Origin: an uncultured Planctomycetota bacterium
GTDB taxonomy: Bacteria; Planctomycetota; Phycisphaerae; UBA1845; JANYLN01
Reading direction: 5' to 3'
Length of the DNA stretch: 64,000 nt
NCBI GenBank assembly: GCA_963787325.1
Contig: CAWBCK010000001.1
Location: 156,924-220,923, forward strand
Both the position numbers and the translations under genes were made by a program. The notes under the pieces were generated by a model. That model was not told where the DNA came from and ran no database searches. It saw only the letters and a program-made list of their open reading frames with translations. How positions within the stretch are numbered: position 1 is the stretch's first letter; each line of letters starts with the position of its first letter. Positions 1 to 64,000 of this stretch are shown here, in pieces.

Positions 1-18
1 ACGCGAAAGGGTGCTCTT

Positions 19-1060
19 ATGAAGGCTATGGTGCTGACCGGTGTGCAACAGATGGAAATGCGGGATGTGCCGACTCCTTCCATCAATGACAACAAGGATG
101 TGCTGATCCGCATGGTACGGGTCGGCGTGTGCGGCTCGGATGTGCACTATTACACGCAAGGTCAGATCGGCTCGCAGGTCGTACAGTATCCCTTCGCCGT
201 CGGGCATGAGGGGGCGGGGATCATCGAGAAGGTTGGCCCTGCCGTGACCCGCGTCAAGGTCGGCGATCGTATCGCCATCGAGCCGGCGATGCCTTGCTGG
301 CAGTGCGACCAGTGCGTGGTGGGCCGGCCGCACACGTGCCGCAAACTCCGGTTTCTCGGCTGTCCCGGGCAGGCGGCGGGGTGCCTGTCGGAATACATGG
401 TGATGCCGGAAACGAGACTGCTTTCCCATCCCGGACAGCATGTCATTCGACCAGGCGGCGATCTCCGAGCCGCTGGCCATCGGCGTCTATGCCGTGAAGC
501 GATCAATTCCGATGAAGGGTGCTGCTGTGGGCATTCTTGGGGTCGGGCCGATCGGATTGAGCGTGCTGCTGCCTGCCAGGGCGCAGGGCGCCCGCAGCAT
601 TTTTGTCACGGATAAGATCGACGCCCGGTTGGCCCTTGCCCGAAAGGCTGGGGCGGACTGGACCGGCAACGTTGACTCCTGCGACGTGGTAGCTGGCATT
701 ACCGCGGCTGAGCCGGCGCCACTCGATGTGGTCTTCGAGTGTTGCGGCAAGCAGGAGGCGCTCGATCAGGCGATCAACCTGCTCAAGCCCGGCGGCAAGC
801 TGATGCTTGTGGGTATTCCGCCGACGCTGGAACGGGTTTCCTTCAAGATCGACGAGCTGCGGCACAAGGAGATCTGCATCCAGAACGTGCGCCGGCAGAA
901 CCACTGCGTGCAGCCTTCGCTCGATATGATCGCTCGCGGGGACTTCAACGTCGATGTCATGGTCACGCATCGGTTCCCGTTCGCCGAGACCAAGGCCGCC
1001 TTTGACCTGGTGGCTGAGTACAAGGACGGTGTGGTCAAGGCGATGATCGATTTCGAGTAG
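19..1060 (+). CDS. Zn-dependent alcohol/polyol dehydrogenase (MDR family, sorbitol-dehydrogenase-like); apparent frameshift near 415-440
   Basis: N-terminal ORF 19..615 carries the GHEGAG and C-x2-C Zn-ADH motifs. ORF 440..1060 carries the Rossmann GVGPIGL motif and the C-terminal half. The frames join as ...CFPIPDSMSFDQAAISEPL, which is typical for this family. Confidence 0.8.
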
Positions 1061-1157
1061 GGTTTCTACACCGAAACATGGCGGTGGGCCGTGTAGAAGG
1101 TTTTTCCGCAGGATGACGTCTTCCTGACAGATGACCACGCTTCATTTTGGATCACGG

Positions 1158-3991
1158 TTACAGTCTGTGGATGCGGGTCCTGACGTCGAACTCTGCGTGG
1201 CTGTCGTTGTGAGCGAATCTGACAGCAACGCCGGCCGGAGCGTTGATCGCGACGTTGAGTGTCTTGCCGTCCACCTGCCAGGAGACCTCCAGCAGACCGC
1301 GGACGGTCGCGACCGTGCCTTTCGCATGGGAGAGACCGCAGAGCCGGGGACTGATCACGTAGCGGGTCCCCCCTGCTGCGACCTGGTGAATTCCGAGAAT
1401 CACGCGAGGCAGGAAGTGCAGCGGCGTGGCTGACCAGGCGTGACAGTGGCTGCGAGTCAGCGTGCCTTTGGGCCAGATCGGGCTGCACGGGAAGGTTTCC
1501 CACACAGTGGTGGCGCCGGCTTCGAGCATGGGCTGATAGTCCCGGATAATTGTCTGTACTATCCGCTCAGAATGTCCTGCCTTTTCGAGGGCTTCGAAGT
1601 AATACATCATGGCAAAGCCGCTGCCTATGCCGGCCACGCCGTCGGGCGGATCAAGCATGTTTCGCAGCGCTCCTGCCTGCTGGCGGGGGCCGGCGATGTC
1701 ATACAGGATCGACAGGAAACTTGTGTGCTGGCTGACATTGGGGCTTGGCGTGCCGTCGGCGCGGATGGCGTCGGGATATCCCTGGCGAGCATCATCCCAG
1801 TGGCTGTTGACGGCACGGCGGAGTTTGCGGCTGAAGTTGCGCAGCCAGACCCTGTCCTGGTCGCGCCCCAGGACGTCAGCGCACTGCGAAGCGGCTTCGA
1901 TCGCGCCGACCAGGAACATACTGTTGTGCAGCACGGTTGCGTGGTTCTGGTCGAGGGCCGCCCAGTCGAACATGTTCCAGAAGGGGGCGCTGAACAGGCC
2001 GGCATCGGTGCAATAGCCATGGGCATTGCGAAGGTTCTTCATAACGGCTGGCCAGCACCGGCGAAGAAACGGCTTGTCGCCCGAGTAGAAGTAGTAATCC
2101 CAGACGCTGATGCCCCACAGGAAGCTCCAGGCGGGCAGGAGGCAGTCCCAGCAGGAGGGAACCTGGCAGCCGACGAGCGGATAGCGTTCCAGCGATTGAG
2201 CCGCCAGGCGGATGCATCGTCTGGCGATATCGAGTGCCCCGAAGGTGGGGAAGGCGAATACCGCCTCGTTCCGGGCATCTCCCACCCACAGGGTCTGCTC
2301 GTAGACGGGGCAATCGGTGAAGGTGTCCTCCATACAGAGTTTCAGCGTGCGTGCGGAGATCTCCCAGATGCGATCGAGGTTCGCGTCGCTGCACGTGAAG
2401 CTGCCCGCGTAATTCACGGGGTAGGTGGATTCGATCAGCCTGAGGAGGCGGATCTTCACCGGGCTCGTCATGTTGCGCAGCGTGACGAATATGTACCGGC
2501 CGCCGCGACGGGTGAAGGACGTATATCGGTTGAGTCCCGCGCGGGTGACGAAACGCATGCCGTTGTGGTTGCCGCGAGTGTGCTGCACCGTCCCGTCCGG
2601 GCTGATGTACTCGACGCCGAAGAGATCGACCTGCACGCCTTCGTCCGCGAGCAGTTCGAAGTCGTAGTAGCCGCAGCTTCTGCTCGCCGAGATCGCAGAC
2701 CAGTTCGATGTCGCCGGTGCTGCTGGGTCTGATGACGGTCATTTCGGCGTTGTCGTGCATCAGGGCCGCAGGATTGTCGACGAGCAGCTTCGGCCTTTCC
2801 GATAACCTGGCGATTCTCGAACTGCCAGTGGGTGTGGCGGACGAACATCTTACTTGCCGGTATGCAGCGGGCCCGTTCGCCCAGATCCGCAAGGAAGGTC
2901 GGCACATCCACCACGTGCCGGCCAAGCTGCTCCGCGGCAAGGCGGTAGGATGAGACGGGGCTGCGTTCGGCGCCGGCATGCTTTGACCAGACAAGATCGT
3001 CCTCGACGCGGGCGAATTCGGGGAACGGAATGAAGCACCAGGGATTGTCAAACGACTTGTCCAGGGGGTTCTCGAGCGTCAGGCCCCTGGGCACATCGCG
3101 CAGATGGATCGCCTTCTCGCGGTAGTGATAGTTGATCTTTTCCACCGTTGCCAGCAGCAGGTGTCTGCCGGCTTGGAGTGTGACCTTGCCCGGCTTGATG
3201 TGCCGGCCGTCGATCGCGACGCGGAAGGCCCCTTCAATGCCGAACGTCGACCGTTTCCTGAGGTGCAGAACGGTGGCCATGCCTGCCGGGACGAGGGTGT
3301 TGGAGTTTGCTTCAATCAGGCCGGGATGAACCACCTGGCCCGAGGCCAGACAGAAGTACAGGTCGCTCGGGCGCCGCACGACGTTTGCTGCCAGCAAGGA
3401 CTTGAACTCAAGCGGACGGCGAGTCATCAGGGCCACATCGCGCGGATGCAGGTCGTGCCACGGGCCCTTGTCGGCCGCGAACAGCTCAGCCGCTGGACGG
3501 TAGCGGGGCTTGCCTTCCAAGGTCGCGTCGTAGTATTCGGATGGGCCCATCTGGGGGCTGATCTTGGCCGTGCCGGGCAGCATGGCTGCCAGCGTCGCCA
3601 CACGCCAGCGGCGGTCTGTCACGATAGTCTGGCTCGTGCCGCCAGCCAGTTGAACGTCGAGCTGGGCAATCAGCCCCGCTTGTTGGGGACGCTGGTGGAA
3701 GGTCCCGGTGCCGTAGTACATCGCGGCGATCTCGATCTCATTGGGGCCTGGCTGCAGATGCGTGGTGACATCGAGGAGGTCGTACTGGTAGTGCTCCGGC
3801 CAGGCGCGGCAGGGTCCGTCACCGACCCATTGGCTGTTGATCCGTAGCCGATAGAAGCTATCAGCCGTGATCCGCATGAGGGCCTGTCGAAACGGCTTGA
3901 GGGCGAACTGCCGTCGGGCCACTATAGTGTCATGGTACGTGTTATAGTCGGGCCGGGGGCACCAGATCCATTTGGCGGTAGAGGTAATCAT
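1158..3991 (-). CDS. alpha-L-rhamnosidase (GH78); frameshift near 2640-2700
   Basis: ORF 2468..4246 has the GH78 N-terminal domain (MITSTAKWIW...). ORF 1158..2636 has the catalytic (alpha/alpha)6 region with a DCPxxEQxxWxGD motif. The two ORFs overlap and are collinear in homology. Confidence 0.8.
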
Positions 3992-4315
3992 CGGGGCAGT
4001 ATAGCCAGGCGCCAGACGCCAGCCAACGGGCAGAGACCGCCGGCACAACAGAGAAGCGCACCGCATGAGTGCCGGAGAAGGTGGCTGATCTCCGCAGGCC
4101 GCGTAACACCCGCTCTGCGGAAGCCGCCATGGGTCCTTGCGGGAGGAATTGAAGCATGGCAACATGTTGATGTCGGGCGCGCTTTGAACCTTGCACGGAC
4201 GGGCCGGCTGTCCTTGTCGGCGGACGTCTGCGTATCGGGGATGCATGACGGATTGGGGGGCTCAGGAAGCACGGAACAACCGGCAACGGTTTCTTGAGCG
4301 GGCTTTTGGCAGGGC

Positions 4316-6328
4316 ATGGAAGGATACGGTCCTATGGGCGAGGTAAGGCTGGCGTATTCGGGGCTGCAGGGCGACATCGTAAAGGTGGCGGGGGGCTCGC
4401 TGTTGGACGGCGGGACGATATATGAGGCCTCTGACGCGCAGGACACCGGGATCGTTTTCGATCTGGCTGCGGGCGGTCTGACGGATCTCATGTGGGTCGT
4501 CTTCGATATGCTGCTGGACGGCGAGACTACGGCGGTGTTTCAGACTTCGGTTCTACGAGGGGCGAAGCGGGCGGCGGTTCTCGATCCAGTTCATGCTCCT
4601 GATCGATGCGCAGGCGCGTGTACGCGTGCCGTTTTCGACGCTGGATATGAACCGCTGGATGCTCGGGCGCGAAGGCGCGTGGCTGAAGGCCTTGGTGGGT
4701 GGCAAGCGGGTCGATCCGGAAAAGGTCGATCGGCTCTTGCTGGCTGTTGTCCGAACCGGCGGAAGGACCGTGCGATTTCATCTGACGCCACCGGTGCTGA
4801 CGACGGCTGAACCGCTACGGCTGACGAGCCCATTGCTGCCGAAGGGGGTCATCCTGGATGAGCTCGGGCAGTGCGCGGTGCGGGACTGGGCCGGCAAGAC
4901 GCGCAGCGAGGCGGAACTCGTCGGAAACCTGCAGCGGCAACTGCAGGAGGCGCCCAGGCCGCCTTTCCCGAGGGGTTCTCTCGATGGGGGGGCTGGCTGG
5001 CGGAACAGAGTCAGCCAAGCGGGTTCTTCCGGGTGGAGAAGGTCGGCGACGGCTGGCGGATGGTGGACCCGGATGGCTTCGCCTGGTGGTCGGCCGGCCT
5101 GGACGCGGTGCGCCCGACGATCGAGGCGGTGACGGACGGGTTGGGAAGCGCTCTGGCCGAGCGGCCGGAAGGGCCTGCCTACGAAGGGTGTCTCGGCGAG
5201 CGTTTGGGGCTGCCCTACGTTAACTACCTGGGGGTGAATCTGCGGCGGGCGTTCGGCGCGGACTGGGAGGCCAAATGGGCGACGATTGCGATGTCGCAAT
5301 TGCGGCGGTTGGGCTTTAACACCGTTGCCAACTGGTCGCGCTGGGACTATGCACAGCAAGCGGGTCTGCCGTACGTGCGGGCCTTGGAGTGGAAGCATCA
5401 GCCGGTTGCGCGGATCTATCGCGATTTTCCGGATGTCTTCGACCCGATGTTCCAGCGGGAGGCCGAGGAGTTTGCCCAGCAACTTGAAGCGACGAAGGAT
5501 GACCCTGCCCTTGTCGGTTACTTCATGATGAACGAGCCGACGTGGGGCTTCTCCTCGGAGTGCCCGGCGGCAGGCATGCTCTTCACACACGAGAGCTCGC
5601 ACACGCGGCAGCATCTGGCCGAGTTTCTGCGAGGGCGGTATGGCACGGACGAACGGCTGGCGACGGCATGGGAGATGGACGTCGGCTTCGAGCAGGTGCC
5701 CGCGGGGATATGGAAGATGCCTCTGACGGCGGCAGCGACAGCGGACCTGGAGGCATTCAGCACGTTGATGATCGACCGGCTGTTCACAACGCTGGCAAAG
5801 GCCTGCCGGGCCGTCGATGGCAATCACCTGAACCTGGGAATTCGCTATGCGTCTGCACCGCCGGCCTGGGCGATTGCCGGGATGAAGGCGTTCGACGTGT
5901 TCAGCATGAACTGCTACCAGGAGTGCGTGCCGGACGATCTCGGCGAAAAGATCAGCCGGGTGCTGGACCGGCCGGTGATCATCGGGGAGTGGCATTTTGG
6001 CGCATTGGATGCGGGCCTGCCGTCGACGGGGATCGGGCACGTGCCGACGCAGGCCGACCGGGGCAAGGCGTATCGCGTGTACCTGGAGGATGCGGCTGCC
6101 AAGCCGTGGTGCGTCGGCGTGCACTATTTTACCATGTACGACCAGTCGGCGATCGGCCGGTTCGACGGCGAGAACTACAACATCGGGTTCTTTGACGTGT
6201 GCAACCGACGCTACGATGATCTGGCGATGGCGGCACGGCAATCGCACGAACGGCTGTACCGCGTGCGCAGCGGCGAGGTGATGCCCTATCGTGATCGTCC
6301 GAGGTATCTGCCCAAGGTCTTTTCGTAG
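4316..6328 (+). CDS. glycoside hydrolase, clan GH-A TIM-barrel (GH42/GH50-like); two frameshifts (near 4590 and near 5000)
   Basis: Three collinear ORF pieces (4316, 4593, 4871). MMNEPTWG is the acid/base NEP motif and IIGEWHFG is the nucleophile Glu motif. An N-terminal beta-sandwich-like region is present. Exact GH family is uncertain. Confidence 0.6.
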
Positions 6329-6356
6329 AAGGAATGGTAGCCCTGCGGGGGCGACC

Positions 6357-6386
6357 ACACCCTTGCTTACGTTTCGGGCCCGTTTC
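6357..6386. repeat. ~28-bp direct repeat copy R1 (acccttgcttacgtttcgggcccgtttc) upstream of the MMPL gene
   Basis: 26/28 identity to a copy at 8953..8980. Confidence 0.7.
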
Positions 6387-6592
6387 TCCCGTTTCAGTAT
6401 CCTCCACCGTTGGACAGTGGCGTGAAGGGGGCGTACTCCTGTCTCTGCGGTTTGCTGCGCTAAGATTCCAGAGAGATGAGACGGTAGCGGGTAAGCGAGG
6501 GTACGCATGGGATTATCGACTCTGGAGCCATTGCGCCCCAAAGAGTTGGGTCTGCGCAGCGGGCGGGGCATCAGGCGTCAGGGGGATGCATT

Positions 6593-8846
6593 GTGAATCC
6601 CGGGGCGATCGTATCTCGCAATGGCTGGCTGGTGGTGGCGGGGTGGGTGGCGCTGGCGGCGGCGCTGTGGGTGCTCGTGCCGCCGGGGAATCCCGCCGCT
6701 CACGAGCTGGCAGCGGATCTGCCGTTGTGGACGCCGTCGGAGCAGACCGTCGCTGCGATGAGAAAGTACTTTCCCGCCGAGGCCGGCTACAGCCAGGCGG
6801 TCGTTGTCTTTGAGCGGCGAGAGGGAAGACTGACGCAGCCGGATCTGCGGGCGATCGAACGCGTGGCGGCGGCGATTGTCCGGCCGAGCGGTCAGTCCGG
6901 AGATACTGCCAATCTGGCGGGAGTGACTGTGCGGTCGCCGGCGTCGATTCCGGTGCCGGTTTCGATGAATCCGTTGATCAGCAAGGTGTCGACGTCGGGG
7001 CAGGCGGCGATGCTGATCGTTAACATTCCGGCGAGCTTCGTGTCCGTCCGTTCGTACCTGATCGTCAAGCACATCGATATCGTCCTGGCGAAGGCAGGGT
7101 TGCCGGTCCGATTGCGTGTGGACGTGACGGGCTTCAGCGGGTTCGGACATGACTATGCTGTGGCGGTGGACAGGAGCAGCAGAGAGGCGTCGGGGGTGGC
7201 GCTGGGGGCCATTGTCATCATCCTGTTGCTGGTGTACCGGGCGCCGCTGGCGGCAATGGTGTCGCTGTCGGCGATCGGGTTGGCGCTGGTCGTGGTGTTC
7301 AAGGTGCTGGACCTGGGCCTGCTGGGCATCCACGCCGGCACGGCTGAGCGGATCTTCGTGTTCGTATTGGGATTCGGGGCGGGCACGGATTATTCGCTGC
7401 TGCTGATCAGTCGGTATCGTGAGGTCTTGCGCGAACGGTTCGGGGCGGTGGAGGGGGCGGAGCGAGCGGCGACGGCCACGACCCGGCCGATCGTGACGTC
7501 GGCGATGACGAATGCGATGGGGCTTCTGTCGCTGTGCGTGGCGCAGTTCGCAATTTTCCGTAGTGCGGGGATTGCGGTGGCGATTGCGATTGCCGTGACG
7601 ATGATCACGTCGCTGACACTGGTGCCGGCGCTGCTGGCGCTGCTGGGACGGGCGGTGTTCTGGCCGAGGATGGTAGTGGTGAGGACGGAGGGCGTGGAGC
7701 GGTCCGGCAGCCGGACATGGGCCGGCGTGGCGCGGCTTGTTACGACACGGCCGGCGAGGGTGCTGGCTGTGGGACTGGTGGCGTTGGGCGCGGCGGCGTT
7801 CGTCGGGGCAAGGGTGCCGGTGATCTATGATACGCTGACGATGTTGGGAAGCGATTACAGCGCCGTGCGCGGGCTGGCGATGGTGGAACGGCACTGGGGG
7901 GTGGGTTACACGGCGCCGGTGACGATTCTTACGGTGGCCGATCGGCCGATGGGTGCGGCTGAGTGGGCGAAGGTGTCGCATGAGATGACGACGGCGGTCG
8001 GTCAGACGGCAGGGGTTGCAACGGTTCGCAGTTTCACCGCTCCTTTGGGGACCGAGCAGAGTGGCAGCACGTTTGGCAGCGGTATTGTCTCGGGGTTCAA
8101 ACGGCTGCTCGTTGAGGCGGCTGTCGAAGAAGAGGCTCGCAAGGAGTATGTCAGTCCAGGGGGGCGGGCGATGCGGATGGAGGCGGTGCTGAGGTATCAG
8201 CCGATGAGCCGGGGGGCGATGACGGCGGTGGGACGGGTTGATCGTGCGGCGGAGGTCGCACTGCGGCAGAGCGGGATGGCCGGACGGGTAATGGTTGGCG
8301 GAGAGACGGCCCAGACGAGAGACCTGAGGATGGTGACCACGCAGGACTTTCGGCGGATCATGCCGCTGACGCTGGGGGTTGTGCTGGTGATCGTGCTGGT
8401 CCTGCTGCGGCAATGGTTGCTGTGCGTGTTCATGGTGATATGTACGATGCTGACATATCTTGCGACGCTGGGGATTTCGTACGGGGTGCTGGGAGGCGTG
8501 CTTGGATACGAGGGGCTGGACTGGAAGGTGAGGGTGCTGCTGTTTGTTGTGATAGTGGCAGTGGGGGTGGATTACAGTATCTTCTTAGTTGCAAGATTGC
8601 GGGAGGAAATGGCACGAGGGGACGGACAGCAGGCGATCCGGCGGGCGGTCGTGCGGACGGGGCCTGTGATCTCTTCGGCGGGGATCGTCATGGCGGCGTC
8701 GTTGGGAAGCCTGATGGCGGGGGAACTGAAACTGCTGCATCGAGCTGGGTTTTGCGTTGGCGCTGGGGATGCTGCTCGATACGTTTTTCGTTCGGCCCCT
8801 CCTGATCCCTTCTTTGGCGTCCTTGTTGACGCGACGGAACGGCTGA
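6593..8846 (+). CDS. MMPL-family (RND superfamily) membrane transporter; frameshift near 8740 restores the canonical C-terminus
   Basis: GTG start after a GGGGGAT RBS. Two sets of 6 TMs with SSD-like [15 protein letters not shown]. An alternate frame from about 8740 gives [34 protein letters not shown], the typical MMPL end. Confidence 0.85.
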
Positions 8847-8899
8847 AGAGGTGAAGAGGTGACAAGGTGACAAGGTGACAAGGCCACGGGGTGACACGA
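8845..8899. repeat. tandem 8-mer repeat GA(A/C)(A/G)AGGT, about 5-6 units
   Basis: gaagaggt gaagaggt gacaaggt gacaaggt gacaaggc, directly downstream of the MMPL stop. Confidence 0.7.
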
Positions 8900-8952
8900 C
8901 CGGTACAACGTAGCCAAGGTGAATCTCGGCGGGGGATGTAACTACCAAAGAT

Positions 8953-8980
8953 ACCCTTGCTTACGCTTCGGGCTCGTTTG
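8953..8980. repeat. ~28-bp direct repeat copy R2 (acccttgcttacgcttcgggctcgtttg)
   Basis: Matches R1 at 6359..6386 in the same orientation. Confidence 0.7.
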
Positions 8981-9008
8981 GGTTTCCTGGTAATGCAAGT
9001 CTGTAGCG

Positions 9009-10061
9009 TTACGTGGGGAGGCCCGGGATCTCGTATTTGCCGGCCAGGGCGTTGAATGTTTCCATCATTTTGCCCTCGACCTGGAGGCCTTGCTGTTGGG
9101 CCTGGCGGAGGTTCTGCAGGGCTTTTTCGCCCGGCAGGCGGATGGGTCCATGGCCGGGACGCTGCCGGCTCGTCTTGATCCAGGAGGTCAGGTGCTTCAT
9201 TTCCTGCTCGAAGTGTTCGCGGCCGGCGAAGGCGTCGGGGTCGATTACCGTCAGGCTGAAGGACTGTCGGCTGGGGACGGCGGGGTTGTTGGTGTGGCCG
9301 GCGGCGAGGGCGGTCATGGCTTCGCACCACAGGGAGAGGGCGTAGCCTTTGTGGCCGGCTTCCTGCTGGCCTGTAAGCATGATCGTTCCGCCCTGGAGAT
9401 TGCCTTTTTCGTCGGCAACGACGGCGGGGTCGTTGGTGGCGGCGCCGCGGGTGTCGATGAAGATGGCGTGGGGGGCCTTTTCGTGGGCGCGGACCATGCG
9501 GGTGACTTTGCCCATGGCGACGGCGGCCGTGGAGAAGTCGGCGACGACGGGGTCGCCGGCAGTGGGGAAGGCCAGCGCGATGGGGTTGGTGGAGAGCCGG
9601 CCGTCTATGCCGCCGATGGGGGCACAGTCCTGGCAGGAGCTGGTCTGACAGGTGATGAACGCGCAGAGGCCGTCTTCGGCGAGGGACAGCAGGTGGGTGC
9701 CGAGGGCGGCGATCCAGGTGGTGTTGCCGATGGCAATGAAGGCGATGCCGTGCTGTTTGGCTTTGGCGACGGCGAGCTGCTTGGCGACTTTCATGCAGAT
9801 CTGGCCGAACGCATTCTCGCCGTCGATCAGGGCGGAGGCGCCTTTATCCTTGATGACCTTGGGTTCGCCGACGGGGTCGACGCCATCGTCAATGCTCTTG
9901 TTGGCTGAGAGGATCTGGACGAGACCGTGCGTAGTGATGCCCATGGCCTCGGCGCTGGTGGCGACGGCTGCGATGTACTGGGCGTTGCGCAGGGGCACGC
10001 CGCGGCGGACGAGCAGACGCGTGGCGAAGTCGGTTACGGATTGCAGGGGTATCAGCGGCAT
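9009..10061 (-). CDS. Ldh_2 family malate/L-lactate/(2R)-sulfolactate-type dehydrogenase
   Basis: 350 aa; MPLIPLQSV... start with an AGGAGA RBS; Ldh_2 hallmarks (GHKG...H-rich core). Confidence 0.8.
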   Translation of the reverse strand: MPLIPLQSVTDFATRLLVRRGVPLRNAQYIAAVATSAEAMGITTHGLVQILSANKSIDDGVDPVGEPKVIKDKGASALIDGENAFGQICMKVAKQLAVAKAKQHGIAFIAIGNTTWIAALGTHLLSLAEDGLCAFITCQTSSCQDCAPIGGIDGRLSTNPIALAFPTAGDPVVADFSTAAVAMGKVTRMVRAHEKAPHAIFIDTRGAATNDPAVVADEKGNLQGGTIMLTGQQEAGHKGYALSLWCEAMTALAAGHTNNPAVPSRQSFSLTVIDPDAFAGREHFEQEMKHLTSWIKTSRQRPGHGPIRLPGEKALQNLRQAQQQGLQVEGKMMETFNALAGKYEIPGLPT

Positions 10062-10190
10062 TGGTTCGTTTCTCCTGTCTGGTACGTCATTGTAGTAACG
10101 GTAGCAGACGTAGGTCCGCCTTGCAGGGACTCTGCTGGGCGTAACGGTACCGGCGGGCACTCTGGACCCTTATGACGCGTACCGCCTGGC

Positions 10191-10577
10191 TTAGAGCATC
10201 GGCTTTGCGCGGTGGGCCAGCTGGACGGCGAAGCCCCAGGGGTCGCGCAGCATCGCCATCTCGTCGCCGTCGGGGGGCGTCGTGATGTCGCCCACGAGGG
10301 TGGCGCCGGCGGCGGTGAGACTGGCAACGGTGGTCTTGACATCGTCGCAGATGAATGCCAGATGCAGCAGCAGCGGGTCCATCGTGCGATAGTCAGGCAC
10401 GGGAACTTCCTTACGCTTGTAGATCTCGACCATCACGCTGCCAGAGGAGTCGAGCAGGAAGTGGCCCCAGGGGTAGTCTTCGGTCTTGCGGACGATGCTG
10501 AAGCCGAGATTCTTGCAGTACCACTCGGCGCTGGCGGCGGGGTCGTCGGCCATCCATGCGACGTGTTCGATTCTCAT
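10191..10577 (-). CDS. VOC / glyoxalase-bleomycin-resistance family protein
   Basis: 128 aa starting MRIEHVAW...; glyoxalase-like beta-alpha-beta-beta-beta fold motifs. Confidence 0.7.
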   Translation of the reverse strand: MRIEHVAWMADDPAASAEWYCKNLGFSIVRKTEDYPWGHFLLDSSGSVMVEIYKRKEVPVPDYRTMDPLLLHLAFICDDVKTTVASLTAAGATLVGDITTPPDGDEMAMLRDPWGFAVQLAHRAKPML

Positions 10578-10756
10578 GTTTGTCCTTTCTCTTTTGGAGA
10601 GTGGGTTCGGCGTATTGGGGAGTATGGTACGGAATTGCGGCTGGCAGGGCAACGGTGAACGGCTCAGGGGGGCTGGCATGTGCTCCTGCTCGGAAGGTGG
10701 CGCACAAGTCCCATCGCTTCGCTGAGAACAGTGCGGCCGGTGGTGGGCCGGCAGAA

Positions 10757-11440
10757 CTACTCCTGGCTGCCTCTGGCGACGTAGTCTTCGCTGCGGTGGC
10801 GGACGATCTCGCCCTGGCACATGTAGATGACGTCTTCGGCGATGTTCGTGGCGTGGTCGGCGATGCGCTCGAGGTGCCGGCTGACCGACAGCAGGTGGAT
10901 AAGGGCCTCCATCTGCTCGGGATGGCTGCGGATGCCGTCCTGGACCATCATGTAGGCCTCGCGGTTCATGGCGTCGACCTCATCGTCGGCGATGCACACT
11001 TCGTGGGCAAGCTTCGGGTCGAGATTGACCAGGGCGTCGAGGCTCTTGTGGAGCATCGCCTGGGCCTTCTCCGCCATCCGGGAGAAGTTGAACATGATCG
11101 GCAGCCGCTCCTGGGTCGCCAGGAACTGGGCCCGCTCGGCGACGTTGACAGCCAGGTCGGCGACGCGTTCCAGGTCGTTGTTGATCTTCAGTACGGCGAT
11201 GATCAGTCGCAGGTCGATGGCGACGGGTTGATGAAGGGCGAGGATCTTGAGGCATTCTTCCTCGACGTCCACCTCCTTCTTGTCGACCTCGTAGTCGCTG
11301 TCGATGACGCATTTGGCGAGGATGGGGTCCCGATTGTCCAGTGCGCGGACGGCACGCTGGACGCTCTCTTCGACCATCGCGCTGAGGGCGAGGATCATCT
11401 TCTTTAGCTTTTCAATTTCTTTCGTCAGATGGATCGACAT
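10757..11440 (-). CDS. phoU: phosphate signalling complex protein PhoU
   Basis: 227 aa with two PhoU repeats (DxxxD motifs). Sits downstream of pstB. Confidence 0.9.
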   Translation of the reverse strand: MSIHLTKEIEKLKKMILALSAMVEESVQRAVRALDNRDPILAKCVIDSDYEVDKKEVDVEEECLKILALHQPVAIDLRLIIAVLKINNDLERVADLAVNVAERAQFLATQERLPIMFNFSRMAEKAQAMLHKSLDALVNLDPKLAHEVCIADDEVDAMNREAYMMVQDGIRSHPEQMEALIHLLSVSRHLERIADHATNIAEDVIYMCQGEIVRHRSEDYVARGSQE

Positions 11441-11494
11441 CGTTCTTCCTCGCCAGCCACAGCACCGACCGTTACGCTGTTGTTCGGCACCATT

Positions 11495-12346
11495 CTACCC
11501 GAATCGGCCCGTGATGTAATCCTCCGTCTGTTTCTGGGTCGGGCGGGTGAAGATCTGCTTGGTCGGGCCGTATTCTACGATGTAACCCTGGTAGAAAAAT
11601 GCGGTGTAATCGGAGATTCGGGCGGCCTGCTGCATGTTGTGCGTGACGATGACGATGGTGTACTGGGTCTTGAGGATTTCGATCAGGTCCTCGATCTTGG
11701 CGGTGGCGACGGGGTCGATGGCGCTGGTCGGTTCATCCATGAGCAGCACCTCCGGGTCGACGGCGATGGCGCGGGCGATGCAGAGCCGCTGCTGCTGGCC
11801 GCCGGACAGCGCCGGGCCTGGGTGATCGAGTTTGTCCTTCACCTCGTCCCACAGGGCGGCGCGGGTGAGGGCGTGTTCGATGCGGTCGGCCAGTTCCGAA
11901 CGGCTCGTGCGGTAGTGCAGACGCAGGCCGTAGGCGACGTTTTCGAAGACGCTCATGGGGAACGGGGTGGGTTTCTGGAAGATCATGCCTACCCGGCGGC
12001 GCAGTTCGATCAGGTCGGTGCCGGGTTCGAGGATGTCCTCGCCGTCAAGAAGCACCTGGCCGGCGGCGCGGTGGCCGCGGTAGAGATCATAGATGCGGTT
12101 GTAGGTGCGCAGATGCGTGCTCTTTCCGCAGCCGGACGGCCCGATGACCGCCGTTACCCGGTTTTCGAGGACGTCGAGGCTGTTGTCGAAGAGGGCCTGA
12201 TGGGTGCCATAATAGAAGCTCAGGTTCCGCGCGGAGACCTTGACCTTCTGGTCCTCACGGGCCGAACTGGCGGCGGCACGGTCTTGTCTGGATTCTGGCG
12301 GAACCTGGGTCACGATCTTGATTTTCTCGGTAGCCATTATAGTCAT
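11495..12346 (-). CDS. pstB: phosphate ABC transporter ATP-binding protein PstB
   Basis: Walker [13 protein letters not shown] signature LSGGQQQRL, Walker [13 protein letters not shown]. Confidence 0.95.
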
Positions 12347-12350
12347 CTAC

Positions 12351-13196
12351 CTATTTCCTTGTACGCAGGAGCAGCCGGCTTGTCAGCATCACCGCCAGGA
12401 CAAACGCGGTGATCAGCAGGGACGCGCCCCAGGCCATCGCCTGCCAGTTGTCGTATGGGGACATCGCATACTGGAAGATGGTTACGGTGAGGTTCGCGGT
12501 AGGTTGGTTGAGCGAATCGACGGAGTACGGGCTGTTCAGGGCCGTAAACAGCAGTGGCGCGGTCTCGCCGGCCACGCGGGCGATGGCGAGGATCACGCCG
12601 GTAACCAGGCCGGCCCGGGCAGCGCGGAAGAGCACGCCCAGGGTGACTTTCCATCGCGGCGCGCCCAGGGCCAGGGCCGACTCGCGCAGGGTGTTGGGGA
12701 CCAGGGCGAGCATGTCCTCGCTGGTGCGGGCGACGACGGGCAGCATGAGGATCGCCAGGGCGATCGCCCCGGCATAGCCGCTGAAGTGGTGGAACGGCAC
12801 CACCAGGAACGTGTAGACGAAAACGCCGATGATAATCGACGGGGTGCCCATCAGCACGTTGGTAACGAAACGGACGGGCGAGGCGATCCAGCTGTGGGCG
12901 CCGAACTCCGCCAGGTAGACACCAGCAAGCATGCCGATGGGCACGCCGATTACGGTGGCCAGCGCGGTGATCAGCAGCGTGCCGACGATGGCACTGGACA
13001 GGCCGCCGCCCTTGACGCCCGGCGGAGGCGGCAGTTCGGTGAAGAAGTCCCAGTTGATTGCGGCTGCCCCGCGATGCACGACCGTGATGAGGATCCATGC
13101 CAGAAGCAGTAGCGCGAGGGCGGCGCACAGTGTCGAGATCACCTTGACCGACAGGTCGACGGTCTTGCGGGCGGCGTGAGAGCGGGGAGCCATCAT
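12351..13196 (-). CDS. pstA: phosphate ABC transporter permease PstA
   Basis: 6-TM permease with the EAA-like motif. The start abuts the pstC stop. Confidence 0.9.
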   Translation of the reverse strand: MMAPRSHAARKTVDLSVKVISTLCAALALLLLAWILITVVHRGAAAINWDFFTELPPPPGVKGGGLSSAIVGTLLITALATVIGVPIGMLAGVYLAEFGAHSWIASPVRFVTNVLMGTPSIIIGVFVYTFLVVPFHHFSGYAGAIALAILMLPVVARTSEDMLALVPNTLRESALALGAPRWKVTLGVLFRAARAGLVTGVILAIARVAGETAPLLFTALNSPYSVDSLNQPTANLTVTIFQYAMSPYDNWQAMAWGASLLITAFVLAVMLTSRLLLRTRK

Positions 13197-14113
13197 GCGC
13201 CACCTCCCATCGTCCGGCTGACCCGCTTGAGCCACACCTGGGTGAGCGCCTGGATGACAAAGGTCATCACGAAGAGAATCAGCCCCAGTTCGATCAGGCT
13301 GCTCAGGTACAGATCTTCGGATGCCTCGGCGAACTCATTGGCGAGGGTACTGGTGATGCTGTTGCCCGAGGCAAAGAGCGACAACGAGATCCTGTGGGCG
13401 TTGCCGATGACGAAGGTGATCGCCATCGTTTCGCCGATCGCCCGACCGAGTCCGAGGAGGCCGGCGCCGATGATCCCGCGGAAACCGTGGCGGATGGTCA
13501 CCTTGCGAGTGACTTCCCAGGTGGTGGCGCCCATGCCGTAGGCCGATTCCTTCAGGGCGGCGGGCACCATGTTGAACACGTCGCGGGCGACAGCCGTGAT
13601 GAACGGCAGGATCATGATCGCCAGCACAATGCCGGCGGTGAGCATGCCGAGGCCGTTGGCCGGGCCTTTGAAGAACGGCAGGAAGCCCAGGCCGATCTTG
13701 AAACCCGGGAAGACATAGCCGGCCAGAAACGGGGCGAACACGAACAGGCCCCACATGCCGTAGATGATGCTGGGGATGGCGGCGAGCAGTTCGACGCCGG
13801 TGCCGACGAAACTGCTGATGCGCGGCGGGGCGAGTTCGACGAGAAACAGGGCGGTGACCAGGCCGACGGGGACGGCCAGCAGCATGGCGATCGCCGTCGA
13901 GACGAGCGTGCCGTAGATACTGCTGGCGGCGCCGAATCGTTCACGCGCCGGGTTCCAGTCGGTTGAGACGAGGAAATGCCAGCCGAACGTCTTGATGGAC
14001 TGCCAGCTGTTGGTCAGCAGTCCAAAGAAGATGGCGGCGACCAGGCCGAGGACGAAGGCCGCGCATGCACCGGTGAGCAGTTTGAAGATCACGTCGCCGC
14101 TGACGAAGCGCAA
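13193..14113 (-). CDS. pstC: phosphate ABC transporter permease PstC
   Basis: 306 aa permease upstream of pstA in the pst operon. Confidence 0.9.
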   Translation of the reverse strand: MRFVSGDVIFKLLTGACAAFVLGLVAAIFFGLLTNSWQSIKTFGWHFLVSTDWNPARERFGAASSIYGTLVSTAIAMLLAVPVGLVTALFLVELAPPRISSFVGTGVELLAAIPSIIYGMWGLFVFAPFLAGYVFPGFKIGLGFLPFFKGPANGLGMLTAGIVLAIMILPFITAVARDVFNMVPAALKESAYGMGATTWEVTRKVTIRHGFRGIIGAGLLGLGRAIGETMAITFVIGNAHRISLSLFASGNSITSTLANEFAEASEDLYLSSLIELGLILFVMTFVIQALTQVWLKRVSRTMGGGA

Positions 14114-14248
14114 CGCGCGGCGGCGCCGAATGTCTCGAGGGGCAACGGCGTAGATGCTGTCTCCGGCGAACGAGGAGGCAGGGACGCCTGTTGCGACGTC
14201 CCTGCGGGGGTCTGGGTTCGCGAGTCTACGTGCATGCGGCTCCTATTA

Positions 14249-15313
14249 TCATGCTATTTCGATGCTGCCTTGGCGACGGGCCATACGGGCTTGCCGCCGG
14301 CTGTAATCTGTTTCTGCCACAGGCTCCTCGACCATGTTGACGACATTGTCGGGCAGCGGGACGTAGTCGAGTTTCTCAGCCATCTTGTCGCCGTGGCCGA
14401 AGCACCAGTCGAAGAAGGTGAACAGCGGCCCGGTGACCTTGGCGTTTCTCATCTGCTTGTGCACGAGGATGAAGGATGCCCCGGCGATCGGCCAGCTGCC
14501 GCTTCCCGGCTGGTTGACCAGGATGACGCGGAAGGCCGGAGCGTGGGCCCAGTCGGCGTTGGCGGCTGCCGCCTGGAAGGTCTTGATGGTCGGGGCGACG
14601 AACTTGCCGGCCCTGTTGCGGAGCTGGGTGTAGGCGAGTTTGTTCTGGAGGGCGTAGGCGTATTCGACATAGCCGATCGAGCCGGGCTGCTGCTTGACCA
14701 TGGCGGCGACGCCTTCGTTGCCCTTGGCCTGCGAGCCGGCGGGCCACTGGACGCTCTTGCCGGCGCCGACCTTGTTTTCCCATTCCTTCGAGACGCTGCT
14801 CAAAAAGTTCGTGTAGATCCAGGTGGTACCGGAGCCGTCCGCGCGGGCGACGACGCTGATGTCCTGGTCGGGCAGGTGCAGCGATCCGTTGATCTTCTTG
14901 ATGGCGGGGGCGTTCCACCTGGTGATCTTGCCGAGGTAGATGTCCGCGAGCAGTTCGTTGGTCAGTTTGAGCTGGCCTGGTTTCACGCCCTCGACGTTAA
15001 CGATCGGCACGACGCCGCCAACGATCATCGGAAACTGGGTCAGGCCGGCCTTGTCGAGCTCCTTGGCGGTCAGCGGGGCGTCGGACGCGCCGAAGTCCAC
15101 CGTGCCCATCTTGATCTGGGTAATGCCGCCGCCGGAGCCGATCGACTGGTAGTTGAGTTTCATGCCGGTGAGCTTGTGGTAGGCGTTGGCCCATTGGGAA
15201 TAAATCGGGTACGGGAAGGTTCGCCTGCGCCGTTGACCGTGACGTCCTGGTACTGGGCCATTGCGGTTGCTGAGACGGTCAGTGCGACGACTGCGGCTAA
15301 CATTCGCTTCATC
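14249..15313 (-). CDS. pstS: phosphate-binding protein PstS; frameshift near 15250
   Basis: ORF 14249..15163 carries the PstS core. The N-terminus with signal peptide MKRMLAAVVALTVSATAMA is at 15313. An alternate frame gives TFPYPIYSQWANAYHKLTG, joining to MKLNYQSIGSGGG. An AAGGAGAG RBS is present. Confidence 0.85.
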   Translation of the reverse strand, partial: DEANVSRSRRTDRLSNRNGPVPGRHGQRRRRTFPYPIYSQWANAYHKLTGMKLNYQSIGSGGGITQIKMGTVDFGASDAPLTAKELDKAGLTQFPMIVGGVVPIVNVEGVKPGQLKLTNELLADIYLGKITRWNAPAIKKINGSLHLPDQDISVVARADGSGTTWIYTNFLSSVSKEWENKVGAGKSVQWPAGSQAKGNEGVAAMVKQQPGSIGYVEYAYALQNKLAYTQLRNRAGKFVAPTIKTFQAAAANADWAHAPAFRVILVNQPGSGSWPIAGASFILVHKQMRNAKVTGPLFTFFDWCFGHGDKMAEKLDYVPLPDNVVNMVEEPVAETDYSRRQARMARRQGSIEIA

Positions 15314-15371
15314 GATTCTCTCTCCTTGCCTGGGTTAATGTATCCTCTCCTTCACCTAATATGCTAGGTGG

Positions 15372-15392
15372 GGTGTGTTAGAAATGGGTTAA
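15372..15392 (-). promoter_or_regulatory. candidate Pho box upstream of pstS: tTAACcc-attt-cTAACac (two [CT]TAAC half-sites at 11-bp phase), with a CATATT -10 about 11 bp downstream
   Basis: Gene-strand sequence is ttaacccatttctaacacacc. The same architecture occurs upstream of phoB and of the DUF47-pit operon. Confidence 0.5.
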
Positions 15393-15439
15393 TGCGAGAT
15401 TAATAGGGGGTCAGAAATGATAGAGATAATTGCCAGGGG

Positions 15440-17050
15440 CTAGGAGACCGTCTGAGTAAACGCCCAAAGCCCCAGTTCTCTTCGGTTTTTGGGGTACTCG
15501 GCCGTCTTACTTGTTGCTATTGCGCCGGGGTTCGGGGCCGGCGAGGCAGAAACTCCCGTTTCAGGCCGGTGCAGGCCCGTCTGACGCAATTGCCGATGGC
15601 TGTTTCAGCCGGCTGACCATAGTTTCCTCAGATTGCAGGCCATACAGACCAGACGCCACTCGCTACGCATCCGCTCCATGCCGTTCAACAAAAACTGCCG
15701 GAAGCCCAACCCTCGCTTGATCCAGCCGAAGATCGGTTCGACGATCCATTTCCGCTGGGCATACGTTTCCCGCCCGCGCTTCGTTCGCAACTTGCGGGCC
15801 ATCCGCTCCTTCGTCGTCAGCCCCGCCGGCGGCCGACCTCGCGGACTGGCTGGCATCCTTTCGCCATGCTTGAGCCGGCCCGTGGCGATGTACGCATCCA
15901 GAAGGTTCCGCTCGGCCCACTGCACGTTCTGCTCACTGAAGTAGCCGCTGTCCGAAGATATCTTCCCAATCCGATGCCCTCGCCCCACATTCGTGCGAGC
16001 CTGTTGGGCCATCGGCTGGAACTGTTGCTTGTCGTTCGCCTCGTTCGTCACATCCGCCGCCACGATGATCTGGTGTTGGCGATCCACCACCGCCTGCGCG
16101 TTGCCGCACTGGTCGAACCCCTTGTTGCTGACCTTCATGATTTTCGTCGTCGGATCCGTGAAGTTGTACTGGGCCTTCGCGGGCGGTACCGCCTTTTCCG
16201 GCTTGCTCCGACGGCCACCCTTAGGCTTGTCGCCTGGCTTGTCAGGCTCTTCTTCCTGACGCTTGCATTCCTCTTCGGCGGCAGCCTTGGCCTGTGCTTC
16301 CAGCGCTTCGCGCCTCCCGGATCTTCGCCAGGCGGCTCTGCCGCCGGGCCAGGGCCTCCGGCAGTTCGTCCCCGCGACGATCCACGCCGTAGGCCCGATC
16401 TTCCGCCTCATCCGCAGATTTGGCCTGCGACAGCAACTGACGGATCTCCTTGCGCAACCGGGCCTCCTCCTCTTTCATCCTTCCGTAACTCATCGCCTTG
16501 TGTCGCGAGGCATTCGCCCGGATCTTCGTGCCATCCAATGCCACGTGCCCCAGCTTCACCAGCCCCGCCTGCTGGCACAGCCGCAGCACCTCTACGAACA
16601 GCCCTTCCAGTTCTGTCAGGTGCTGCTTGCGAAAGTCGCTGATCGTCCGGAAGTCCGGCACATCCTCCTGCACGATCACCCGCCAGGCCGCATCTCGCTG
16701 ACACCGCTGCATGATTCGTCGCGAACTGAATACGCCCTGCGTGTAACTGTACAGCAGCAGCGTGGTCATCATCCGCGGGTGGTACGGCGGATAGCCGCGC
16801 TGCTCTCGCTCGTACTTGCCGAAAATGGCCGACAGATCCAGTTCCTTGACCACGTCGAGCACGAAAAAGACAAGGTCGTTTTCCGGCAGCCACTCTCGCG
16901 GCGATGGCGGCAATAGCCAACTTTGATCCGGATTCCAGGGGCGGTAGGTCTTACTCATCCTTGAGCCTCGATCGGAAAGACTTATCCCTTGCCTGACCCA
17001 CCCATTATAACATGTCTGTCAACTGTTACTCGGACAGTCTCCTAGGGGTT
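15440..17050 (-). mobile_element. IS1182/IS5-family insertion sequence (~1.6 kb) with imperfect terminal inverted repeats CTAGGAGAC(C/T)GTC(T/C)GAGTAA
   Basis: Left end 15440..15462 is ctaggagaccgtctgagtaaacg. The reverse complement of the right end 17027..17050 is ctaggagactgtccgagtaacag. Flanks are GGGG/GGGT, a possible 3-4 bp target-site duplication (TSD). Confidence 0.75.
15605..16958 (-). CDS. IS1182/IS5-family DDE transposase (N-terminal DUF772/InsH-like + DDE domain); frame break near 16310-16330
   Basis: ORF 16242..16958 has the N-terminal domain (MSKTYRPWNPDQSWLLPPS...). ORF 15605..16411 has the Lys/Glu-rich linker and DDE core (...VVDRQHQIIVAADVTNEANDKQQ...). The fragments overlap and are collinear. 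Confidence 0.8.
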
Positions 17051-17090
17051 AGGGCGTGCCGGTCAGATTCCCCGCATGCGGCCTGGTATG

Positions 17091-18894
17091 TCAGGCCTGC
17101 GGTTCCTGTGGTCGTGTAACCTTGGGGTGGGCAGGCAGGTGGATGTAGAAGGTGCTGCCCTGGTCAGGGATGCTCTCCACGCCGACCCGGCCGGCGTGGG
17201 CCTGGGCAATGTGCTTGACGATGGCCAGCCCGAGGCCGGTGCCCCCTAATGCGCGGCTGCGGCTCTTGTCGACGCGGTAGAAACGTTCGAAGATCCGCGG
17301 CAGATGCTCCTTAGGGATACCGGCACCCTCATCGCGGACGTAAAGGGTGATCTCGTCTTCGCTGCCCCTCGCGCCGACCTCGACAGTCTTGCCCGGTTCG
17401 CTGTATTTGATGGCGTTGTCGACGAGGTTGACGATGGCCTGTTCCAGCAGCGGGGCATTCACGTCGGCGTGCAGATCGGCATCGCAGACCAGTACCAGGG
17501 GGATGCTCCTGGCTTCAGCCTTGGGCTGGCAGTCCTTGAGGACGGCGGCCAGGACGCTGCGCAGGCAGACGTCTTCCAGCGGCACTGCTCGCCTTCGCGA
17601 TCCTGCTCGATCCTCGAGAGGCTCAGCAGGTCCTCGATGATGGCGTGCAGACGGTTGGACTGCTTGCTGATGATATTCAGGAAACGGTTGAGATCCTCGG
17701 GGCTATGCGGCTTGCCGTCCAAAAGCGTCTCGACGAATCCTTTGATCAACGTGATGGGTGTCTTCAACTCGTGCGAGACGTTGGCGACGAAATCGCGACG
17801 GATCGTCTCGAGGCGCTTGAGCTGGGTGACATCGTGCAGTACGACGACCGCGCCGATATCGTGCCCCTGGGCGTTGCGCAACGGCGCCGTGGACGTCGAG
17901 AAACTGCTCGGCAGGACTTTCGAGCACCACCTCGCTGCGGGCCGGGCCGTCACCTGCCAGCACGTCAGCCACGAATTGCTGCAAATCGGTATTGCGGACG
18001 ACCTCCTGGATGCTCCGGCCGAGACTCTTGTCCGGGTCGGCGCCAAGCATCCCGGCGGCCGAGGCGTTGAGGATGATCAGGTGCTCCTGGTCATCGACCG
18101 CCAGAACGCCATCCTGCATGCTCGACAGCAACGCCTCGAACTGGTTGCGCTGGTTGACGACGGTCGTCAGACGCGAGTCGAGCTGGGCCGCCATGTTGTT
18201 CATGGCGGTTGCCAGCAGACGAAGCTCCTCCGTCTCGGGCACGGGCAGGCGATGTTGCAGTTCGCCCCGGGCGAATGATTTTGCGCCGCGGGTGATTTCA
18301 TACAGCGATCGGCTGATCCGCCGGGAGACCGCCAGGCTGACTGCCGCGGCAAGCAGGCCGGCCAGCACGGCCGAGATGTAGAACCGCACCGAGATGCTGT
18401 GGATGACCCGGTTGATGGCGGTCAGTGGCATGCTGGCGCGGACGGCGCCGACAATATGGCCGTTCTCGTAGAGCGGTACGGCGACGTACATCATCTGCTG
18501 GCTGAGCGTGGGGCTCCATCGGCTGGATATGCCGCGCCGGCCCTGAAAGGCCTGCTTGAGTTCGGGGCGGTCGGCGTGGTTGGCCATCTTCGCCGGTTCT
18601 TCGTCGGAATCCCCGACGACCAGGCCGTCCGGCATGACGACTGTGATGCGGGCGGCGGCCTTGGAGGCGAGCAGGCGGGTCTGCGCGGCGATCTGCTCGG
18701 GGTGGCTGGCGGCGTGGGTGTCCTGGAGTCTGCTCGGCGACGAGTTGGGCCTTGGCCTGGAGGTCCGAGGCGACCTCGTTAAGGTGCAGCCGGCGCAGGG
18801 ACTGGGTGGCGTACCAACTGAGGGCCAGCAGGGCGATTATCGTGATCAGCAGATAAGGCGGATAGAGCTGCCAGAGCAGCCTTCTGCGTCTCAT
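17091..18894 (-). CDS. phoR: phosphate regulon sensor histidine kinase PhoR-like (TM-HAMP-PAS-HisKA-HATPase); at least 3 frameshifts (near 18735, 17885, 17585)
   Basis: Four collinear ORF pieces. The H-box is FVANVSHELKTPIT; the N-, G1- and G2-boxes sit in the last piece (NLVDNAIKYS, DEGAGIP, GGTGLGLAIVKHI). The start overlaps the phoB stop. Confidence 0.8.
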
Positions 18895-19584
18895 GCGCTT
18901 TCCTTGAACCTGTAACCTACGCCGCGAATCGTCTCGATGTACTCACCGCATCTACCCAGTTTACGCCGCAACGATACGATATGCACGTCGACGGACCGAT
19001 CGGTTACGGCCACGTCCTCGCCCTGGACGCCGTTGATGATCTGGTAGCGGGTGAAGACCCAGCCTGGCCGCCGAGCCAGCAGGTGCAGGATGCGGAATTC
19101 CGTGTGGGTCAGATCGACCGGGTTCTCGGCGGCGAGTACTTCGTGCCGGCCGGGATGGATGACCAGATCGTGAATCTTCAGCACACTCTTGTCGTTGGTG
19201 GGCTCGGCGGTCTTGCGCCGCAGGACGGCCTTGACGCGGGCCGAGAGGACGCGCGGGCTGAAGGGTTTGGTGACGTAATCGTCAGCGCCGAGCTCCAGGC
19301 CGGTAACGATATCAGGCTCCTCCCCCTTGGCGGTCAACATGATTACGGGGATCTGGCGTGTCTTGGGATCGGTCTTGAGGATCTTGCAGACCTCCAGGCC
19401 GTCGAGACCCGGCAGCATCAGGTCGAGGACAACGAGGTTGGGCGCTCTGGGTGCGGGCCTCCTTGAGGGCCTGCTCGCCGGTGGTCACACAGCGCGTTCG
19501 GTAGCCGTCCTTGGACAGGTTGTAGTTGAGCAGCTCGAGGATGTCCTCTTCATCATCTACGACCAGAATGTTCTCATTCGGCAT
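18891..19584 (-). CDS. phoB: OmpR/PhoB-family response regulator; frameshift near 19440
   Basis: The N-terminal piece has MPNENILVVDDEEDILELL... (REC, D-D-K). The C-terminal piece has the winged-helix domain (RKLGRCGEYIETIRGVGYRF). Confidence 0.85.
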
Positions 19585-19632
19585 GGTATCCGGGTCTCCA
19601 TGGGCCTGTTCCCCGTTCATTTTATATAGTGC

Positions 19633-19651
19633 ATGTTAACTTCATGTTAGG
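19633..19651 (-). promoter_or_regulatory. candidate Pho box upstream of phoB: cTAACATG-aagt-TAACATG (7-bp direct repeats at 11-bp periodicity), followed by a TATATA -10
   Basis: Gene-strand sequence is ctaacatgaagttaacatgcactatataaaatg. This is the classic Pho-box architecture (two 7-bp repeats plus a 4-bp spacer). Confidence 0.55.
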
Positions 19652-19700
19652 GGAATACAAGATATGCGCTAATGATCAGGTCGCGAAGGATTAACGGCGT

Positions 19701-19785
<85 letters not shown>

Positions 19786-19795
19786 GGGCAAGAGC

Positions 19796-20548
19796 TCAGC
19801 GGGTGGCGATCATGATCAGGTCCGGGCTGATCTGCGGATCGTACGGGCTGCGCTTGTAGCCTCCGTAAAACTCCACCTGTGAGGCGCCGGCGTCCTTCGC
19901 GGCGGCTTCCAACTGCTTGGGTTCCAGGCCCAGAAACGGGACTGACTCGGCGTGCATCTTTGGCTTGGGCTCGCCCAGCGCTGTAACGACCACATCGACA
20001 TGGCCCTGCCGGCCGCAGCGATGGATGCCCTTCACGATCAAACTGTCGCCTTGCGAAAGGTCGGTTCTCAGGCATTTCTGCCACTGACACGGGCCGTCCG
20101 GCATGCGCCACAGGTTCACTACGTGCGTGAGGATGGCCCCGCCGGGGCGGACGGCGACCAGCATCTGCTGGATGGCCCTGGCTACCCCGGCCAAATCGCC
20201 GGCCAGGGCCAGAGAATTGCCCGCGCAGATGGCGACGTCGAAAGTGCCCGGTTCGTCAACCGTCTTATCGTAGCCGCGAACGACCCAGCGGAGGTCCGCG
20301 GCGGAGGTGTGGTGTGACCGGCACCAGCGGATCATCGGCTCGCTGATATCGGCGGCCTCGACGGACAGGCCCCAGTTGTGGAACATCGCCGCGTGGTGGC
20401 CGGTGCCGCAGGCGGTGTCCAACAAGCGGTTAGCATTGACACGGTCGAAGAGCCAGCGGTACAGAGGTTCTTCGTTGGCCAGGCGTTTGGGCCAGTCAAT
20501 CATGGCCTCATAGGCTTCGGGCAGAGGGTCGAACGCGTCATCTGTCAT
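19796..20548 (-). CDS. class I SAM-dependent methyltransferase
   Basis: 250 aa; motif I LLDTACGTGHHA; Rossmann-fold MTase. Confidence 0.75.
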   Translation of the reverse strand: MTDDAFDPLPEAYEAMIDWPKRLANEEPLYRWLFDRVNANRLLDTACGTGHHAAMFHNWGLSVEAADISEPMIRWCRSHHTSAADLRWVVRGYDKTVDEPGTFDVAICAGNSLALAGDLAGVARAIQQMLVAVRPGGAILTHVVNLWRMPDGPCQWQKCLRTDLSQGDSLIVKGIHRCGRQGHVDVVVTALGEPKPKMHAESVPFLGLEPKQLEAAAKDAGASQVEFYGGYKRSPYDPQISPDLIMIATR

Positions 20549-20611
20549 GCCTGAATGGTTGGGGATTAGCGGGCCAGAGTCAATAATGCTTGTTTGCGAC
20601 AGTCGTTAACG

Positions 20612-20630
20612 GCTAACGATTTCCTAACAG
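20612..20630 (+). promoter_or_regulatory. candidate Pho box upstream of the DUF47-pit operon: gCTAACga-tttc-CTAACag, with TTGCATACT about 12 bp downstream
   Basis: Same [CT]TAAC half-site pair at 11-bp spacing as at phoB and pstS. Confidence 0.5.
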
Positions 20631-20704
20631 TCGGTGTCCTTGCATACTGCCGGCAGGGAACCCTAGAATCTCGGTCTCACACGGCACTAATGCGGAGCCA
20701 ACCA

Positions 20705-21329
20705 ATGCTGAACCTGCTGCCGAAGGACAAAGTCTTTTTCGATCTGTTCGAGGGCCTTGCCTCGCACGTGGTCTCGACGGCCGAGCATCTTCGCCGACTG
20801 GCGGAGAATTTCCCGGACATTGGCGATCACCTTCAGCGGATCCGCCAGGAGGAACACCAGGCCGACGACCTGGCCCACAAGGCACTCGACCGGCTGGACC
20901 GTACGTTCATTACGCCATTCGACCGCGAGGATATCCATACGCTCGTCGGCGAACTGGATGATATCGTCGACACCATCGACGCCCTGGCGAAGCGATTTCC
21001 GCTTATATCACATCAAGTGTCTGGAGCCTGGCTTCATCAAGCAGACGGAGGTGCTGGTGCAGGCGGCCACGGCGGTGCGCGAGGCGGTCTGCCGGCTGCG
21101 CAAGAGCCGCAAACTGTCGCAGCTGAGCGATCGGCTGATCGAGATCCATCGCCTGGAGAATATCGGCGATGAGAACAATCATGCCGCCATGTCGCGGCTC
21201 TTCGACGGGAGCAGCTCGCCGCTGGACGTCATGAAGTGGAAGGAACTCTACGACATGATCGAGACGGCGATCGACGGGTGCGAGGACGTGGGAAATACCC
21301 TTGAGCGAATCGTGCTCAAGAACGGGTAG
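20705..21329 (+). CDS. DUF47 / TIGR00153 PhoU-like protein (Pit accessory protein); frameshift near 21000
   Basis: MLNLLPKDKVFFDLFE... is the N-terminus. The C-terminus (...LENIGDENNHAAMSRLFDG...) lies in ORF 20757..21329. Canonical partner of PiT transporters. Confidence 0.75.
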
Positions 21330-21498
21330 CAGTGCGCGCGGTAGGAATTATACCGCGAAGGACCCGAAGGAACGCAGAAAGGGGAGAAGCGATTCCCGTC
21401 CGGGTGATCGCGGCGGTCGGCAGGTACAGAGATCCAATGATAACAACCGCACTTTGCTGGCTGAGGCCGGGGCGACCGGCGGGCAGCCGGCCGGCTTT

Positions 21499-22578
21499 AT
21501 GGTCCTGATCTTCTCGATCATCGTTGTTGCGCTGATTTTCGATTTCCTCAACGGATTTCACGACGCGGCCAATTCGATTGCGACGGTCGTCTCGACGCGG
21601 GTGCTGACGCCGGGGGCGGCGGTCAGTCTGGGCGGCGTTCTTCAACTTCGTCGCGGCGTTTCTGTTCGGGACGAAGGTGGCGGGAACGATCGGCAAAGGC
21701 CTGGTCAATCCGGCCCATATCGATATCTATGTCGTCCTGGGCGGGCTGGCCGGGGCGATCGTCTGGAACATCATCACGTGGCTGCTGGCCCTGCCGACGA
21801 GTTCGTCGCACGCGCTGGTCGGCGGCGTCGGCCGGCGCCGCACTGACCAAGGCCCTGGTGGCCAAGGCGGGCTCGACGTACTGATCTGGCAGGGATGGAT
21901 GGCCGGCTGGGGAGGATTGCTGCTGTTTATCTTCCTGTCGCCGATGATCGGCATGATCCTGGGTACATCAATATGACGGTGGTGGCGTGGATGTTCCGAC
22001 GATCTACGCCGAACAAGGTCGACGGGTGGTTCCGTCGGCTCCAGCTGGCCTCGGCGGCGGTCTACAGCCTGGGGCACGGCGGCAACGACGCCCAGAAGAC
22101 CATGGGAATCATCGTGATGCTGCTGGCGGCGGCGGGCCTGAACGCCTGGTCGGTGCCGGACCCGCACAGCCCGCTGAACATGATCAACATATTCGGCCAC
22201 ACGCACACCGTGGCCTGGTGGATCATCCTTTCCTGTAACGGTGCCATCGCGCTGGGCACGATGTTCGGCGGCTGGCGGATCGTCAAAACGATGGGCTCGG
22301 GGATTACCCGGCTGCAGCCGGTCGGCGGCTTCTGCGCCGAGACGGCGGCTGCGGCGACGATCTGGGGGACGACCTTCCTGGGGATTCCGATCTCGACGAC
22401 GCATGCGATCACCGGCTCGATCCTGGGCGTAGGGACGACCAAGGGCGTTCGGAGCGTGCGGTGGATCTGGGGCGAACGGATCGTGGTAGCATGGATCCTG
22501 ACGTTGCCCTGTTCGGCGTTCATGGCATCGCTGGTGTACCTGGCGATGCACTACGGTATTGAACCCCTGATGAAGTAA
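21499..22578 (+). CDS. PiT-family inorganic phosphate transporter; about 3 frameshifts; start uncertain (possibly near 21437)
   Basis: Duplicated PiT signature: FDFLNGFHDAANSIATVVSTRVL, then later GHGGNDAQKTMGII and ...ISTTHAITGSILGVG. The pieces 21301, 21677 and 21895 are collinear. Confidence 0.75.
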
Positions 22579-22720
22579 ACCGACGCTGCCACGAGTCTGG
22601 GGTGGCAAGGCCCTGCCAGGCAGGGCCATGACGTCTGGATTGCAGATGCTCCAGCCTCTCCGCTTGCGGACAGTGCTCGCTCAATGTGCCCTGACACGAT
22701 GCACCTGCGGCAGAAGCGTT

Positions 22721-23267
22721 CTACAGCGTATCTTTGAGCATCTTGAAATAGCGGTTCAGCACCGGGCGGGGGACGTCCTGCAGGCCGGCTGGCGGCGGGT
22801 TGGCGATAGACACCCTGCTGATCGCATGCTGGGCGGCTGCCTTGCTCTTGCGCAGCTGCATCATCGACCGGTCGGCGTCGCCGAGGTCGCCGTCTGCCAT
22901 CGAACGGACCCATTCGATCACGAGAAACTCGACGTCCTCATCCGTCGTCTCGCCGGAGCCCGTGTCGACCGGCGGCGGAGGTGGCGGCAGATCGACGGGG
23001 CCGCCCTTGGGGACGGCACCTTCCGGGGCGGCCTGTCTTTCCTTGAGCAGGGCGCGCTCGGCGGCGCGGGCCTGTTCTTCCATCTGCCGCCTGCGACGCT
23101 CCTCGTCTTCATCGACGGGGGCACAGGTCGAATTCTTCAACCGTCCCTTCGGGCATCGGAATGTACAGGACACTCTGGCAACTGGGGCACTTGCCCTTCT
23201 TGCCGCCGGCGTCGTCGGGGGCCTTAACGAGTTTGTCACAGAAATTGCAGTGAAATTCGATCGCCAT
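22721..23267 (-). CDS. zinc-ribbon domain protein (CxxC...CxxC N-terminus) of unknown function; frameshift in a G5/C5 homopolymer at 23115-23119
   Basis: ATG at 23267 gives MAIEFHCNFCDKLVKAPDDAGGKKGKCPSCQSVLYIPMPEGTVEEFDLCP, then an in-frame stop. The track ORF (GTG at 23272, other frame) continues as a Pro/Glu-rich C-terminal region. Confidence 0.55.
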
Positions 23268-23272
23268 GTCAC

Positions 23273-24626
23273 TCACTCCCGGTCTTTTGTGCGATGGTGC
23301 GACCTGAACATCAGTCTAATCGGAACCTCGCCATAGGGCAAAATCTCGCGGAGGCGGTTCAGCAGGAACCGCCGATAGTCCTGGGCGAGCAGGCCGGGAT
23401 CGTTGACGAAGGCGACGACCGTCGGCGGCTGAATGGCGACCTGCGATAGATAGTAAAACTTGGGAATCTTACCGCCGCTCGCGCCCATCGGCTGCCGCGC
23501 TGCGACGGCGTCGCGCAGGGCCTTGTTCAGTTCCGCCGTGCCGACGCGGGTCTGGCTCTGGCGGAACAGCTCCAGCGCCAGGTCGACCACGTCCCAGACC
23601 CCCCGGCCGTCCTTGCCGGCCGTCAGGGCGATCGGGGCATACTCGATGCCCGGCAACGTCTTGCGCGAGATACTCCTGGTAGGCGTCGGGGTCGTCCTTG
23701 TTCTTCTGCTCGGCCAGATCCCACTTGCTGACGACGATGATGACCGGGATGTACAGGTCGGCGATGTAGCGGGCGAGTTTCTTGTCGACGTCGGTAACAG
23801 GCATCGTCGAGTCGATGAACAGCAGGGCAACGTCCGCCCGGCGGATCGACCGCTGGGCGCGGGCGAAACTGTAGAACTCGATATCGCTGCCAAACTTGCC
23901 CTTCTTGCGGATGCCGGCGGTATCAATTGCGACGAAGGTCTGGCCGTCGCGTTCGAACCGGACGTCGATGCTGTCGCGGGTCGTACCCGGGGTCTCGCTG
24001 ACGATGACCCGCTCCTGGCCGGCGATGGCGTTGATGAAGGTGCTCTTGCCGACATTCCGTTTGCCGACCACAGCCAGCTTCATGACGGGCTCGATCGGGG
24101 CCGTCTCGCAGTAGCCGACACGCTCGATGATCCGATCGAACAGCTCCTCGATACCGCGCTTGTGGGCGGCCGAAGTGGGCAAAGGCTCATCAAACCCCAG
24201 GGCCCAGAACTCGCCGACCTGGCTGTCCATCTTGAGGTTGTCGGACTTGTTGGTCACGAGGATCACGGGCCGGTCGATGCGGCGCAGCAGGTCCGCCACC
24301 TTCTGGTCGAGCGGCTGGACGCCGGCCTTGGCGTCGACGATGAACAGCACAAGCGACGCCTCGGCCACCGCGAAGCCGATCTGGGCCTCGACGTGTTCGG
24401 TAAGCCGGTCGGGGTCTTCGATGCCCATGCCACCCGTGTCCACCAGTTCAAAGTACACGCCGTGATGCTCGCAGAGCGTGCTCACGCGGTCGCGCGTAGT
24501 GCCCGCCGTCGGGTCCACGATGCTGATCCGCCGCCCGGCCAGGATGTTCAAGAGGCTGCTCTTGCCGACGTTAGGCCGGCCGACAATGGCGACGATGGGC
24601 AGTTTGTGTAAGGTTGATTCAGACAT
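23273..24626 (-). CDS. der: ribosome-biogenesis GTPase Der (EngA); frameshift near 23668
   Basis: Two GTPase domains (GRPNVGKSS and GKRNVGKST, with DTGG/DTAG) plus a KH-like C-terminal domain in an overlapping ORF (...GIEYAPIALTAGKDGRGV...). Confidence 0.9.
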
Positions 24627-24903
24627 AGTTTACGGTCACGTCTTTCAGCGGTAGGTTCGCGATGGGGGCCGGGGACATCCGTGCGTCCCTGCGGAACTCA
24701 ACGTCGAAACAAACACAATCTGTTATAGGTCCTTTGGCTCCCCGGCTCAGAAGGGCCGGGCGACTATCATACCGTCCCGGGACGGACTCGCACTACGCGC
24801 CAATCCAGGTCCGGACGCCGAACATCGCGTATTATAGCCGGAGCCAGGCCCGGGGTTAATCAAGAACCCATGGCCTGGCTCGACTGCGGGCGCGCTCCAC
24901 CTC

Positions 24904-25967
24904 TTATTTTAGCGGCAGGTCGACCGCTTTGTGCTCCTTGGCGCTCTTGTAGATGGCCAGGATGATCTCCACGCCCTTGCGGGCCTCCCGTCCGTCGATC
25001 AGCGGCCGGCGGTTGTTGTCCAGCGCATCGAGGAACTCGGCGATATTGCGGCGGTGCCCCTCGGCCGACAGCCCGGCGCCGGGGCTCGACGCGCCGGTGG
25101 ACACTGCCGGGAAGGCGACCTTCTCCTGGCGGATCCGCTCGTCCTCCGGCGTCTCCTTCTTGAACTGCCAGAAGAAGAACGCGCTGTCCGCCATCGCGAC
25201 GCTGCCCTCCTCGCCGGACACCTCGACAATGCGGAAGTGGCCCGGCCACATGCTGGTCGTGCACGCGATAGTGCCCAGCGCGCCGTTGGCGAATTCGACC
25301 GCCGCCGACCCGGTGTCTTCCACCTCGATCCGCTTATGGGCCAGTGTGGCCGCGAATGCCTGCACGCTTTTTACCGGACCCATCAGCCATTGAAGCATAT
25401 CGATGGTGTGAATCCCCTGGTTCATCAGGCGCCCCCGCCGTCATACTGCATCGTCCCTTTCCAGCCGCCCTCGTCGTAATACGACTGATCCCGCCACCAG
25501 GGCCCATACGCCATCCCGAATGTCAGGCGGCCGAACCGTCCCCCGGCCACGGCCGCCTTAAACGCCTGCGCCGTTTCGGTGAACCGGCCGTTAAAAAACC
25601 CGCCGATCTTCGTGCCGGCCTTGTCGTGCGCTTCAAGGATGCGGTCGATCCGGTCGAGCGTGATCTCGATCGGTTTTTCAATGATGACATGCTTGCCAGC
25701 CGCCGCAGCATCGACGGCCGGCTCCATATGCGCCCCGCTGGGCGTGGCGATCGTGACGATATCAACGTTCGGATCGTTGATCAGGTCCTTATAGTCCCGG
25801 TACATCGTGGTGCCGGGGAATTTCTCGCTGAATTTGGCCACGCTCTTGTCAGACCGCGCACAGCCAGCCACAAGTTTGGCGTTGGGCAATTGCTGGATCG
25901 CCTGGGCATGGAACTCCCCGATAAAGCCGGCGCCGATGACGCCGATACCGTATGTCTTGGGCATTTT
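24904..25967 (-). CDS. Gfo/Idh/MocA-family NAD(P)-dependent oxidoreductase; frameshift at about 25425
   Basis: N-terminal Rossmann GVIGAGFIGEFHA, then ...YDGGGA|LMNQGIHTIDM...; two abutting ORFs. Confidence 0.8.
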
Positions 25968-26062
25968 TTCGCCTCCCTTTTCCACCAATCTGAACGGGGC
26001 TGAGTATAGCGTGGCAAGCCGAGTAACGACAGGACTGGAGTGCTGAGTGCTGCCAGACGCCG

Positions 26063-26683
26063 CTATCTTTGTACCGCATACTTCCTGGCAGCCAGGAGGT
26101 CTTTCAGCGATCGGGGGGCTTCCGCCGGGGCAGGCGTGATGGCGAATTCCTCGATTATCTGCGGGTTCGTTTGGTGGTAGGTCGTCAAAGCCTGTTGGCC
26201 GGCTTCCGCTGTGTCGCCGCCTTCATACGCTGCTTCCAGCAACCAGCGGCTGACTTCGTCGGTGCACTCTGCCGCGTAGATCAGGGCCGTCACGTAGGGC
26301 ATGTCAGCATCTGGCAGATGGGCGAGCTGGAGGCGGGCCGTGCAGGGAAACGTGCCGGGCGCGGCAGTCTTCAGCGTCTCGAAGTCGGCTCTCGCCTGAG
26401 TTTCGTGCTCGCGCGGGAAGAACATGCCTTCTTCGGTCTTACGCCGGAAACGATCTGCCGGGACACTGATCAGATCCAGCGTGCCGTCCGGTTGGGCCCG
26501 GTAGATGCGATAGACCTGCATCTGCGGGAATTCGTCGGAAGCGACAAGCGTAGCGACCTCGGCGGCAACGTACCCCACGCAAATCCCGTCGCCGAAGTCG
26601 ATGATGTACAGGCCGCGGTAGCGCCGAGGATCAGTCAGGCGCGGCAGACGACCTAATGGCGGCTGAGGGTTGTGTTCGCTCAT
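26063..26683 (-). CDS. hypothetical protein (206 aa), translationally coupled to tyrS
   Basis: Intact ORF. Its ATG directly abuts the tyrS TAA (zero spacer). No recognisable motif. Confidence 0.5.
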   Translation of the reverse strand: MSEHNPQPPLGRLPRLTDPRRYRGLYIIDFGDGICVGYVAAEVATLVASDEFPQMQVYRIYRAQPDGTLDLISVPADRFRRKTEEGMFFPREHETQARADFETLKTAAPGTFPCTARLQLAHLPDADMPYVTALIYAAECTDEVSRWLLEAAYEGGDTAEAGQQALTTYHQTNPQIIEEFAITPAPAEAPRSLKDLLAARKYAVQR

Positions 26684-27910
26684 TTAGCCCGTGACAACCT
26701 TGGCGACCCGGCGTTTGCCCACTTGCAGAATAATGCCGTCCTTGATCTCGATCTGGGCCTTTACGTCGGTGACCTTCTGCTCGTTGACGGTTACGCCACC
26801 GCCGTCGACCAGTCGCCTACCTTCACTGGTCGATGGCGCGAATCCGACCATCTGCAGCAACTTGGCGATCCAGATCTTACCATCCTGCACCTGGTCAGCC
26901 GGGATCTTCACCTCGGGAATGTCCTCGCGGATCTGCCCTTGCTTGAAGACCTTCACGAACTGCTCGGCTTCGTCGTCAGCCGCCTGCTGATCGTAGTAGG
27001 TCGCGACGATCTCCTTGGCGAGAACCTCCTTGGCTTTTCGCGGGTGGGTCTTGTCCCCGTTGCAGAGCGTGTCGATCTCCTCGACGGGCCGGCTGGTCAG
27101 CAGCGTGAACCACTGCCGCATCAGGCTGTCGGGGATCGACATCGTCTTGCCGAACATGTCCTTGGCGCTGTCCGTCAGGCCGACATAGTTGCCCAGCGAC
27201 TTGCTCATCTTCTGCGTGCCGTCGAGGCCCGTCAGGATCGGCATGATCATGACGCACTGCGGGGCCTGGCCGGCGTCCTTCTGGAGGTCCCGGCCGACCA
27301 GGTTGTTGAAGGTCTGGTCGGTGCCGCCGAGTTCGAGGTCGCTTTGGATGGCAACGCTGTCGGTGCCCTGCAGCAGCGGGTACATGAACTCATGCAGGTA
27401 GATCTCGACGCCGGACTTATACCGCTTCTCGAAGGTGTCGCGTTCCAGCATGCGGGCGACGGTCATCTTGCTGGCCATCTTCAGGGCGTCGGAGAGGTTC
27501 ATCTTGCCCAGCCAGTCGCTGTTGCGGGTGACCTCGATGGCGTCGCCGTCCATCTTCAGGATCTTGCCGGCCTGGTTGAAGTAGGTCTCCGCGTTGGCCT
27601 TGACCTCGTCCGGCGACAGGACGGGCCGGGTCTTGTTCTTGCCGGTCGGGTCGCCGATCATCGCGGTGTAGTCGCCGATGATCAGGACGGCCTTATGTCC
27701 CAAGTCCTGAAACTGGCGCATCTTGCGCAGAACGACGCTGTGGCCGAGGTGGATATCCGGCGCGGACGGGTCCAGGCCGAGTTTGATCCGCAGCGGCTTG
27801 CCGGACTTACAGGACTTCTCGAGTTTGCCGCGGAGTTCCTGCTCGGTGTAGACGGCTTCGCAGCCTCTCAGCAGGGTCTTGAGCTGTTCGTCGACCGGTG
27901 CAAATGGCAT
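26684..27910 (-). CDS. tyrS: tyrosine--tRNA ligase
   Basis: 408 aa; HIGH motif (PDIHLGH), KMSKS motif (KMSKSLGN), and a C-terminal S4-like domain. Confidence 0.95.
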   Translation of the reverse strand: MPFAPVDEQLKTLLRGCEAVYTEQELRGKLEKSCKSGKPLRIKLGLDPSAPDIHLGHSVVLRKMRQFQDLGHKAVLIIGDYTAMIGDPTGKNKTRPVLSPDEVKANAETYFNQAGKILKMDGDAIEVTRNSDWLGKMNLSDALKMASKMTVARMLERDTFEKRYKSGVEIYLHEFMYPLLQGTDSVAIQSDLELGGTDQTFNNLVGRDLQKDAGQAPQCVMIMPILTGLDGTQKMSKSLGNYVGLTDSAKDMFGKTMSIPDSLMRQWFTLLTSRPVEEIDTLCNGDKTHPRKAKEVLAKEIVATYYDQQAADDEAEQFVKVFKQGQIREDIPEVKIPADQVQDGKIWIAKLLQMVGFAPSTSEGRRLVDGGGVTVNEQKVTDVKAQIEIKDGIILQVGKRRVAKVVTG

Positions 27911-28089
27911 CGCTTGCTACCTCGTATCAGGGCGTCGGATTCACGAAAAACAGATTGGGGCATGGTAACGGGTGCCCGGGGTTGGGCAATGAGGCGCAAG
28001 GCAGGCCGCCAGCCGGGCCGGATACTCTGCCAGGCGGCTCAGCATGGCAGTCAGCCGTGATGCAGCCGACCTGCCGAGGCATTAATGCA

Positions 28090-29115
28090 TCATGTGCTGC
28101 TGGGGTCGTCGCTGACCCTGACTACGAGTTTGCCGAAGTTCCCGCCGGTAAACAGCCCCAGGAAAGCCTCGGGGGCGTTAGCCAGCCCATCCCGGATATC
28201 GAGCCGGTAGCGAATCTGACCACTCCTGATCCAGGCCGCCATGTCACGCAGGAAGGCCTTCTGCCGCCGGCGATGGTCGTAAACGATCATGCCCTGGATC
28301 ATGACCCGTCGCGTCAGAACGGAGTGCAGGTTGGGGCCCGGCGGCGGGTTCTCGTCGGTGTACTGCGAGATCATGCCGACCAGGGGAATCCGGGCGTGCA
28401 GGTTGCATTGCTGGAGGACCGCTTCGAGCATCGGGCCGGCCACCATGTCCGTGTAGATGTCGATGCCGTCCGGGCAGGCCTGGCGGAGGGCGTCAGTCAG
28501 GTTGGCTGTCTTGTAGTTGATGGCCGCGTCATAGCCGATCTCACGCAGATACTGGCATTTCTCATCCGAGCCGGCGGTCCCCACAGCCCTGCAATTTTTG
28601 ATCTTGGCGATCTGGCCGACGACCGAGCCGACCGCGCCGGAGGCCGCCGAGACGACCACGGTCTCGCCGGGCTTGGGCTTGGCGATATCCAGCAGCGACA
28701 CATAGGCGGTCATGCCGGGCATGCCCAGCACGCCGAGAGCGTAAGCGATTGGGGCGTCAGACGGGTCGAGTTTGCGGAGGTCCCGCCCGGCCGAGACACC
28801 ATAGGCCTGCCAGCCGTCATAGCCGAGCACGAAGTCGCCTTCGGCCAGGTTGCGGTGCCGTGACTTGACGACCTGGCTGACGGTAGCGCCGGGCATGACG
28901 TCCCCGACGTCGGTCGGCTGCGCGTATGACGGGCCGGACTTCATCCGCATGATCATGTAAGGATCCAGCGACAGATAGATCGTGCGGCAGAGCACCTGGT
29001 TATTGGCGGGCTCAGGGATGGGGCCTTCCGCCAGTTCGAAGTCTTCGGCTGTCGGTTGGCCGCTGGGACGGCTCTTAAGGCGGACCTGCAGGTTCGTCTG
29101 ATCTGACATGGGCAT
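28090..29115 (-). CDS. NADP-dependent oxidoreductase, MDR superfamily (alkenal/one reductase, YncB/PTGR-like)
   Basis: 341 aa; AASGAVGSVVGQIAK cofactor motif; family-typical N-terminus. Confidence 0.85.
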   Translation of the reverse strand: MPMSDQTNLQVRLKSRPSGQPTAEDFELAEGPIPEPANNQVLCRTIYLSLDPYMIMRMKSGPSYAQPTDVGDVMPGATVSQVVKSRHRNLAEGDFVLGYDGWQAYGVSAGRDLRKLDPSDAPIAYALGVLGMPGMTAYVSLLDIAKPKPGETVVVSAASGAVGSVVGQIAKIKNCRAVGTAGSDEKCQYLREIGYDAAINYKTANLTDALRQACPDGIDIYTDMVAGPMLEAVLQQCNLHARIPLVGMISQYTDENPPPGPNLHSVLTRRVMIQGMIVYDHRRRQKAFLRDMAAWIRSGQIRYRLDIRDGLANAPEAFLGLFTGGNFGKLVVRVSDDPSST

Positions 29116-29311
29116 CGCCTCCTCTTGGGCGAGCAGGCTGTCTGTCCCTGCTCGCGGCTCTGGTCAATTGTAGGAGCCGGCTGAAAGGGGCCTGCCGGAG
29201 AGGGCAAGAGGAAAACCCTGTGCCGCCAGGGAAGTCCGGCCGAAGCCAAACCAGAAGTGTCCGCGAGCCTGCTGACGTTCCGAACTCCTGGCGACCAGGC
29301 GCCAAGCGGAT

Positions 29312-29554
29312 CTACTCCGCAGGCGAGTCGGCGATCTCAACCGTGTCGCTCAGGTCGACTTCCATCATCATCTTTCTCATCGTGCCGTCGTACGGGTCGA
29401 GGCGGGTGAGGTTCAGCCGCGTGCGCATCGTGCCGTCGGAATGATCGGCCTGCTGTTTGACGCCTGCCACCTGCCAGGGGATCTCCCGTATGATAACGGT
29501 CGGGCCTTCGCCCAATCGGTCGATCAGTTCGCGGACGGTAATGCGCGTGGACAT
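29312..29554 (-). CDS. small hypothetical protein (80 aa)
   Basis: Strong GAGGAGG RBS 7 nt upstream of ATG; MSTRITVRELIDRLGEGPTVIIREIPWQV...; downstream of the GNAT gene. Confidence 0.5.
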   Translation of the reverse strand: MSTRITVRELIDRLGEGPTVIIREIPWQVAGVKQQADHSDGTMRTRLNLTRLDPYDGTMRKMMMEVDLSDTVEIADSPAE

Positions 29555-29689
29555 CTGGCGTAGCCTCCTCACTCGTTGACCCAGCGGAGCCGCGATGAAC
29601 CGGCCCCTGAGGGCTGCTTTGGTATGAGGCATTATACCGGAGACAGGCCGGATGGGGACAGGGTGCAGACAGCCGTACAGGGCTCGCCG

Positions 29690-30155
29690 AGACTACGGTT
29701 GCCAATTCCTCTTTCGCATGTGCACCAGCGTCAGATCGTGCTGAGGGCTCGTCATGTACACATGGTAACCGAGTGCCGGTACAGCCGGATATTGCCCTCG
29801 CTTCTGTCGCCGGTGAACAGTCAAAACACTTGGCGGAGGCGAACCTCTCTTCGATGGCCTGCATCAGACGCGTCGCGATGCCGCGCCGCTGAAAGGCCGG
29901 GTGTACAAACAGCCGGGCGATGTGACACGTCTCGTCTCTAAGAGCGGCCCGCACCGATCCGACCAGCCGGCCGTCGACTGTCGCCTTGAGGATGGTATGC
30001 GTGGCGAACTGCGACTGGATCTCGGCCAGGGTCTGCGTCATCGGCGGGATGGCAAAGTCGTTGTAGAGTTCCGCCTCACTGCGATAGGCCAGCTTCTGCA
30101 GCGAGAGGATCTGCTCGGCATCGGCTATCTGGGCGTCCTGAATGGAGATACGCAT
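29690..30155 (-). CDS. GNAT family N-acetyltransferase; two frameshifts (near 29800 and 29745)
   Basis: MRISIQDAQIADAEQIL...RLFVHPAFQRRGIATRLM (acetyl-CoA site). After the shifts the end reads ...FTGDRSEGNIRLYRH.GYHVYMTSPQHDLTLVHMRK. Confidence 0.7.
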
Positions 30156-30225
30156 AACCGTCACATCGATAGAACCGCAAAGAGCAACGAAACAAGGGTA
30201 ACGACAACGACAAGAAACGGCAATA

Positions 30226-30248
30226 TCAACCGCAGAAGGCGCAAAAGG
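30226..30248. repeat. 23-bp exact repeat copy A (caaccgcagaaggcgcaaaaggc)
   Basis: Identical to 37672..37694. Both copies are intergenic. Confidence 0.8.
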
Positions 30249-30453
30249 CCCAGAAGCAACAGCGGCAACAACGCAAGATGGGCCACTTAAGGTGTTTCGA
30301 TTCGCTTGCACCTTGCGGCGTTGGTGATGGCTGGTATCCTGTATTCCGCACGGGCTGGCGGACGTCTGCCTGGTTGCAACCCTTCTTAGAAAGATGGCAG
30401 GGCTGGGCGGACAATATCTGTCGACGCACAGGTTTCGCACAAGGAGCAGATCC

Positions 30454-31170
30454 GTGACAGGCTGGACACAGTGGTGGCATGGGCTGACGATCCTGAACCA
30501 GCTGTTTTTCAGCGGGGCGCTGTTTTTCAGCATCCTGTTCCTCTGGCAGATGATCGGCAGCCTCGTCGGGCTGATCGACGTTCACGACCTCGACGTCGGG
30601 CACCCTGATGGCGGGTTCGATCATCCGGATATCGGCGCCGCGCACGATGGCCTCGATGGCGACAGCGGAGCGACCGGCGCACACGATGCCCAGCCGGATT
30701 CGTCCTACGGCCAGACCCACGATGGCCATGGTTCGCTGGCGGACTTCAAACTGCTGACGGTGCGGTCGATCCTGGCGTGCTTTACGCTGTTCTTCTGGGC
30801 CGGCTCGCTGTACATGGCGAACGATACGGCGCTGTTCTGGAGCTTCTGCTACGCCGCACTTTGGGGACTGGTCGCGATGTTCAGCGTGGCACTGGCCCTG
30901 TATCTGCTGCAGCGTCTGACGTTCATCGGTACGCAGAACATCGCCAGCTGCGTTGGTACGCGCGGGGTAGTCTACCTGGACATCCCGGCCGACGGCCAGG
31001 GTGAGGTGCGGGTGCTGGTCAGCGGCGCGATCTCCTGCGTCAAGGCACGGTCGCGGCAGGGACAGGCGATCAGCGCCGGCACGCCGGTTCGGGTGGTCCG
31101 CGCGCTGGGGGCGGTGACCATCGAGGTCGAGCCGGCGCAGGAAGCCTCTGCCCTGAATGAATCGTTGTAA
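30454..31170 (+). CDS. NfeD-like / YuaF-YqiJ-like membrane protein (flotillin-associated)
   Basis: GTG start with an AAGGAG RBS; N-terminal TM helices; C-terminal OB-fold-like region (EVRVLVSGAISCVKARS...VRVVRALGAVTIEV). Immediately upstream of flotillin. Confidence 0.7.
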   Translation: MTGWTQWWHGLTILNQLFFSGALFFSILFLWQMIGSLVGLIDVHDLDVGHPDGGFDHPDIGAAHDGLDGDSGATGAHDAQPDSSYGQTHDGHGSLADFKLLTVRSILACFTLFFWAGSLYMANDTALFWSFCYAALWGLVAMFSVALALYLLQRLTFIGTQNIASCVGTRGVVYLDIPADGQGEVRVLVSGAISCVKARSRQGQAISAGTPVRVVRALGAVTIEVEPAQEASALNESL

Positions 31171-31210
31171 CAGCAATGTGTAATTCACTGCCCTATAAGG
31201 AGACCTTTCA

Positions 31211-32791
31211 ATGTACGCTTCGGTGGATTTTCTGGCGGCGATGAGCGGTGGCACTATCTTCCTGCTGCTGGCGCTGTTTATTGCGATGGCGCTGATCTGC
31301 GCGTTCATGGCGACGATCGGGCGGTACAAACGGTGCCCGTCCAACAGGATCCTGGTGATCTACGGATGGACCGGCAGCGGGGCGGCCAGGTGTATCCATG
31401 GTGGGGCCGCGTATGTGTGGCCGCTCGTGCAGGATTATGCCTACCTCGACCTGGAGCCGTTCGTGGTGCCGATCGACCTGGCGAACGCGCTGTCGCAGGA
31501 GAACATCCGCGTGGCGGTGCCGACGACGGTGACGGCGGCGATCTCGAATCAGCCGGGGGTGATGCAGAACGCGGCGGTCCGGCTGCTGGGGCAATCGGCC
31601 AAGCAGATCGAGGAGCAGGCGACGGACATCATCCTGGGGCAGATGCGGGCGGTGATCGCGACGATGAAGATCGAGGAGATCAACCGCGACCGGCAAGGGT
31701 TCATGGCGAAGGTCAATGAGGCGGTCAGCGTCGAGCTCGAGAAGATCGGGCTGACGGTCATCAACGTCAACATCCGCGATATTCAGGATGAGTCGGGGTA
31801 CATCACGGCGCTGGGTCGCAAGGCGGCGGCAGAGGCGATCAACCAGGCGAATATCGACGTGGCGGAGCAGGAGCGGATCGGCAGGATCGGCGTGGCGGAG
31901 CGGCAGCGCGATACGCGCGTGGCGGTGGCAGCGGCGACCGCGCAGGCGGAGATCGGCGAGGCGCAGGCGGATCAGACCAAGCGGCAGCAGATCGCGGCCG
32001 CCCATGCGCAGGCGGAGATCGGTGAGGCGGATGCCTCCCGCACCAAGCGTCAGCAGATGGCGGCGCTGGACGCGGAGGCTGTCAGCAAGGAAACCGAGGC
32101 GTCGGTGAAGAAGGCGGCATTCAAGGCCAATCAGCGAGTCGCGGAGGAAGAGGCGCGGCAGCGGTCGGAGTCGGCCGCCAAGCTGGCGGACGGTGAGATT
32201 CGGGCGGCGCAGGAACTGGCGGCCAAGAAGGCGGAAGAGGCACGGTCGCTGCGCGAGGCGGCGCGGTACAACGCGGAGGTCGTCGTGCCGGCCGAGGCCC
32301 TCAAGCAGAAGGTAGTCATCGAGGCGGAGGCCCAAAAGCAGCATGTGATCCGGCTGGCGGAAGGCGAGGCCGAGGGGACGCTGGCGAAGATGACGGCAGA
32401 GGCCAAGGGTCTGCAGGCGATCCTGGAGGGTAAGGCGGACGGCTATCGCGACCTGGTTGGTGCGTGCGGTGGCGATAAGGGCGCGGCGGCGCTGCTGCTG
32501 ATCGAGAAGATGCTGGAGGTCAGCAGGGTGCAGGCAGAGGCCATCCGCAACCTGCCGCTGGAGAAGATCATCGTCTGGGACGGCGGCAACGGGGCCGGCA
32601 TGGAAGGTCTTGGCAAGCGGCTTATGGGCGTGCTGCCGCCGATGCACGAACTGGCGAAGCAGGTTGGATTGGAGATGCCGGAGTTTCTGGGCAAGATCGA
32701 CCAACAGGTGGACGGGAAGACGGATGGCAAGGGCGCCGGCCGGGTTGCTGCCGTGGCTGATGGGAAGCCGGATGGTAGCCGGAAGGCCTGA
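31211..32791 (+). CDS. flotillin-family SPFH/band-7 protein (FloT/YuaG-like)
   Basis: 526 aa; N-terminal TM, SPFH domain, long Ala/Glu-rich coiled-coil repeats (AEIGEAQAD...). Confidence 0.9.
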   Translation: MYASVDFLAAMSGGTIFLLLALFIAMALICAFMATIGRYKRCPSNRILVIYGWTGSGAARCIHGGAAYVWPLVQDYAYLDLEPFVVPIDLANALSQENIRVAVPTTVTAAISNQPGVMQNAAVRLLGQSAKQIEEQATDIILGQMRAVIATMKIEEINRDRQGFMAKVNEAVSVELEKIGLTVINVNIRDIQDESGYITALGRKAAAEAINQANIDVAEQERIGRIGVAERQRDTRVAVAAATAQAEIGEAQADQTKRQQIAAAHAQAEIGEADASRTKRQQMAALDAEAVSKETEASVKKAAFKANQRVAEEEARQRSESAAKLADGEIRAAQELAAKKAEEARSLREAARYNAEVVVPAEALKQKVVIEAEAQKQHVIRLAEGEAEGTLAKMTAEAKGLQAILEGKADGYRDLVGACGGDKGAAALLLIEKMLEVSRVQAEAIRNLPLEKIIVWDGGNGAGMEGLGKRLMGVLPPMHELAKQVGLEMPEFLGKIDQQVDGKTDGKGAGRVAAVADGKPDGSRKA

Positions 32792-32821
32792 CGTAACGCC
32801 TTCACATAGAAGTCCGTTCGA

Positions 32822-32858
32822 GCGAATCCCTGAGATGATCGGGGATTCGCTTGTTTCT
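32822..32858 (+). terminator. rho-independent terminator after the flotillin gene
   Basis: gcgaatccc-tgagatgatc-gggattcgc (9-bp perfect stem) followed by ttgtttct. Confidence 0.75.
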
Positions 32859-32869
32859 ATCGCGGCCGA

Positions 32870-32997
32870 ACAACCCGGGCTGACGCCTCGGGCTTCAAGA
32901 CAACCTGACAACCCGGGCTGACGCCTCGGGCTTCAAGACAACCTAACAACCCGGGCTGACGCCTCGGGCTTTCAAACAACGCAACCACCTGGGCTGG
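32870..32997. repeat. tandem ~38-bp repeat, 3 units (acaacccgggctgacgcctcgggcttcaagacaacct) plus a partial fourth unit
   Basis: Units at 32870-32907, 32908-32945 and 32946-32986 (third unit degenerate). Confidence 0.8.
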
Positions 32998-33014
32998 ATC
33001 CGCGAGGGTGGTCG

Positions 33015-35286
33015 TTACCTGGCTGCCGGTTTGTAGGTCTTCAGGTCCACCGGGGCGACGGTTGGGAAGCCCTCGCGTGTTCTGCGCCGGCCTGTCGTTT
33101 TCACGCCGTCGGCGTCGGCTGTCACGCAGACGCTGCTTTTCGCCTGGACCAGGGGCGTGCCGTTCCACGTCAGGTAGGTGCCTTCGCCGAGGGTGTAGCC
33201 GAGTATGCGATCGTTCTTCGTGCGGACCAGGGCCATCAGGGCATCAGTCCGGAGCGGGCCGGCGGTCAGGTCGGAGCCGCGCTGCTCGTAGACCTCTTCC
33301 GGCTGCCAGATGATGTGGTCGACGGTGCCGTCGGCGAAGCGGATCTCGGCGCCGTCAGCGGCCGGATTCTCACATTCGACGGGCATGGCTTTGACGGCCG
33401 GCCGGTCCTTCGCGTTGCGCTGGAGGGTGGCGATGGCGGCGTAGTGGGCCCTGGTGGTGTGCTGGGAGACGTCGATGCGTTGGAGGAATCGCGGGTGGTT
33501 CCTGCTGCGTTCGACGTTCTTGATCTTGCTGATGGTTACGGCTGGGGTCTGGGGGGTGATGAAGGCCAGGGCGCAGGAGCCCTTTTCGGCTGTCAGGACG
33601 ATCGGGTCGGCGGTGGTGCCCGTGCCGGTGATCTTCATGCTTTCGGGGGTGTACCATTGCCAGCGGTAGTCGTGGGGCGTCTCGCGGTACTCGTTGTCGT
33701 CGATGGCGACCATATACGGATTGGCGCCGGCCTTGACGAAGAGGAAGGCTCGTTCGGCGCGGAGAGCGGGGTTATCGGTGATGATCGTGTTATCGCGGTA
33801 GGACCATTTTGCGTCGCCTCGCATATAGTCGGCGAAGGGGCCGGTGACCAGGCCGGTCAGGACGCCCAAGGTCGAATTGCGATCGCCGCAGGAGGCGGTG
33901 GCGTGTCGGGGCCAGCCGCCGCCGTCGATGACGATCATGTTGTGTTCGTAATCGACGCAGTGGAGGTTGCTGCTATATGGGTAGAGCATCTCGTGGGTGG
34001 CGAAGAGGGTGCCGTACCCGCCCAGGAGGAATGAGTTCATATCGTAATGCTGATGGTTGCAGCGTTCGTAGCGGGTGACGAAGGTGAAGAAGGCGGCGTC
34101 GGGATCCTGCCATTTTGTCCGGCTGAAGAAGTAACCCTGCGCGGTTCCGCGTGACTTCAAAATACCTGGAAGGGGGAATGTCGAGGTCGGCCGGGCTTTC
34201 AGGCTTCACGTTCAGCGGATACCACAGGTACGTGACGAGATGGTCCAGCCAGCGGACGTTGACGTTCTTGCGCCACGTCCATAGCCCGGCGGCGTCGTGG
34301 GTCCGGCCGATGCCGAGAAGATACTCCGCCGCGAAGGTCCGCCGACCATAACTGGTGTTATCGCCGATGGGGGTGCAGCCGCCCTGCGGCATCCAGTCAT
34401 ACATCTGGTATTGCATAGTCCGAAGCGCGCCGGATTGCCCGAGCAGGTCGTCGCCGCCGGCCCGGCGCAGGGCCTGAGCGAACAGGGCCGTGTACTTGAG
34501 ACCGACGATGGAATAATTGGGACCCTCATAGCAGATACCGGAGGGCTTGAAGGTCGTGGGGAAGTAGTTCTGGCCGATCCGGCGGGTGGCCTCGCGGAGC
34601 CAGACCGCGGTGTTCGGATTGCTGGAGTCGCCCCTGATCGCCAGGGCGAGCGTGCCGATGCCGCCCATAGGGATGGCGCCGACGTTGTAGGACGCCTCCC
34701 GCCAGAACTGCTTGTTTGTATAATCGAAAGCGGTGCCGCACCAGTTCTCGAGGCCGGGCAGGATGGCGCCACGCTGCTGGACTGTCATATCCTCATAGAG
34801 CCAGTCCCACGCCAGCGCCAAGGCTCGCAGCGGCGCGCCGTGATCGTGAAAGTTACTGTCACTGTAAAACTTGTGCGGATCGACCTTGGCGAGGACTTCC
34901 TGTATGAGAACGATGGCTCGCTGAGTCATGGCAGGGTCATGCGTGACAGCCGCGATAAGCGCACGGGCTTCGAGCTGGCTCCACCACCTGTCGCGATGAC
35001 GGCGGCGAGCATCGCCGTCCGACCGGGCTGAGAACGCGTCAGGGTCGGCCGCTACCTTCGACAACCGGGTCCAGCAGTCCGCCAGAAGTGGATCCTTATC
35101 CTTTCGCTGAGCAATCGTCGGAATATCCGCCTTGGAGAAAAGCATGAAGGGATGCTGCGGGATGTTCTGTCGGGTCAGGCCGCAGGTGGTAATCTTCGTT
35201 GTAGGTTGCGAGCAGCCGGCGATGTAAGTGATCAGCAGAACAGCAACGGCGGCGGGAACGACAGGGCACGTCTTCGACAAACGCAT
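33015..35286 (-). CDS. heparinase II/III-like polysaccharide lyase (lipoprotein); frameshift near 34100-34160
   Basis: MRLSKTCPVVPAAVAVLLITYIAGC is a lipobox signal peptide. N-terminal alginate-lyase-like (alpha/alpha) toroid in ORF 33973..35487. Heparinase II/III C-terminal beta-sandwich in ORF 33015..34160. Confidence 0.75.
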
Positions 35287-35655
35287 GGGTACGTCCTTTC
35301 CGGTCGACTTAGCCGGGATATCGGTACGAGACTGGGATTCTACGGTTGCCGGGATCGGGCGGCAAGCATCACGGCTGAAGAGGTCAACAGGTGAAGCGAT
35401 GAAAGTGTGACAGCGGGACAAGCATCCATTTGGGGAAATTCTGCACGTAGTGAAGTGCTGTGGCGCAGGTACGGGGCTGCGGGGCACGTCAGGGCGGGCG
35501 AGAGTCGCGCGGCGGTGTTTCGGGTGCGCTTGACAGGGCGGGATATCCTTACTGTAGTAGTGGGATTCACTGGAATCGTCGGGCTGTCTGGAGGTGCGGT
35601 GTCATTACGGATCCGAATGATCAACACGCGTCGGGAAAGACCGGACCAAACCGCT

Positions 35656-36212
35656 ATGTCCTTAATGTCGTGGCGGAGGACCGGCCGGGAATCGTCGCGG
35701 CCGTCAGTGGGCGCGTGGCGGAACTCGGCGGCAATATCGAGGCAGTCAGCCAGACCGTTCTGGCGGGCCACTTCACGCTCATCATGATCGTGACGATGCC
35801 GCCGGCCGTGTCGGCCGAGACCCTGCGGGCGAGCGTCGCGGCGGCGGAAAGCGACCCTGCCTATGAGGTGCTGGTGCGGCCTGTCGCGGAGAATCTGCCG
35901 GCCGGGCGCCGGTCGGCAGTGATACGTTCGTGATCACGATCAGTGGTGATGAGAGGCCGGGATCGATCTTTCAGTTCTCGAGCTATCTTGCGGAAAAAGG
36001 GGTCAACATCACCGATCTCTACGGCGATACCCAGGCGGGGCGGTTCGTGCTGGTCAGTGAGGTGCAGGTGCCGCCGCAGTGGGATATCGGCATGCTCCAG
36101 GCGGACCTGGAACACCTGGGCCAGCAGACTCGGTTTCACGGTGCGGATGCAGCACGAAAACCTTTTCATGGCGACGAACGAATTGCGGCTCCGGCGAGAG
36201 ACGAGCCGATAA
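35656..36212 (+). CDS. tandem ACT-domain protein (GcvR-like / UPF0237-like), partner of UPF0210; 2-3 frameshifts; start uncertain
   Basis: RYVLNVVAEDRPGIVAAVSGRVAELGGNIEAVSQTVLAGHFTLIMIV (ACT 1) and VITISGDERPGSIFQFSSYLAEKGVNITDL (ACT 2). The end LGFTVRMQHENLFMATNELRLRRETSR* is in a third frame. ATG at 35656 gives MSL- followed by NVVAEDRPG if one base is missing there. Confidence 0.55.
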
Positions 36213-36227
36213 GGGATACATCCCCCC

Positions 36228-37605
36228 ATGCTGAAAACTGATCAGATCCTTTCGACCATCCAGATGCTTCAGGCCGAGAACCTCGACCTGCGCACGGTAA
36301 CCATGGGCATCAACATCAACGACTGCGCCGGGCCGGACATCAACCTGGTCTGCCGGAAGGTCCGAGAGAAGATCCGGGCCAAGGCGTGCCGGCTGGTCGA
36401 GGTGTGCGACCGCGTCGGACGCAAGTACGGCGTGCCCGTGACAAACAAGCGACTGGCGATCTCGCCGGTGAGCGATCTGCTGGCCGGACACGGGCCGCAG
36501 GCAGGGCTTCAGATCGCCACGGCGCTGGATACGACGGTTGCGGAACTGGGGATCGACCTGGTCGGTGGTTTCACGGCGCTGGTGCAGAAAGGGATTACCT
36601 CGGCCGATGCGACGTTGCTGGAGTCGCTGCCTGCCGTGCTGGCGAAGACGAAGCGGGTCTGCGCTTCGGTGAACGTGGCAACGACGCGGGCGGGGATCAA
36701 CATGGACGCGGTCCGGCAGCTGGGGCAACTGCTGCCGCGTATCGCCCAGGCGACGGCTGACCAGAACGGCTTCGGTGCGGCGAAACTCGTGATCTTCGCC
36801 AACATCCCGGAAGACAACCCCTTCATGGCCGGCGGCGTACCTGGGGGCGGGCGAGCCGGAAGTCGTTATCAACGTCGGCGTCAGCGGCCCGGGCGTGGTC
36901 TCCTCGGCGCTTCGCCGTAAGATCGAAACGAGCAGGCACAAGCTCACTCTTTTGGAGCTGGCCGAAGAGATCAAGATCACGGCATTCCGCGTGACACGGG
37001 CAGGCGAGCTGATCGGCCGGGAGGTCGCAGCCGAACTGGGCGTGCCGTTCGGCATCGTCGATCTGTCGCTGGCGCCGACGCCGAAGATCGGCGACAGCAT
37101 CGGCGAGATCCTGAAGGTCCTGGGCATCGAGGCGATCGGTGCGCCGGGCTCGACGGCCGCCGTGGCGATGCTCAACGACGCGGTCAAAAAGGGCGGCACG
37201 TTCGCCAGCCAGTCGGTCGGCGGGCTCTCCGGGGCGTTCATCCCGGTAGCCGAGGACGCGGCCCTGGCGGAGGCGGTGCAGGCCGGGCAACTGACGCTCG
37301 AAAAACTCGAGGCGATGACCTGCGTGTGCAGCGTGGGCCTGGACATGGTGGTCATCCCCGGCGATACCCCGCCGGCAACGATCGCGGCACTGATCGCCGA
37401 CGAGATGGCGATCGGCGTCATCAACTCCAAAACGACGGCGGCCCGGCTGATCCCGGCACCCGGCAAGAAGGCCGGCGACGTCGTCGAGTTCGGTGGGCTT
37501 TTCGGCGCGGCGCCGGTCATCGAAGTGAGGAATCCGGGAACTTCCTCCGGGTTCATCGACTTCGGCGGCCGGATTCCTCCGCCGATCCATAGCCTCCGTA
37601 ACTGA
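36228..37605 (+). CDS. UPF0210 / DUF711 (PFL-like) protein; frameshift near 36860
   Basis: [30 protein letters not shown]... is the conserved UPF0210 N-terminus. The C-terminal half is collinear in ORF 36895..37605. Confidence 0.8.
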
Positions 37606-37671
37606 CGCCTCAACTGCCTTACTGCATAGGTTTCTTTGGGTTACGGCCACGGCTACAACCATAGCACAAAG

Positions 37672-37694
37672 GCAACCGCAGAAGGCGCAAAAGG
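37672..37694. repeat. 23-bp exact repeat copy B (caaccgcagaaggcgcaaaaggc)
   Basis: Identical to 30226..30248. Confidence 0.8.
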
Positions 37695-38113
37695 CGCCTA
37701 AAAAACATCTTCGCGTACGCCAGTCTTTGGGCTGCGACCAAAGACGACATCCTGCGGCGCGAACGGAGCAGCGAAGGATCGAACCGGCGCCCCTGCCCAC
37801 GGCGCTACCAGCGGGACATCGGTAACGTTCGGTCGCAAGGCGTGTCAGGACGGCTGCCACATTGGCACAGGCGCCACCGGCCATCAATGCAGGGTCTGTC
37901 ACTGCGGCAGAATCCAAATCGAACGGGTCGCGAATACGGCTGCTGTAAGTCATGTTGGCGTAGCCAGTTACGGCTGTTCGAAAAATGTCTTCGCTCTGGC
38001 ATTCCGTTTGCTTACCAAGGCTGTTGAAAGGCGCGGATGTTGTCTATCTTGACAGGCAGTGCAGCCTTTATGACTCGGCGTAACAGCGTTCGGCTAAAAA
38101 GGAGGTAGCGTCA

Positions 38114-39826
<1,713 letters not shown>

Positions 39827-39920
39827 CCACCTTCCAGTGCTGCGTCCCGAGTACTGAGTGCTGGGTTAAGTACATAAAAACAAGATAAGGCTCTTTAAGA
39901 GAAACGGGAGAAAAACAGAT

Positions 39921-40235
39921 ATGGCAACTGCCAGTGCGAAGGTCAAGACGATTCGGCCCCTGGATGATCGGCTTGTTGTGAAACCCTCGGAGCCGGAGGA
40001 GAAGACGGCTGGAGGGATCGTGCTGCCGGATACCGCGAAGGAAAAGCCGCAGCGCGGCGAGGTGACGGCGACGGGGCCGGGTAAGCTTCTCGACAGCGGC
40101 AGCCGGGCGGCGATGCTGGTGAAAGTCGGCGACCTGGTGATGTACGGCAAGTACAGCGGCACGGAGATCGAAGTGGCAGGAGAGAAGCTGGTGATCCTGC
40201 GCGAGAGCGACGTGCTGGCGGTGGTCGAGAAGTAA
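39921..40235 (+). CDS. groS: co-chaperonin GroES
   Basis: 104 aa; mobile loop EEKTAGGIVLPD. Confidence 0.95.
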   Translation: MATASAKVKTIRPLDDRLVVKPSEPEEKTAGGIVLPDTAKEKPQRGEVTATGPGKLLDSGSRAAMLVKVGDLVMYGKYSGTEIEVAGEKLVILRESDVLAVVEK

Positions 40236-40330
40236 GAGGTCCTCACGAGTTGGACCGCCCGGCGCTGCGGCGATCGCGTGATGCGGGTCTGTCGATGCCG
40301 GGGCGGTTGACGCGATGTACATACAGATGA

Positions 40331-41977
<1,647 letters not shown>

Positions 41978-41989
41978 TAAAGCATGCCA

Positions 41990-42019
41990 GGGGCGGACGC
42001 GGCCAAACGTGTCCGCCCC
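41990..42019 (+). terminator. GC-rich hairpin downstream of groEL2 (9-bp stem ggggcggac/gtccgcccc, 12-nt loop), no U-tract
   Basis: Perfect inverted repeat 27 nt after the stop codon. Confidence 0.4.
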
Positions 42020-42060
42020 TGTGCGCAGTCTCCGGGTGTAGCGGTTTTGACGGGAAAGCC

Positions 42061-42066
42061 TATAAT
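42061..42066 (+). promoter_or_regulatory. perfect TATAAT -10 hexamer about 80 bp upstream of dnaJ
   Basis: ...gttttgacgggaaagccTATAATcagcc; the -35 is not convincing. Confidence 0.3.
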
Positions 42067-42148
42067 CAGCCGTTTGAGGTTTGCCGGTGGTGAGCAGTGC
42101 GTGGCGCTCGCCCGGCGAGCGGCTCGCACTTAGCGCAGAAGTGAGTCA

Positions 42149-43354
42149 GTGGCAACGAAACGAGATTACTACGAAGTTCTGGGCGTGGCACGCTCGGCTG
42201 GGCCGGACCAGATCAAGAAGGCATACCGGCAGGCTGCGCTGAAATATCATCCCGACCGCAATCGCAACGATCCCGAGGCCGAGAAGAAGTTCAAGGAAGC
42301 CGCTGAGGCCTACGAGGTCCTGTCCGACGAACACAAGCGGGCCATCTACGACAAGTATGGTCATGCGGGTCTGAGCGGGCAGGGGGTGCATGACTTTTCG
42401 TCGATGAACCCGTCCGACATCTTTTCGATGTTCGGGCTGGACAGCATCTTCGACGCGTTCTTCGGCGGTCGGGGCGGCCGGCCTCGCCAGCACCGCGGCG
42501 CGGACCTGGAAGTCGGCGTCGAACTCGAACTGGAAGAGGTGATCACCGGCGCGGAACGGGCGGTCGAGTTCGACCGGGCCGATTTCTGCGATCATTGCGG
42601 CGGCCGAGGAGCAGAGCCGGGCACACCGCTGCAGACGTGTCAGACGTGCGGTGGCTATGGGCAGGTGGAGCAGGCGGCTGGTTTCGGTGGGCTGCTGGGA
42701 CGGATCGTAACGACGTGTCCGAACTGTCGCGGGACGGGCAAGATCGTCAAGGAACGCTGCCGGACGTGCAGCGGCCGCGGCATGAAGATGCAGCATCGGC
42801 AACTGCAGGTGCGTTTGCCGGCGGGCATCCATGACGGCCAGAGCGTTCGGATCCGGGGCGAGGGTGAGCCGAGCGAGGACGGCGGGCCGCGAGGGGATGT
42901 CTACTGCCGAGTGCGTGTCAAGCCGCATCCGTTCCTGCAACGGCATAACAATGACGTGGTGCTTCGCCTGCCGATCAGCTTCACGCAGGCGACGTTAGGG
43001 GCGGAACTTGAGGTGCCGACGCTTCGGGGCAAGTCGAAACTGACGATCCCGCATGGCACGCAGTACGGCGAGACGTTCCGCATGAAGGGCGAGGGCCTGC
43101 CCGATCTGCACAGCAAACGGGTAGGTGACCAGATCGCCCAGGTCATCGTCGAACTGCCTCGAAAACTCACCAAACAACAGGAAAGATTACTTAGGGAATT
43201 CGCCGAGACCGAGGATGACCAGGTCATGCCGGCAGCCAAGGGCGTCATGGACAGGATCAAGGATATCTTCAGCGGCACGAGCCATGAGCATCACGGTCAT
43301 CACGGCACGGACGAATCGGCCGAGCGGCAGGACCTGGACCGGTCAGACGTCTAG
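42149..43354 (+). CDS. dnaJ: molecular chaperone DnaJ
   Basis: J-domain with HPD, G/F-rich region, 4x CxxCxGxG zinc finger, C-terminal domains. Confidence 0.95.
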
Positions 43355-43374
43355 CGAAGGCGCAGGAGAGTGTA

Positions 43375-43929
43375 ATGGCGGAAGGACCTGAAAAACCGGT
43401 AGACAGCGAGTCGGAGCAGACGCCTGAGCAGGGTCGCGAGGAACTGCTCGAACAGATAGAAACCCTGCAGCAGGAACTGGACGCGGCGAAGGACAAATAC
43501 CTGCGATCGTTGGCGGACTGTCAGAATATCCAGAAGCGCTTCGCTGCGGAGCGGCAGGATGCCGTAAACCGTGGGCAGGCGGAAATGGCCAAGGCCCTGC
43601 TGGCAGTGCTGGACAACTTCGAGCGGACGCTGCAGGCGGCGGAGGAATCGGAGAACGCCGAGGCCCTGATCCAGGGCGTGCGGATGATTCAGGAGCAGAC
43701 GCTGAAGACACTGGGCGAGTTCGGACTGCGGCGGATGGAGGTGGCCAGGGGCGATCCGTTCAATCCTGTCCAGGAGCAGGCCGTCGCCCACCAGCCGAGC
43801 GACGAGGTGGAGGCGGGACACATCCTGCACGTCGCGCAGCCCGGTTACACCTTGGGCGAGATGATGCTTCGGCCGGCAACGGTGGTTGTTGCCAGGCCGG
43901 TCGAGCAGAATGCGGAAACACAGGAGTAG
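43375..43929 (+). CDS. grpE: nucleotide exchange factor GrpE
   Basis: 184 aa; GrpE coiled-coil plus beta-domain (…FNPVQEQAVAHQPSDEVEAGHILHVAQPGYTLGEMMLRPATVVV). Confidence 0.9.
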   Translation: MAEGPEKPVDSESEQTPEQGREELLEQIETLQQELDAAKDKYLRSLADCQNIQKRFAAERQDAVNRGQAEMAKALLAVLDNFERTLQAAEESENAEALIQGVRMIQEQTLKTLGEFGLRRMEVARGDPFNPVQEQAVAHQPSDEVEAGHILHVAQPGYTLGEMMLRPATVVVARPVEQNAETQE

Positions 43930-43935
43930 ATGTCG

Positions 43936-44286
43936 ATGCCGACATATGAGTATCGCTGTGATGCGTGTGGTCATACGTTCGAGGAGTTTCAGTCGATCAC
44001 AGCGGAGCCGATCAAGGTGTGCCCCGAGTGCCACGAGCGTAAGGTCCGCCGGCTGATCGGTACGGGGGCGGCGCTGCTGTTCAAGGGCAACGGGTTCTAC
44101 AGCACGGACTACCGCAGCCCGACCTACAACAAGGCCGCCAAGGCTGAAGCGTCGACGTCGTCGGGCAGCGCCGGCAAGGACGGCGGCAGCAGCAACGGTG
44201 GCAGCCAGAACGGGACCGGGGGCAAGTCGAGCGATTCCGGCAGCAGTGGCGCGACCAAGAGCGCCGGCGCCGGGGATGCCAAATAG
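43936..44286 (+). CDS. FmdB-family zinc-ribbon protein (CxxC_CxxC_SSSS)
   Basis: MPTYEYRCDACGHTFE...CPECH followed by a Ser/Gly-rich tail. Confidence 0.8.
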   Translation: MPTYEYRCDACGHTFEEFQSITAEPIKVCPECHERKVRRLIGTGAALLFKGNGFYSTDYRSPTYNKAAKAEASTSSGSAGKDGGSSNGGSQNGTGGKSSDSGSSGATKSAGAGDAK

Positions 44287-44334
44287 GGTCGAAGCCAATG
44301 ACCTTCGGCGCGTGGCTTGTGACCCTGGGAAGCG

Positions 44335-44553
44335 GTGACTATGCCTCATATCGTCTGTCCAACATGTCGCAAGAGGGTCGAATACACGGACCTGAAGGAG
44401 ATCCCGCAGCGGCCGTTCTGCAGTGAACGCTGCAAGATGGTCGATCTGGGCAGGTGGCTCAACGAGGAATATCGCGTCAGTGAGCCGCTGGCCGGCGAGA
44501 CGGAACTGCCGGACGGGGTTCCGTCAAAACAGGATGGGTCTCAAGAGGGTTGA
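44335..44553 (+). CDS. yacG: DNA gyrase inhibitor YacG (zinc-binding)
   Basis: CPTC...RPFCSERCKMVDLGRW signature. Confidence 0.8.
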   Translation: MTMPHIVCPTCRKRVEYTDLKEIPQRPFCSERCKMVDLGRWLNEEYRVSEPLAGETELPDGVPSKQDGSQEG

Positions 44554-44939
44554 CGTTTTCGCATCGTGTGTGCTAAACCTTTGTATAAAAGAGGACCGGG
44601 GAGTCGTGCGCGCCGGTCGGCGTGGCCTGCCATGGATGCTGCCGGCGGTGCGGTTGCCGTTGATCTGGACGACCTCAAAGAGGGCGGTCTGGCGATAACT
44701 TTTTATGCAGCGGATGGTTGCGGAAATCAGAGGTTTGCGAGCAGATAATGGCGGAACGGTTGCGGGGGCCGCGACGCCATTTATAATGGCGACTGGATTT
44801 GGCATGACCAAAGTGCCGGCTATGTTCTGTCGGGCAAGTCTGGATTGGTTGTACGTGCACTGCACAAGTGCAGGAGCATGTACTCGATAGCGCGTTGATT
44901 TCAGGGCAAACGACTCGTGGGCATTAAGGAGCGCGTCTC

Positions 44940-46596
44940 ATGGCACAGGAGCAATTGGTGCTTCGGCGGATCGACTGGAACGAGACTTTTGCGTTTACCC
45001 GGCTGTTCGGCGGGTTCAGGTCCGCGCAGCACTCGACGAAGATCGTCCTGGCGCTGGCTGGGCTGTTCCTGACATTCTTCGCGGGCTGCTTGCTCGATTC
45101 CATCTGGGTCCACTCGGGGCAGGGCGTCTGGCCGACCGAGGTCCGCAGCTATTACGCGGCCAGCAACAGCGGCGCGTTCCGCGAATGGTCGGCTCGCGAG
45201 TACCAGGTACAGGTGGCCCTGCTGGCCCAGCAGTACAACCCGGCGATCACGCCGAGCTGGATCCGCAGCCGGAGCGTGCAGGCCGCCTTGGACGATGTGC
45301 GTGCCCGTATCCTGGCCAAGCCTACCACTGCCGCTGACCAGACGAGCCGGGCGACGGCGTTGCAGCAGGTGGCGGCGCTGGAGCCGGTCGGCCCGTTCAT
45401 GGGGTTCATCAAGTTCGAGTCCGGCCAGATCGGCAACATGATCCTGGCCGCCGCGCAGTTCCGGTTTACCGACGGCCTGAACCAGGTGATCTCCGCGCAT
45501 TCGATGGGGCAGGCGTCGCTGGGGCTGGAGCATCCGGGAGTGCTGGGGTCGATCGTCCTGATGTGGTCCGGGCTCGTGTGGCTGCTTCGCGAGCACTGGT
45601 TCTTCGCGCTGCTGTTCGTGCCGATCGCGCTGGCGATCTGGGCGGTGGCTGGCGGCGGTATCTGCCGGGCAGCGTATCCTGCAATTCGCCAAGGATGAAC
45701 GGATCGGGATTCGCGAGGCAGTGCAGTTCGGCCTGCGGAAGTTCTGGGGATTCTTCTTCGCGCCGCTGGTCTGCCTGGTGTTCATCGTGGCGGTCGGGCT
45801 GATGCTGACGGCTGGCGGGCTGATCGGCAACATTCCGTTCGTCGGCGACATCCTCATGGGTGTGCTCTGGTTCCTGGCGCTGCTGGGCGGCCTGGCGATC
45901 GCGTTCATCACGATCGGGACACTGGCTGGCGGCAGCCTGTTCGCACCGGTGATTGCAGCCGAGGGCTCGGACGCGTTTGACGCGATCAGCCGCGGGTTTG
46001 TGTATGTGTACAGCCGGCCGTGGAAGTCGCTGCTGTATGGCCTGACCCTGGTCATCTACGGGAGCCTGTGCTACCTGTTCCTGCGGTTCTTCGTGTGGGT
46101 AATGCTGGCGGCCACGCATGCGTTCGTCGGACTCGGTCTGCTGGGCAGTCGGGCCTATGCGGGTGCCGGAGCGGACAAGCTCGACGTGGTCTGGCGGATG
46201 CCGACGTTCATGGATCTTCGGCCCCACGGCTTCGATTTCTATGGCCTCAGCGTGATGGGGGCCGGCGAGGTCCTTCTGGCGGTGTTCATTACGATCTGGG
46301 TTTACCTGGTCTGGGGCCTGCTGCAGTCGTGGCTGCTTTCGTTCTATTTCAGTGGAAGCAGCATGGCGTATCTGCTGCTGCGTAAGGACGTCGATGCGAT
46401 CGAGATCGACGAGATCTACATGGAAGAAGAGCCTGCAGCCGAAGCCGAGCCCAGCGAGCCGGCGCCGGCAGAGACCAAGCCCGCTGGTGAGACGGCAGGG
46501 ACGGCGCCCACCGCTGTCGAGCCGCCGTCAGCCAGCGATGCGGAGCCGGTCACGCCGCCGCCGTCCTCAGGCGATGCAGGCGGTGGCAACGACTGA
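44940..46596 (+). CDS. polytopic membrane protein of unknown function with an acidic Pro/Glu-rich C-terminal tail; frameshift near 45650
   Basis: ORFs 44940..45698 and 45721..46596 are collinear (the alternate frame reads ...QRILQFAKDERIGIREAVQFGLRKFW...). At least 8 predicted TM segments. Confidence 0.55.
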
Positions 46597-46756
46597 CGAT
46601 TCGTTGGTTGTAGTAGTGACGGAACCTGACACAGCCGAGCCGGAGCGATCCGGCTCGGCTGATTGCATAGAAGGATCGCTTAAGGTTGTGGCTTCTGCGG
46701 TCCCTGGCGGGGTCGAGAGTAGAAACCAGCGCGGCCGTTCCGACTTGCGTCCTGCG

Positions 46757-47923
46757 TTATTGCCTGTCGGCACTTCGGGGCTTGTTCGGATAGCCGTGCT
46801 GTAAGTCTTCGGCATCCCCGGTGTGATCGAAAAGAGCAGAATATGTATCCAGGCAGAAGCGGTCGGTCATGCCGGCGAGGTAGTCGCAGATCACGCGATG
46901 CAAACCATGTTGCTCGATGCGGCGCAGATATCGCGGCGGCAGCAGGCCGGGCTCGGCTGCGTATGTTTCGAACAATGAGCGTATGACAACCCGCGCCTTC
47001 TCGTCCATCGCGGCGACCCGGCTGTGCTTGTATGCCCGTTCATGCAGGAACGTCTCGTGCTGCTGCAACAGGGCTTCCATATCAGGGGAGAAGCAGACGA
47101 CGCTGCTTTCTGCGCGGCAAAAGGCCTCCCAGGACGCATCGGAGAACCCGTGCAGGTTCTGCCGCGTCTGGTCGGCCAGATCCTGCATCAGCAGAAAGGC
47201 CAGATTGTCGAGGATCTGACGCCGTACGGCTGGCAGCGGTGCTTCCGGCCAGGCACGCCGGACAGGATCTGCGGCCTGCCGCCAGAGGGTGATTTCCTGC
47301 AGGTCTCTTTCCGTTACGAGGTCGGCGCCGATGGCGTCCTCGACATCATGCACATCGTAGGCGATGCGGTCAGCCTGCGAGACGATCTGGCCTTCCAGCG
47401 GCTGCTCGTGCCAATCGCCGGGCAAATCGCCGCGGGCATCTTCAGCCGGTGGTCCCGAATGCAGCAGGTGTGACCAGCGGATCACGTTGGCCAGGTTCAG
47501 GCCGTAAAACGAGCGATAGGGGTGCTCCAGCAGGTCGATCACGCGAAGGGCCTGCATGTTGTGGTCGAAGCCGCCATCGGACTGCATTAACTCGTGCAAT
47601 GCGGCCTCCCCGGCGTGGCCGAAGGGTGGATGGCCCAGGTCGTGCACGGTTGCCATGACCTCCGCCAGCCGGTCGTTCAGCCCCAACTGGCTTGCCAGCA
47701 GACGGGCGACCTGTGCGACCTCCAGGGTGTGAGTCAGACGGGTGCGGTAGTGGTCGCCCGTGTCCACGACAAAGACCTGGGTCTTGCGGAGGCGGCGAAA
47801 GGCGGAGCAGTTGAACACCCGCCAGCGATCCTTGAAGAAGCCCGGCAGCAATGGTTCAGAGGCATCGTCGTGATGCGGCCTGTCGTCGGCCAGTGAGTCA
47901 GGGATGGCGAAAGGCGATGGCAT
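46757..47923 (-). CDS. dGTP triphosphohydrolase-like HD-domain protein
   Basis: HD motif (THTLEVAQVARLL...HDLGHPPFGH); dGTPase family, 388 aa. Confidence 0.85.
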   Translation of the reverse strand: MPSPFAIPDSLADDRPHHDDASEPLLPGFFKDRWRVFNCSAFRRLRKTQVFVVDTGDHYRTRLTHTLEVAQVARLLASQLGLNDRLAEVMATVHDLGHPPFGHAGEAALHELMQSDGGFDHNMQALRVIDLLEHPYRSFYGLNLANVIRWSHLLHSGPPAEDARGDLPGDWHEQPLEGQIVSQADRIAYDVHDVEDAIGADLVTERDLQEITLWRQAADPVRRAWPEAPLPAVRRQILDNLAFLLMQDLADQTRQNLHGFSDASWEAFCRAESSVVCFSPDMEALLQQHETFLHERAYKHSRVAAMDEKARVVIRSLFETYAAEPGLLPPRYLRRIEQHGLHRVICDYLAGMTDRFCLDTYSALFDHTGDAEDLQHGYPNKPRSADRQ

Positions 47924-48331
47924 ATTCGATTCTCAAGGCGTTCTCAAACACCCCGTCAACCGTGCAACAAACGGGTCAGACATCCAGCCGGCTCCGGGTG
48001 AGATAAGGATCCGGTTGGATGATTGGCCGATCCGTTAGCCAACCAGTCGCAGCGGGACTGGCCGTGCCGGATTGTATCATGGGCGTTTGGGATTTGCACA
48101 CGGAGCAATGGGTCCTCAGGCACGTCCTTTCATGTAGTCTGACCTGCCCGCCCTGCGCGTCCTCGGTGCCTCTGTGGTCCACTTTCTGCAAACGGAACGT
48201 CCGATCCCCTCGATATCCCGCGCGTTCATATTTGCGGATTGCTTACAGGCCAGGATCGATTACACTTGCCAGCACTCGGGGCTTGGTACCCCTGAGATCA
48301 CGTGCGATTTCCCCGGAAAGGGGCAGGCTGG

Positions 48332-49813
48332 ATGGCGGGAGGAGTTGGCCAACCTGCGTTAGAAGCTAAGGGCCGATACGCTGTCGGTACCCTCACTTAC
48401 ACCAAAGCCGGGCTTTTTGTCTTATTTGGCTGGTTGCTGTGGGGCGACTTCTGCTTCTCGCTGATGGAGAAGGTGCTTCCAGCCATCTACCCGATCTTCC
48501 TGATCGACAAACTGGGGGCCAGCAACAAAGCCGTCAGTATGCTGATGGTCACCATCCCCGAGGCGATGATCGTAGCGCTCTGCCCGCCCATCAGCTTCCG
48601 CAGCGACCGGACCCGCAGCCGATGGGGACGACGCATTCCGTACATGACGATTACGGCCCCGTTTCTGTGCCTGTTTCTCGTGGGGCTGGGATATTCCGAG
48701 CAGATCGCGGCGTTCCTGCGTGTCTCTTCGCTGCCGGGCTGGCTGCATGTCTCGCCCCACGTGGCGGTGATCGGTGTGCTCGGCCTGCTGTTGGTTCTCT
48801 TTAATTTCTTCAACTCGTTCGTGCAGTCCGTGTACTGGTATCTATTTGCCGACGTTGTGCCGAGGGAGTTCCTGGGGCGGTTTCTGGGCCTGTTTCGGAT
48901 GGTGGGGTTTCTGGCTGAATGGGTCTTCCAGACGTACATCTTCCCCTATGCCGGCACCCATATGCATTACATTTTCCTGGGCGCGTCGGTGCTCTATTTC
49001 GTGGGCTTCGGGCTGATGTGCTGGCGGGTGAAGGAGGGCGAGTATCCGCCGGTGGAGAACCCCGAGGCCGACAAATCCATCGTCGCCCAGGCGAGGATGT
49101 ACTTCAAGGATTGCTATACGCACCCGATCTACGTCCTGGCGTTCCTGCACAGTTCCGGGGTGGCCTTGGTGCAGGCCGGCATTGTGGCGAACATGGTGTT
49201 CGTGCTGTCGCTGCCCGGGGTAACCTATGAAAAAGCCGGCACCGTGTTGGGGCACATCGCCCTGGCGACGATGTGCCTGACGTACCTGGGCGGATGGATA
49301 TCGGACCGGTTCCACCCGCTGCGGACCCAGCTGGCAATGCTGGTGCTGCTGGTGCCGGCGCAGTTCGCGTCCTTCTTTTATATGAGGGACTATTCGTCCT
49401 TTGTCCTGTGGACCTGGGTGGGTAGGGTCCCGCTGGTGCTGTTCAGCGCTGCGGCGATACCGCTGCATATCTCGTTGTTTCCGCGTGAGAAGTACGGCCA
49501 GTTCGGCAGTGCCAATGCGATGCTTCGGTCCTTCCTGGCGGTGATCGGAGGAGCCGTCAGCGGGCTGTTCCTCGATCGCATGACCGGCAACGGCCAGATC
49601 AAAGACGCGCTGCGATGGATGTACGTATGGTCCGGTTTCTGGTACTTCATGACGCTGCTGTGCATGATCGGGGTGTACGTCTGCTGGAAGCGGCGAGGCG
49701 GCAACGGAGACGTATACACCGCCGGGGTCCATGCTGGAACGGGAGCAACTGGCGCTGGCGCAATCGCTGGCGGCGAAAGACGCGGCTCCGGCGTCTCCGG
49801 CACTGAGTCCTGA
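48332..49813 (+). CDS. MFS transporter (likely sugar/glycoside symporter)
   Basis: 12 TM segments. The start may be 48302 or 48332. Confidence 0.75.
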   Translation: MAGGVGQPALEAKGRYAVGTLTYTKAGLFVLFGWLLWGDFCFSLMEKVLPAIYPIFLIDKLGASNKAVSMLMVTIPEAMIVALCPPISFRSDRTRSRWGRRIPYMTITAPFLCLFLVGLGYSEQIAAFLRVSSLPGWLHVSPHVAVIGVLGLLLVLFNFFNSFVQSVYWYLFADVVPREFLGRFLGLFRMVGFLAEWVFQTYIFPYAGTHMHYIFLGASVLYFVGFGLMCWRVKEGEYPPVENPEADKSIVAQARMYFKDCYTHPIYVLAFLHSSGVALVQAGIVANMVFVLSLPGVTYEKAGTVLGHIALATMCLTYLGGWISDRFHPLRTQLAMLVLLVPAQFASFFYMRDYSSFVLWTWVGRVPLVLFSAAAIPLHISLFPREKYGQFGSANAMLRSFLAVIGGAVSGLFLDRMTGNGQIKDALRWMYVWSGFWYFMTLLCMIGVYVCWKRRGGNGDVYTAGVHAGTGATGAGAIAGGERRGSGVSGTES

Positions 49814-49933
49814 GTCCTGAATGCCGCGTGTCGGGGACGAATCGTCGGTGCCGTTCCTTGTCGCCTGAGGACCGGTAGTAGATTGGACTGCCGACATCCA
49901 GATCCAACTTCGCACTAAGAAAGATGCCATTTC

Positions 49934-52411
49934 CTAACGGTCCTGCTCGAGGAGGTTCACCTCCTGCAGGATGGGGCGGGCCTTGCCGCATCGCAGCGTC
50001 TTGACCTCAAACGGTGTCAACGTCACAGGTTGCACGAGGTCGAGCGCAGGGACGCGAAGCGTCGTCGATCGGCTATGGCCCGTCGGTTCATACAGGCGAA
50101 TGATGTAGTCATCCGAGTCATGGGCCTGTTTGAAGGCGGTGATCTGGATAGCCGGGTCGTCGAGGGCGGCCGTCGGCGGCGGGCAGGTGCCCTGGCCCGA
50201 CGGGAAGAACGAGAGAACGAAGGGTTTCTCGTTGTGGGCGATGGCGTCGCGGTCGACGGTGGTGAGGCGCTCGCTGCTCGGGCCGGCGTTGAGCCAGAAG
50301 CGGAATACCCGTTCTCCCTGGTCAATGCGGGGGCTATAGCGATCGGTCGGTAGCAGGGGCCGGTCCTTGATGGGATGACATGTATAGGCCGGCGAGCGAA
50401 GCAGCGTCAGGCGGATGACGCCATCACGGCAATCGGACCCGTAAGAGCCATCGTTGATGCAGGTAAGCGCGGCATCGCCGGATACAGCGGCGACCCACTT
50501 CTGGGCGACGGCTTCCCGGCCGTCTGTCGGCAGCGATTCGATCCCGTAGGCGACTTGGCCGAGATAAGTGGGGTTGGGCCACGGCGTAGGCAGGGCGAGT
50601 TTAAGCAGTTTGCTTTTCTCATTCCAATGGACGCGGACGTCGACCTCCAGTTCAGTCCCGTGCTTTGGCAGTTTATAACGTTGACAGATGAACGAATCGC
50701 CATAGGCGAAGACGGCCTCGATGACGGTGCGGACGGGGCCGTCTTCAATTACGCGGACGCTGGGCAGGTGGCCGGACCGAACGCCGGAGAACTCCCGGCC
50801 GCGCTCAGGGTCCATGAGGGCGAACTCACCGAGGGTATCGTCGAAGCGGACGCCGCTCAGGATCCAGGGGTCATCGCTGTAGCCGAGGACGATGGGCAGA
50901 AACGCGCCGGCCTTGAGGTAATCGACGCCGCGGACGCGGTACCGGTCCAGCAAGCCGGTGCTCGCGTTGACCACGACTTCCAGATCATCGGTGCGATGCG
51001 TAAGAAGGCCGTCACGAGCCTCCAGGGACGGTGCAGGTTTGCGAGGCGAGGTTACAAGCCGGCAGTCAAAGCGTGACATCTGACCCGGGGCCAGTTCCGC
51101 GCTGAAGGTGACACGCTTGCGCCAGTCGAGATTGATGTTGCTGAGTTCCTTTTCGACCTGGCTGGACAGGGACTGGTCGTCAGCCGAGACGACTACGTTG
51201 GTGAACTCTTCCTTCCAGTTCTGGTCCGGCAGCATGAACTCGCACTCGAAGGTGCCCCGCACCGCGAAGGGATGCGGGTTATAGGCGAGAATAGGGATAC
51301 GGTCGTCCTCGGCGGCTGGTTGACCGGTGGCCAGGGCGAAGAACGCCCGGCCTTTGAGACGTGACAGGATCTCCAGGCCGTGGTCCATCAGCCGTAGCGC
51401 CATTCCTTCAACCGGTTGGACGGAGGAACCGGGCAGGATGTCGTGGAATTCGGCGAACAGAAGGTCGGCAGTGGCCTCGTGCAGTTCGGCCTTGGGGTAG
51501 GCCAGCAAGCCGGCCAGGGCGGCGTGAGAAAGCATCTTCTCGGCCATGTAGAGTTCGTTCTCCAGTTCCCGGTGTTTCTGTTTCACACGCACCTGTGAGG
51601 TGTAGCAGCCGATGGCGAACGGGTTGAGATCGCCCTCGTAGCGCGACAAGGGTACGCCGGCCGCACGCCGCTCGCGAAAGTACGCCTCCGGGGTGGAATG
51701 ACGCACCTCGACGTTCCCGGTCCTGGCGATGAGATCGGCGAGTTTCTCCAGGTCGATGCGCGAAGGACCGCCGCCATGGTCGCCGATGCCCCAGAGACAC
51801 AGAGCGACGGGGCGGTCGCCGAACCTCTCAAGGCAACGGCGGATCTTCTCATCCGCGTGTCCGAGGGCCGAATTGTAGAACTCTACAGAGCGGTGGGCGG
51901 TGATAGTCGAGCCGTCGTAGCCGACCCAGGTGAAATCGTCGGCGGGCAGCGCAAGGACCGCCGGATCGGGTCGGCAGAAGAGGTAGCTGTCATAGCCGGA
52001 CTTGGCGAGGATCTGGACGAGCCCGCGGGTATGGCCGAACGAGTCGAAGTTGATCGCGGTCGTCGGTTCGATGCCGAATTTCTCGCGAAACCAGGCCTTG
52101 CCGAACAGGATCTGGCGGACGAACGATTCCCCGCTGGGCATGTTGCAGTCGGGCTGCAGGTACCAGCCGCCTATGATGTGCCAGTGCCCGGCCGCGACGA
52201 GTCGCTGGATGCGGGTGAACAGGGACGGCTCATACTCCTCAACCCACTGGTAGAGGATCGCCTCGTTGTGGTTGAAGACGAAGCCCTCGAAGGACTCGCA
52301 CAGGTCGGCGGCAACGCGGAACGTCGAGATGGCGGCGGCCGCGCCCTCCTCCCACGGCCATTGCCAGACCGGGTCGAGGTGGGCGTTACAGACCAGGTGC
52401 ATGGTTTTCAT
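49934..52411 (-). CDS. GH38 alpha-mannosidase
   Basis: MKTMHLVCNAHLDPVWQWPWEE... is the GH38 N-terminal catalytic domain (HxD). Intact ORF of about 825 aa. Confidence 0.9.
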   Translation of the reverse strand: MKTMHLVCNAHLDPVWQWPWEEGAAAAISTFRVAADLCESFEGFVFNHNEAILYQWVEEYEPSLFTRIQRLVAAGHWHIIGGWYLQPDCNMPSGESFVRQILFGKAWFREKFGIEPTTAINFDSFGHTRGLVQILAKSGYDSYLFCRPDPAVLALPADDFTWVGYDGSTITAHRSVEFYNSALGHADEKIRRCLERFGDRPVALCLWGIGDHGGGPSRIDLEKLADLIARTGNVEVRHSTPEAYFRERRAAGVPLSRYEGDLNPFAIGCYTSQVRVKQKHRELENELYMAEKMLSHAALAGLLAYPKAELHEATADLLFAEFHDILPGSSVQPVEGMALRLMDHGLEILSRLKGRAFFALATGQPAAEDDRIPILAYNPHPFAVRGTFECEFMLPDQNWKEEFTNVVVSADDQSLSSQVEKELSNINLDWRKRVTFSAELAPGQMSRFDCRLVTSPRKPAPSLEARDGLLTHRTDDLEVVVNASTGLLDRYRVRGVDYLKAGAFLPIVLGYSDDPWILSGVRFDDTLGEFALMDPERGREFSGVRSGHLPSVRVIEDGPVRTVIEAVFAYGDSFICQRYKLPKHGTELEVDVRVHWNEKSKLLKLALPTPWPNPTYLGQVAYGIESLPTDGREAVAQKWVAAVSGDAALTCINDGSYGSDCRDGVIRLTLLRSPAYTCHPIKDRPLLPTDRYSPRIDQGERVFRFWLNAGPSSERLTTVDRDAIAHNEKPFVLSFFPSGQGTCPPPTAALDDPAIQITAFKQAHDSDDYIIRLYEPTGHSRSTTLRVPALDLVQPVTLTPFEVKTLRCGKARPILQEVNLLEQDR

Positions 52412-52606
52412 CTTCGCATCTCCAGGGAGAGAGCCCCAGGACTTCACGGCCATGACCGGTGACGGTTGCTGACGCCAGCCGCCGCGCTCGCCGCAAAACA
52501 AGGTCTTACGCGAATGCCGATGGGTCTGCAAGGGAATGGCCGCCTCTCGGGGTAATCGGACGAATCGGAACATCCGCCCTCGGGCCGGTGGCCATTGTGG
52601 ATGTGC

Positions 52607-54972
52607 TCAGTCCAGACCTATGGCTTCGACGCGGATATTCTTTACGCAGGCATGGATGGCCTTCAGCAGTGCTTCCGGCGGGGATGTCTTGGCCACGTAC
52701 GCGCAGAGCGCCCGCGGGGGACATCTCGTCGGCGATGTCCTGCTCGGCGTGCATCGACAGGCCGATCACCTTCACCTGCGGTATCTCCCGCCGGATTCGT
52801 CGCGTTGCTTCCGTACCGTTGAGCACCGGCATGGATACATCCATAATGACGATCTCCGGCCGCAGTTGGCGGGTAAGATCGACGGCTTCCTGGCCGTCGG
52901 CGGCCTGCCCAACGACCTCGACGCACGGATGCATCGCCAGCAGTTTGGCCAGGCCGTCGCGCACCACGGCATGATCGTCGGCCAGAAGAAGGCGAATCCG
53001 CTTGGAGTCATGCTTATTGCCTGCGGTAGCCGACTCACCGGTTGCTTCCGGAGTACCTGAAGGTTGCGATGCGGAGTCCCCCGTCGCCTCTGCTTCGGCT
53101 GGTGCTTCCAGTTCCACGGGCGCCAGCAATGTGATGTGTGTACCCATGGCGGGAGTGCTTTCGATTGCCAGCCGGCCGCCCAACCATTCCAGTCGCTCTC
53201 GCAGGCTGAGCAGGCCGAAACCCGTGCCGTGATGCTTGAGGGCCTGGCTCCTGTCCGGATCGAACCCTGCCCCCTCGTCGGCGACCGAGATCTGTACATG
53301 GTGTTCGCCAGCCTTGGTCAGCGTTACCGCCGCGCGGTCCGTCTTGGCATGCTTGACGACGTTAAAGAGCAACTCGCGGACGGCCTGGAACAGCAGCACC
53401 CGGACTTCCTCGGCCTCTGGATTGGCGTGTTCATCCGCGTGGACCTCGACGGCAAGGCCATGCTTGTCGCGCATCCAGCGAGCCAGCCAGTGCAACGTCT
53501 GGGCCATGCTTGCCTGGTAGAGGATCGGCGGCGACAGTTCGATCGTCAGCGAACGCGACAGTTCCAGCGATTCATCGAGCAGACCGTTAACCTGCCGCAA
53601 CGATTCGCGGACGCTGTCGTCCCACAGACTGGCTGCGGATCGTGTCGATATTGAACTTCGCACCGACGAGTAACTGCTGGAGTTGATCGTGCAGGATCTG
53701 GGCCAGACGGTGACGCTCCCGCTGCTCGGCCTGGCTCAGTTCGGCCGCCATGGCACGCAGCTGGGTGGTACGCCGGGCGACCTGCCGTTCAAGCGTCTCG
53801 TTCATCGACTTGAGCTGCTCTTCGGCGCGCTTGCGGTCCGTGATGTCGTGCGTGGTTTCAAGCACATATTGCCGGCCCGTGCCATAGCGCACCATGGCCA
53901 GCCGACTTTCGACCATGATTCGCCGGCCATCGGCGGTCTGGTGGTACAACTCGCCCGTCCATCGCCCGGTTTCGAGCAATGCTGCTCGGAAGTCCGTGGT
54001 CGTGGCAGACGTGCTGGTCTTGAGCAGGTCACGCGGCATGCGATCGACGGCTTCTCTGCGCGAATATCCGTACAACTGCTCGGCTCCACGATTCCAATAG
54101 ACGATGGGCCCGTCGAACTCCCACACGAAGATGGCATCATATGTCTGCTCCAGCAGGTCTACCTGTCGCCGCAGGGTCTCTTCCGACCGCTTGCGTTCGC
54201 TGATGTCCACGATGGAAGCCAGGACGAGAATGCCTTCGTTCGTACGGATGGGGTTCAGGCCGATCTCGACAGGCACCTCCGTGCCGTTCTTATGCAGTCC
54301 GAAAAGCTCCCGACCGGCACCCATGGGCCGCGTCTGCGGGTCGGCCATGAAGCCGTGGCGGTAGCCCTCATGCCTGCCGCGGAAACGTTCCGGAACGAGC
54401 ATCTCCACGGATTGGCCGATCAGTTCCTTCCTTTCGTAGCCGAACAGCTTCTCGGTCTGTGCGTTGACCAGCACGATGCGTCCGCGCGCGTCGGTCATGA
54501 TGATCGAATTGGGTGCCGATTCGACGGCGAGCTCCAGCCGCTGCTGGCTGTCGGCCAGATGTTGCTCGGCCTGCCTGCGGGCGGTGACGTCCAGCGTGAT
54601 TCCTATCAGTCGGGAGGAACTGTCATTTCTATCAGGAGACGGTCGGCCCTGGACGGCAATCCATCGCCGCCGGCCTTCTACAACGCCAGCCGTACGGTAT
54701 TCGGTCTCGAAGACGCTGCCGTCAGCCTGGCAGGCATCCCGAATAGCGTGATCGACGCGATCGCGGTCTTCTGGGTGTACGCTGGCCAGAAAGACTGCGT
54801 AATCGCATGCTGAATCATGGGAAAGGCCGTGCTGATCGCGGGCCTGTTCCGAGAGTCTCGCGTAGCCGGTCTGCGGACTCAACGCAAAGGTGCCCAGTTG
54901 TGCGGCTTCGACAATTTGCCGCAATCGGTCATATGGGGGGTGTCCTCGCTGCTCGCCCCCTGAGTTGCTCAT
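52607..54972 (-). CDS. hybrid sensor histidine kinase/response regulator (3x PAS - HisKA_3 - HATPase - REC); frameshifts near 53630 and near 52700
   Basis: PAS repeats. H-box ERHRLAQILHDQLQQ (NarX-type). HATPase G-boxes. REC domain (LLADDHAVVRDG...IMDVSMP). An alternate frame restores the C-terminus ...AYVAKTSPPEALLKAIHACVKNIRVEAIGLD*. Confidence 0.8.
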
Positions 54973-55661
54973 AAAGGATCTCCTGCAGGCGAGCTCTTAG
55001 AGCACCTGGCTGCTGTGCCGAAACCAGAACCGCCTGTCGATAACGAAACATGTGCCAAAGCCCCGAACGGATGCCTTGTCAACGCACGCTATATGGTAGG
55101 CGGCGCATCGGTTAAGACGTCAGCCGATGCGATACCATCTGTCCCGGTGTCGGGATGTCGACGGACAATTCATCACGATAGTGTCCAATAGCCGGGCTGT
55201 AGCCGGCGGGCCGACTGCGTCCGGGAGGCCGGCCTGGTCTCCTCGATCAATACGATGTGCGTCTTGGCCTTGGGCCCCTATTTCCAGGTAAGGGTTTACT
55301 GTAATGAAACCGACCCGAAGTCTGCCGATGTATGATGTGCATCCGCCAGCAATCTGCGCCCAGTCATCTCTCGCCCTTATACTTGGGTCATGAAGATCCG
55401 ACGCCTTTCCAGTTGCAGCAGTCTGCTTGGCCGTACGTCAATTCATTCGCTCACGAATCGCAGCAACTTGAAACGCCTTCGGCCCGATTAGTAGTGTTTG
55501 TCATGGGCGGGGTACACCGCGGAACCAACTGTCAGACGTTTATGACACGCGGCCCCGAGCTGCATATGTGGCATCCTGTAACGCCCTGGCGGTCGTGATC
55601 GTTTATGGCAGCGATGACACGACGAATGCGTACCAAGGCATTGCGGTTGTTGGGGGTTACC

Positions 55662-57137
55662 ATGAGAAGTTTTGCGTTCTTGCGGTGGTTGCCAGCAGCA
55701 GGCCTGCTGGCGGGCAGTAGCCTTCCTGGTTTCTCTTGGGGTTCTCGAACGGCGAACAGGGCTCAAGCAGTTACCGGAGCCGCTGTCGGGCATACCGCAG
55801 CGGCGCTGGCGCTCAGCCGCGACATCAACGGCGATGGAACAGTCGACGTCGCCGACCTGAATCTGATGATTGCGGCCTGGGCCGGCACTGCCAACCCGTT
55901 AACCAGCAACTGGAACGCAGCCGCCGATCTCAACGGGGATGGCGACGTCAACGTGGCAGACTTGCAGATCCTTGCGAATTACTGGGACCAGAGCGTTCCG
56001 ATCGACGTGACCGTCATCAAGGATCCACTGGGCGACAGCGCTGATTATTCGGGCAACGTCGTCGGCAAGGTCTACGTCCCATCGCGATACGGTGGCCAGC
56101 TCGACCATCAGCGGCGCGGATGTTGAACTGATCTATACAAACGGTGCCGATCTGCAGCCTGTTGTCGCCCAACGCGCCTTTGATGGTGATCTCGCCGCGT
56201 CCGTCGTGGCGCAGGGCGATCCGTGTTCCTATACCGTCCCACAAGGCCAGCCCGGCTGGTACTACATACGCCTGCCCGACACCTCACCGGTGACGATCTC
56301 CAGCAGACTACACCGAGGACGAGCAGGCCACGTACCGGCCATGGAACGGCTGGTGGTGGCCATGGAATCCCAGCCAGGGCCCGACCTTGTATGATGCCGG
56401 CGGGCCTCTCGACAAGTATGACCGGATCTATGGCACGCAGGCCCGCCAGTGGGACGCGACCAACGAATCCGGTGGCGACTACTGGTTCGGCCATTGCTGG
56501 GGATGGTCGATCGCCTCGATCCTGCTTCCCTTACCGCAACCCGCAAAGAAAAACGGCGTCGACTTCACTATGGACGACATGAAAGGTCTGTACACCGAGG
56601 CCGCCGACAACGATCCGTATGTCGATCCCACCCTTAGCGTAAGCTTCATCCCGCCAGGACCGCCGACCAGCAAGGCCGGCGAGGACGTCGACGACTATTG
56701 TGACGATCTATACCGGATCCTTCGCACCTGCATCCGCGAAGATGGTGTGCCCGTCCAAAGCGACATGCGCGCCATCGCCACGCCGCCGGACAACGAAAGC
56801 GAGGTCTGGAACCAGGCGATCTATAGGTACGCCTCCAGTTGCGCGAGGTGCCAGGGGCAAACGACGAGCATCTCGTCGAGATCGACATGGACGTGTACTC
56901 AAACTTCGGCCCATGGCCGCCGCCGACCGATTACACCGACGACCGCCACGAGGAATTCGTCTACGATCTGGAGTTCGACGCTGATGGGCAGGTCGTGGCA
57001 GGCTCTACCAGACAGAACTGGATCAGCGCCAGCCACTATCCGCCGCACGATCTGTATCGCCTGACGGGTTCACCCTGGGCCTGCGCACCGATCCGTACGT
57101 CTCGAAAGACAATATCGATGCCCTGTACCAGCCGTGA
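55662..57137 (+). CDS. secreted protein A: signal peptide + dockerin-like repeats + conserved Cys/Trp-rich domain (GHCWGWS motif); about 3 frameshifts
   Basis: MRSFAFLRWLPAAGLLAGSS is the signal peptide. Two D-x-N-G-D-G-x-V-D/N dockerin Ca-binding repeats. The C-terminal ~380 aa are collinear with paralog B. The last 20 aa (…DPYVSKDNIDALYQP*) are recovered in an alternate frame. Confidence 0.65.
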
Positions 57138-57217
57138 GAGCAGTGGCGATCGCAAAACTCTGCTTTGTTGAGGATGTCGCCGGCAGCCTGGGCCAGGGCG
57201 AAGTTTTGAAACCGCTT

Positions 57218-57937
57218 CTACTGGGGCATGCCCTGCACCTTCTTGCCGTTGACCTCCAGCAGGGCCGCTTCCGTGACGAGCTTGCCATTGCGATACTTCT
57301 TTGCGACCAGCCACCAGGGCTGGCCGCTGACCCACTTCTGCTCGACCTTCATTTCGTAATTGCCGGATGCCTTGCTCAGCACTACCTGCCCGCCGCTTTT
57401 GCTGGTCTGGCTGATAGTCGCCTTGCCGGCCTCGCGTGTGCTGTCGGCTTGGCTGAAGTCCGGCCAGTCCAGCGGCACGAGACTTGGAACGTCACCGACG
57501 ATAGTCGGCCCCGAAGCGGCAGCCGAATACGTCCGCGTGGAATCTTTCGTCGAACCGTCCGGCCTTACGGAGACGTCTGTAATCTGCACGAGCCGCCCGG
57601 TATCCTTGGTGTAACAGGCGACAAACCGCCTCTGCACGCCCACCTGCTCGGGCGGATACGTGATCTGCACCTGCCAGCACGGTTTGTCACCGACCGTCGT
57701 TTCGCCGTTCACTTGAAAGTCGATGGTGACCACGCGGCCCTTCATCTTGTAAGTTCCCTGCGTGGCCGCGGCACTGCTGCCAGGCCGGAAGATCTGTCCC
57801 TGCCACACGCCGACCTTCCATGTGTCCCCGCTTGTCCACTGAGGCGCCGTCTGGGCCGCGGCGATCGCCGGCGCGCCGAGAAGAAGCCCCGTCAGTGTAC
57901 AGCCGACGATAACGACACGAATGCTGCATGACTGCAT
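57218..57937 (-). CDS. secreted hypothetical protein (239 aa), apparently co-transcribed downstream of paralog B
   Basis: AAGGAG RBS; signal peptide MQSCSIRVVIVGCTLTGLLLGAPAIAAAQ; no recognisable domain. Confidence 0.6.
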   Translation of the reverse strand: MQSCSIRVVIVGCTLTGLLLGAPAIAAAQTAPQWTSGDTWKVGVWQGQIFRPGSSAAATQGTYKMKGRVVTIDFQVNGETTVGDKPCWQVQITYPPEQVGVQRRFVACYTKDTGRLVQITDVSVRPDGSTKDSTRTYSAAASGPTIVGDVPSLVPLDWPDFSQADSTREAGKATISQTSKSGGQVVLSKASGNYEMKVEQKWVSGQPWWLVAKKYRNGKLVTEAALLEVNGKKVQGMPQ

Positions 57938-57970
57938 GGTAACACTCCTTAGTAGCCCCTACGGTCTCTA

Positions 57971-59830
57971 TCACGGTGAGTACAAGGCATCAACGTTCGT
58001 CTTCGTCACGTTCGGATTGTTCGCCGAATAGGACGAGCCGGTCAGGCGACTGAGATTCTCGGGAGGATAGTGGCTGGTGCTGATCCAGTTCTGTTTCGGC
58101 GATCCGACCAGTACCCGGCCCTGGCCGTCGAACTCCAGCTGGTAGATGTACTCCTCCCAGCGATCATCCGTGTAATCTGTAGGGGGCGGCCAGGGACCGA
58201 AGTTTGAGTAGAGGTCCATGTCGATCTCAACGACGCTCTCGTCGTCGCTGCCGGGTGCCTCATGCCAGCTGGAATAGTACCGGTAGATTGCCTGGTTCCA
58301 GACCTCCTCCGATTTGCTGGGCGGGTCGGCGATAGCCCGCATGTTGCTCTGGACCGGCACGCTGTCTTCACCGATACAGGTGTGAATGATGCGGTAGACG
58401 TCGTCGCAATAGCCGTCAATGTCCTCGCCGGCGTTTGGAGTCGGCGGACCGACCGGGATGCCGTACATGCTCAGTCCCTGGTCGACGTACGGCGCCGTAT
58501 CAGCCAGTTCGGTGTACAAACCCTTCATGTCGTCCATCGTGAAGTTGATGCCGTTCTTCGTCGTGCCCTGTGGTACCGGCACGAGGATCGAGGCGATCGA
58601 CCATCCCCAGCAGTGGCCGGACCAGTAGGTACCGCTCGACTTGTACTGCGCCTCCCAGGCGCGGGCCTGTGTTCCATAAACCTGGTCGTATTTGTCCAGC
58701 GGCCCGCCTGGGTCATACAGCGTAGGACCCTCGCTGGTGTTGAACGGCCACCACCAGCCGTTCCACGGACGGTAGGACGCTTGCCCCTCCTCGATATAGG
58801 TGCTGTCGATCGTGGCAGGCTGCTGCTGCACCAGGCGGATATAGTACCAGCCGGGCTGGCCCTGCGGCACGGTGTAGTGGCACGGGTCGCCCGCGGCGAC
58901 GACCGAACCTTCCAGCATGCCGAAATACACCTGTCCCGCCACCGCCGGTGTCAGGTCTCCGCCGCCTGTATAGATCAACTCGACGTCGGCCCCGCTGATC
59001 GTCAGCTCCCCGCCGTATGCCGATGGAACGTACACCTTGGCAACCTGCGAGCCGCCCACGTCCGTGCTGTAGCCCAGCGAGTCCTTGACGATCTCGGTAG
59101 GCGGCGGTGCCGCATCGACCGTCAGGCTCGCCGTAGCTGTTGCAATAGCCCCTTCATTATCCGTTGCTGTAAAAACAATGGCGAAGGTGCCGGCGCTTGC
59201 CGGGGTAACGCTGTCCGAAAAGGTCCATAGGTCTTCCTCGTTGTCGTCCTGCGTCAGCTCCTGGTCGGCGGCGCCGCCGACCGGCGACAGATCGACGGTC
59301 ACAGAGATCACGGTGCCGTCCGGGTCCGTGGCATTGGCTGACACGGCGATATCGCCGCCGATATTGCGTACGAGCTCGGCGGCTACATCCGCATTACTGA
59401 TCTCTGGCGGCTCATTAAGGATGGCAGGAGCGACGTCGACGTCTATGTCAGCCGTCGATGACATGCCGCCCACTGCCTGCGCGGTGATGATCACCCGCAC
59501 CGGCCCGCTGACCTGCGGATTGACGGTGCCGGTCCAGGTGAAGACGTTGTCGTCGCCCTCGAGCATCGCCGCCGCCGCTTGCCCGCCGACTTGGGAGAGG
59601 TCCACGAAGACAACGGGCGTCGAGCCGTCGGCGTTCGTGACCGTCGCGCTGACGGTGACGGTCGCGGGCTCCAGCTGTGTCAACGTGCCGTCGAAAACGG
59701 GATCAGCGATTTCTGGAGCGATGACACTGATGCCTTCGACAACACCAGTAGTGCATCCGCCAAGCCAGTACAGACATGTAGCAACGAGGAGTCCCCCGGC
59801 CACCCGCCTTACCCATATGCACAGGTTCAT
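57971..59830 (-). CDS. secreted lipoprotein B: lipobox signal + two Ig-like repeats + conserved Cys/Trp-rich domain (GHCWGWS motif)
   Basis: MNLCIWVRRVAGGLLVATCLYWLGGC contains the lipobox LGGC. Two ~90-aa beta-rich repeats. The C-terminal domain shares long blocks with A (KVYVPSxYGGxLTISGADVELIYT, PQGQPGWYYIRL, YRPWNGWWWP, GHCWGWSIASIL, FTMDDMKGLYTE, NFGPWPPPTDYTDDR, QNWISxSHYPP). Intact 619 aa. Confidence 0.75.
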   Translation of the reverse strand: MNLCIWVRRVAGGLLVATCLYWLGGCTTGVVEGISVIAPEIADPVFDGTLTQLEPATVTVSATVTNADGSTPVVFVDLSQVGGQAAAAMLEGDDNVFTWTGTVNPQVSGPVRVIITAQAVGGMSSTADIDVDVAPAILNEPPEISNADVAAELVRNIGGDIAVSANATDPDGTVISVTVDLSPVGGAADQELTQDDNEEDLWTFSDSVTPASAGTFAIVFTATDNEGAIATATASLTVDAAPPPTEIVKDSLGYSTDVGGSQVAKVYVPSAYGGELTISGADVELIYTGGGDLTPAVAGQVYFGMLEGSVVAAGDPCHYTVPQGQPGWYYIRLVQQQPATIDSTYIEEGQASYRPWNGWWWPFNTSEGPTLYDPGGPLDKYDQVYGTQARAWEAQYKSSGTYWSGHCWGWSIASILVPVPQGTTKNGINFTMDDMKGLYTELADTAPYVDQGLSMYGIPVGPPTPNAGEDIDGYCDDVYRIIHTCIGEDSVPVQSNMRAIADPPSKSEEVWNQAIYRYYSSWHEAPGSDDESVVEIDMDLYSNFGPWPPPTDYTDDRWEEYIYQLEFDGQGRVLVGSPKQNWISTSHYPPENLSRLTGSSYSANNPNVTKTNVDALYSP

Positions 59831-60187
59831 GCACTAACCCCCCGGTGAGCGCACATGTGAATTCCGGCGACACGTCCCTGTCTTGCCGTCGTCCGCGACT
59901 GGCACAGCGAACATGTCCGGAAGTCTCGCGAAATGCTACACCCCGCCACACGCCCAGTTCAAGCAGCCAGGCCGGCTACGAATCGGTGTTGCGAGCAGGA
60001 GAAAACGAAGAGTGGGTACGAACCGGCTCTTGGCACTTTTCCGAAGTTAGCCACGGCCATTGTATTGGGTCGAAAGGCCTCGCCGTTTTGCCGGCCCATC
60101 GCGTTGTGTCAATCGCATTGTCGGCCAGAGCCTGATTGCGAGGTAGGCATTTAGACTAGCCGCGCCGCAAGAAGTACAGGTAGTGCT

Positions 60188-60736
60188 TCATCCTGCGTGC
60201 CGACCGCGCTTGCGCCTCTTGCGGTTCAGTACGACGATCGTTGCCCCCAGGACGACCATCGACGCATTGCCCCCCAGATGCCCCCAACTGACCGCCCCGT
60301 CTTTGCCGAAGCAGCCGCACTGGATCTCCAACTCCCAATACAGCGCCCAGCCGATGGCCCCAAGGAATACGAGGGAAAGGGCAGTCAGAATGCCGATCGA
60401 TTCAACGATCCATATTCCTGTGGCCGCCAGACCTGCTGCGCAGATCTCCAGCCACGGCAGCACGATGGCCATTGGATGCACCAGCCACCAGGGAGCGAGA
60501 TGATAGTTGCGTATCTGCCCGGCCAGAAGGGCAGGATCGCCGATCTTGCGCAGGCCGGCATAGAGGAACACGGCCGCAATCACCCATCTGGCCAGCCTTG
60601 TCGCCCATGACAATGCACGTTGGCGGCCGGTCATGCCCCCGCTGACCGCAAGCGTTTCCGTTCGCACATGGTCTGCGATGTTGGCTTGCCCCTGCGGCAA
60701 TGATCCATAGTGCTCGCTGTTCATGCCGTCTGTCAT
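60188..60736 (-). CDS. MauE/DoxX-family membrane protein
   Basis: 4-TM protein (MauE-like) downstream of the rhodanese gene. Confidence 0.7.
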   Translation of the reverse strand: MTDGMNSEHYGSLPQGQANIADHVRTETLAVSGGMTGRQRALSWATRLARWVIAAVFLYAGLRKIGDPALLAGQIRNYHLAPWWLVHPMAIVLPWLEICAAGLAATGIWIVESIGILTALSLVFLGAIGWALYWELEIQCGCFGKDGAVSWGHLGGNASMVVLGATIVVLNRKRRKRGRHAG

Positions 60737-60797
60737 GATCTGTCACGCAGAAGTCGCCCGTTCGCAGCCCGATCCGGGCTCCGTGGGCGTGTCCCTG

Positions 60798-61280
60798 TTA
60801 CCTTGCGGCGGTCTCTATCTCCATGCCCGCCTTGCGCCAATCGTACCATCCTGCCAGATAGAGTCTCAGGTGTGTGAAACCCGCCTCTCTAAGCAGGTCG
60901 AATACCTCTCGGCTGTCTTCACAATCCGATCCCCCGCAATACACGATCACCTCGTCGGTCGGCGTGGCGTAACTGTAAACCTTTTTAATGTCGGCCGGCT
61001 CGCCATCCGCACTGGCGGGCATGGCGATGCTCCCGGGGATGTGTCCCTGCAGGTAGGCTTTCTCCGGCCGCGCGTCGATCAACACCGCGCCCCGGCCGAT
61101 CGCGTCGATCACGCCGCTGCGATCGATGGCCGCGGCCAGCTGTTCGGGTGTCGGCTGCGGATAGACCGCTTGGCGCGGAACATACCAGGCGATCCCGTTG
61201 GGCCGTATGGCATTGACTGTGGCAGCCAGTCCGCCGGCCACCGTCACTATGGTCGCTATGCGCAATACATATCCCATCAT
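60798..61280 (-). CDS. rhodanese-domain sulfurtransferase (membrane-anchored)
   Basis: N-terminal TM; active-site loop VIVYCGGSDCEDS (Cys-x5). The ATG overlaps the upstream stop (ATGA). Confidence 0.8.
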   Translation of the reverse strand: MMGYVLRIATIVTVAGGLAATVNAIRPNGIAWYVPRQAVYPQPTPEQLAAAIDRSGVIDAIGRGAVLIDARPEKAYLQGHIPGSIAMPASADGEPADIKKVYSYATPTDEVIVYCGGSDCEDSREVFDLLREAGFTHLRLYLAGWYDWRKAGMEIETAAR

Positions 61281-62490
61281 CGTCCCTGCGTTGCCGGCCC
61301 TGGTCGGTGCAGGGTTCGCAGCCGTATCCGTTCGCCACTGGCCGGCAGCATGCTGGGCTGCGTGGCGGGTGTTCTACTCGGCCGATGCAGCCTGCGGCCG
61401 AAACGGAACGGCCTGAGCCTTGCGATGAAGGTCGGGTGCTGTGGACTGTCCGTTGAGACGGTCACCGTCGCGCCCGCCGGCGGCAATGCGGCCTCTGCCG
61501 GCACGGTAATCCATATCTGGTATTCACTGCCCTCGGCCAGTCTGTCGACCTCGACGTGAACGTCCTTGCTGGAAGGCTCTACACCGGTGACATGAATCGG
61601 CGTACCATCGTTGCTCTTCAGCGTGATCCTCCGGTGAAACGGCTCTTCGAGTGGCTGGGGCACCAGCAGCGTTGTCGGCTGAAGCACGATGCGAGGCCGC
61701 ACGTAGCCGTAGACATACACCGCAAGTTCCGGCATCTCCTTCAGGCCCGTCGCCAGAATGACTTTGCTGCGCAGGGCCCCTTCCGGTAGCGGCGGAACTG
61801 TTTCCACGGTAAGCGCATACTTGTGGCCGACCTCGATCGTTTTGAGATCAGCCTTGAGCGACTTGCTGTCGACCCTGGGGGCGTGCAGATCCACCGGCTC
61901 GTCCAGATTGCTGGTGATCGTGACGGTGCGCTTGGCCGGCTTGCTGCGATTGGGCGCGCCGAAGTTGACGCTGCGGGCCGGACTGATCGCGAACCGCAGC
62001 CGGATCTCGCCTTCAATGCTAAAACGTACGTTCGGCTGGCCCGGGTCGTCGGTTTGGATGACGATCGGTTTGTGGAGCTTGCCTGCGCCTCCCGGTCGTG
62101 TCGATCTTGACGTCGATCTGCCATGTGGCTCCCGCGGCAACCGTCTTATCCCATTTGCCGACCGTTGTGCAGCCGCAGCTCGGTGTGTACGCTGCGAATC
62201 GCCAGCGGCTTGTCTGCCGTGTTGACCAGTTCGAACGTGTGCGTGATGGTGTCGCCGGCCCACACCTTGCCGATGTCATACTTCGATTCTTTCACGCGGA
62301 TGTGCGAAACCAGCGGCCTGGTCGCCAAAGGTTGCGTCGCCGGACTCGGCCGCGACGCCGGGCTGGTCTGACTGGCGGGAGCTGCCAGGATGGCGATAGC
62401 CATGGCGCGGCTGACAAAAAGACTTCCGGCCACTGTTGCCAATACCACGGTAGCTGAAACATTGCCGATGGTCAGACCCTTCTGTCGCAT
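61277..62490 (-). CDS. DUF1573 domain-containing secreted protein; 2 frameshifts (near 62150 and 62100)
   Basis: Signal peptide. DUF1573 motifs: DIGKVWAGDTITHTFELVNTADKPLAI...CGCTTVGKWDKTVAAGATWQIDV across two frames. The C-terminal beta-rich region is in ORF 61277..62263. The stop overlaps the rhodanese start. Confidence 0.65.
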
Positions 62491-62618
62491 GTGTCATGTT
62501 CCTCGACTGTCGATGCCTGTGTCTGTCTTCTCTCGTCGCATTCTAATTGCCGCCGCGAGAAAACCAAAGCGCGTTCGGGGCCGCCGACCCCGGCCGTACC
62601 GACGCCGCTGCGGCCCCC

Positions 62619-64000
62619 TTATCCCCCGGACGTGCCTGTCGATCGCGATGTTGCAACCGGCTCAACAAGATAGACACACGCCGTCTCCGGCTGCGCCCGA
62701 GCGGGGTTGATGCCGGATACAGAGCGTTTCTCTGCGATCCGGCCACCCAGCCATTCGCAAACCGCCGGGTCCAACTTGGCGCTCGCGATCAGCACGAAGG
62801 GCTGAGCCGTACGGTCCAGGGATTGCGTCTGTCGTGCGCTCTTTATTCGTTCATACCGATCCGCCGGCAGGTAGAAGAACAGTGCCGGCTCTGTATAGCC
62901 GACCGCAAAGTACCGGCTGTCGGCACCGCCCAAGGCCAGTGCTTGCTCGGCCGCCTTGCGCGAAAGACTGTTGCTGAATGGCGTTCGCGACATGATCGCC
63001 GCCATCAGCACCAGCAGCGCCGGCATCCAGCCGATCGCCATGGCAGTGACCCCCACGCGAAGACTGCGCCTCCTCGCCAGCAGCCACGCAGCCACAGCAG
63101 TACCGCCCAGCAGGACAGCCGCCAGCAGCAGGCTGCCAACTTGCCAGGTCATCATCTCGCCCAGGCAGGCGATACGCGGCGACACGTGGCCCGCTCCTTC
63201 GATCAATAAGTCAGTGCGGCCCGCCCACCAGGCGAACGCACCGATCCCCCCGACGGCGACCGCGAAAACCACCATCGGCACAACCATTCCGGCCGCCCGC
63301 TTCCGGTCGCTTCGCTGCTCGAGATGATCCTTGCCGTGCCACCACATCGCCGCCAGCAGCGCCATCGCAGGCCACGCCGGCAGGATGTAATGCGGCAACT
63401 TCGTCGAGGAGATCTCGCAAAGTATCCACGAGCCGATTACCCACGCCAGCAGCAATGCGACTGTCGAATCACGCCGTCTGCGACGAATCGACCAGCCAAG
63501 CAATCCCGGCAGCAGTGCGCTAAACGGCAGCAGTCCGACCAGTGCCACCGCCAGGTAATACCCCGGCGGGCCCCAGTGATGTTCCATTGGCCGGGCAATG
63601 CGCGTCAGCACCTCAAACAGCACGAACCGTTTGGCTGACGCCTCATGCACCGCGCCGCCAGACATGACGATGTACGCGAACCACCACCCACAGGTAGCCA
63701 TCATCAGCGGCATGCCCCAGAGTACACCGATGGGCAAACGAACCGCTTTGACAAACCATCGCACCAGGCTGCACGCGATGATCAGCCCGCCGATACCAGC
63801 AAAGATCATCCCAGGCACGTGTCGCTGTTTCAGCAGCAGGCTGCCGCCAAATGTCGCCAGCAGCATTCCCGCAGCGAAAAGAAGATAGGGTTTCCAGCGG
63901 AACCGATCCGCCGCAATGACCACCGCCGGCCCGAAGAACGCCAGGATCGCCGGGCCTTTGATCAGCATCCCCAACCCCAGCGCAACCCACATAACCGCGT
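62619..64000 (-). CDS. GT39/GT83 (ArnT/PMT-like) membrane glycosyltransferase, partial (N-terminus beyond window end)
   Basis: Multiple TM segments; STKLPHYILPAWPAMALLAAMWW motif typical of ArnT-like undecaprenyl-phosphate sugar transferases. Confidence 0.7.
   Translation of the reverse strand, partial: AVMWVALGLGMLIKGPAILAFFGPAVVIAADRFRWKPYLLFAAGMLLATFGGSLLLKQRHVPGMIFAGIGGLIIACSLVRWFVKAVRLPIGVLWGMPLMMATCGWWFAYIVMSGGAVHEASAKRFVLFEVLTRIARPMEHHWGPPGYYLAVALVGLLPFSALLPGLLGWSIRRRRRDSTVALLLAWVIGSWILCEISSTKLPHYILPAWPAMALLAAMWWHGKDHLEQRSDRKRAAGMVVPMVVFAVAVGGIGAFAWWAGRTDLLIEGAGHVSPRIACLGEMMTWQVGSLLLAAVLLGGTAVAAWLLARRRSLRVGVTAMAIGWMPALLVLMAAIMSRTPFSNSLSRKAAEQALALGGADSRYFAVGYTEPALFFYLPADRYERIKSARQTQSLDRTAQPFVLIASAKLDPAVCEWLGGRIAEKRSVSGINPARAQPETACVYLVEPVATSRSTGTSGG

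Follow-up and report, generated by a model that had tools for sequence, protein, structure and literature searches.

Paired TAAC repeats with an 11-bp phase are located upstream of pstS, phoB and the DUF47(pitR)-pit pair in a 64-kb window (the whole stretch of DNA analyzed here; G+C content 62.7%) from a metagenome-assembled genome (MAG) of the Phycisphaerae (Planctomycetota). The affiliation follows from the tyrosyl-tRNA synthetase of the window, whose named homologues all belong to Phycisphaerae or Planctomycetes. The TAAC repeats are very probably Pho boxes, i.e. the predicted operators of the PhoB/PhoR pair encoded alongside. [quoted passage not shown] As far as can be judged from the sequence, the pstS and phoB promoters show the layout of a classic PhoB-activated promoter. 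The boxes are of a known class and mechanistically ordinary, since motifs of this type have been described in cyanobacteria and Bacillus and are spread over many phyla. They are found in a phylum that had no earlier description of such sites: the searchable literature yielded no account of a Pho box in Planctomycetota, and a survey did not detect PhoPR in some members of the phylum (PMC13170248).

The features of the locus are compiled in Table 1. The genes phoB and phoR constitute a cognate pair that adjoins pstSCAB-phoU, and the domain architecture of PhoR is identical in six metagenomic relatives (L081, L082, L163-L166), which were reached via PstS and PhoB homologues and whose PhoB proteins are 74-89% identical. 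An insertion sequence, bordered by 20-nt terminal inverted repeats (15440-15459 and 17026-17045), separates the phoR stop codon from the pstS Pho boxes and ends ~37 bp 5' of the third box unit; it is absent from L081, L082, L163, and L164. Besides the genes listed, no other phosphate-related or Pho-regulon genes were found within the 64-kb window. Rfam and tRNA scans of the window did not return any hit, so no RNA element accounts for the TAAC sites.

Table 1. Coordinates of the phosphate locus and of predicted regulatory elements in the 64-kb window.
Feature	Position	Strand	Details
pstC, pstA, pstB, phoU	10757..14242	-	3' of pstS, co-oriented; TIGR02135 PhoU 201 bits
pstS, phosphate-binding protein	14249..15312	-	NF008171 409 bits, TIGR00975 392 bits; frameshift near 15225
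Lone second CATTAACCCA copy, pstS leader	15331..15340	-	19 nt upstream of ATG
Probable pstS -10, TAGCAT	15361..15366	-	starts 14 nt after start of proximal TAAC
Predicted pstS Pho box, two in-phase units	15373..15392	-	TTAACCC-atttc-TAACACAC; 24.4 bits
pstS site	15377-15392	-	TTAACCCATTTCTAAC
Third, weaker pstS unit, TTAAT	15399..15403	-	exactly 11 bp upstream of distal TAAC
IS5/IS1182-like insertion sequence	15440-17045		minus strand; DUF772 + DDE_Tnp_1 transposase, frameshifted
phoR, sensor kinase	17091..18836	-	Cache-HAMP-PAS ... HATPase_c; frameshift near 17702
phoB, response regulator	18891..19585	-	recognition helix DRSVDVHIVSLRRKL; frameshift near 19440
Probable phoB -10, TAAAAT	19619..19624	-	starts 14 nt after start of proximal TAAC
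Predicted phoB Pho box	19631..19650	-	CTAACATG-aagt-TAACATGC; exact 7-nt direct repeat, period 11; 20.1 bits
phoB site	19635-19650	-	CTAACATGAAGTTAAC
Heptamer GGGAGAC tandem array	19701-19767		9.6 copies, 85% matches; 19-nt variant runs on to 19782
Methyltransferase gene	20548 to 19796	-	between phoB and divergent DUF47
DUF47-pit site	20613-20628	+	CTAACGATTTCCTAAC
DUF47-pit Pho-box-like site	20613..20632	+	CTAACGA-tttc-CTAACAGTC; 21.1 bits
Candidate DUF47-pit promoter, TTGCAT-N18-TAGAAT	20640..20669	+	downstream of box
DUF47 / PhoU_div, PitR-like accessory protein	20705..21329	+	PF01865; frameshift near 21035
pit, PHO4 family low-affinity phosphate transporter	21499..22578	+	PF01384; several frameshifts
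Frameshift examples	~15225, ~17702, ~19440, ~21035, 21499-22578, 2468-2738, 25425-25440, 36793-36920		

Frameshifts split at least 10 functionally unrelated genes in the window, including phoB, phoR, pstS, DUF47, and pit. If those in the phosphate genes were real, the system would be decaying. Since the same kind of split affects unrelated genes of the window and also genes in L163, indel errors of long-read metagenome assembly are the likeliest cause, rather than pseudogenization. Elsewhere in the window, a hybrid kinase/receiver is encoded at 52509-54996, and a chaperone cluster, groEL-groES-groEL-dnaJ-grpE, at 38084-43929. The latter comprises two full GroEL paralogues, the first of which has a GGM tail encoded by a 9-nt GGCGGCATG repeat (39743-39820). 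Further repeats are an intergenic 38-nt tandem repeat 3' of an SPFH/Band_7 gene (32869-32996; 3.4 copies, 91% matches) and a 16-nt repeat, AGGTGAAAAGGTGACA, after an MMPL gene (8849-8896; ~2.5 copies).

An earlier note on this DNA had described pairs of [CT]TAAC half-sites 11 bp apart in the promoters of three phosphate genes. All three pairs were recovered, at positions differing by ~1 nt from those given before, and the assignment of the genes to pstS, phoB, and DUF47-pit (start positions 15312, 19585, and 20705) proved correct. The pattern YTAAC-N6-YTAAC is found exactly three times when both strands of the 64 kb are searched (0.05 expected from dinucleotide shuffles), and TAAC-N7-TAAC yields the same three matches only (both strands; 0.17 expected). 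None of 100 dinucleotide shuffles reaches three matches, and all three genuine ones lie upstream of phosphate genes. A 20-position weight matrix, trained solely on 11 sites of relatives with the window sites excluded, ranks the three window sites at the top in the order pstS, DUF47-pit, phoB (scores in Table 1), and the fourth-best match in the window reaches 12.9 bits. For matches of at least 20 bits, 0.006 are expected per window (mean of 500 block shuffles). Pho boxes are characterized by two or more direct repeats with 11-bp periodicity (7-8 conserved plus 3-4 variable positions) and by a placement before phosphate-starvation genes, among them pstS and the operon of the regulator itself; all three sites show such repeats as TAAC-N7-TAAC, and the placement agrees as well.

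The individual boxes differ in their number of recognizable units. At the phase of the third pstS unit, the relatives show ATTCACG/CTCACG. The exact repeat at phoB, TAACATG-N4-TAACATG, occupies 19632-19649, and a third unit is weak there (CTTGTAT, 5.1 bits). The second motif copy reported nearer to pstS does exist, although the two copies of TGGGTTAATG (15331-15340 versus 15385-15394) are 54 bp apart and not 62. Two copies of CATTAACCCA are found where 0.02 are expected; the second one was rejected as an extra operator, as it is not matched by a half-site 11 bp away and is not shared by the relatives. The GGGAGAC array is situated 50-120 bp 5' of the phoB box, in the space that separates the phoB promoter from the stop codon of the methyltransferase gene. 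It was considered as a control element of phoB and is treated as unrelated because it is not present in relatives.

Comparison with the relatives supports both the boxes and their distance to the -10 hexamer. The pst genes adjoin phoBR in five of the six relatives; in L166, none is adjacent. The full phoBR-pstSCAB-phoU order is found in L081, L082, L163, and L164 (with downstream glyoxalase and Ldh_2 genes common to L081 and L163), and L165 stops inside the gene after phoR, presumed to be pstS. The pstS box is kept in L081, L082, L163, L164, and L165, and the phoB box in L081, L082, and L163-L166. Intergenic DNA has diverged among these genomes, yet the sequence yTAACnnnnnTCyTAACA is retained in all six pstS promoters (window plus five relatives). 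In each of these six, the start of the proximal TAAC is followed at a distance of exactly 14 nt by a TAnnAT hexamer (TAGCAT, TACTAT, TAACAT, TAGCAT, TATCAT, and TAGCAT). At phoB, the unit pair is kept in all genomes, with a distal unit reading TAAT in L081 and TAGC in L164, and the proximal TAAC precedes TATAAT, TATACT, TAAGAT or TAAAAT by 13-14 nt in the window and all relatives except L166. Taken over the pstS and phoB promoters, the distance from the proximal TAAC to TAnnnT is 13-14 nt in 12 of 13 cases; the phoB promoter of L166, which has no clear TAnnnT at 13-14 nt, is ambiguous. The combined pattern TAAY-N7-TAAC-N10-TANNNT is restricted to the pstS and phoB promoters within the window (0.00 expected). 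A named Planctomycetota MAG outside the training set (L024, JBBIVY010000071) shows the same arrangement: a single match in its 18.8 kb reaches 15 bits or more. This match scores 20.7 bits (11676-11695, CTAATGATTTCCTAACACGG), precedes a second pstS-pstC-pstA set, and lies 14 nt from a TAGCCT hexamer, a spacing as in the pstS promoters.

In view of the spacing conserved in the relatives and of the combined pattern unique to pstS and phoB in the window, the -10 elements are probably TAGCAT for pstS and TAAAAT for phoB. The hexamers proposed before (TATATA for phoB, CATATT for pstS, CATACT for DUF47-pit) are all present in the sequence, but the relatives point to a shift of 3-4 nt at phoB and pstS. 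The accompanying claim that a -35 is not evident holds for these two promoters, where a consensus scan found no sigma-70 promoter with both hexamers, and is doubtful at DUF47-pit, where a candidate promoter with a -35-like element follows the box. The spacers between the TTAAC units and the -10 amount to ~9 and ~20 nt instead of 16-18 nt, and consequently neither unit can serve as a -35. At pstS and phoB, the box thus sits over or in place of the -35, with a constant spacing to the -10; this is not the case at DUF47-pit. The proposed dependence of the three promoters on PhoB was therefore upheld in part: the sites are very probably Pho boxes, located at the -35 position of pstS and phoB, but DUF47-pit lacks the geometry of an activator site.

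The regulator encoded next to these sites scores best with the NCBIfam model TIGR02154 (PhoB) at 256 bits, below the curated cut-off of 296, so its identity as PhoB rests on the best match plus the gene context. The E. coli PhoB-DNA complex 1GXP is the best PDB match of the DNA-binding domain. For the receiver domain, B. subtilis PhoP (1MVO, 147 bits) scores higher than E. coli PhoB (1B00, 110 bits), and many close homologues are labelled 'alkaline phosphatase synthesis response regulator PhoP' by JGI. The recognition helices, DRSVDVHIVSLRRKL in the window PhoB and DRTVDVHIRRLRKAL in E. coli PhoB, differ in that VS is found where E. coli PhoB has RR, and a half-site of the TTAAC class fits this helix.

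The association between helix and box extends far beyond the relatives. A profile search with a PstS alignment retrieved homologues from many phyla, none more than 65% identical, from which 80 species-representative loci were taken. In these loci, the 25.5 kb 5' of pstS contain 16 copies of TAAC-N7-TAAC and the other 2.55 Mb contain 13, corresponding to a 123-fold enrichment in the 320 nt upstream of pstS. Loci with the TAAC box are named Planctomycetota, Deltaproteobacteria, Oligoflexia, Fibrobacteres, Latescibacterota, and Caldisericaceae; alpha-, beta-, and gammaproteobacterial loci have TGTCA-N6-TGTCA instead. The TTAAC-type box is no peculiarity of cyanobacteria or Firmicutes and occurs in at least six named lineages outside the Alpha-, Beta-, and Gammaproteobacteria. 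The box type goes along with the helix of the regulator: the TAAC box accompanies a PhoB helix ending V(S/G)LR, and the TGTCA box accompanies xRLR. In counts uncorrected for phylogeny, 15 loci with an x[S/G/A]LR helix comprise 11 with TAAC-N7-TAAC and none with TGTCA-N6-TGTCA upstream of pstS or phoB, and 28 loci with an xRLR helix comprise one with the former and 15 with the latter pattern, likewise uncorrected. The association, counted without correction for phylogeny, spans several phyla.

It may be asked whether a regulator other than the adjacent PhoB uses these sites. Direct repeats with a 10-11 bp phase are the targets of many winged-helix response regulators, so the operators could belong to a different member of the OmpR/PhoB family, or to another factor recognizing 11-bp-phased TTAAC, such as a CtrA-like protein; the CtrA consensus of alphaproteobacteria, TTAA-N7-TTAAC, resembles the window motif. 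The score of the adjacent regulator under the TIGR02154 cut-off and the further hybrid kinase/receiver encoded in the window would also agree with such a reading. It is nevertheless improbable, for the boxes are inherited together with phoB, phoR, and pstS across phyla, change in step with the recognition helix of the neighboring regulator, and occupy an autoregulatory position before phoB, which is typical of Pho systems. A CtrA box in particular was rejected on account of the 132 bits that the CtrA model assigns to the adjacent regulator (cut-off 350), the Phycisphaerae host, and the location of the sites at phosphate genes. That the matches are chance AT-rich promoter sequence or the remnant of a -35 element, with no regulator involved, is effectively excluded. 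TTAACA is just one position apart from TTGACA and intergenic DNA is more AT-rich than the G+C average of the window suggests, but no unit is placed 16-18 nt from the -10, three matches stand against the 0.006-0.05 expected, diverged relatives keep exactly the same phase and spacing, and the 123-fold enrichment upstream of pstS is added to this.

With the Pho boxes as the preferred reading, a course of events can be proposed from the architecture and from established knowledge of activators of the PhoB family. Upon phosphate limitation, PhoR would phosphorylate PhoB, dimers of which would bind head-to-tail to the 11-bp-phased units with the consensus yTAACnn-N4-yTAACAy. At pstS and phoB, the units would span ~-38 to -21 if the conserved TAnnnT is the -10, with a third unit at pstS. 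Bound PhoB is supposed to substitute for the absent -35 and to recruit RNA polymerase, which would lead to induction of the high-affinity Pst transporter (pstSCAB-phoU) and to autoregulation of phoBR. The DUF47(pitR)-pit site is probably bound by PhoB as well; the candidate promoter that follows it has a -35-like element of its own.

The geometry of this third site differs from that of the others. An additional, out-of-phase TTAAC (20606-20610) is located beside the box, and CATACT (20643-20648) starts 18 nt after the proximal TAAC, versus 13-14 nt at pstS and phoB. The same hexamer overlaps the -35-like TTGCAT of the candidate promoter, which scores below the threshold of the consensus scan; similar TTGCA...TACAAT elements are found in L083 and L084. 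As a result of the 18-nt geometry and of the TTGCAT-N18-TAGAAT element 3' of the box, it is not safe to regard DUF47-pit as a PhoB-activated promoter devoid of a -35, and activation and repression are both possible. Binding of PhoB to the predicted site, judged from its sequence, appears likely, with less assurance than applies to the Pho-box assignment as a whole. The site is poorly conserved: among metagenomic relatives of DUF47, an exact TAAC-N7-TAAC was found in four of 80 and in none of the six closest. In the latter group, a strong box (23 bits) exists only in L087, with an activator-like spacing of 13 nt to CACAAT, and L083, L084, and L088 exhibit weak CTTAGCG/CTTAAC-like units downstream of TACAAT (5-9 bits, coding strand). 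In L087, DUF47 directly follows phoR, and CTTAxxx units in an 11-bp phase form an array before it (3900-4000), which ends in the 23-bit box ~39 nt before the annotated ATG; this suggests a leader that is very short or absent.

A repressive function of the DUF47-pit box is considered possible rather than probable: under phosphate scarcity, Pit and the PitR-like partner of this low-affinity transporter would be turned off. Under the same cautious estimate, the box could instead serve the divergent methyltransferase gene, which has its intergenic region in common with DUF47. A precedent for repression is known from Sinorhizobium (S. meliloti), whose orfA(DUF47)-pit operon is repressed on phosphate starvation via a Pho box that immediately precedes the start codon (PMC3131613). 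Both systems combine a DUF47-pit pair with an upstream Pho-box-like element; the box is near the start codon in S. meliloti and farther upstream in the window. The deviating distance to CATACT, the candidate promoter downstream of the box, and the units found 3' of the TACAAT -10 in L083, L084, and L088 would be in line with repression. However, the window box precedes the candidate promoter instead of covering it, unlike a classic roadblock, the units of these three relatives score a mere 5-9 bits, and the strong box of L087 precedes DUF47 with the spacing of an activator site. For S. aureus, it was described that PitR, a PhoU-like partner of Pit, modulates PhoPR activity (PMC13170248).

For Phycisphaerae and Planctomycetota, the weight matrix together with the fixed distance of 13-14 nt to the -10 provides a usable Pho-box model. 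Pho regulons thereby become predictable in metagenome-assembled genomes, although the mechanism is not new. A more far-reaching suggestion, put forward tentatively and with some doubt, is that two adjacent residues of the recognition helix (RR versus V-S/G) cause the switch between TGTCA and TAAC across phyla, and that PhoB also directly controls the PitR-like regulator and Pit. If true, this would amount to a transferable specificity code, by which the Pho regulons of uncultured phyla could be predicted from the PhoB sequence alone, and a feedback loop between low-affinity uptake and Pho signaling would be closed.

The E. coli Pho box consists of two CTGTCAT repeats with a 4-bp A/T spacer, 10 bp upstream of the -10. 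The similarity in architecture noticed before is confirmed, as the window sites also show two 7-bp direct repeats with a 4-bp spacer and a replaced -35, and autoregulation of phoBR and induction of pstS would presumably be shared, too. The half-site is different, as likewise stated before: neither CTGTCAT nor TGTCA-N6-TGTCA was found at the three window sites, which read TAAC(A) in place of TGTCA. Furthermore, the E. coli box is 10 nt away from the -10, and the window box ends ~7 nt from it.

In B. subtilis, the core site of PhoP is reportedly made up of TT(A/T/C)ACA direct repeats with a spacer of 5±2, a definition said to go back to Liu and Hulett in 1998. A hexamer of this reported consensus, TTAACA, is essentially the window half-site cTTAACAc, and the phasing of ~11 bp, the location on the coding strand, and the overlap with the -35 region of activated promoters are, as far as reported, shared as well. 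PhoP typically binds four repeats (two dimers), which is a difference from the window. For the DNA-binding domain of this PhoP, a structure is not known to us.

The cyanobacterial SphR/PhoB box is composed of tandem 8-bp CTTAACCT repeats with a 3-bp linker, e.g. TTTAACCTttcGTTAACCT (PMC1906773), and such boxes are found upstream of pst operons (PMC1906773, PMC11126600). In Synechocystis, mutation of any TTAA core lowered or abolished PhoB binding in electrophoretic mobility shift assays (EMSA) (PMC11126600). Compared by eye, units of the window and of the relatives fit CTTAACCT with a period of 11, the window units ATTAACCC, TCTAACAC, and CCTAACAT among them, and the half-site also fits the hexamer reported for Bacillus. 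Three in-phase units are present at pstS, the third (TTAAT) being weaker. At least three repeats are reportedly needed in Synechocystis, whereas phoB of the window has two strong units; the proximal unit in the window prefers TAACA(C/T), unlike the cyanobacterial box, and the host is a member of the Phycisphaerae and not a cyanobacterium. The notion of a lineage-specific PhoB motif is not supported in light of the match to the SphR box (PMC1906773, PMC11126600) and the occurrence of the same box in six named lineages. By its sequence, the window half-site is to be placed in the TTAAC/TTAACA class of cyanobacterial SphR and B. subtilis PhoP, and not in the enterobacterial CTGTCAT class.

What the first reader, a model, noticed from the sequence alone, without database searches (positions are those of the whole stretch)
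55662..59830. Paralogous secreted modular proteins sharing an unrecognised Cys/Trp-rich domain (GHCWGWS / WNGWWWP), one dockerin-tagged, one Ig-tagged lipoprotein, with a co-transcribed small secreted protein
Gene A (55662..57137, +) and gene B (57971..59830, -) are convergent paralogues. Their C-terminal ~380 aa are collinear, sharing long identical blocks (KVYVPSxYGGxLTISGADVELIYT, PQGQPGWYYIRL, YRPWNGWWWP, GHCWGWSIASIL, FTMDDMKGLYTE, YCDDxYRI, EVWNQAIYRY, NFGPWPPPTDYTDDR, QNWISxSHYPP). Their N-terminal targeting modules differ: A has dockerin-type Ca-binding repeats, while B has a lipobox and two Ig-like repeats. The invariant G-H-C-W-G-W-S resembles the transglutaminase/papain-type active-site context (GQCWVFA / CGSCWAFS), so a thiol-dependent hydrolase or transferase fold is conceivable. 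However, I could not place a conserved His/Asp or His/Asn in the canonical order, so this may be a new domain family. B is followed after 33 bp by a strongly translated (AAGGAG RBS) 239-aa secreted protein (57218..57937). That protein is a candidate partner such as a substrate, inhibitor or immunity protein. This is the least explainable block in the window.
Basis: partly seen in the sequence, partly recalled or inferred. Interest (0 to 1): 0.75.

Follow-up and report, generated by a model that had tools for sequence, protein, structure and literature searches.

The report
GP42-like cysteine enzyme plus immunity partner
The "unrecognised" domain is a distant bacterial relative of the Phytophthora GP42 transglutaminase, and it always travels with a small exported protein that is most likely its dedicated inhibitor or immunity factor; that pairing was not found in the searched literature or curated family libraries, and one of the two enzyme copies in this window is broken by frameshifts.

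Summary
Gene B (57971..59830, -) is intact. It has a lipobox, two Ig-like repeats, a PPC-like beta-sandwich and a C-terminal catalytic core. Gene A is a real dockerin-tagged paralogue, but it is not an open reading frame: four frame breaks interrupt it.

The clade differs from GP42 in having its conserved His before the Cys, not after it. H406, C407, D472 and N512 are 95-98% conserved across about 150 members, so it looks like an active thiol enzyme. The clade is large (1,545 cluster representatives), mostly Planctomycetota.

The 239-aa downstream protein belongs to a new family with no match in Pfam or NCBIfam. It lies directly after the enzyme gene in 12 distinct gene contexts. In relatives whose enzyme lacks a signal peptide and sits beside VgrG, Hcp or PAAR genes, the partner still carries a lipoprotein signal. 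That favours an enzyme-inhibitor (effector-immunity) cassette over enzyme-substrate. No biochemistry has been done.

The parts
57971..59830 (-). Gene B: intact 619-aa exported modular enzyme (signal/lipobox, two Ig-like repeats, PPC-like sandwich, GP42-like catalytic core)
   Evidence: ORF list; 100% identical to P0001 on a 406 kb public contig
59753..59830 (-). Lipoprotein-type signal peptide of B (residues 1-26, lipobox LGG-C26)
   Evidence: PROSITE-like lipobox pattern match; close homologues also have a Cys after the hydrophobic region
59426..59716 (-). Ig-like repeat 1 of B (about residues 39-135)
   Evidence: 36% identical to repeat 2, E 4e-10
59111..59416 (-). Ig-like repeat 2 of B (about residues 139-240)
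   Evidence: Pfam Big_9 E 5.6e-5, 24.4 bits vs cutoff 23.6
58781..59095 (-). Beta-sandwich resembling PPC / collagen-binding domains (about residues 246-350), conserved N-terminal to the catalytic core; no counterpart in the recovered 3TW5 sequence, where only about 35 residues precede the first shared motif
57974..58780 (-). GP42-type (TGase_elicitor-like) papain-fold catalytic core of B (residues 351-619)
58610..58615 (-). Codons of H406-C407, the predicted catalytic His(-1)/Cys pair; C407 aligns with GP42 Cys290
   Evidence: G405 100%, H406 97%, C407 98% conserved in about 150 members; alignment to 3TW5 S128 (the C290S mutant)
58265..58303 (-). Segment equivalent to the Pep-13 elicitor of GP42 (B residues 510-522, VWNQAIYRYYSSW vs VWNQPVRGFKVYE)
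   Evidence: Pep-13 sequence from PMC9879208; W511 96% and N512 95% conserved
57218..57937 (-). Partner gene: 239-aa exported, predicted all-beta protein; member of a family with no match in Pfam or NCBIfam that always follows the enzyme gene; proposed cognate inhibitor / immunity protein
   Evidence: No Pfam or NCBIfam hit; only 4 close homologues, each downstream of an enzyme gene; family found downstream in L006-L009, L033, L086/87, L090 and L091, marginally in L010
57945..57951 (-). Shine-Dalgarno-like TAAGGAG, 7 nt upstream of the partner's ATG, within the 33-nt B-partner spacer
   Evidence: Read directly from the sequence
55662..57137 (+). Gene A: dockerin-tagged paralogue of B, disrupted by four frame breaks (pseudogene or assembly error); frame-corrected product 490 aa
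   Evidence: tblastn frames 2>3>1>3>2; stitched protein keeps GHC, D, VWNQ and is 69% identical to intact P0002 and to B; dN/dS vs B 0.17-0.19
55821..55982 (+). Dockerin type I domain of gene A
   Evidence: Pfam Dockerin_1 E 3.4e-12, 46.8 bits vs cutoff 22.9
56103..56103 (+). Frame break 1 in gene A (+1: extra G between ..GGQL and TISGAD..)
56305..56308 (+). Frame break 2 in gene A (AGAC, 4 nt where 3 are expected)
56840..56841 (+). Frame break 3 in gene A (TG where the TGG Trp codon is expected; -1)
57082..57089 (+). Frame break 4 in gene A (8 nt where 9 or 6 are expected)

Best explanation
The conserved region of about 380 aa is a PPC-like beta-sandwich followed by a papain-fold catalytic core of the GP42 (Phytophthora 'transglutaminase elicitor', PF16683, PDB 3TW5) type.

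Proposed chemistry (inferred): it is an active thiol enzyme. Cys407 sits at the N-terminus of a helix and attacks a gamma-glutamyl/amide carbonyl to form a thioester. That thioester is then resolved by an amine (transglutaminase cross-linking) or by water (amidase, deamidase or peptidase). His406 (one residue before the Cys, where GP42 has it one residue after), Asp472 and Asn512 (the N of the Pep-13 'VWNQ' motif) complete the catalytic site.

Proposed organisation: variable N-terminal modules place or deliver the enzyme. These are lipobox plus Ig repeats in B, dockerin in A, and LysM, MAM or PKD in relatives. The co-transcribed 239-aa exported protein is its cognate inhibitor ('immunity' protein). 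It would bind the enzyme in the periplasm and protect the producer's own envelope, so the pair works as an effector-immunity (toxin-antitoxin-like) cassette. The likely target is the cell envelope or peptidoglycan of bacteria.

Gene A is a second, partner-less copy that is inactivated in this assembly.

Shown: fold, motif alignment, residue conservation, operon adjacency, and T6SS context in relatives. Inferred: catalysis, inhibitor role, and target.
For: Fold:
- AF2 model has pLDDT 92.1 and pTM 0.89.

Sequence:
- PF16683 is hit by 15 of 27 homologues (best E 1.5e-6), and by P0119 above Pfam's own cutoff (32 vs 25 bits).
- P0119 aligns to the 3TW5 sequence across the active site, E 0.036.
- The anchored alignment shows PWNGWWWP/PWAGPYWP, DKYDQVYG/EKYAKAFG, WSGHCWGWSIASIL/WFGICHAWSPAAIL, EEVWNQ/AEVWNQ and YIYQLEFDGQG/YYYLLELDDAG.

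Catalytic-type conservation: G405 100%, H406 97%, C407 98%, D472 95%, W511 96%, N512 95%.

Partner:
- It lies immediately downstream (from a short overlap to about 300 nt) in 12 distinct gene contexts, sometimes in tandem arrays: 2 copies in L008, 3 in L009.
- It diverges faster than the enzyme in every pair (enzyme/partner identity 62/50, 66/47, 42/35, 40/24, 39/21, 47/34%).
- The catalytic domain is C-terminal in 98 of 108 complete proteins, behind very varied N-termini.

Injection-system context in relatives:
- Enzymes without a signal peptide sit next to VgrG (L090 and the P0022 contig), PAAR (L087 E 1.6e-26; L090) or an Hcp fusion (L091).
- Their partner keeps a lipoprotein or signal sequence. 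Enzyme and partner would then meet only in a recipient's periplasm.
Against: - In this window B has its own lipoprotein signal plus Ig repeats, and A has a dockerin. These modules suggest retention on the producer's surface, not delivery to a rival.
- No T6SS genes were seen among the window ORFs scanned.
- The immunity inference is transferred from relatives whose enzyme domain is only about 34-37% identical, and whose partners are detectable only by profile (E 1e-9 to 1e-18).
- No binding or inhibition evidence exists. The partner model is poor (pLDDT 56) and matches no known immunity fold.
- The Isosphaeraceae subclade has no detectable partner.
- The partner is rich in Gln (19) and Lys (16), so it could be a transglutaminase substrate.
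- The only characterised family member, GP42, is a wall-associated cross-linking enzyme of the producer itself.
- The His is at -1, not +1, so the catalytic geometry may differ from GP42. I could not inspect model coordinates.
Confidence: 0.55

Rival explanations
1. Enzyme plus substrate. B is a surface-anchored transglutaminase that cross-links the co-secreted 239-aa protein (or cross-links it to envelope proteins or peptidoglycan), building a covalently stabilised surface layer or matrix on the producer. This parallels GP42 in the Phytophthora wall and Tgl in Bacillus spore coats.
For: GP42 is a wall-associated Ca2+-dependent transglutaminase (PMC9879208, PMC9105555). B has a lipobox and Ig repeats, and A has a dockerin, both of which are surface-retention modules. 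The partner has 19 Gln and 16 Lys and an invariant Gln near the predicted signal-peptide cleavage site. Tandem partner paralogues (L008, L009) could be structural subunits.
Against: In the relatives linked to VgrG, PAAR or Hcp, the enzyme lacks a signal peptide while the partner is a lipoprotein, so the two are in different compartments in the producer. The partner evolves faster than the enzyme. The partner is absent from the large Isosphaeraceae subclade, although the enzyme is conserved there.
Confidence: 0.2
2. Enzyme plus accessory factor. The partner is a chaperone, a lipoprotein-sorting (LolA/RseB-like) factor or an activation factor needed for export, folding or surface display of the enzyme. 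It is neither an inhibitor nor a substrate.
Against: The partner model has pLDDT 56, so the fold matches are unreliable. An export chaperone does not explain partner arrays, or a periplasmic lipoprotein partner for a T6SS-context enzyme that never enters the producer's periplasm through Sec.
Confidence: 0.1
3. Gene A is actually intact and functional. Its four frame breaks are assembly or sequencing errors, so the organism has two working enzymes, one dockerin-tagged and one Ig-tagged lipoprotein.
For: Other genes in the window are also frame-broken. The DUF1573-like gene has two breaks relative to its intact L001 orthologue. The hybrid kinase is split. The GH78 rhamnosidase is split. Frame-corrected A has no in-frame stops, keeps all conserved residues, has dN/dS 0.17-0.19 against B, and has GC3 0.76 like B (0.78).
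Against: Four breaks within about 1 kb is far denser than elsewhere. At least 9 kb of neighbouring genes are intact (GH38, MFS, HD, B, partner, MauE, rhodanese). None of the breaks lies in a homopolymer run of 3 or more bases. A has no partner gene of its own, unlike its intact dockerin-type relative P0002 in L003-5, which fits decay.
Confidence: 0.4
4. The domain is a catalytically dead binding or structural module that merely retains a papain-like shape.
For: Pfam scores are below threshold for B. The His position differs from GP42.
Against: Conservation of the G-H-C motif is near-total, and D472 and N512 are also conserved, in about 150 divergent members. Inactive homologues usually lose such residues.
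Confidence: 0.03

Closest known systems
GP42 Ca2+-dependent transglutaminase of Phytophthora sojae (PDB 3TW5; Pfam PF16683 TGase_elicitor; source of the Pep-13 plant immune elicitor)
   Different: Identity is only 19%, and B scores below Pfam's cutoff. The conserved His is at Cys-1 (G-H-C) instead of Cys+1 (I-C-H). There is an extra N-terminal PPC-like beta-sandwich. The proteins are bacterial and modular (lipobox/Ig, dockerin, LysM...). They are paired with a dedicated downstream partner protein. Activity is untested.
T6SS papain-fold, cell-wall-targeting effector-immunity pairs (such as Tse1/Tsi1 and the Tae/Tai families; from general knowledge)
   Same: A Cys-dependent papain-fold enzyme is followed directly by a small exported or lipoprotein partner. 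Relatives of B sit beside VgrG, Hcp and PAAR and carry LysM, with PG_binding_1 neighbours.
   Different: The catalytic domain is GP42-type, not NlpC/P60/CHAP-type. The window copy is exported by Sec as a lipoprotein, and no T6SS genes were seen nearby. The partner family has no match to known immunity families.
Staphopain-staphostatin and SpeB-Spi operons (papain-like cysteine proteases co-transcribed with a specific beta-rich inhibitor; from general knowledge)
   Different: Staphostatins are cytoplasmic, about 110 aa, and unrelated in sequence. Here the partner is exported and about 210 aa when mature, and the enzyme is GP42-type.
Tox-TGase and other papain-like toxin domains of polymorphic toxin systems (Zhang et al. 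2012, PMC3482391)
   Same: The toxin-type catalytic domain is C-terminal behind variable N-terminal trafficking modules, and an immunity-type gene lies immediately downstream.
   Different: Tox-TGase is the classical C-H-D transglutaminase core. GP42-type domains and this partner family are not described there.

Membership tests
GP42 / TGase_elicitor superfamily (PF16683, PDB 3TW5) | Three-dimensional fold of the catalytic core | tested here: met
GP42 / TGase_elicitor superfamily (PF16683, PDB 3TW5) | Score above Pfam's gathering threshold for PF16683 | tested here: not met
   B scores 19.7 bits full-length and 21.1 bits for the domain alone, against a cutoff of 25. 15 of 27 homologues hit at E<0.01. 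P0119 passes (32 bits), but 9 of 10 distant members give no hit. So this is a sister clade, largely outside the curated model.
GP42 / TGase_elicitor superfamily (PF16683, PDB 3TW5) | Nucleophile Cys (GP42 Cys290) at the N-terminus of the core helix, within W-x-G-x-C-x-x-W-S-x-A-x-I-L | tested here: met
   B C407 aligns with S128 of the C290S crystal construct. The helix starts at model residue 168, which is C407. The Cys is 98% conserved.
GP42 / TGase_elicitor superfamily (PF16683, PDB 3TW5) | 'CH' motif: catalytic His immediately after the Cys (PMC10318531) | tested here: not met
   B has W at +1, and that position varies across the clade (W, L, D, G...). His is at -1 in 97% of members. Only 3 of about 140 motifs counted also have His at +1.
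GP42 / TGase_elicitor superfamily (PF16683, PDB 3TW5) | Pep-13 segment (VWNQPVRGFKVYE), required for GP42 transglutaminase activity according to the literature | tested here: met
   B has EEVWNQAIYRYYSS on the equivalent beta-strand. V-W-N-Q is identical, W511 is 96% and N512 95% conserved, and the remaining residues have diverged (Pro5 becomes Ala).
GP42 / TGase_elicitor superfamily (PF16683, PDB 3TW5) | Acidic residue on a neighbouring non-core helix that pairs with the His | tested here: inconclusive
   D472 (95% conserved) lies at the start of helix 231-249 of the model and aligns within 2-3 residues of GP42's T-D-E-Y-G. No coordinates were available to measure contacts.
GP42 / TGase_elicitor superfamily (PF16683, PDB 3TW5) | Ca2+-dependent protein cross-linking (transglutaminase) activity | not testable with these tools
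   Needs biochemistry.
Classical transglutaminase core / papain C1 (Cys-His-Asp/Asn in canonical order) | His on the core beta-strand after the Cys helix, followed by Asp/Asn on the next strand | tested here: not met
T6SS effector-immunity pair | Genetic linkage to vgrG, hcp or PAAR | tested here: not met
   Window: none among the roughly 30 ORFs scanned, and B has its own lipoprotein signal. Relatives without a signal peptide: met in four contexts (L087/88, L090, L091, the P0022 contig).
T6SS effector-immunity pair | Small exported or lipoprotein gene immediately downstream of the effector | tested here: met
   33-nt spacer with an RBS in the window. The same family lies downstream in 12 distinct contexts.
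T6SS effector-immunity pair | Toxicity of the effector and neutralisation by the partner | not testable with these tools
   Needs expression experiments or at least a complex prediction.
Polymorphic toxin architecture | Catalytic (toxin) domain at the extreme C-terminus behind variable N-terminal modules | tested here: met
   The domain ends a median of 2 residues from the C-terminus in 108 proteins, and 98 of them have no more than 30 residues after it. Complete proteins are 126-2,087 aa long, and one hit reaches 2,646 aa. N-terminal modules include dockerin, Big_9, LysM, MAM, F5/8-C and PKD.
Dockerin type I (gene A N-terminus) | Pfam Dockerin_1 above threshold | tested here: met
   46.8 bits vs cutoff 22.9, E 3.4e-12.
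Bacterial lipoprotein (gene B) | Lipobox with invariant Cys after a hydrophobic region | tested here: met
   Pattern match VATCLYWLGG-C26. Lipidation itself is not testable here.
PPC / collagen-binding beta-sandwich | Fold similarity to pre-peptidase C-terminal or ColG/ColH collagen-binding domains | tested here: inconclusive

The most novel reading that the evidence does not exclude
This cassette could represent a previously undescribed bacterial effector-immunity system. The effector would be a GP42-type thiol enzyme with a relocated catalytic His (a His-Cys instead of a Cys-His dyad), delivered either by T6SS (LysM-type cargo beside VgrG, Hcp or PAAR) or by Sec as a lipoprotein or dockerin-tagged surface protein. 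It would be neutralised by a new family of exported beta-rich immunity proteins. The oomycete GP42 transglutaminase, and hence the Pep-13 plant immune elicitor, would then descend from this bacterial envelope-targeting toxin superfamily.
Probability: 0.45. Interest if true: 0.7.

Novelty: new variant of a known kind. Interest (0 to 1): 0.55.

Why it matters
GP42 has so far been an oddity. It is a structurally unique transglutaminase, known mainly from Phytophthora as the source of the Pep-13 immune elicitor, with a few Vibrio relatives noted. In the searched paper library, every article that mentions its Pfam family concerns oomycetes.

This work shows a large bacterial sister clade: 1,545 representatives of 50%-identity clusters, mainly Planctomycetota. 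It has a conserved but rearranged catalytic site. It also comes with a dedicated partner family that has no match in Pfam or NCBIfam.

If the effector-immunity reading holds, three things follow:
- A new enzymatic toxin class and a new immunity family would be added to the bacterial antagonism repertoire, including in Planctomycetota, where such systems are little studied.
- The GP42 fold would gain a plausible bacterial origin and an ancestral function.
- The VWNQ core of Pep-13 would be seen to be immutable because it is part of a catalytic site conserved across domains of life.

For this window specifically, the 'least explainable block' becomes one intact enzyme-partner operon plus one decayed paralogue.

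Tried and rejected
- Direct sequence searches of the domain, of two family profiles and of P0015 against PDB sequences found nothing relevant. Only P0119 reached 3TW5, at E 0.036.
- The AFDB library was unavailable.
- Exact-sequence contig look-ups failed for gene B, P0010 and P0011. Cluster look-up gave no names or accessions, so the source organism is inferred only from relatives, the nearest being Phycisphaerae MAGs.
- I tried to fetch GP42 homologues with the Pep-25 peptide. The first query was too short, and the padded query found no candidates. I instead recovered most of the 3TW5 sequence with an anchored chimeric query. The alignment between anchors (B residues about 446-508) is low-confidence.
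- A codon-position GC frame plot of the window was too noisy to count frameshifts. Homology to L001 proteins and split Pfam domains were used instead.
- The promoter/terminator scan gave nothing above the shuffled expectation.
- I looked for a different conserved downstream partner in 75 Isosphaeraceae-type loci and found none. The one cluster found looks like spurious high-GC ORFs.
- I considered the classical transglutaminase core and papain C1 and rejected both, because there is no canonical His.

Full report
OBSERVATION. Gene B (57971..59830, minus strand) is an intact 619-aa ORF. It is identical to a protein on a 406 kb public contig (P0001). Its N-terminus matches a lipobox (…LGG-C26), and residues about 39-135 and 139-240 are two Ig-like repeats, 36% identical to each other (E 4e-10). 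The second repeat hits Pfam Big_9. The 239-aa ORF (57218..57937, minus) starts 33 nt after B's stop, with TAAGGAG 7 nt upstream of its ATG.

Its similarity to B (54-70% identity over B residues 242-619) is real, but it is spread over five segments in frames 2>3>1>3>2. There are four frame breaks: an extra G at 56103; AGAC (4 nt for 3) at 56305-56308; TG for a TGG codon at 56840-56841; and 8 nt for 9 or 6 at 57082-57089. The first ORF (55605..56126) carries a dockerin (E 3.4e-12) and then stops. The public record likewise holds only a 225-aa fragment (P0018). The stitched product is 490 aa. It keeps every conserved residue, has no in-frame stop, and is 69% identical both to an intact dockerin-type relative (P0002) and to B. 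dN/dS against B is 0.17-0.19. The inactivation is therefore either recent or an artefact.

Frame breaks also occur in the DUF1573-like gene (two, relative to its intact L001 orthologue), in the hybrid sensor kinase and in a GH78 rhamnosidase 55 kb away. Many other genes are intact. I cannot decide between pseudogene and assembly error. The density in A (4 per kb, none at homopolymer runs of 3 or more bases) and its lack of a partner gene lean slightly towards real decay.

A more canonical family member, P0119, passes Pfam's cutoff (32 bits) and aligns to the 3TW5 sequence through the active site (E 0.036). An anchored query recovered most of the 3TW5 sequence and shows six collinear motifs:
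- PWNGWWWP / PWAGPYWP
- DKYDQVYG / EKYAKAFG
- WSGHCWGWSIASIL…KNGINF…DDMKGL / WFGI(C290S)HAWSPAAIL…HNGVTF…MDLKAL
- a shared YR on the next helix
- EEVWNQ / AEVWNQ
- YIYQLEFDGQG / YYYLLELDDAG

The fifth motif is the start of Pep-13 (VWNQPVRGFKVYE; PMC9879208). The missing canonical His is the published hallmark of GP42 (PMC10318531).

ACTIVE SITE. In GP42 the His follows the Cys ('CH'). It is reported to interact with an Asp on a nearby helix or an Asn on strand beta2 (PMC10318531). In this clade the position after the Cys is variable (W, L, D, G…), and the His is immediately before the Cys. Across about 150 members, G405 is 100% conserved, H406 97%, C407 98%, D472 95%, W511 96%, N512 95%, D382 90% and R498 87%. 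That is the pattern of an active enzyme. By alignment, the Cys, the Asn (in VWNQ) and probably the helix Asp correspond to the GP42 set. The relocated His is a real difference, and I could not evaluate its structural consequence without coordinates.

DISTRIBUTION. The word-indexed search found only 31 relatives. The exhaustive profile search found 1,545 cluster representatives at E<=1e-3, and 186 at E<=1e-30. In species-representative genomes there are 127 relatives. Almost all are Planctomycetota: Phycisphaerae are nearest at 40-47% identity, and Isosphaeraceae such as Singulisphaera, Paludisphaera, Tautonia and Aquisphaera are at about 30-35%. One Anaerolineales MAG and one Thermoplasmatota MAG also carry it. 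The catalytic domain ends within 30 residues of the C-terminus in 98 of 108 complete proteins. The N-terminal modules ahead of it vary widely and include dockerin, Big_9, LysM, MAM, F5/8-C and PKD, and the proteins reach more than 2,000 aa. NCBIfam has no model, and sources call these proteins hypothetical.

THE PARTNER. The 239-aa protein has a signal peptide, no Pfam or NCBIfam hit, and only four close homologues in 5.8 billion proteins. Each of those lies directly after an enzyme gene, whether Ig-type (L001/2) or dockerin-type (L003-5). A profile built from them finds the family immediately downstream of the enzyme in these loci:
- L006 and L009 (Phycisphaerae; L009 has three copies)
- L007
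- L008 (two tandem copies)
- L033 (Anaerolineales)
- L010 (archaeal MAG), marginally

It is not detectable next to Isosphaeraceae homologues. The partner always diverges faster than the enzyme.

The decisive context comes from the relatives that lack a signal peptide. In L087/88 the LysM-enzyme is followed after 18 nt by a 282-aa lipoprotein of the partner family (hmmsearch E 4.5e-12, hhalign probability 94%). The same gene string continues with PG_binding_1, DUF6931, PAAR (E 1.6e-26) and a weak Tlde1-like domain. L090 reads VgrG, LysM/PG_binding_1, a 1,067-aa LysM protein, PG_binding_1, enzyme, partner, PAAR. L091 reads Hcp-OmpA fusion, enzyme, partner lipoprotein (E 5.6e-18). The P0022 contig reads VgrG, PG_binding_1, enzyme, a 281-aa ORF, PG_binding_1. 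An enzyme with no export signal beside T6SS spike and tube genes, followed by a periplasmic lipoprotein, is the standard logic of an effector-immunity pair.

MECHANISM. Best supported (confidence about 0.55): a GP42-type thiol enzyme, either a transglutaminase or a gamma-glutamyl-directed amidase or peptidase, whose dedicated exported partner is its inhibitor/immunity protein. LysM and PG_binding_1 in relatives point to the cell envelope or peptidoglycan as the target. The window copy is a Sec-exported lipoprotein, not a T6SS cargo, and I saw no T6SS genes among the window ORFs scanned. The partner may therefore protect the producer during export or hold a surface enzyme in check. Precedents from general knowledge for such enzyme-inhibitor pairs are the staphopain-staphostatin and SpeB-Spi operons and the Tse1/Tsi1 effector-immunity pair.

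The rivals are as follows:
- Enzyme-substrate cross-linking (0.2). The GP42 precedent, the surface-retention modules and the Gln/Lys-rich partner favour it. The compartment mismatch in T6SS-context relatives argues against it.
- An accessory chaperone or sorting factor (0.1). The only support is weak LolA/RseB-like hints from a poor model.
- A dead binding domain (0.03). Residue conservation contradicts it.

KNOWN OR NEW. The fold and superfamily are known, so the 'new domain family' claim fails. Four things appear new relative to the literature I could search. PF16683 and 'transglutaminase elicitor' occur only in oomycete papers. Zhang et al. 2012 describe classical C-H-D Tox-TGase domains, not GP42-type ones.
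1. A large bacterial clade, mostly outside the Pfam model.
2. The His-before-Cys arrangement.
3. The fused PPC-like sandwich.
4. The dedicated partner family and its T6SS-linked relatives.

I rate this a new variant of a known kind.

LIMITS. There is no biochemistry and no complex model. I had no access to model coordinates. The alignment to GP42 between the anchors is approximate. The immunity inference for the window cassette is transferred from distant relatives. The status of gene A depends on read-level data that I do not have.

Noticed in passing
window 61280..62490 (-): The DUF1573-like gene upstream of B is frame-broken. It matches the intact 410-aa L001 orthologue in frames -2>-3>-1, which means two breaks near 62180 and 62092.
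   Followed up: partly
window 52506..54972 (-): A hybrid sensor kinase is split into a triple-PAS ORF (53587..54972) and a HATPase_c plus receiver ORF (52506..53663). The receiver match stops at position 93 of 111, and the tail looks out of frame, so there are at least one or two more frame breaks.
   Followed up: partly
window 1158..4246 (-): A GH78 alpha-L-rhamnosidase appears split into two overlapping same-strand ORFs: the N domain in 2468..4246 and the 6-hairpin plus C domains in 1158..2636. Frame breaks are therefore not confined to the region of the finding. Either the assembly is indel-prone or the genome carries many pseudogenes.
   Followed up: partly
window 60188..62490 (-); L001 7315..9536: The trio DUF1573-like, rhodanese, MauE/DoxX lies directly upstream of gene B on the same strand, in the window and also in L001/L002. 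It could be a periplasmic thiol/redox module relevant to a secreted Cys enzyme. It could equally be synteny between close relatives, since it is absent from the dockerin-type loci L003-5.
   Followed up: no
L003 4631..5965 (-), L004, L005: A FemAB-like/Acetyltransf_6 gene lies divergently upstream of the intact dockerin-type enzyme-partner cassette. From general knowledge, Fem-type enzymes modify peptidoglycan cross-bridges and can confer immunity to wall-targeting enzymes.
   Followed up: no
L090 1448..6111; L087 2966..3607; P0022 contig: In the VgrG/PAAR islands, each large cargo gene is preceded by a protein of about 209 aa with an N-terminal LysM-like segment and a C-terminal PG_binding_1 domain. 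The repeated small-gene/large-gene pattern looks like an adaptor-plus-effector arrangement. L090 also has a 1,067-aa LysM protein of unknown function in such a slot.
   Followed up: no
L010 (Thermoplasmatota archaeon MAG JAFGPP010000071.1) 944..2077 and downstream ORF: An archaeal MAG contig carries a family member (33% identity to B) followed by an ORF with a marginal partner-family hit (E about 1e-4 to 2e-3). This is either inter-domain transfer or a binning contaminant.
   Followed up: no
P0028-P0031; L011-L085 (Isosphaeraceae): The Isosphaeraceae subclade has GHCLGG instead of GHCWGW and an insertion of about 60 aa after the PWN motif. It also has a C-terminal tail of about 60 aa ending in GFFGFFRGR, and no detectable partner gene. 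It may work differently from the cassette-type enzymes.
   Followed up: partly
P0022-P0027 (alignment A1 columns ~918-1000): The LysM-type, T6SS-context enzymes carry an insertion of about 100 aa between the conserved Arg (R498 in B) and the VWN strand. It is absent from B and from GP42.
   Followed up: no
window 38114..39826 (+) and 40343..41980 (+): Two Cpn60/GroEL paralogues lie about 500 bp apart, followed by a DnaJ gene (42149..43354). The window is ordinary chromosomal sequence, not a mobile element.
   Followed up: no
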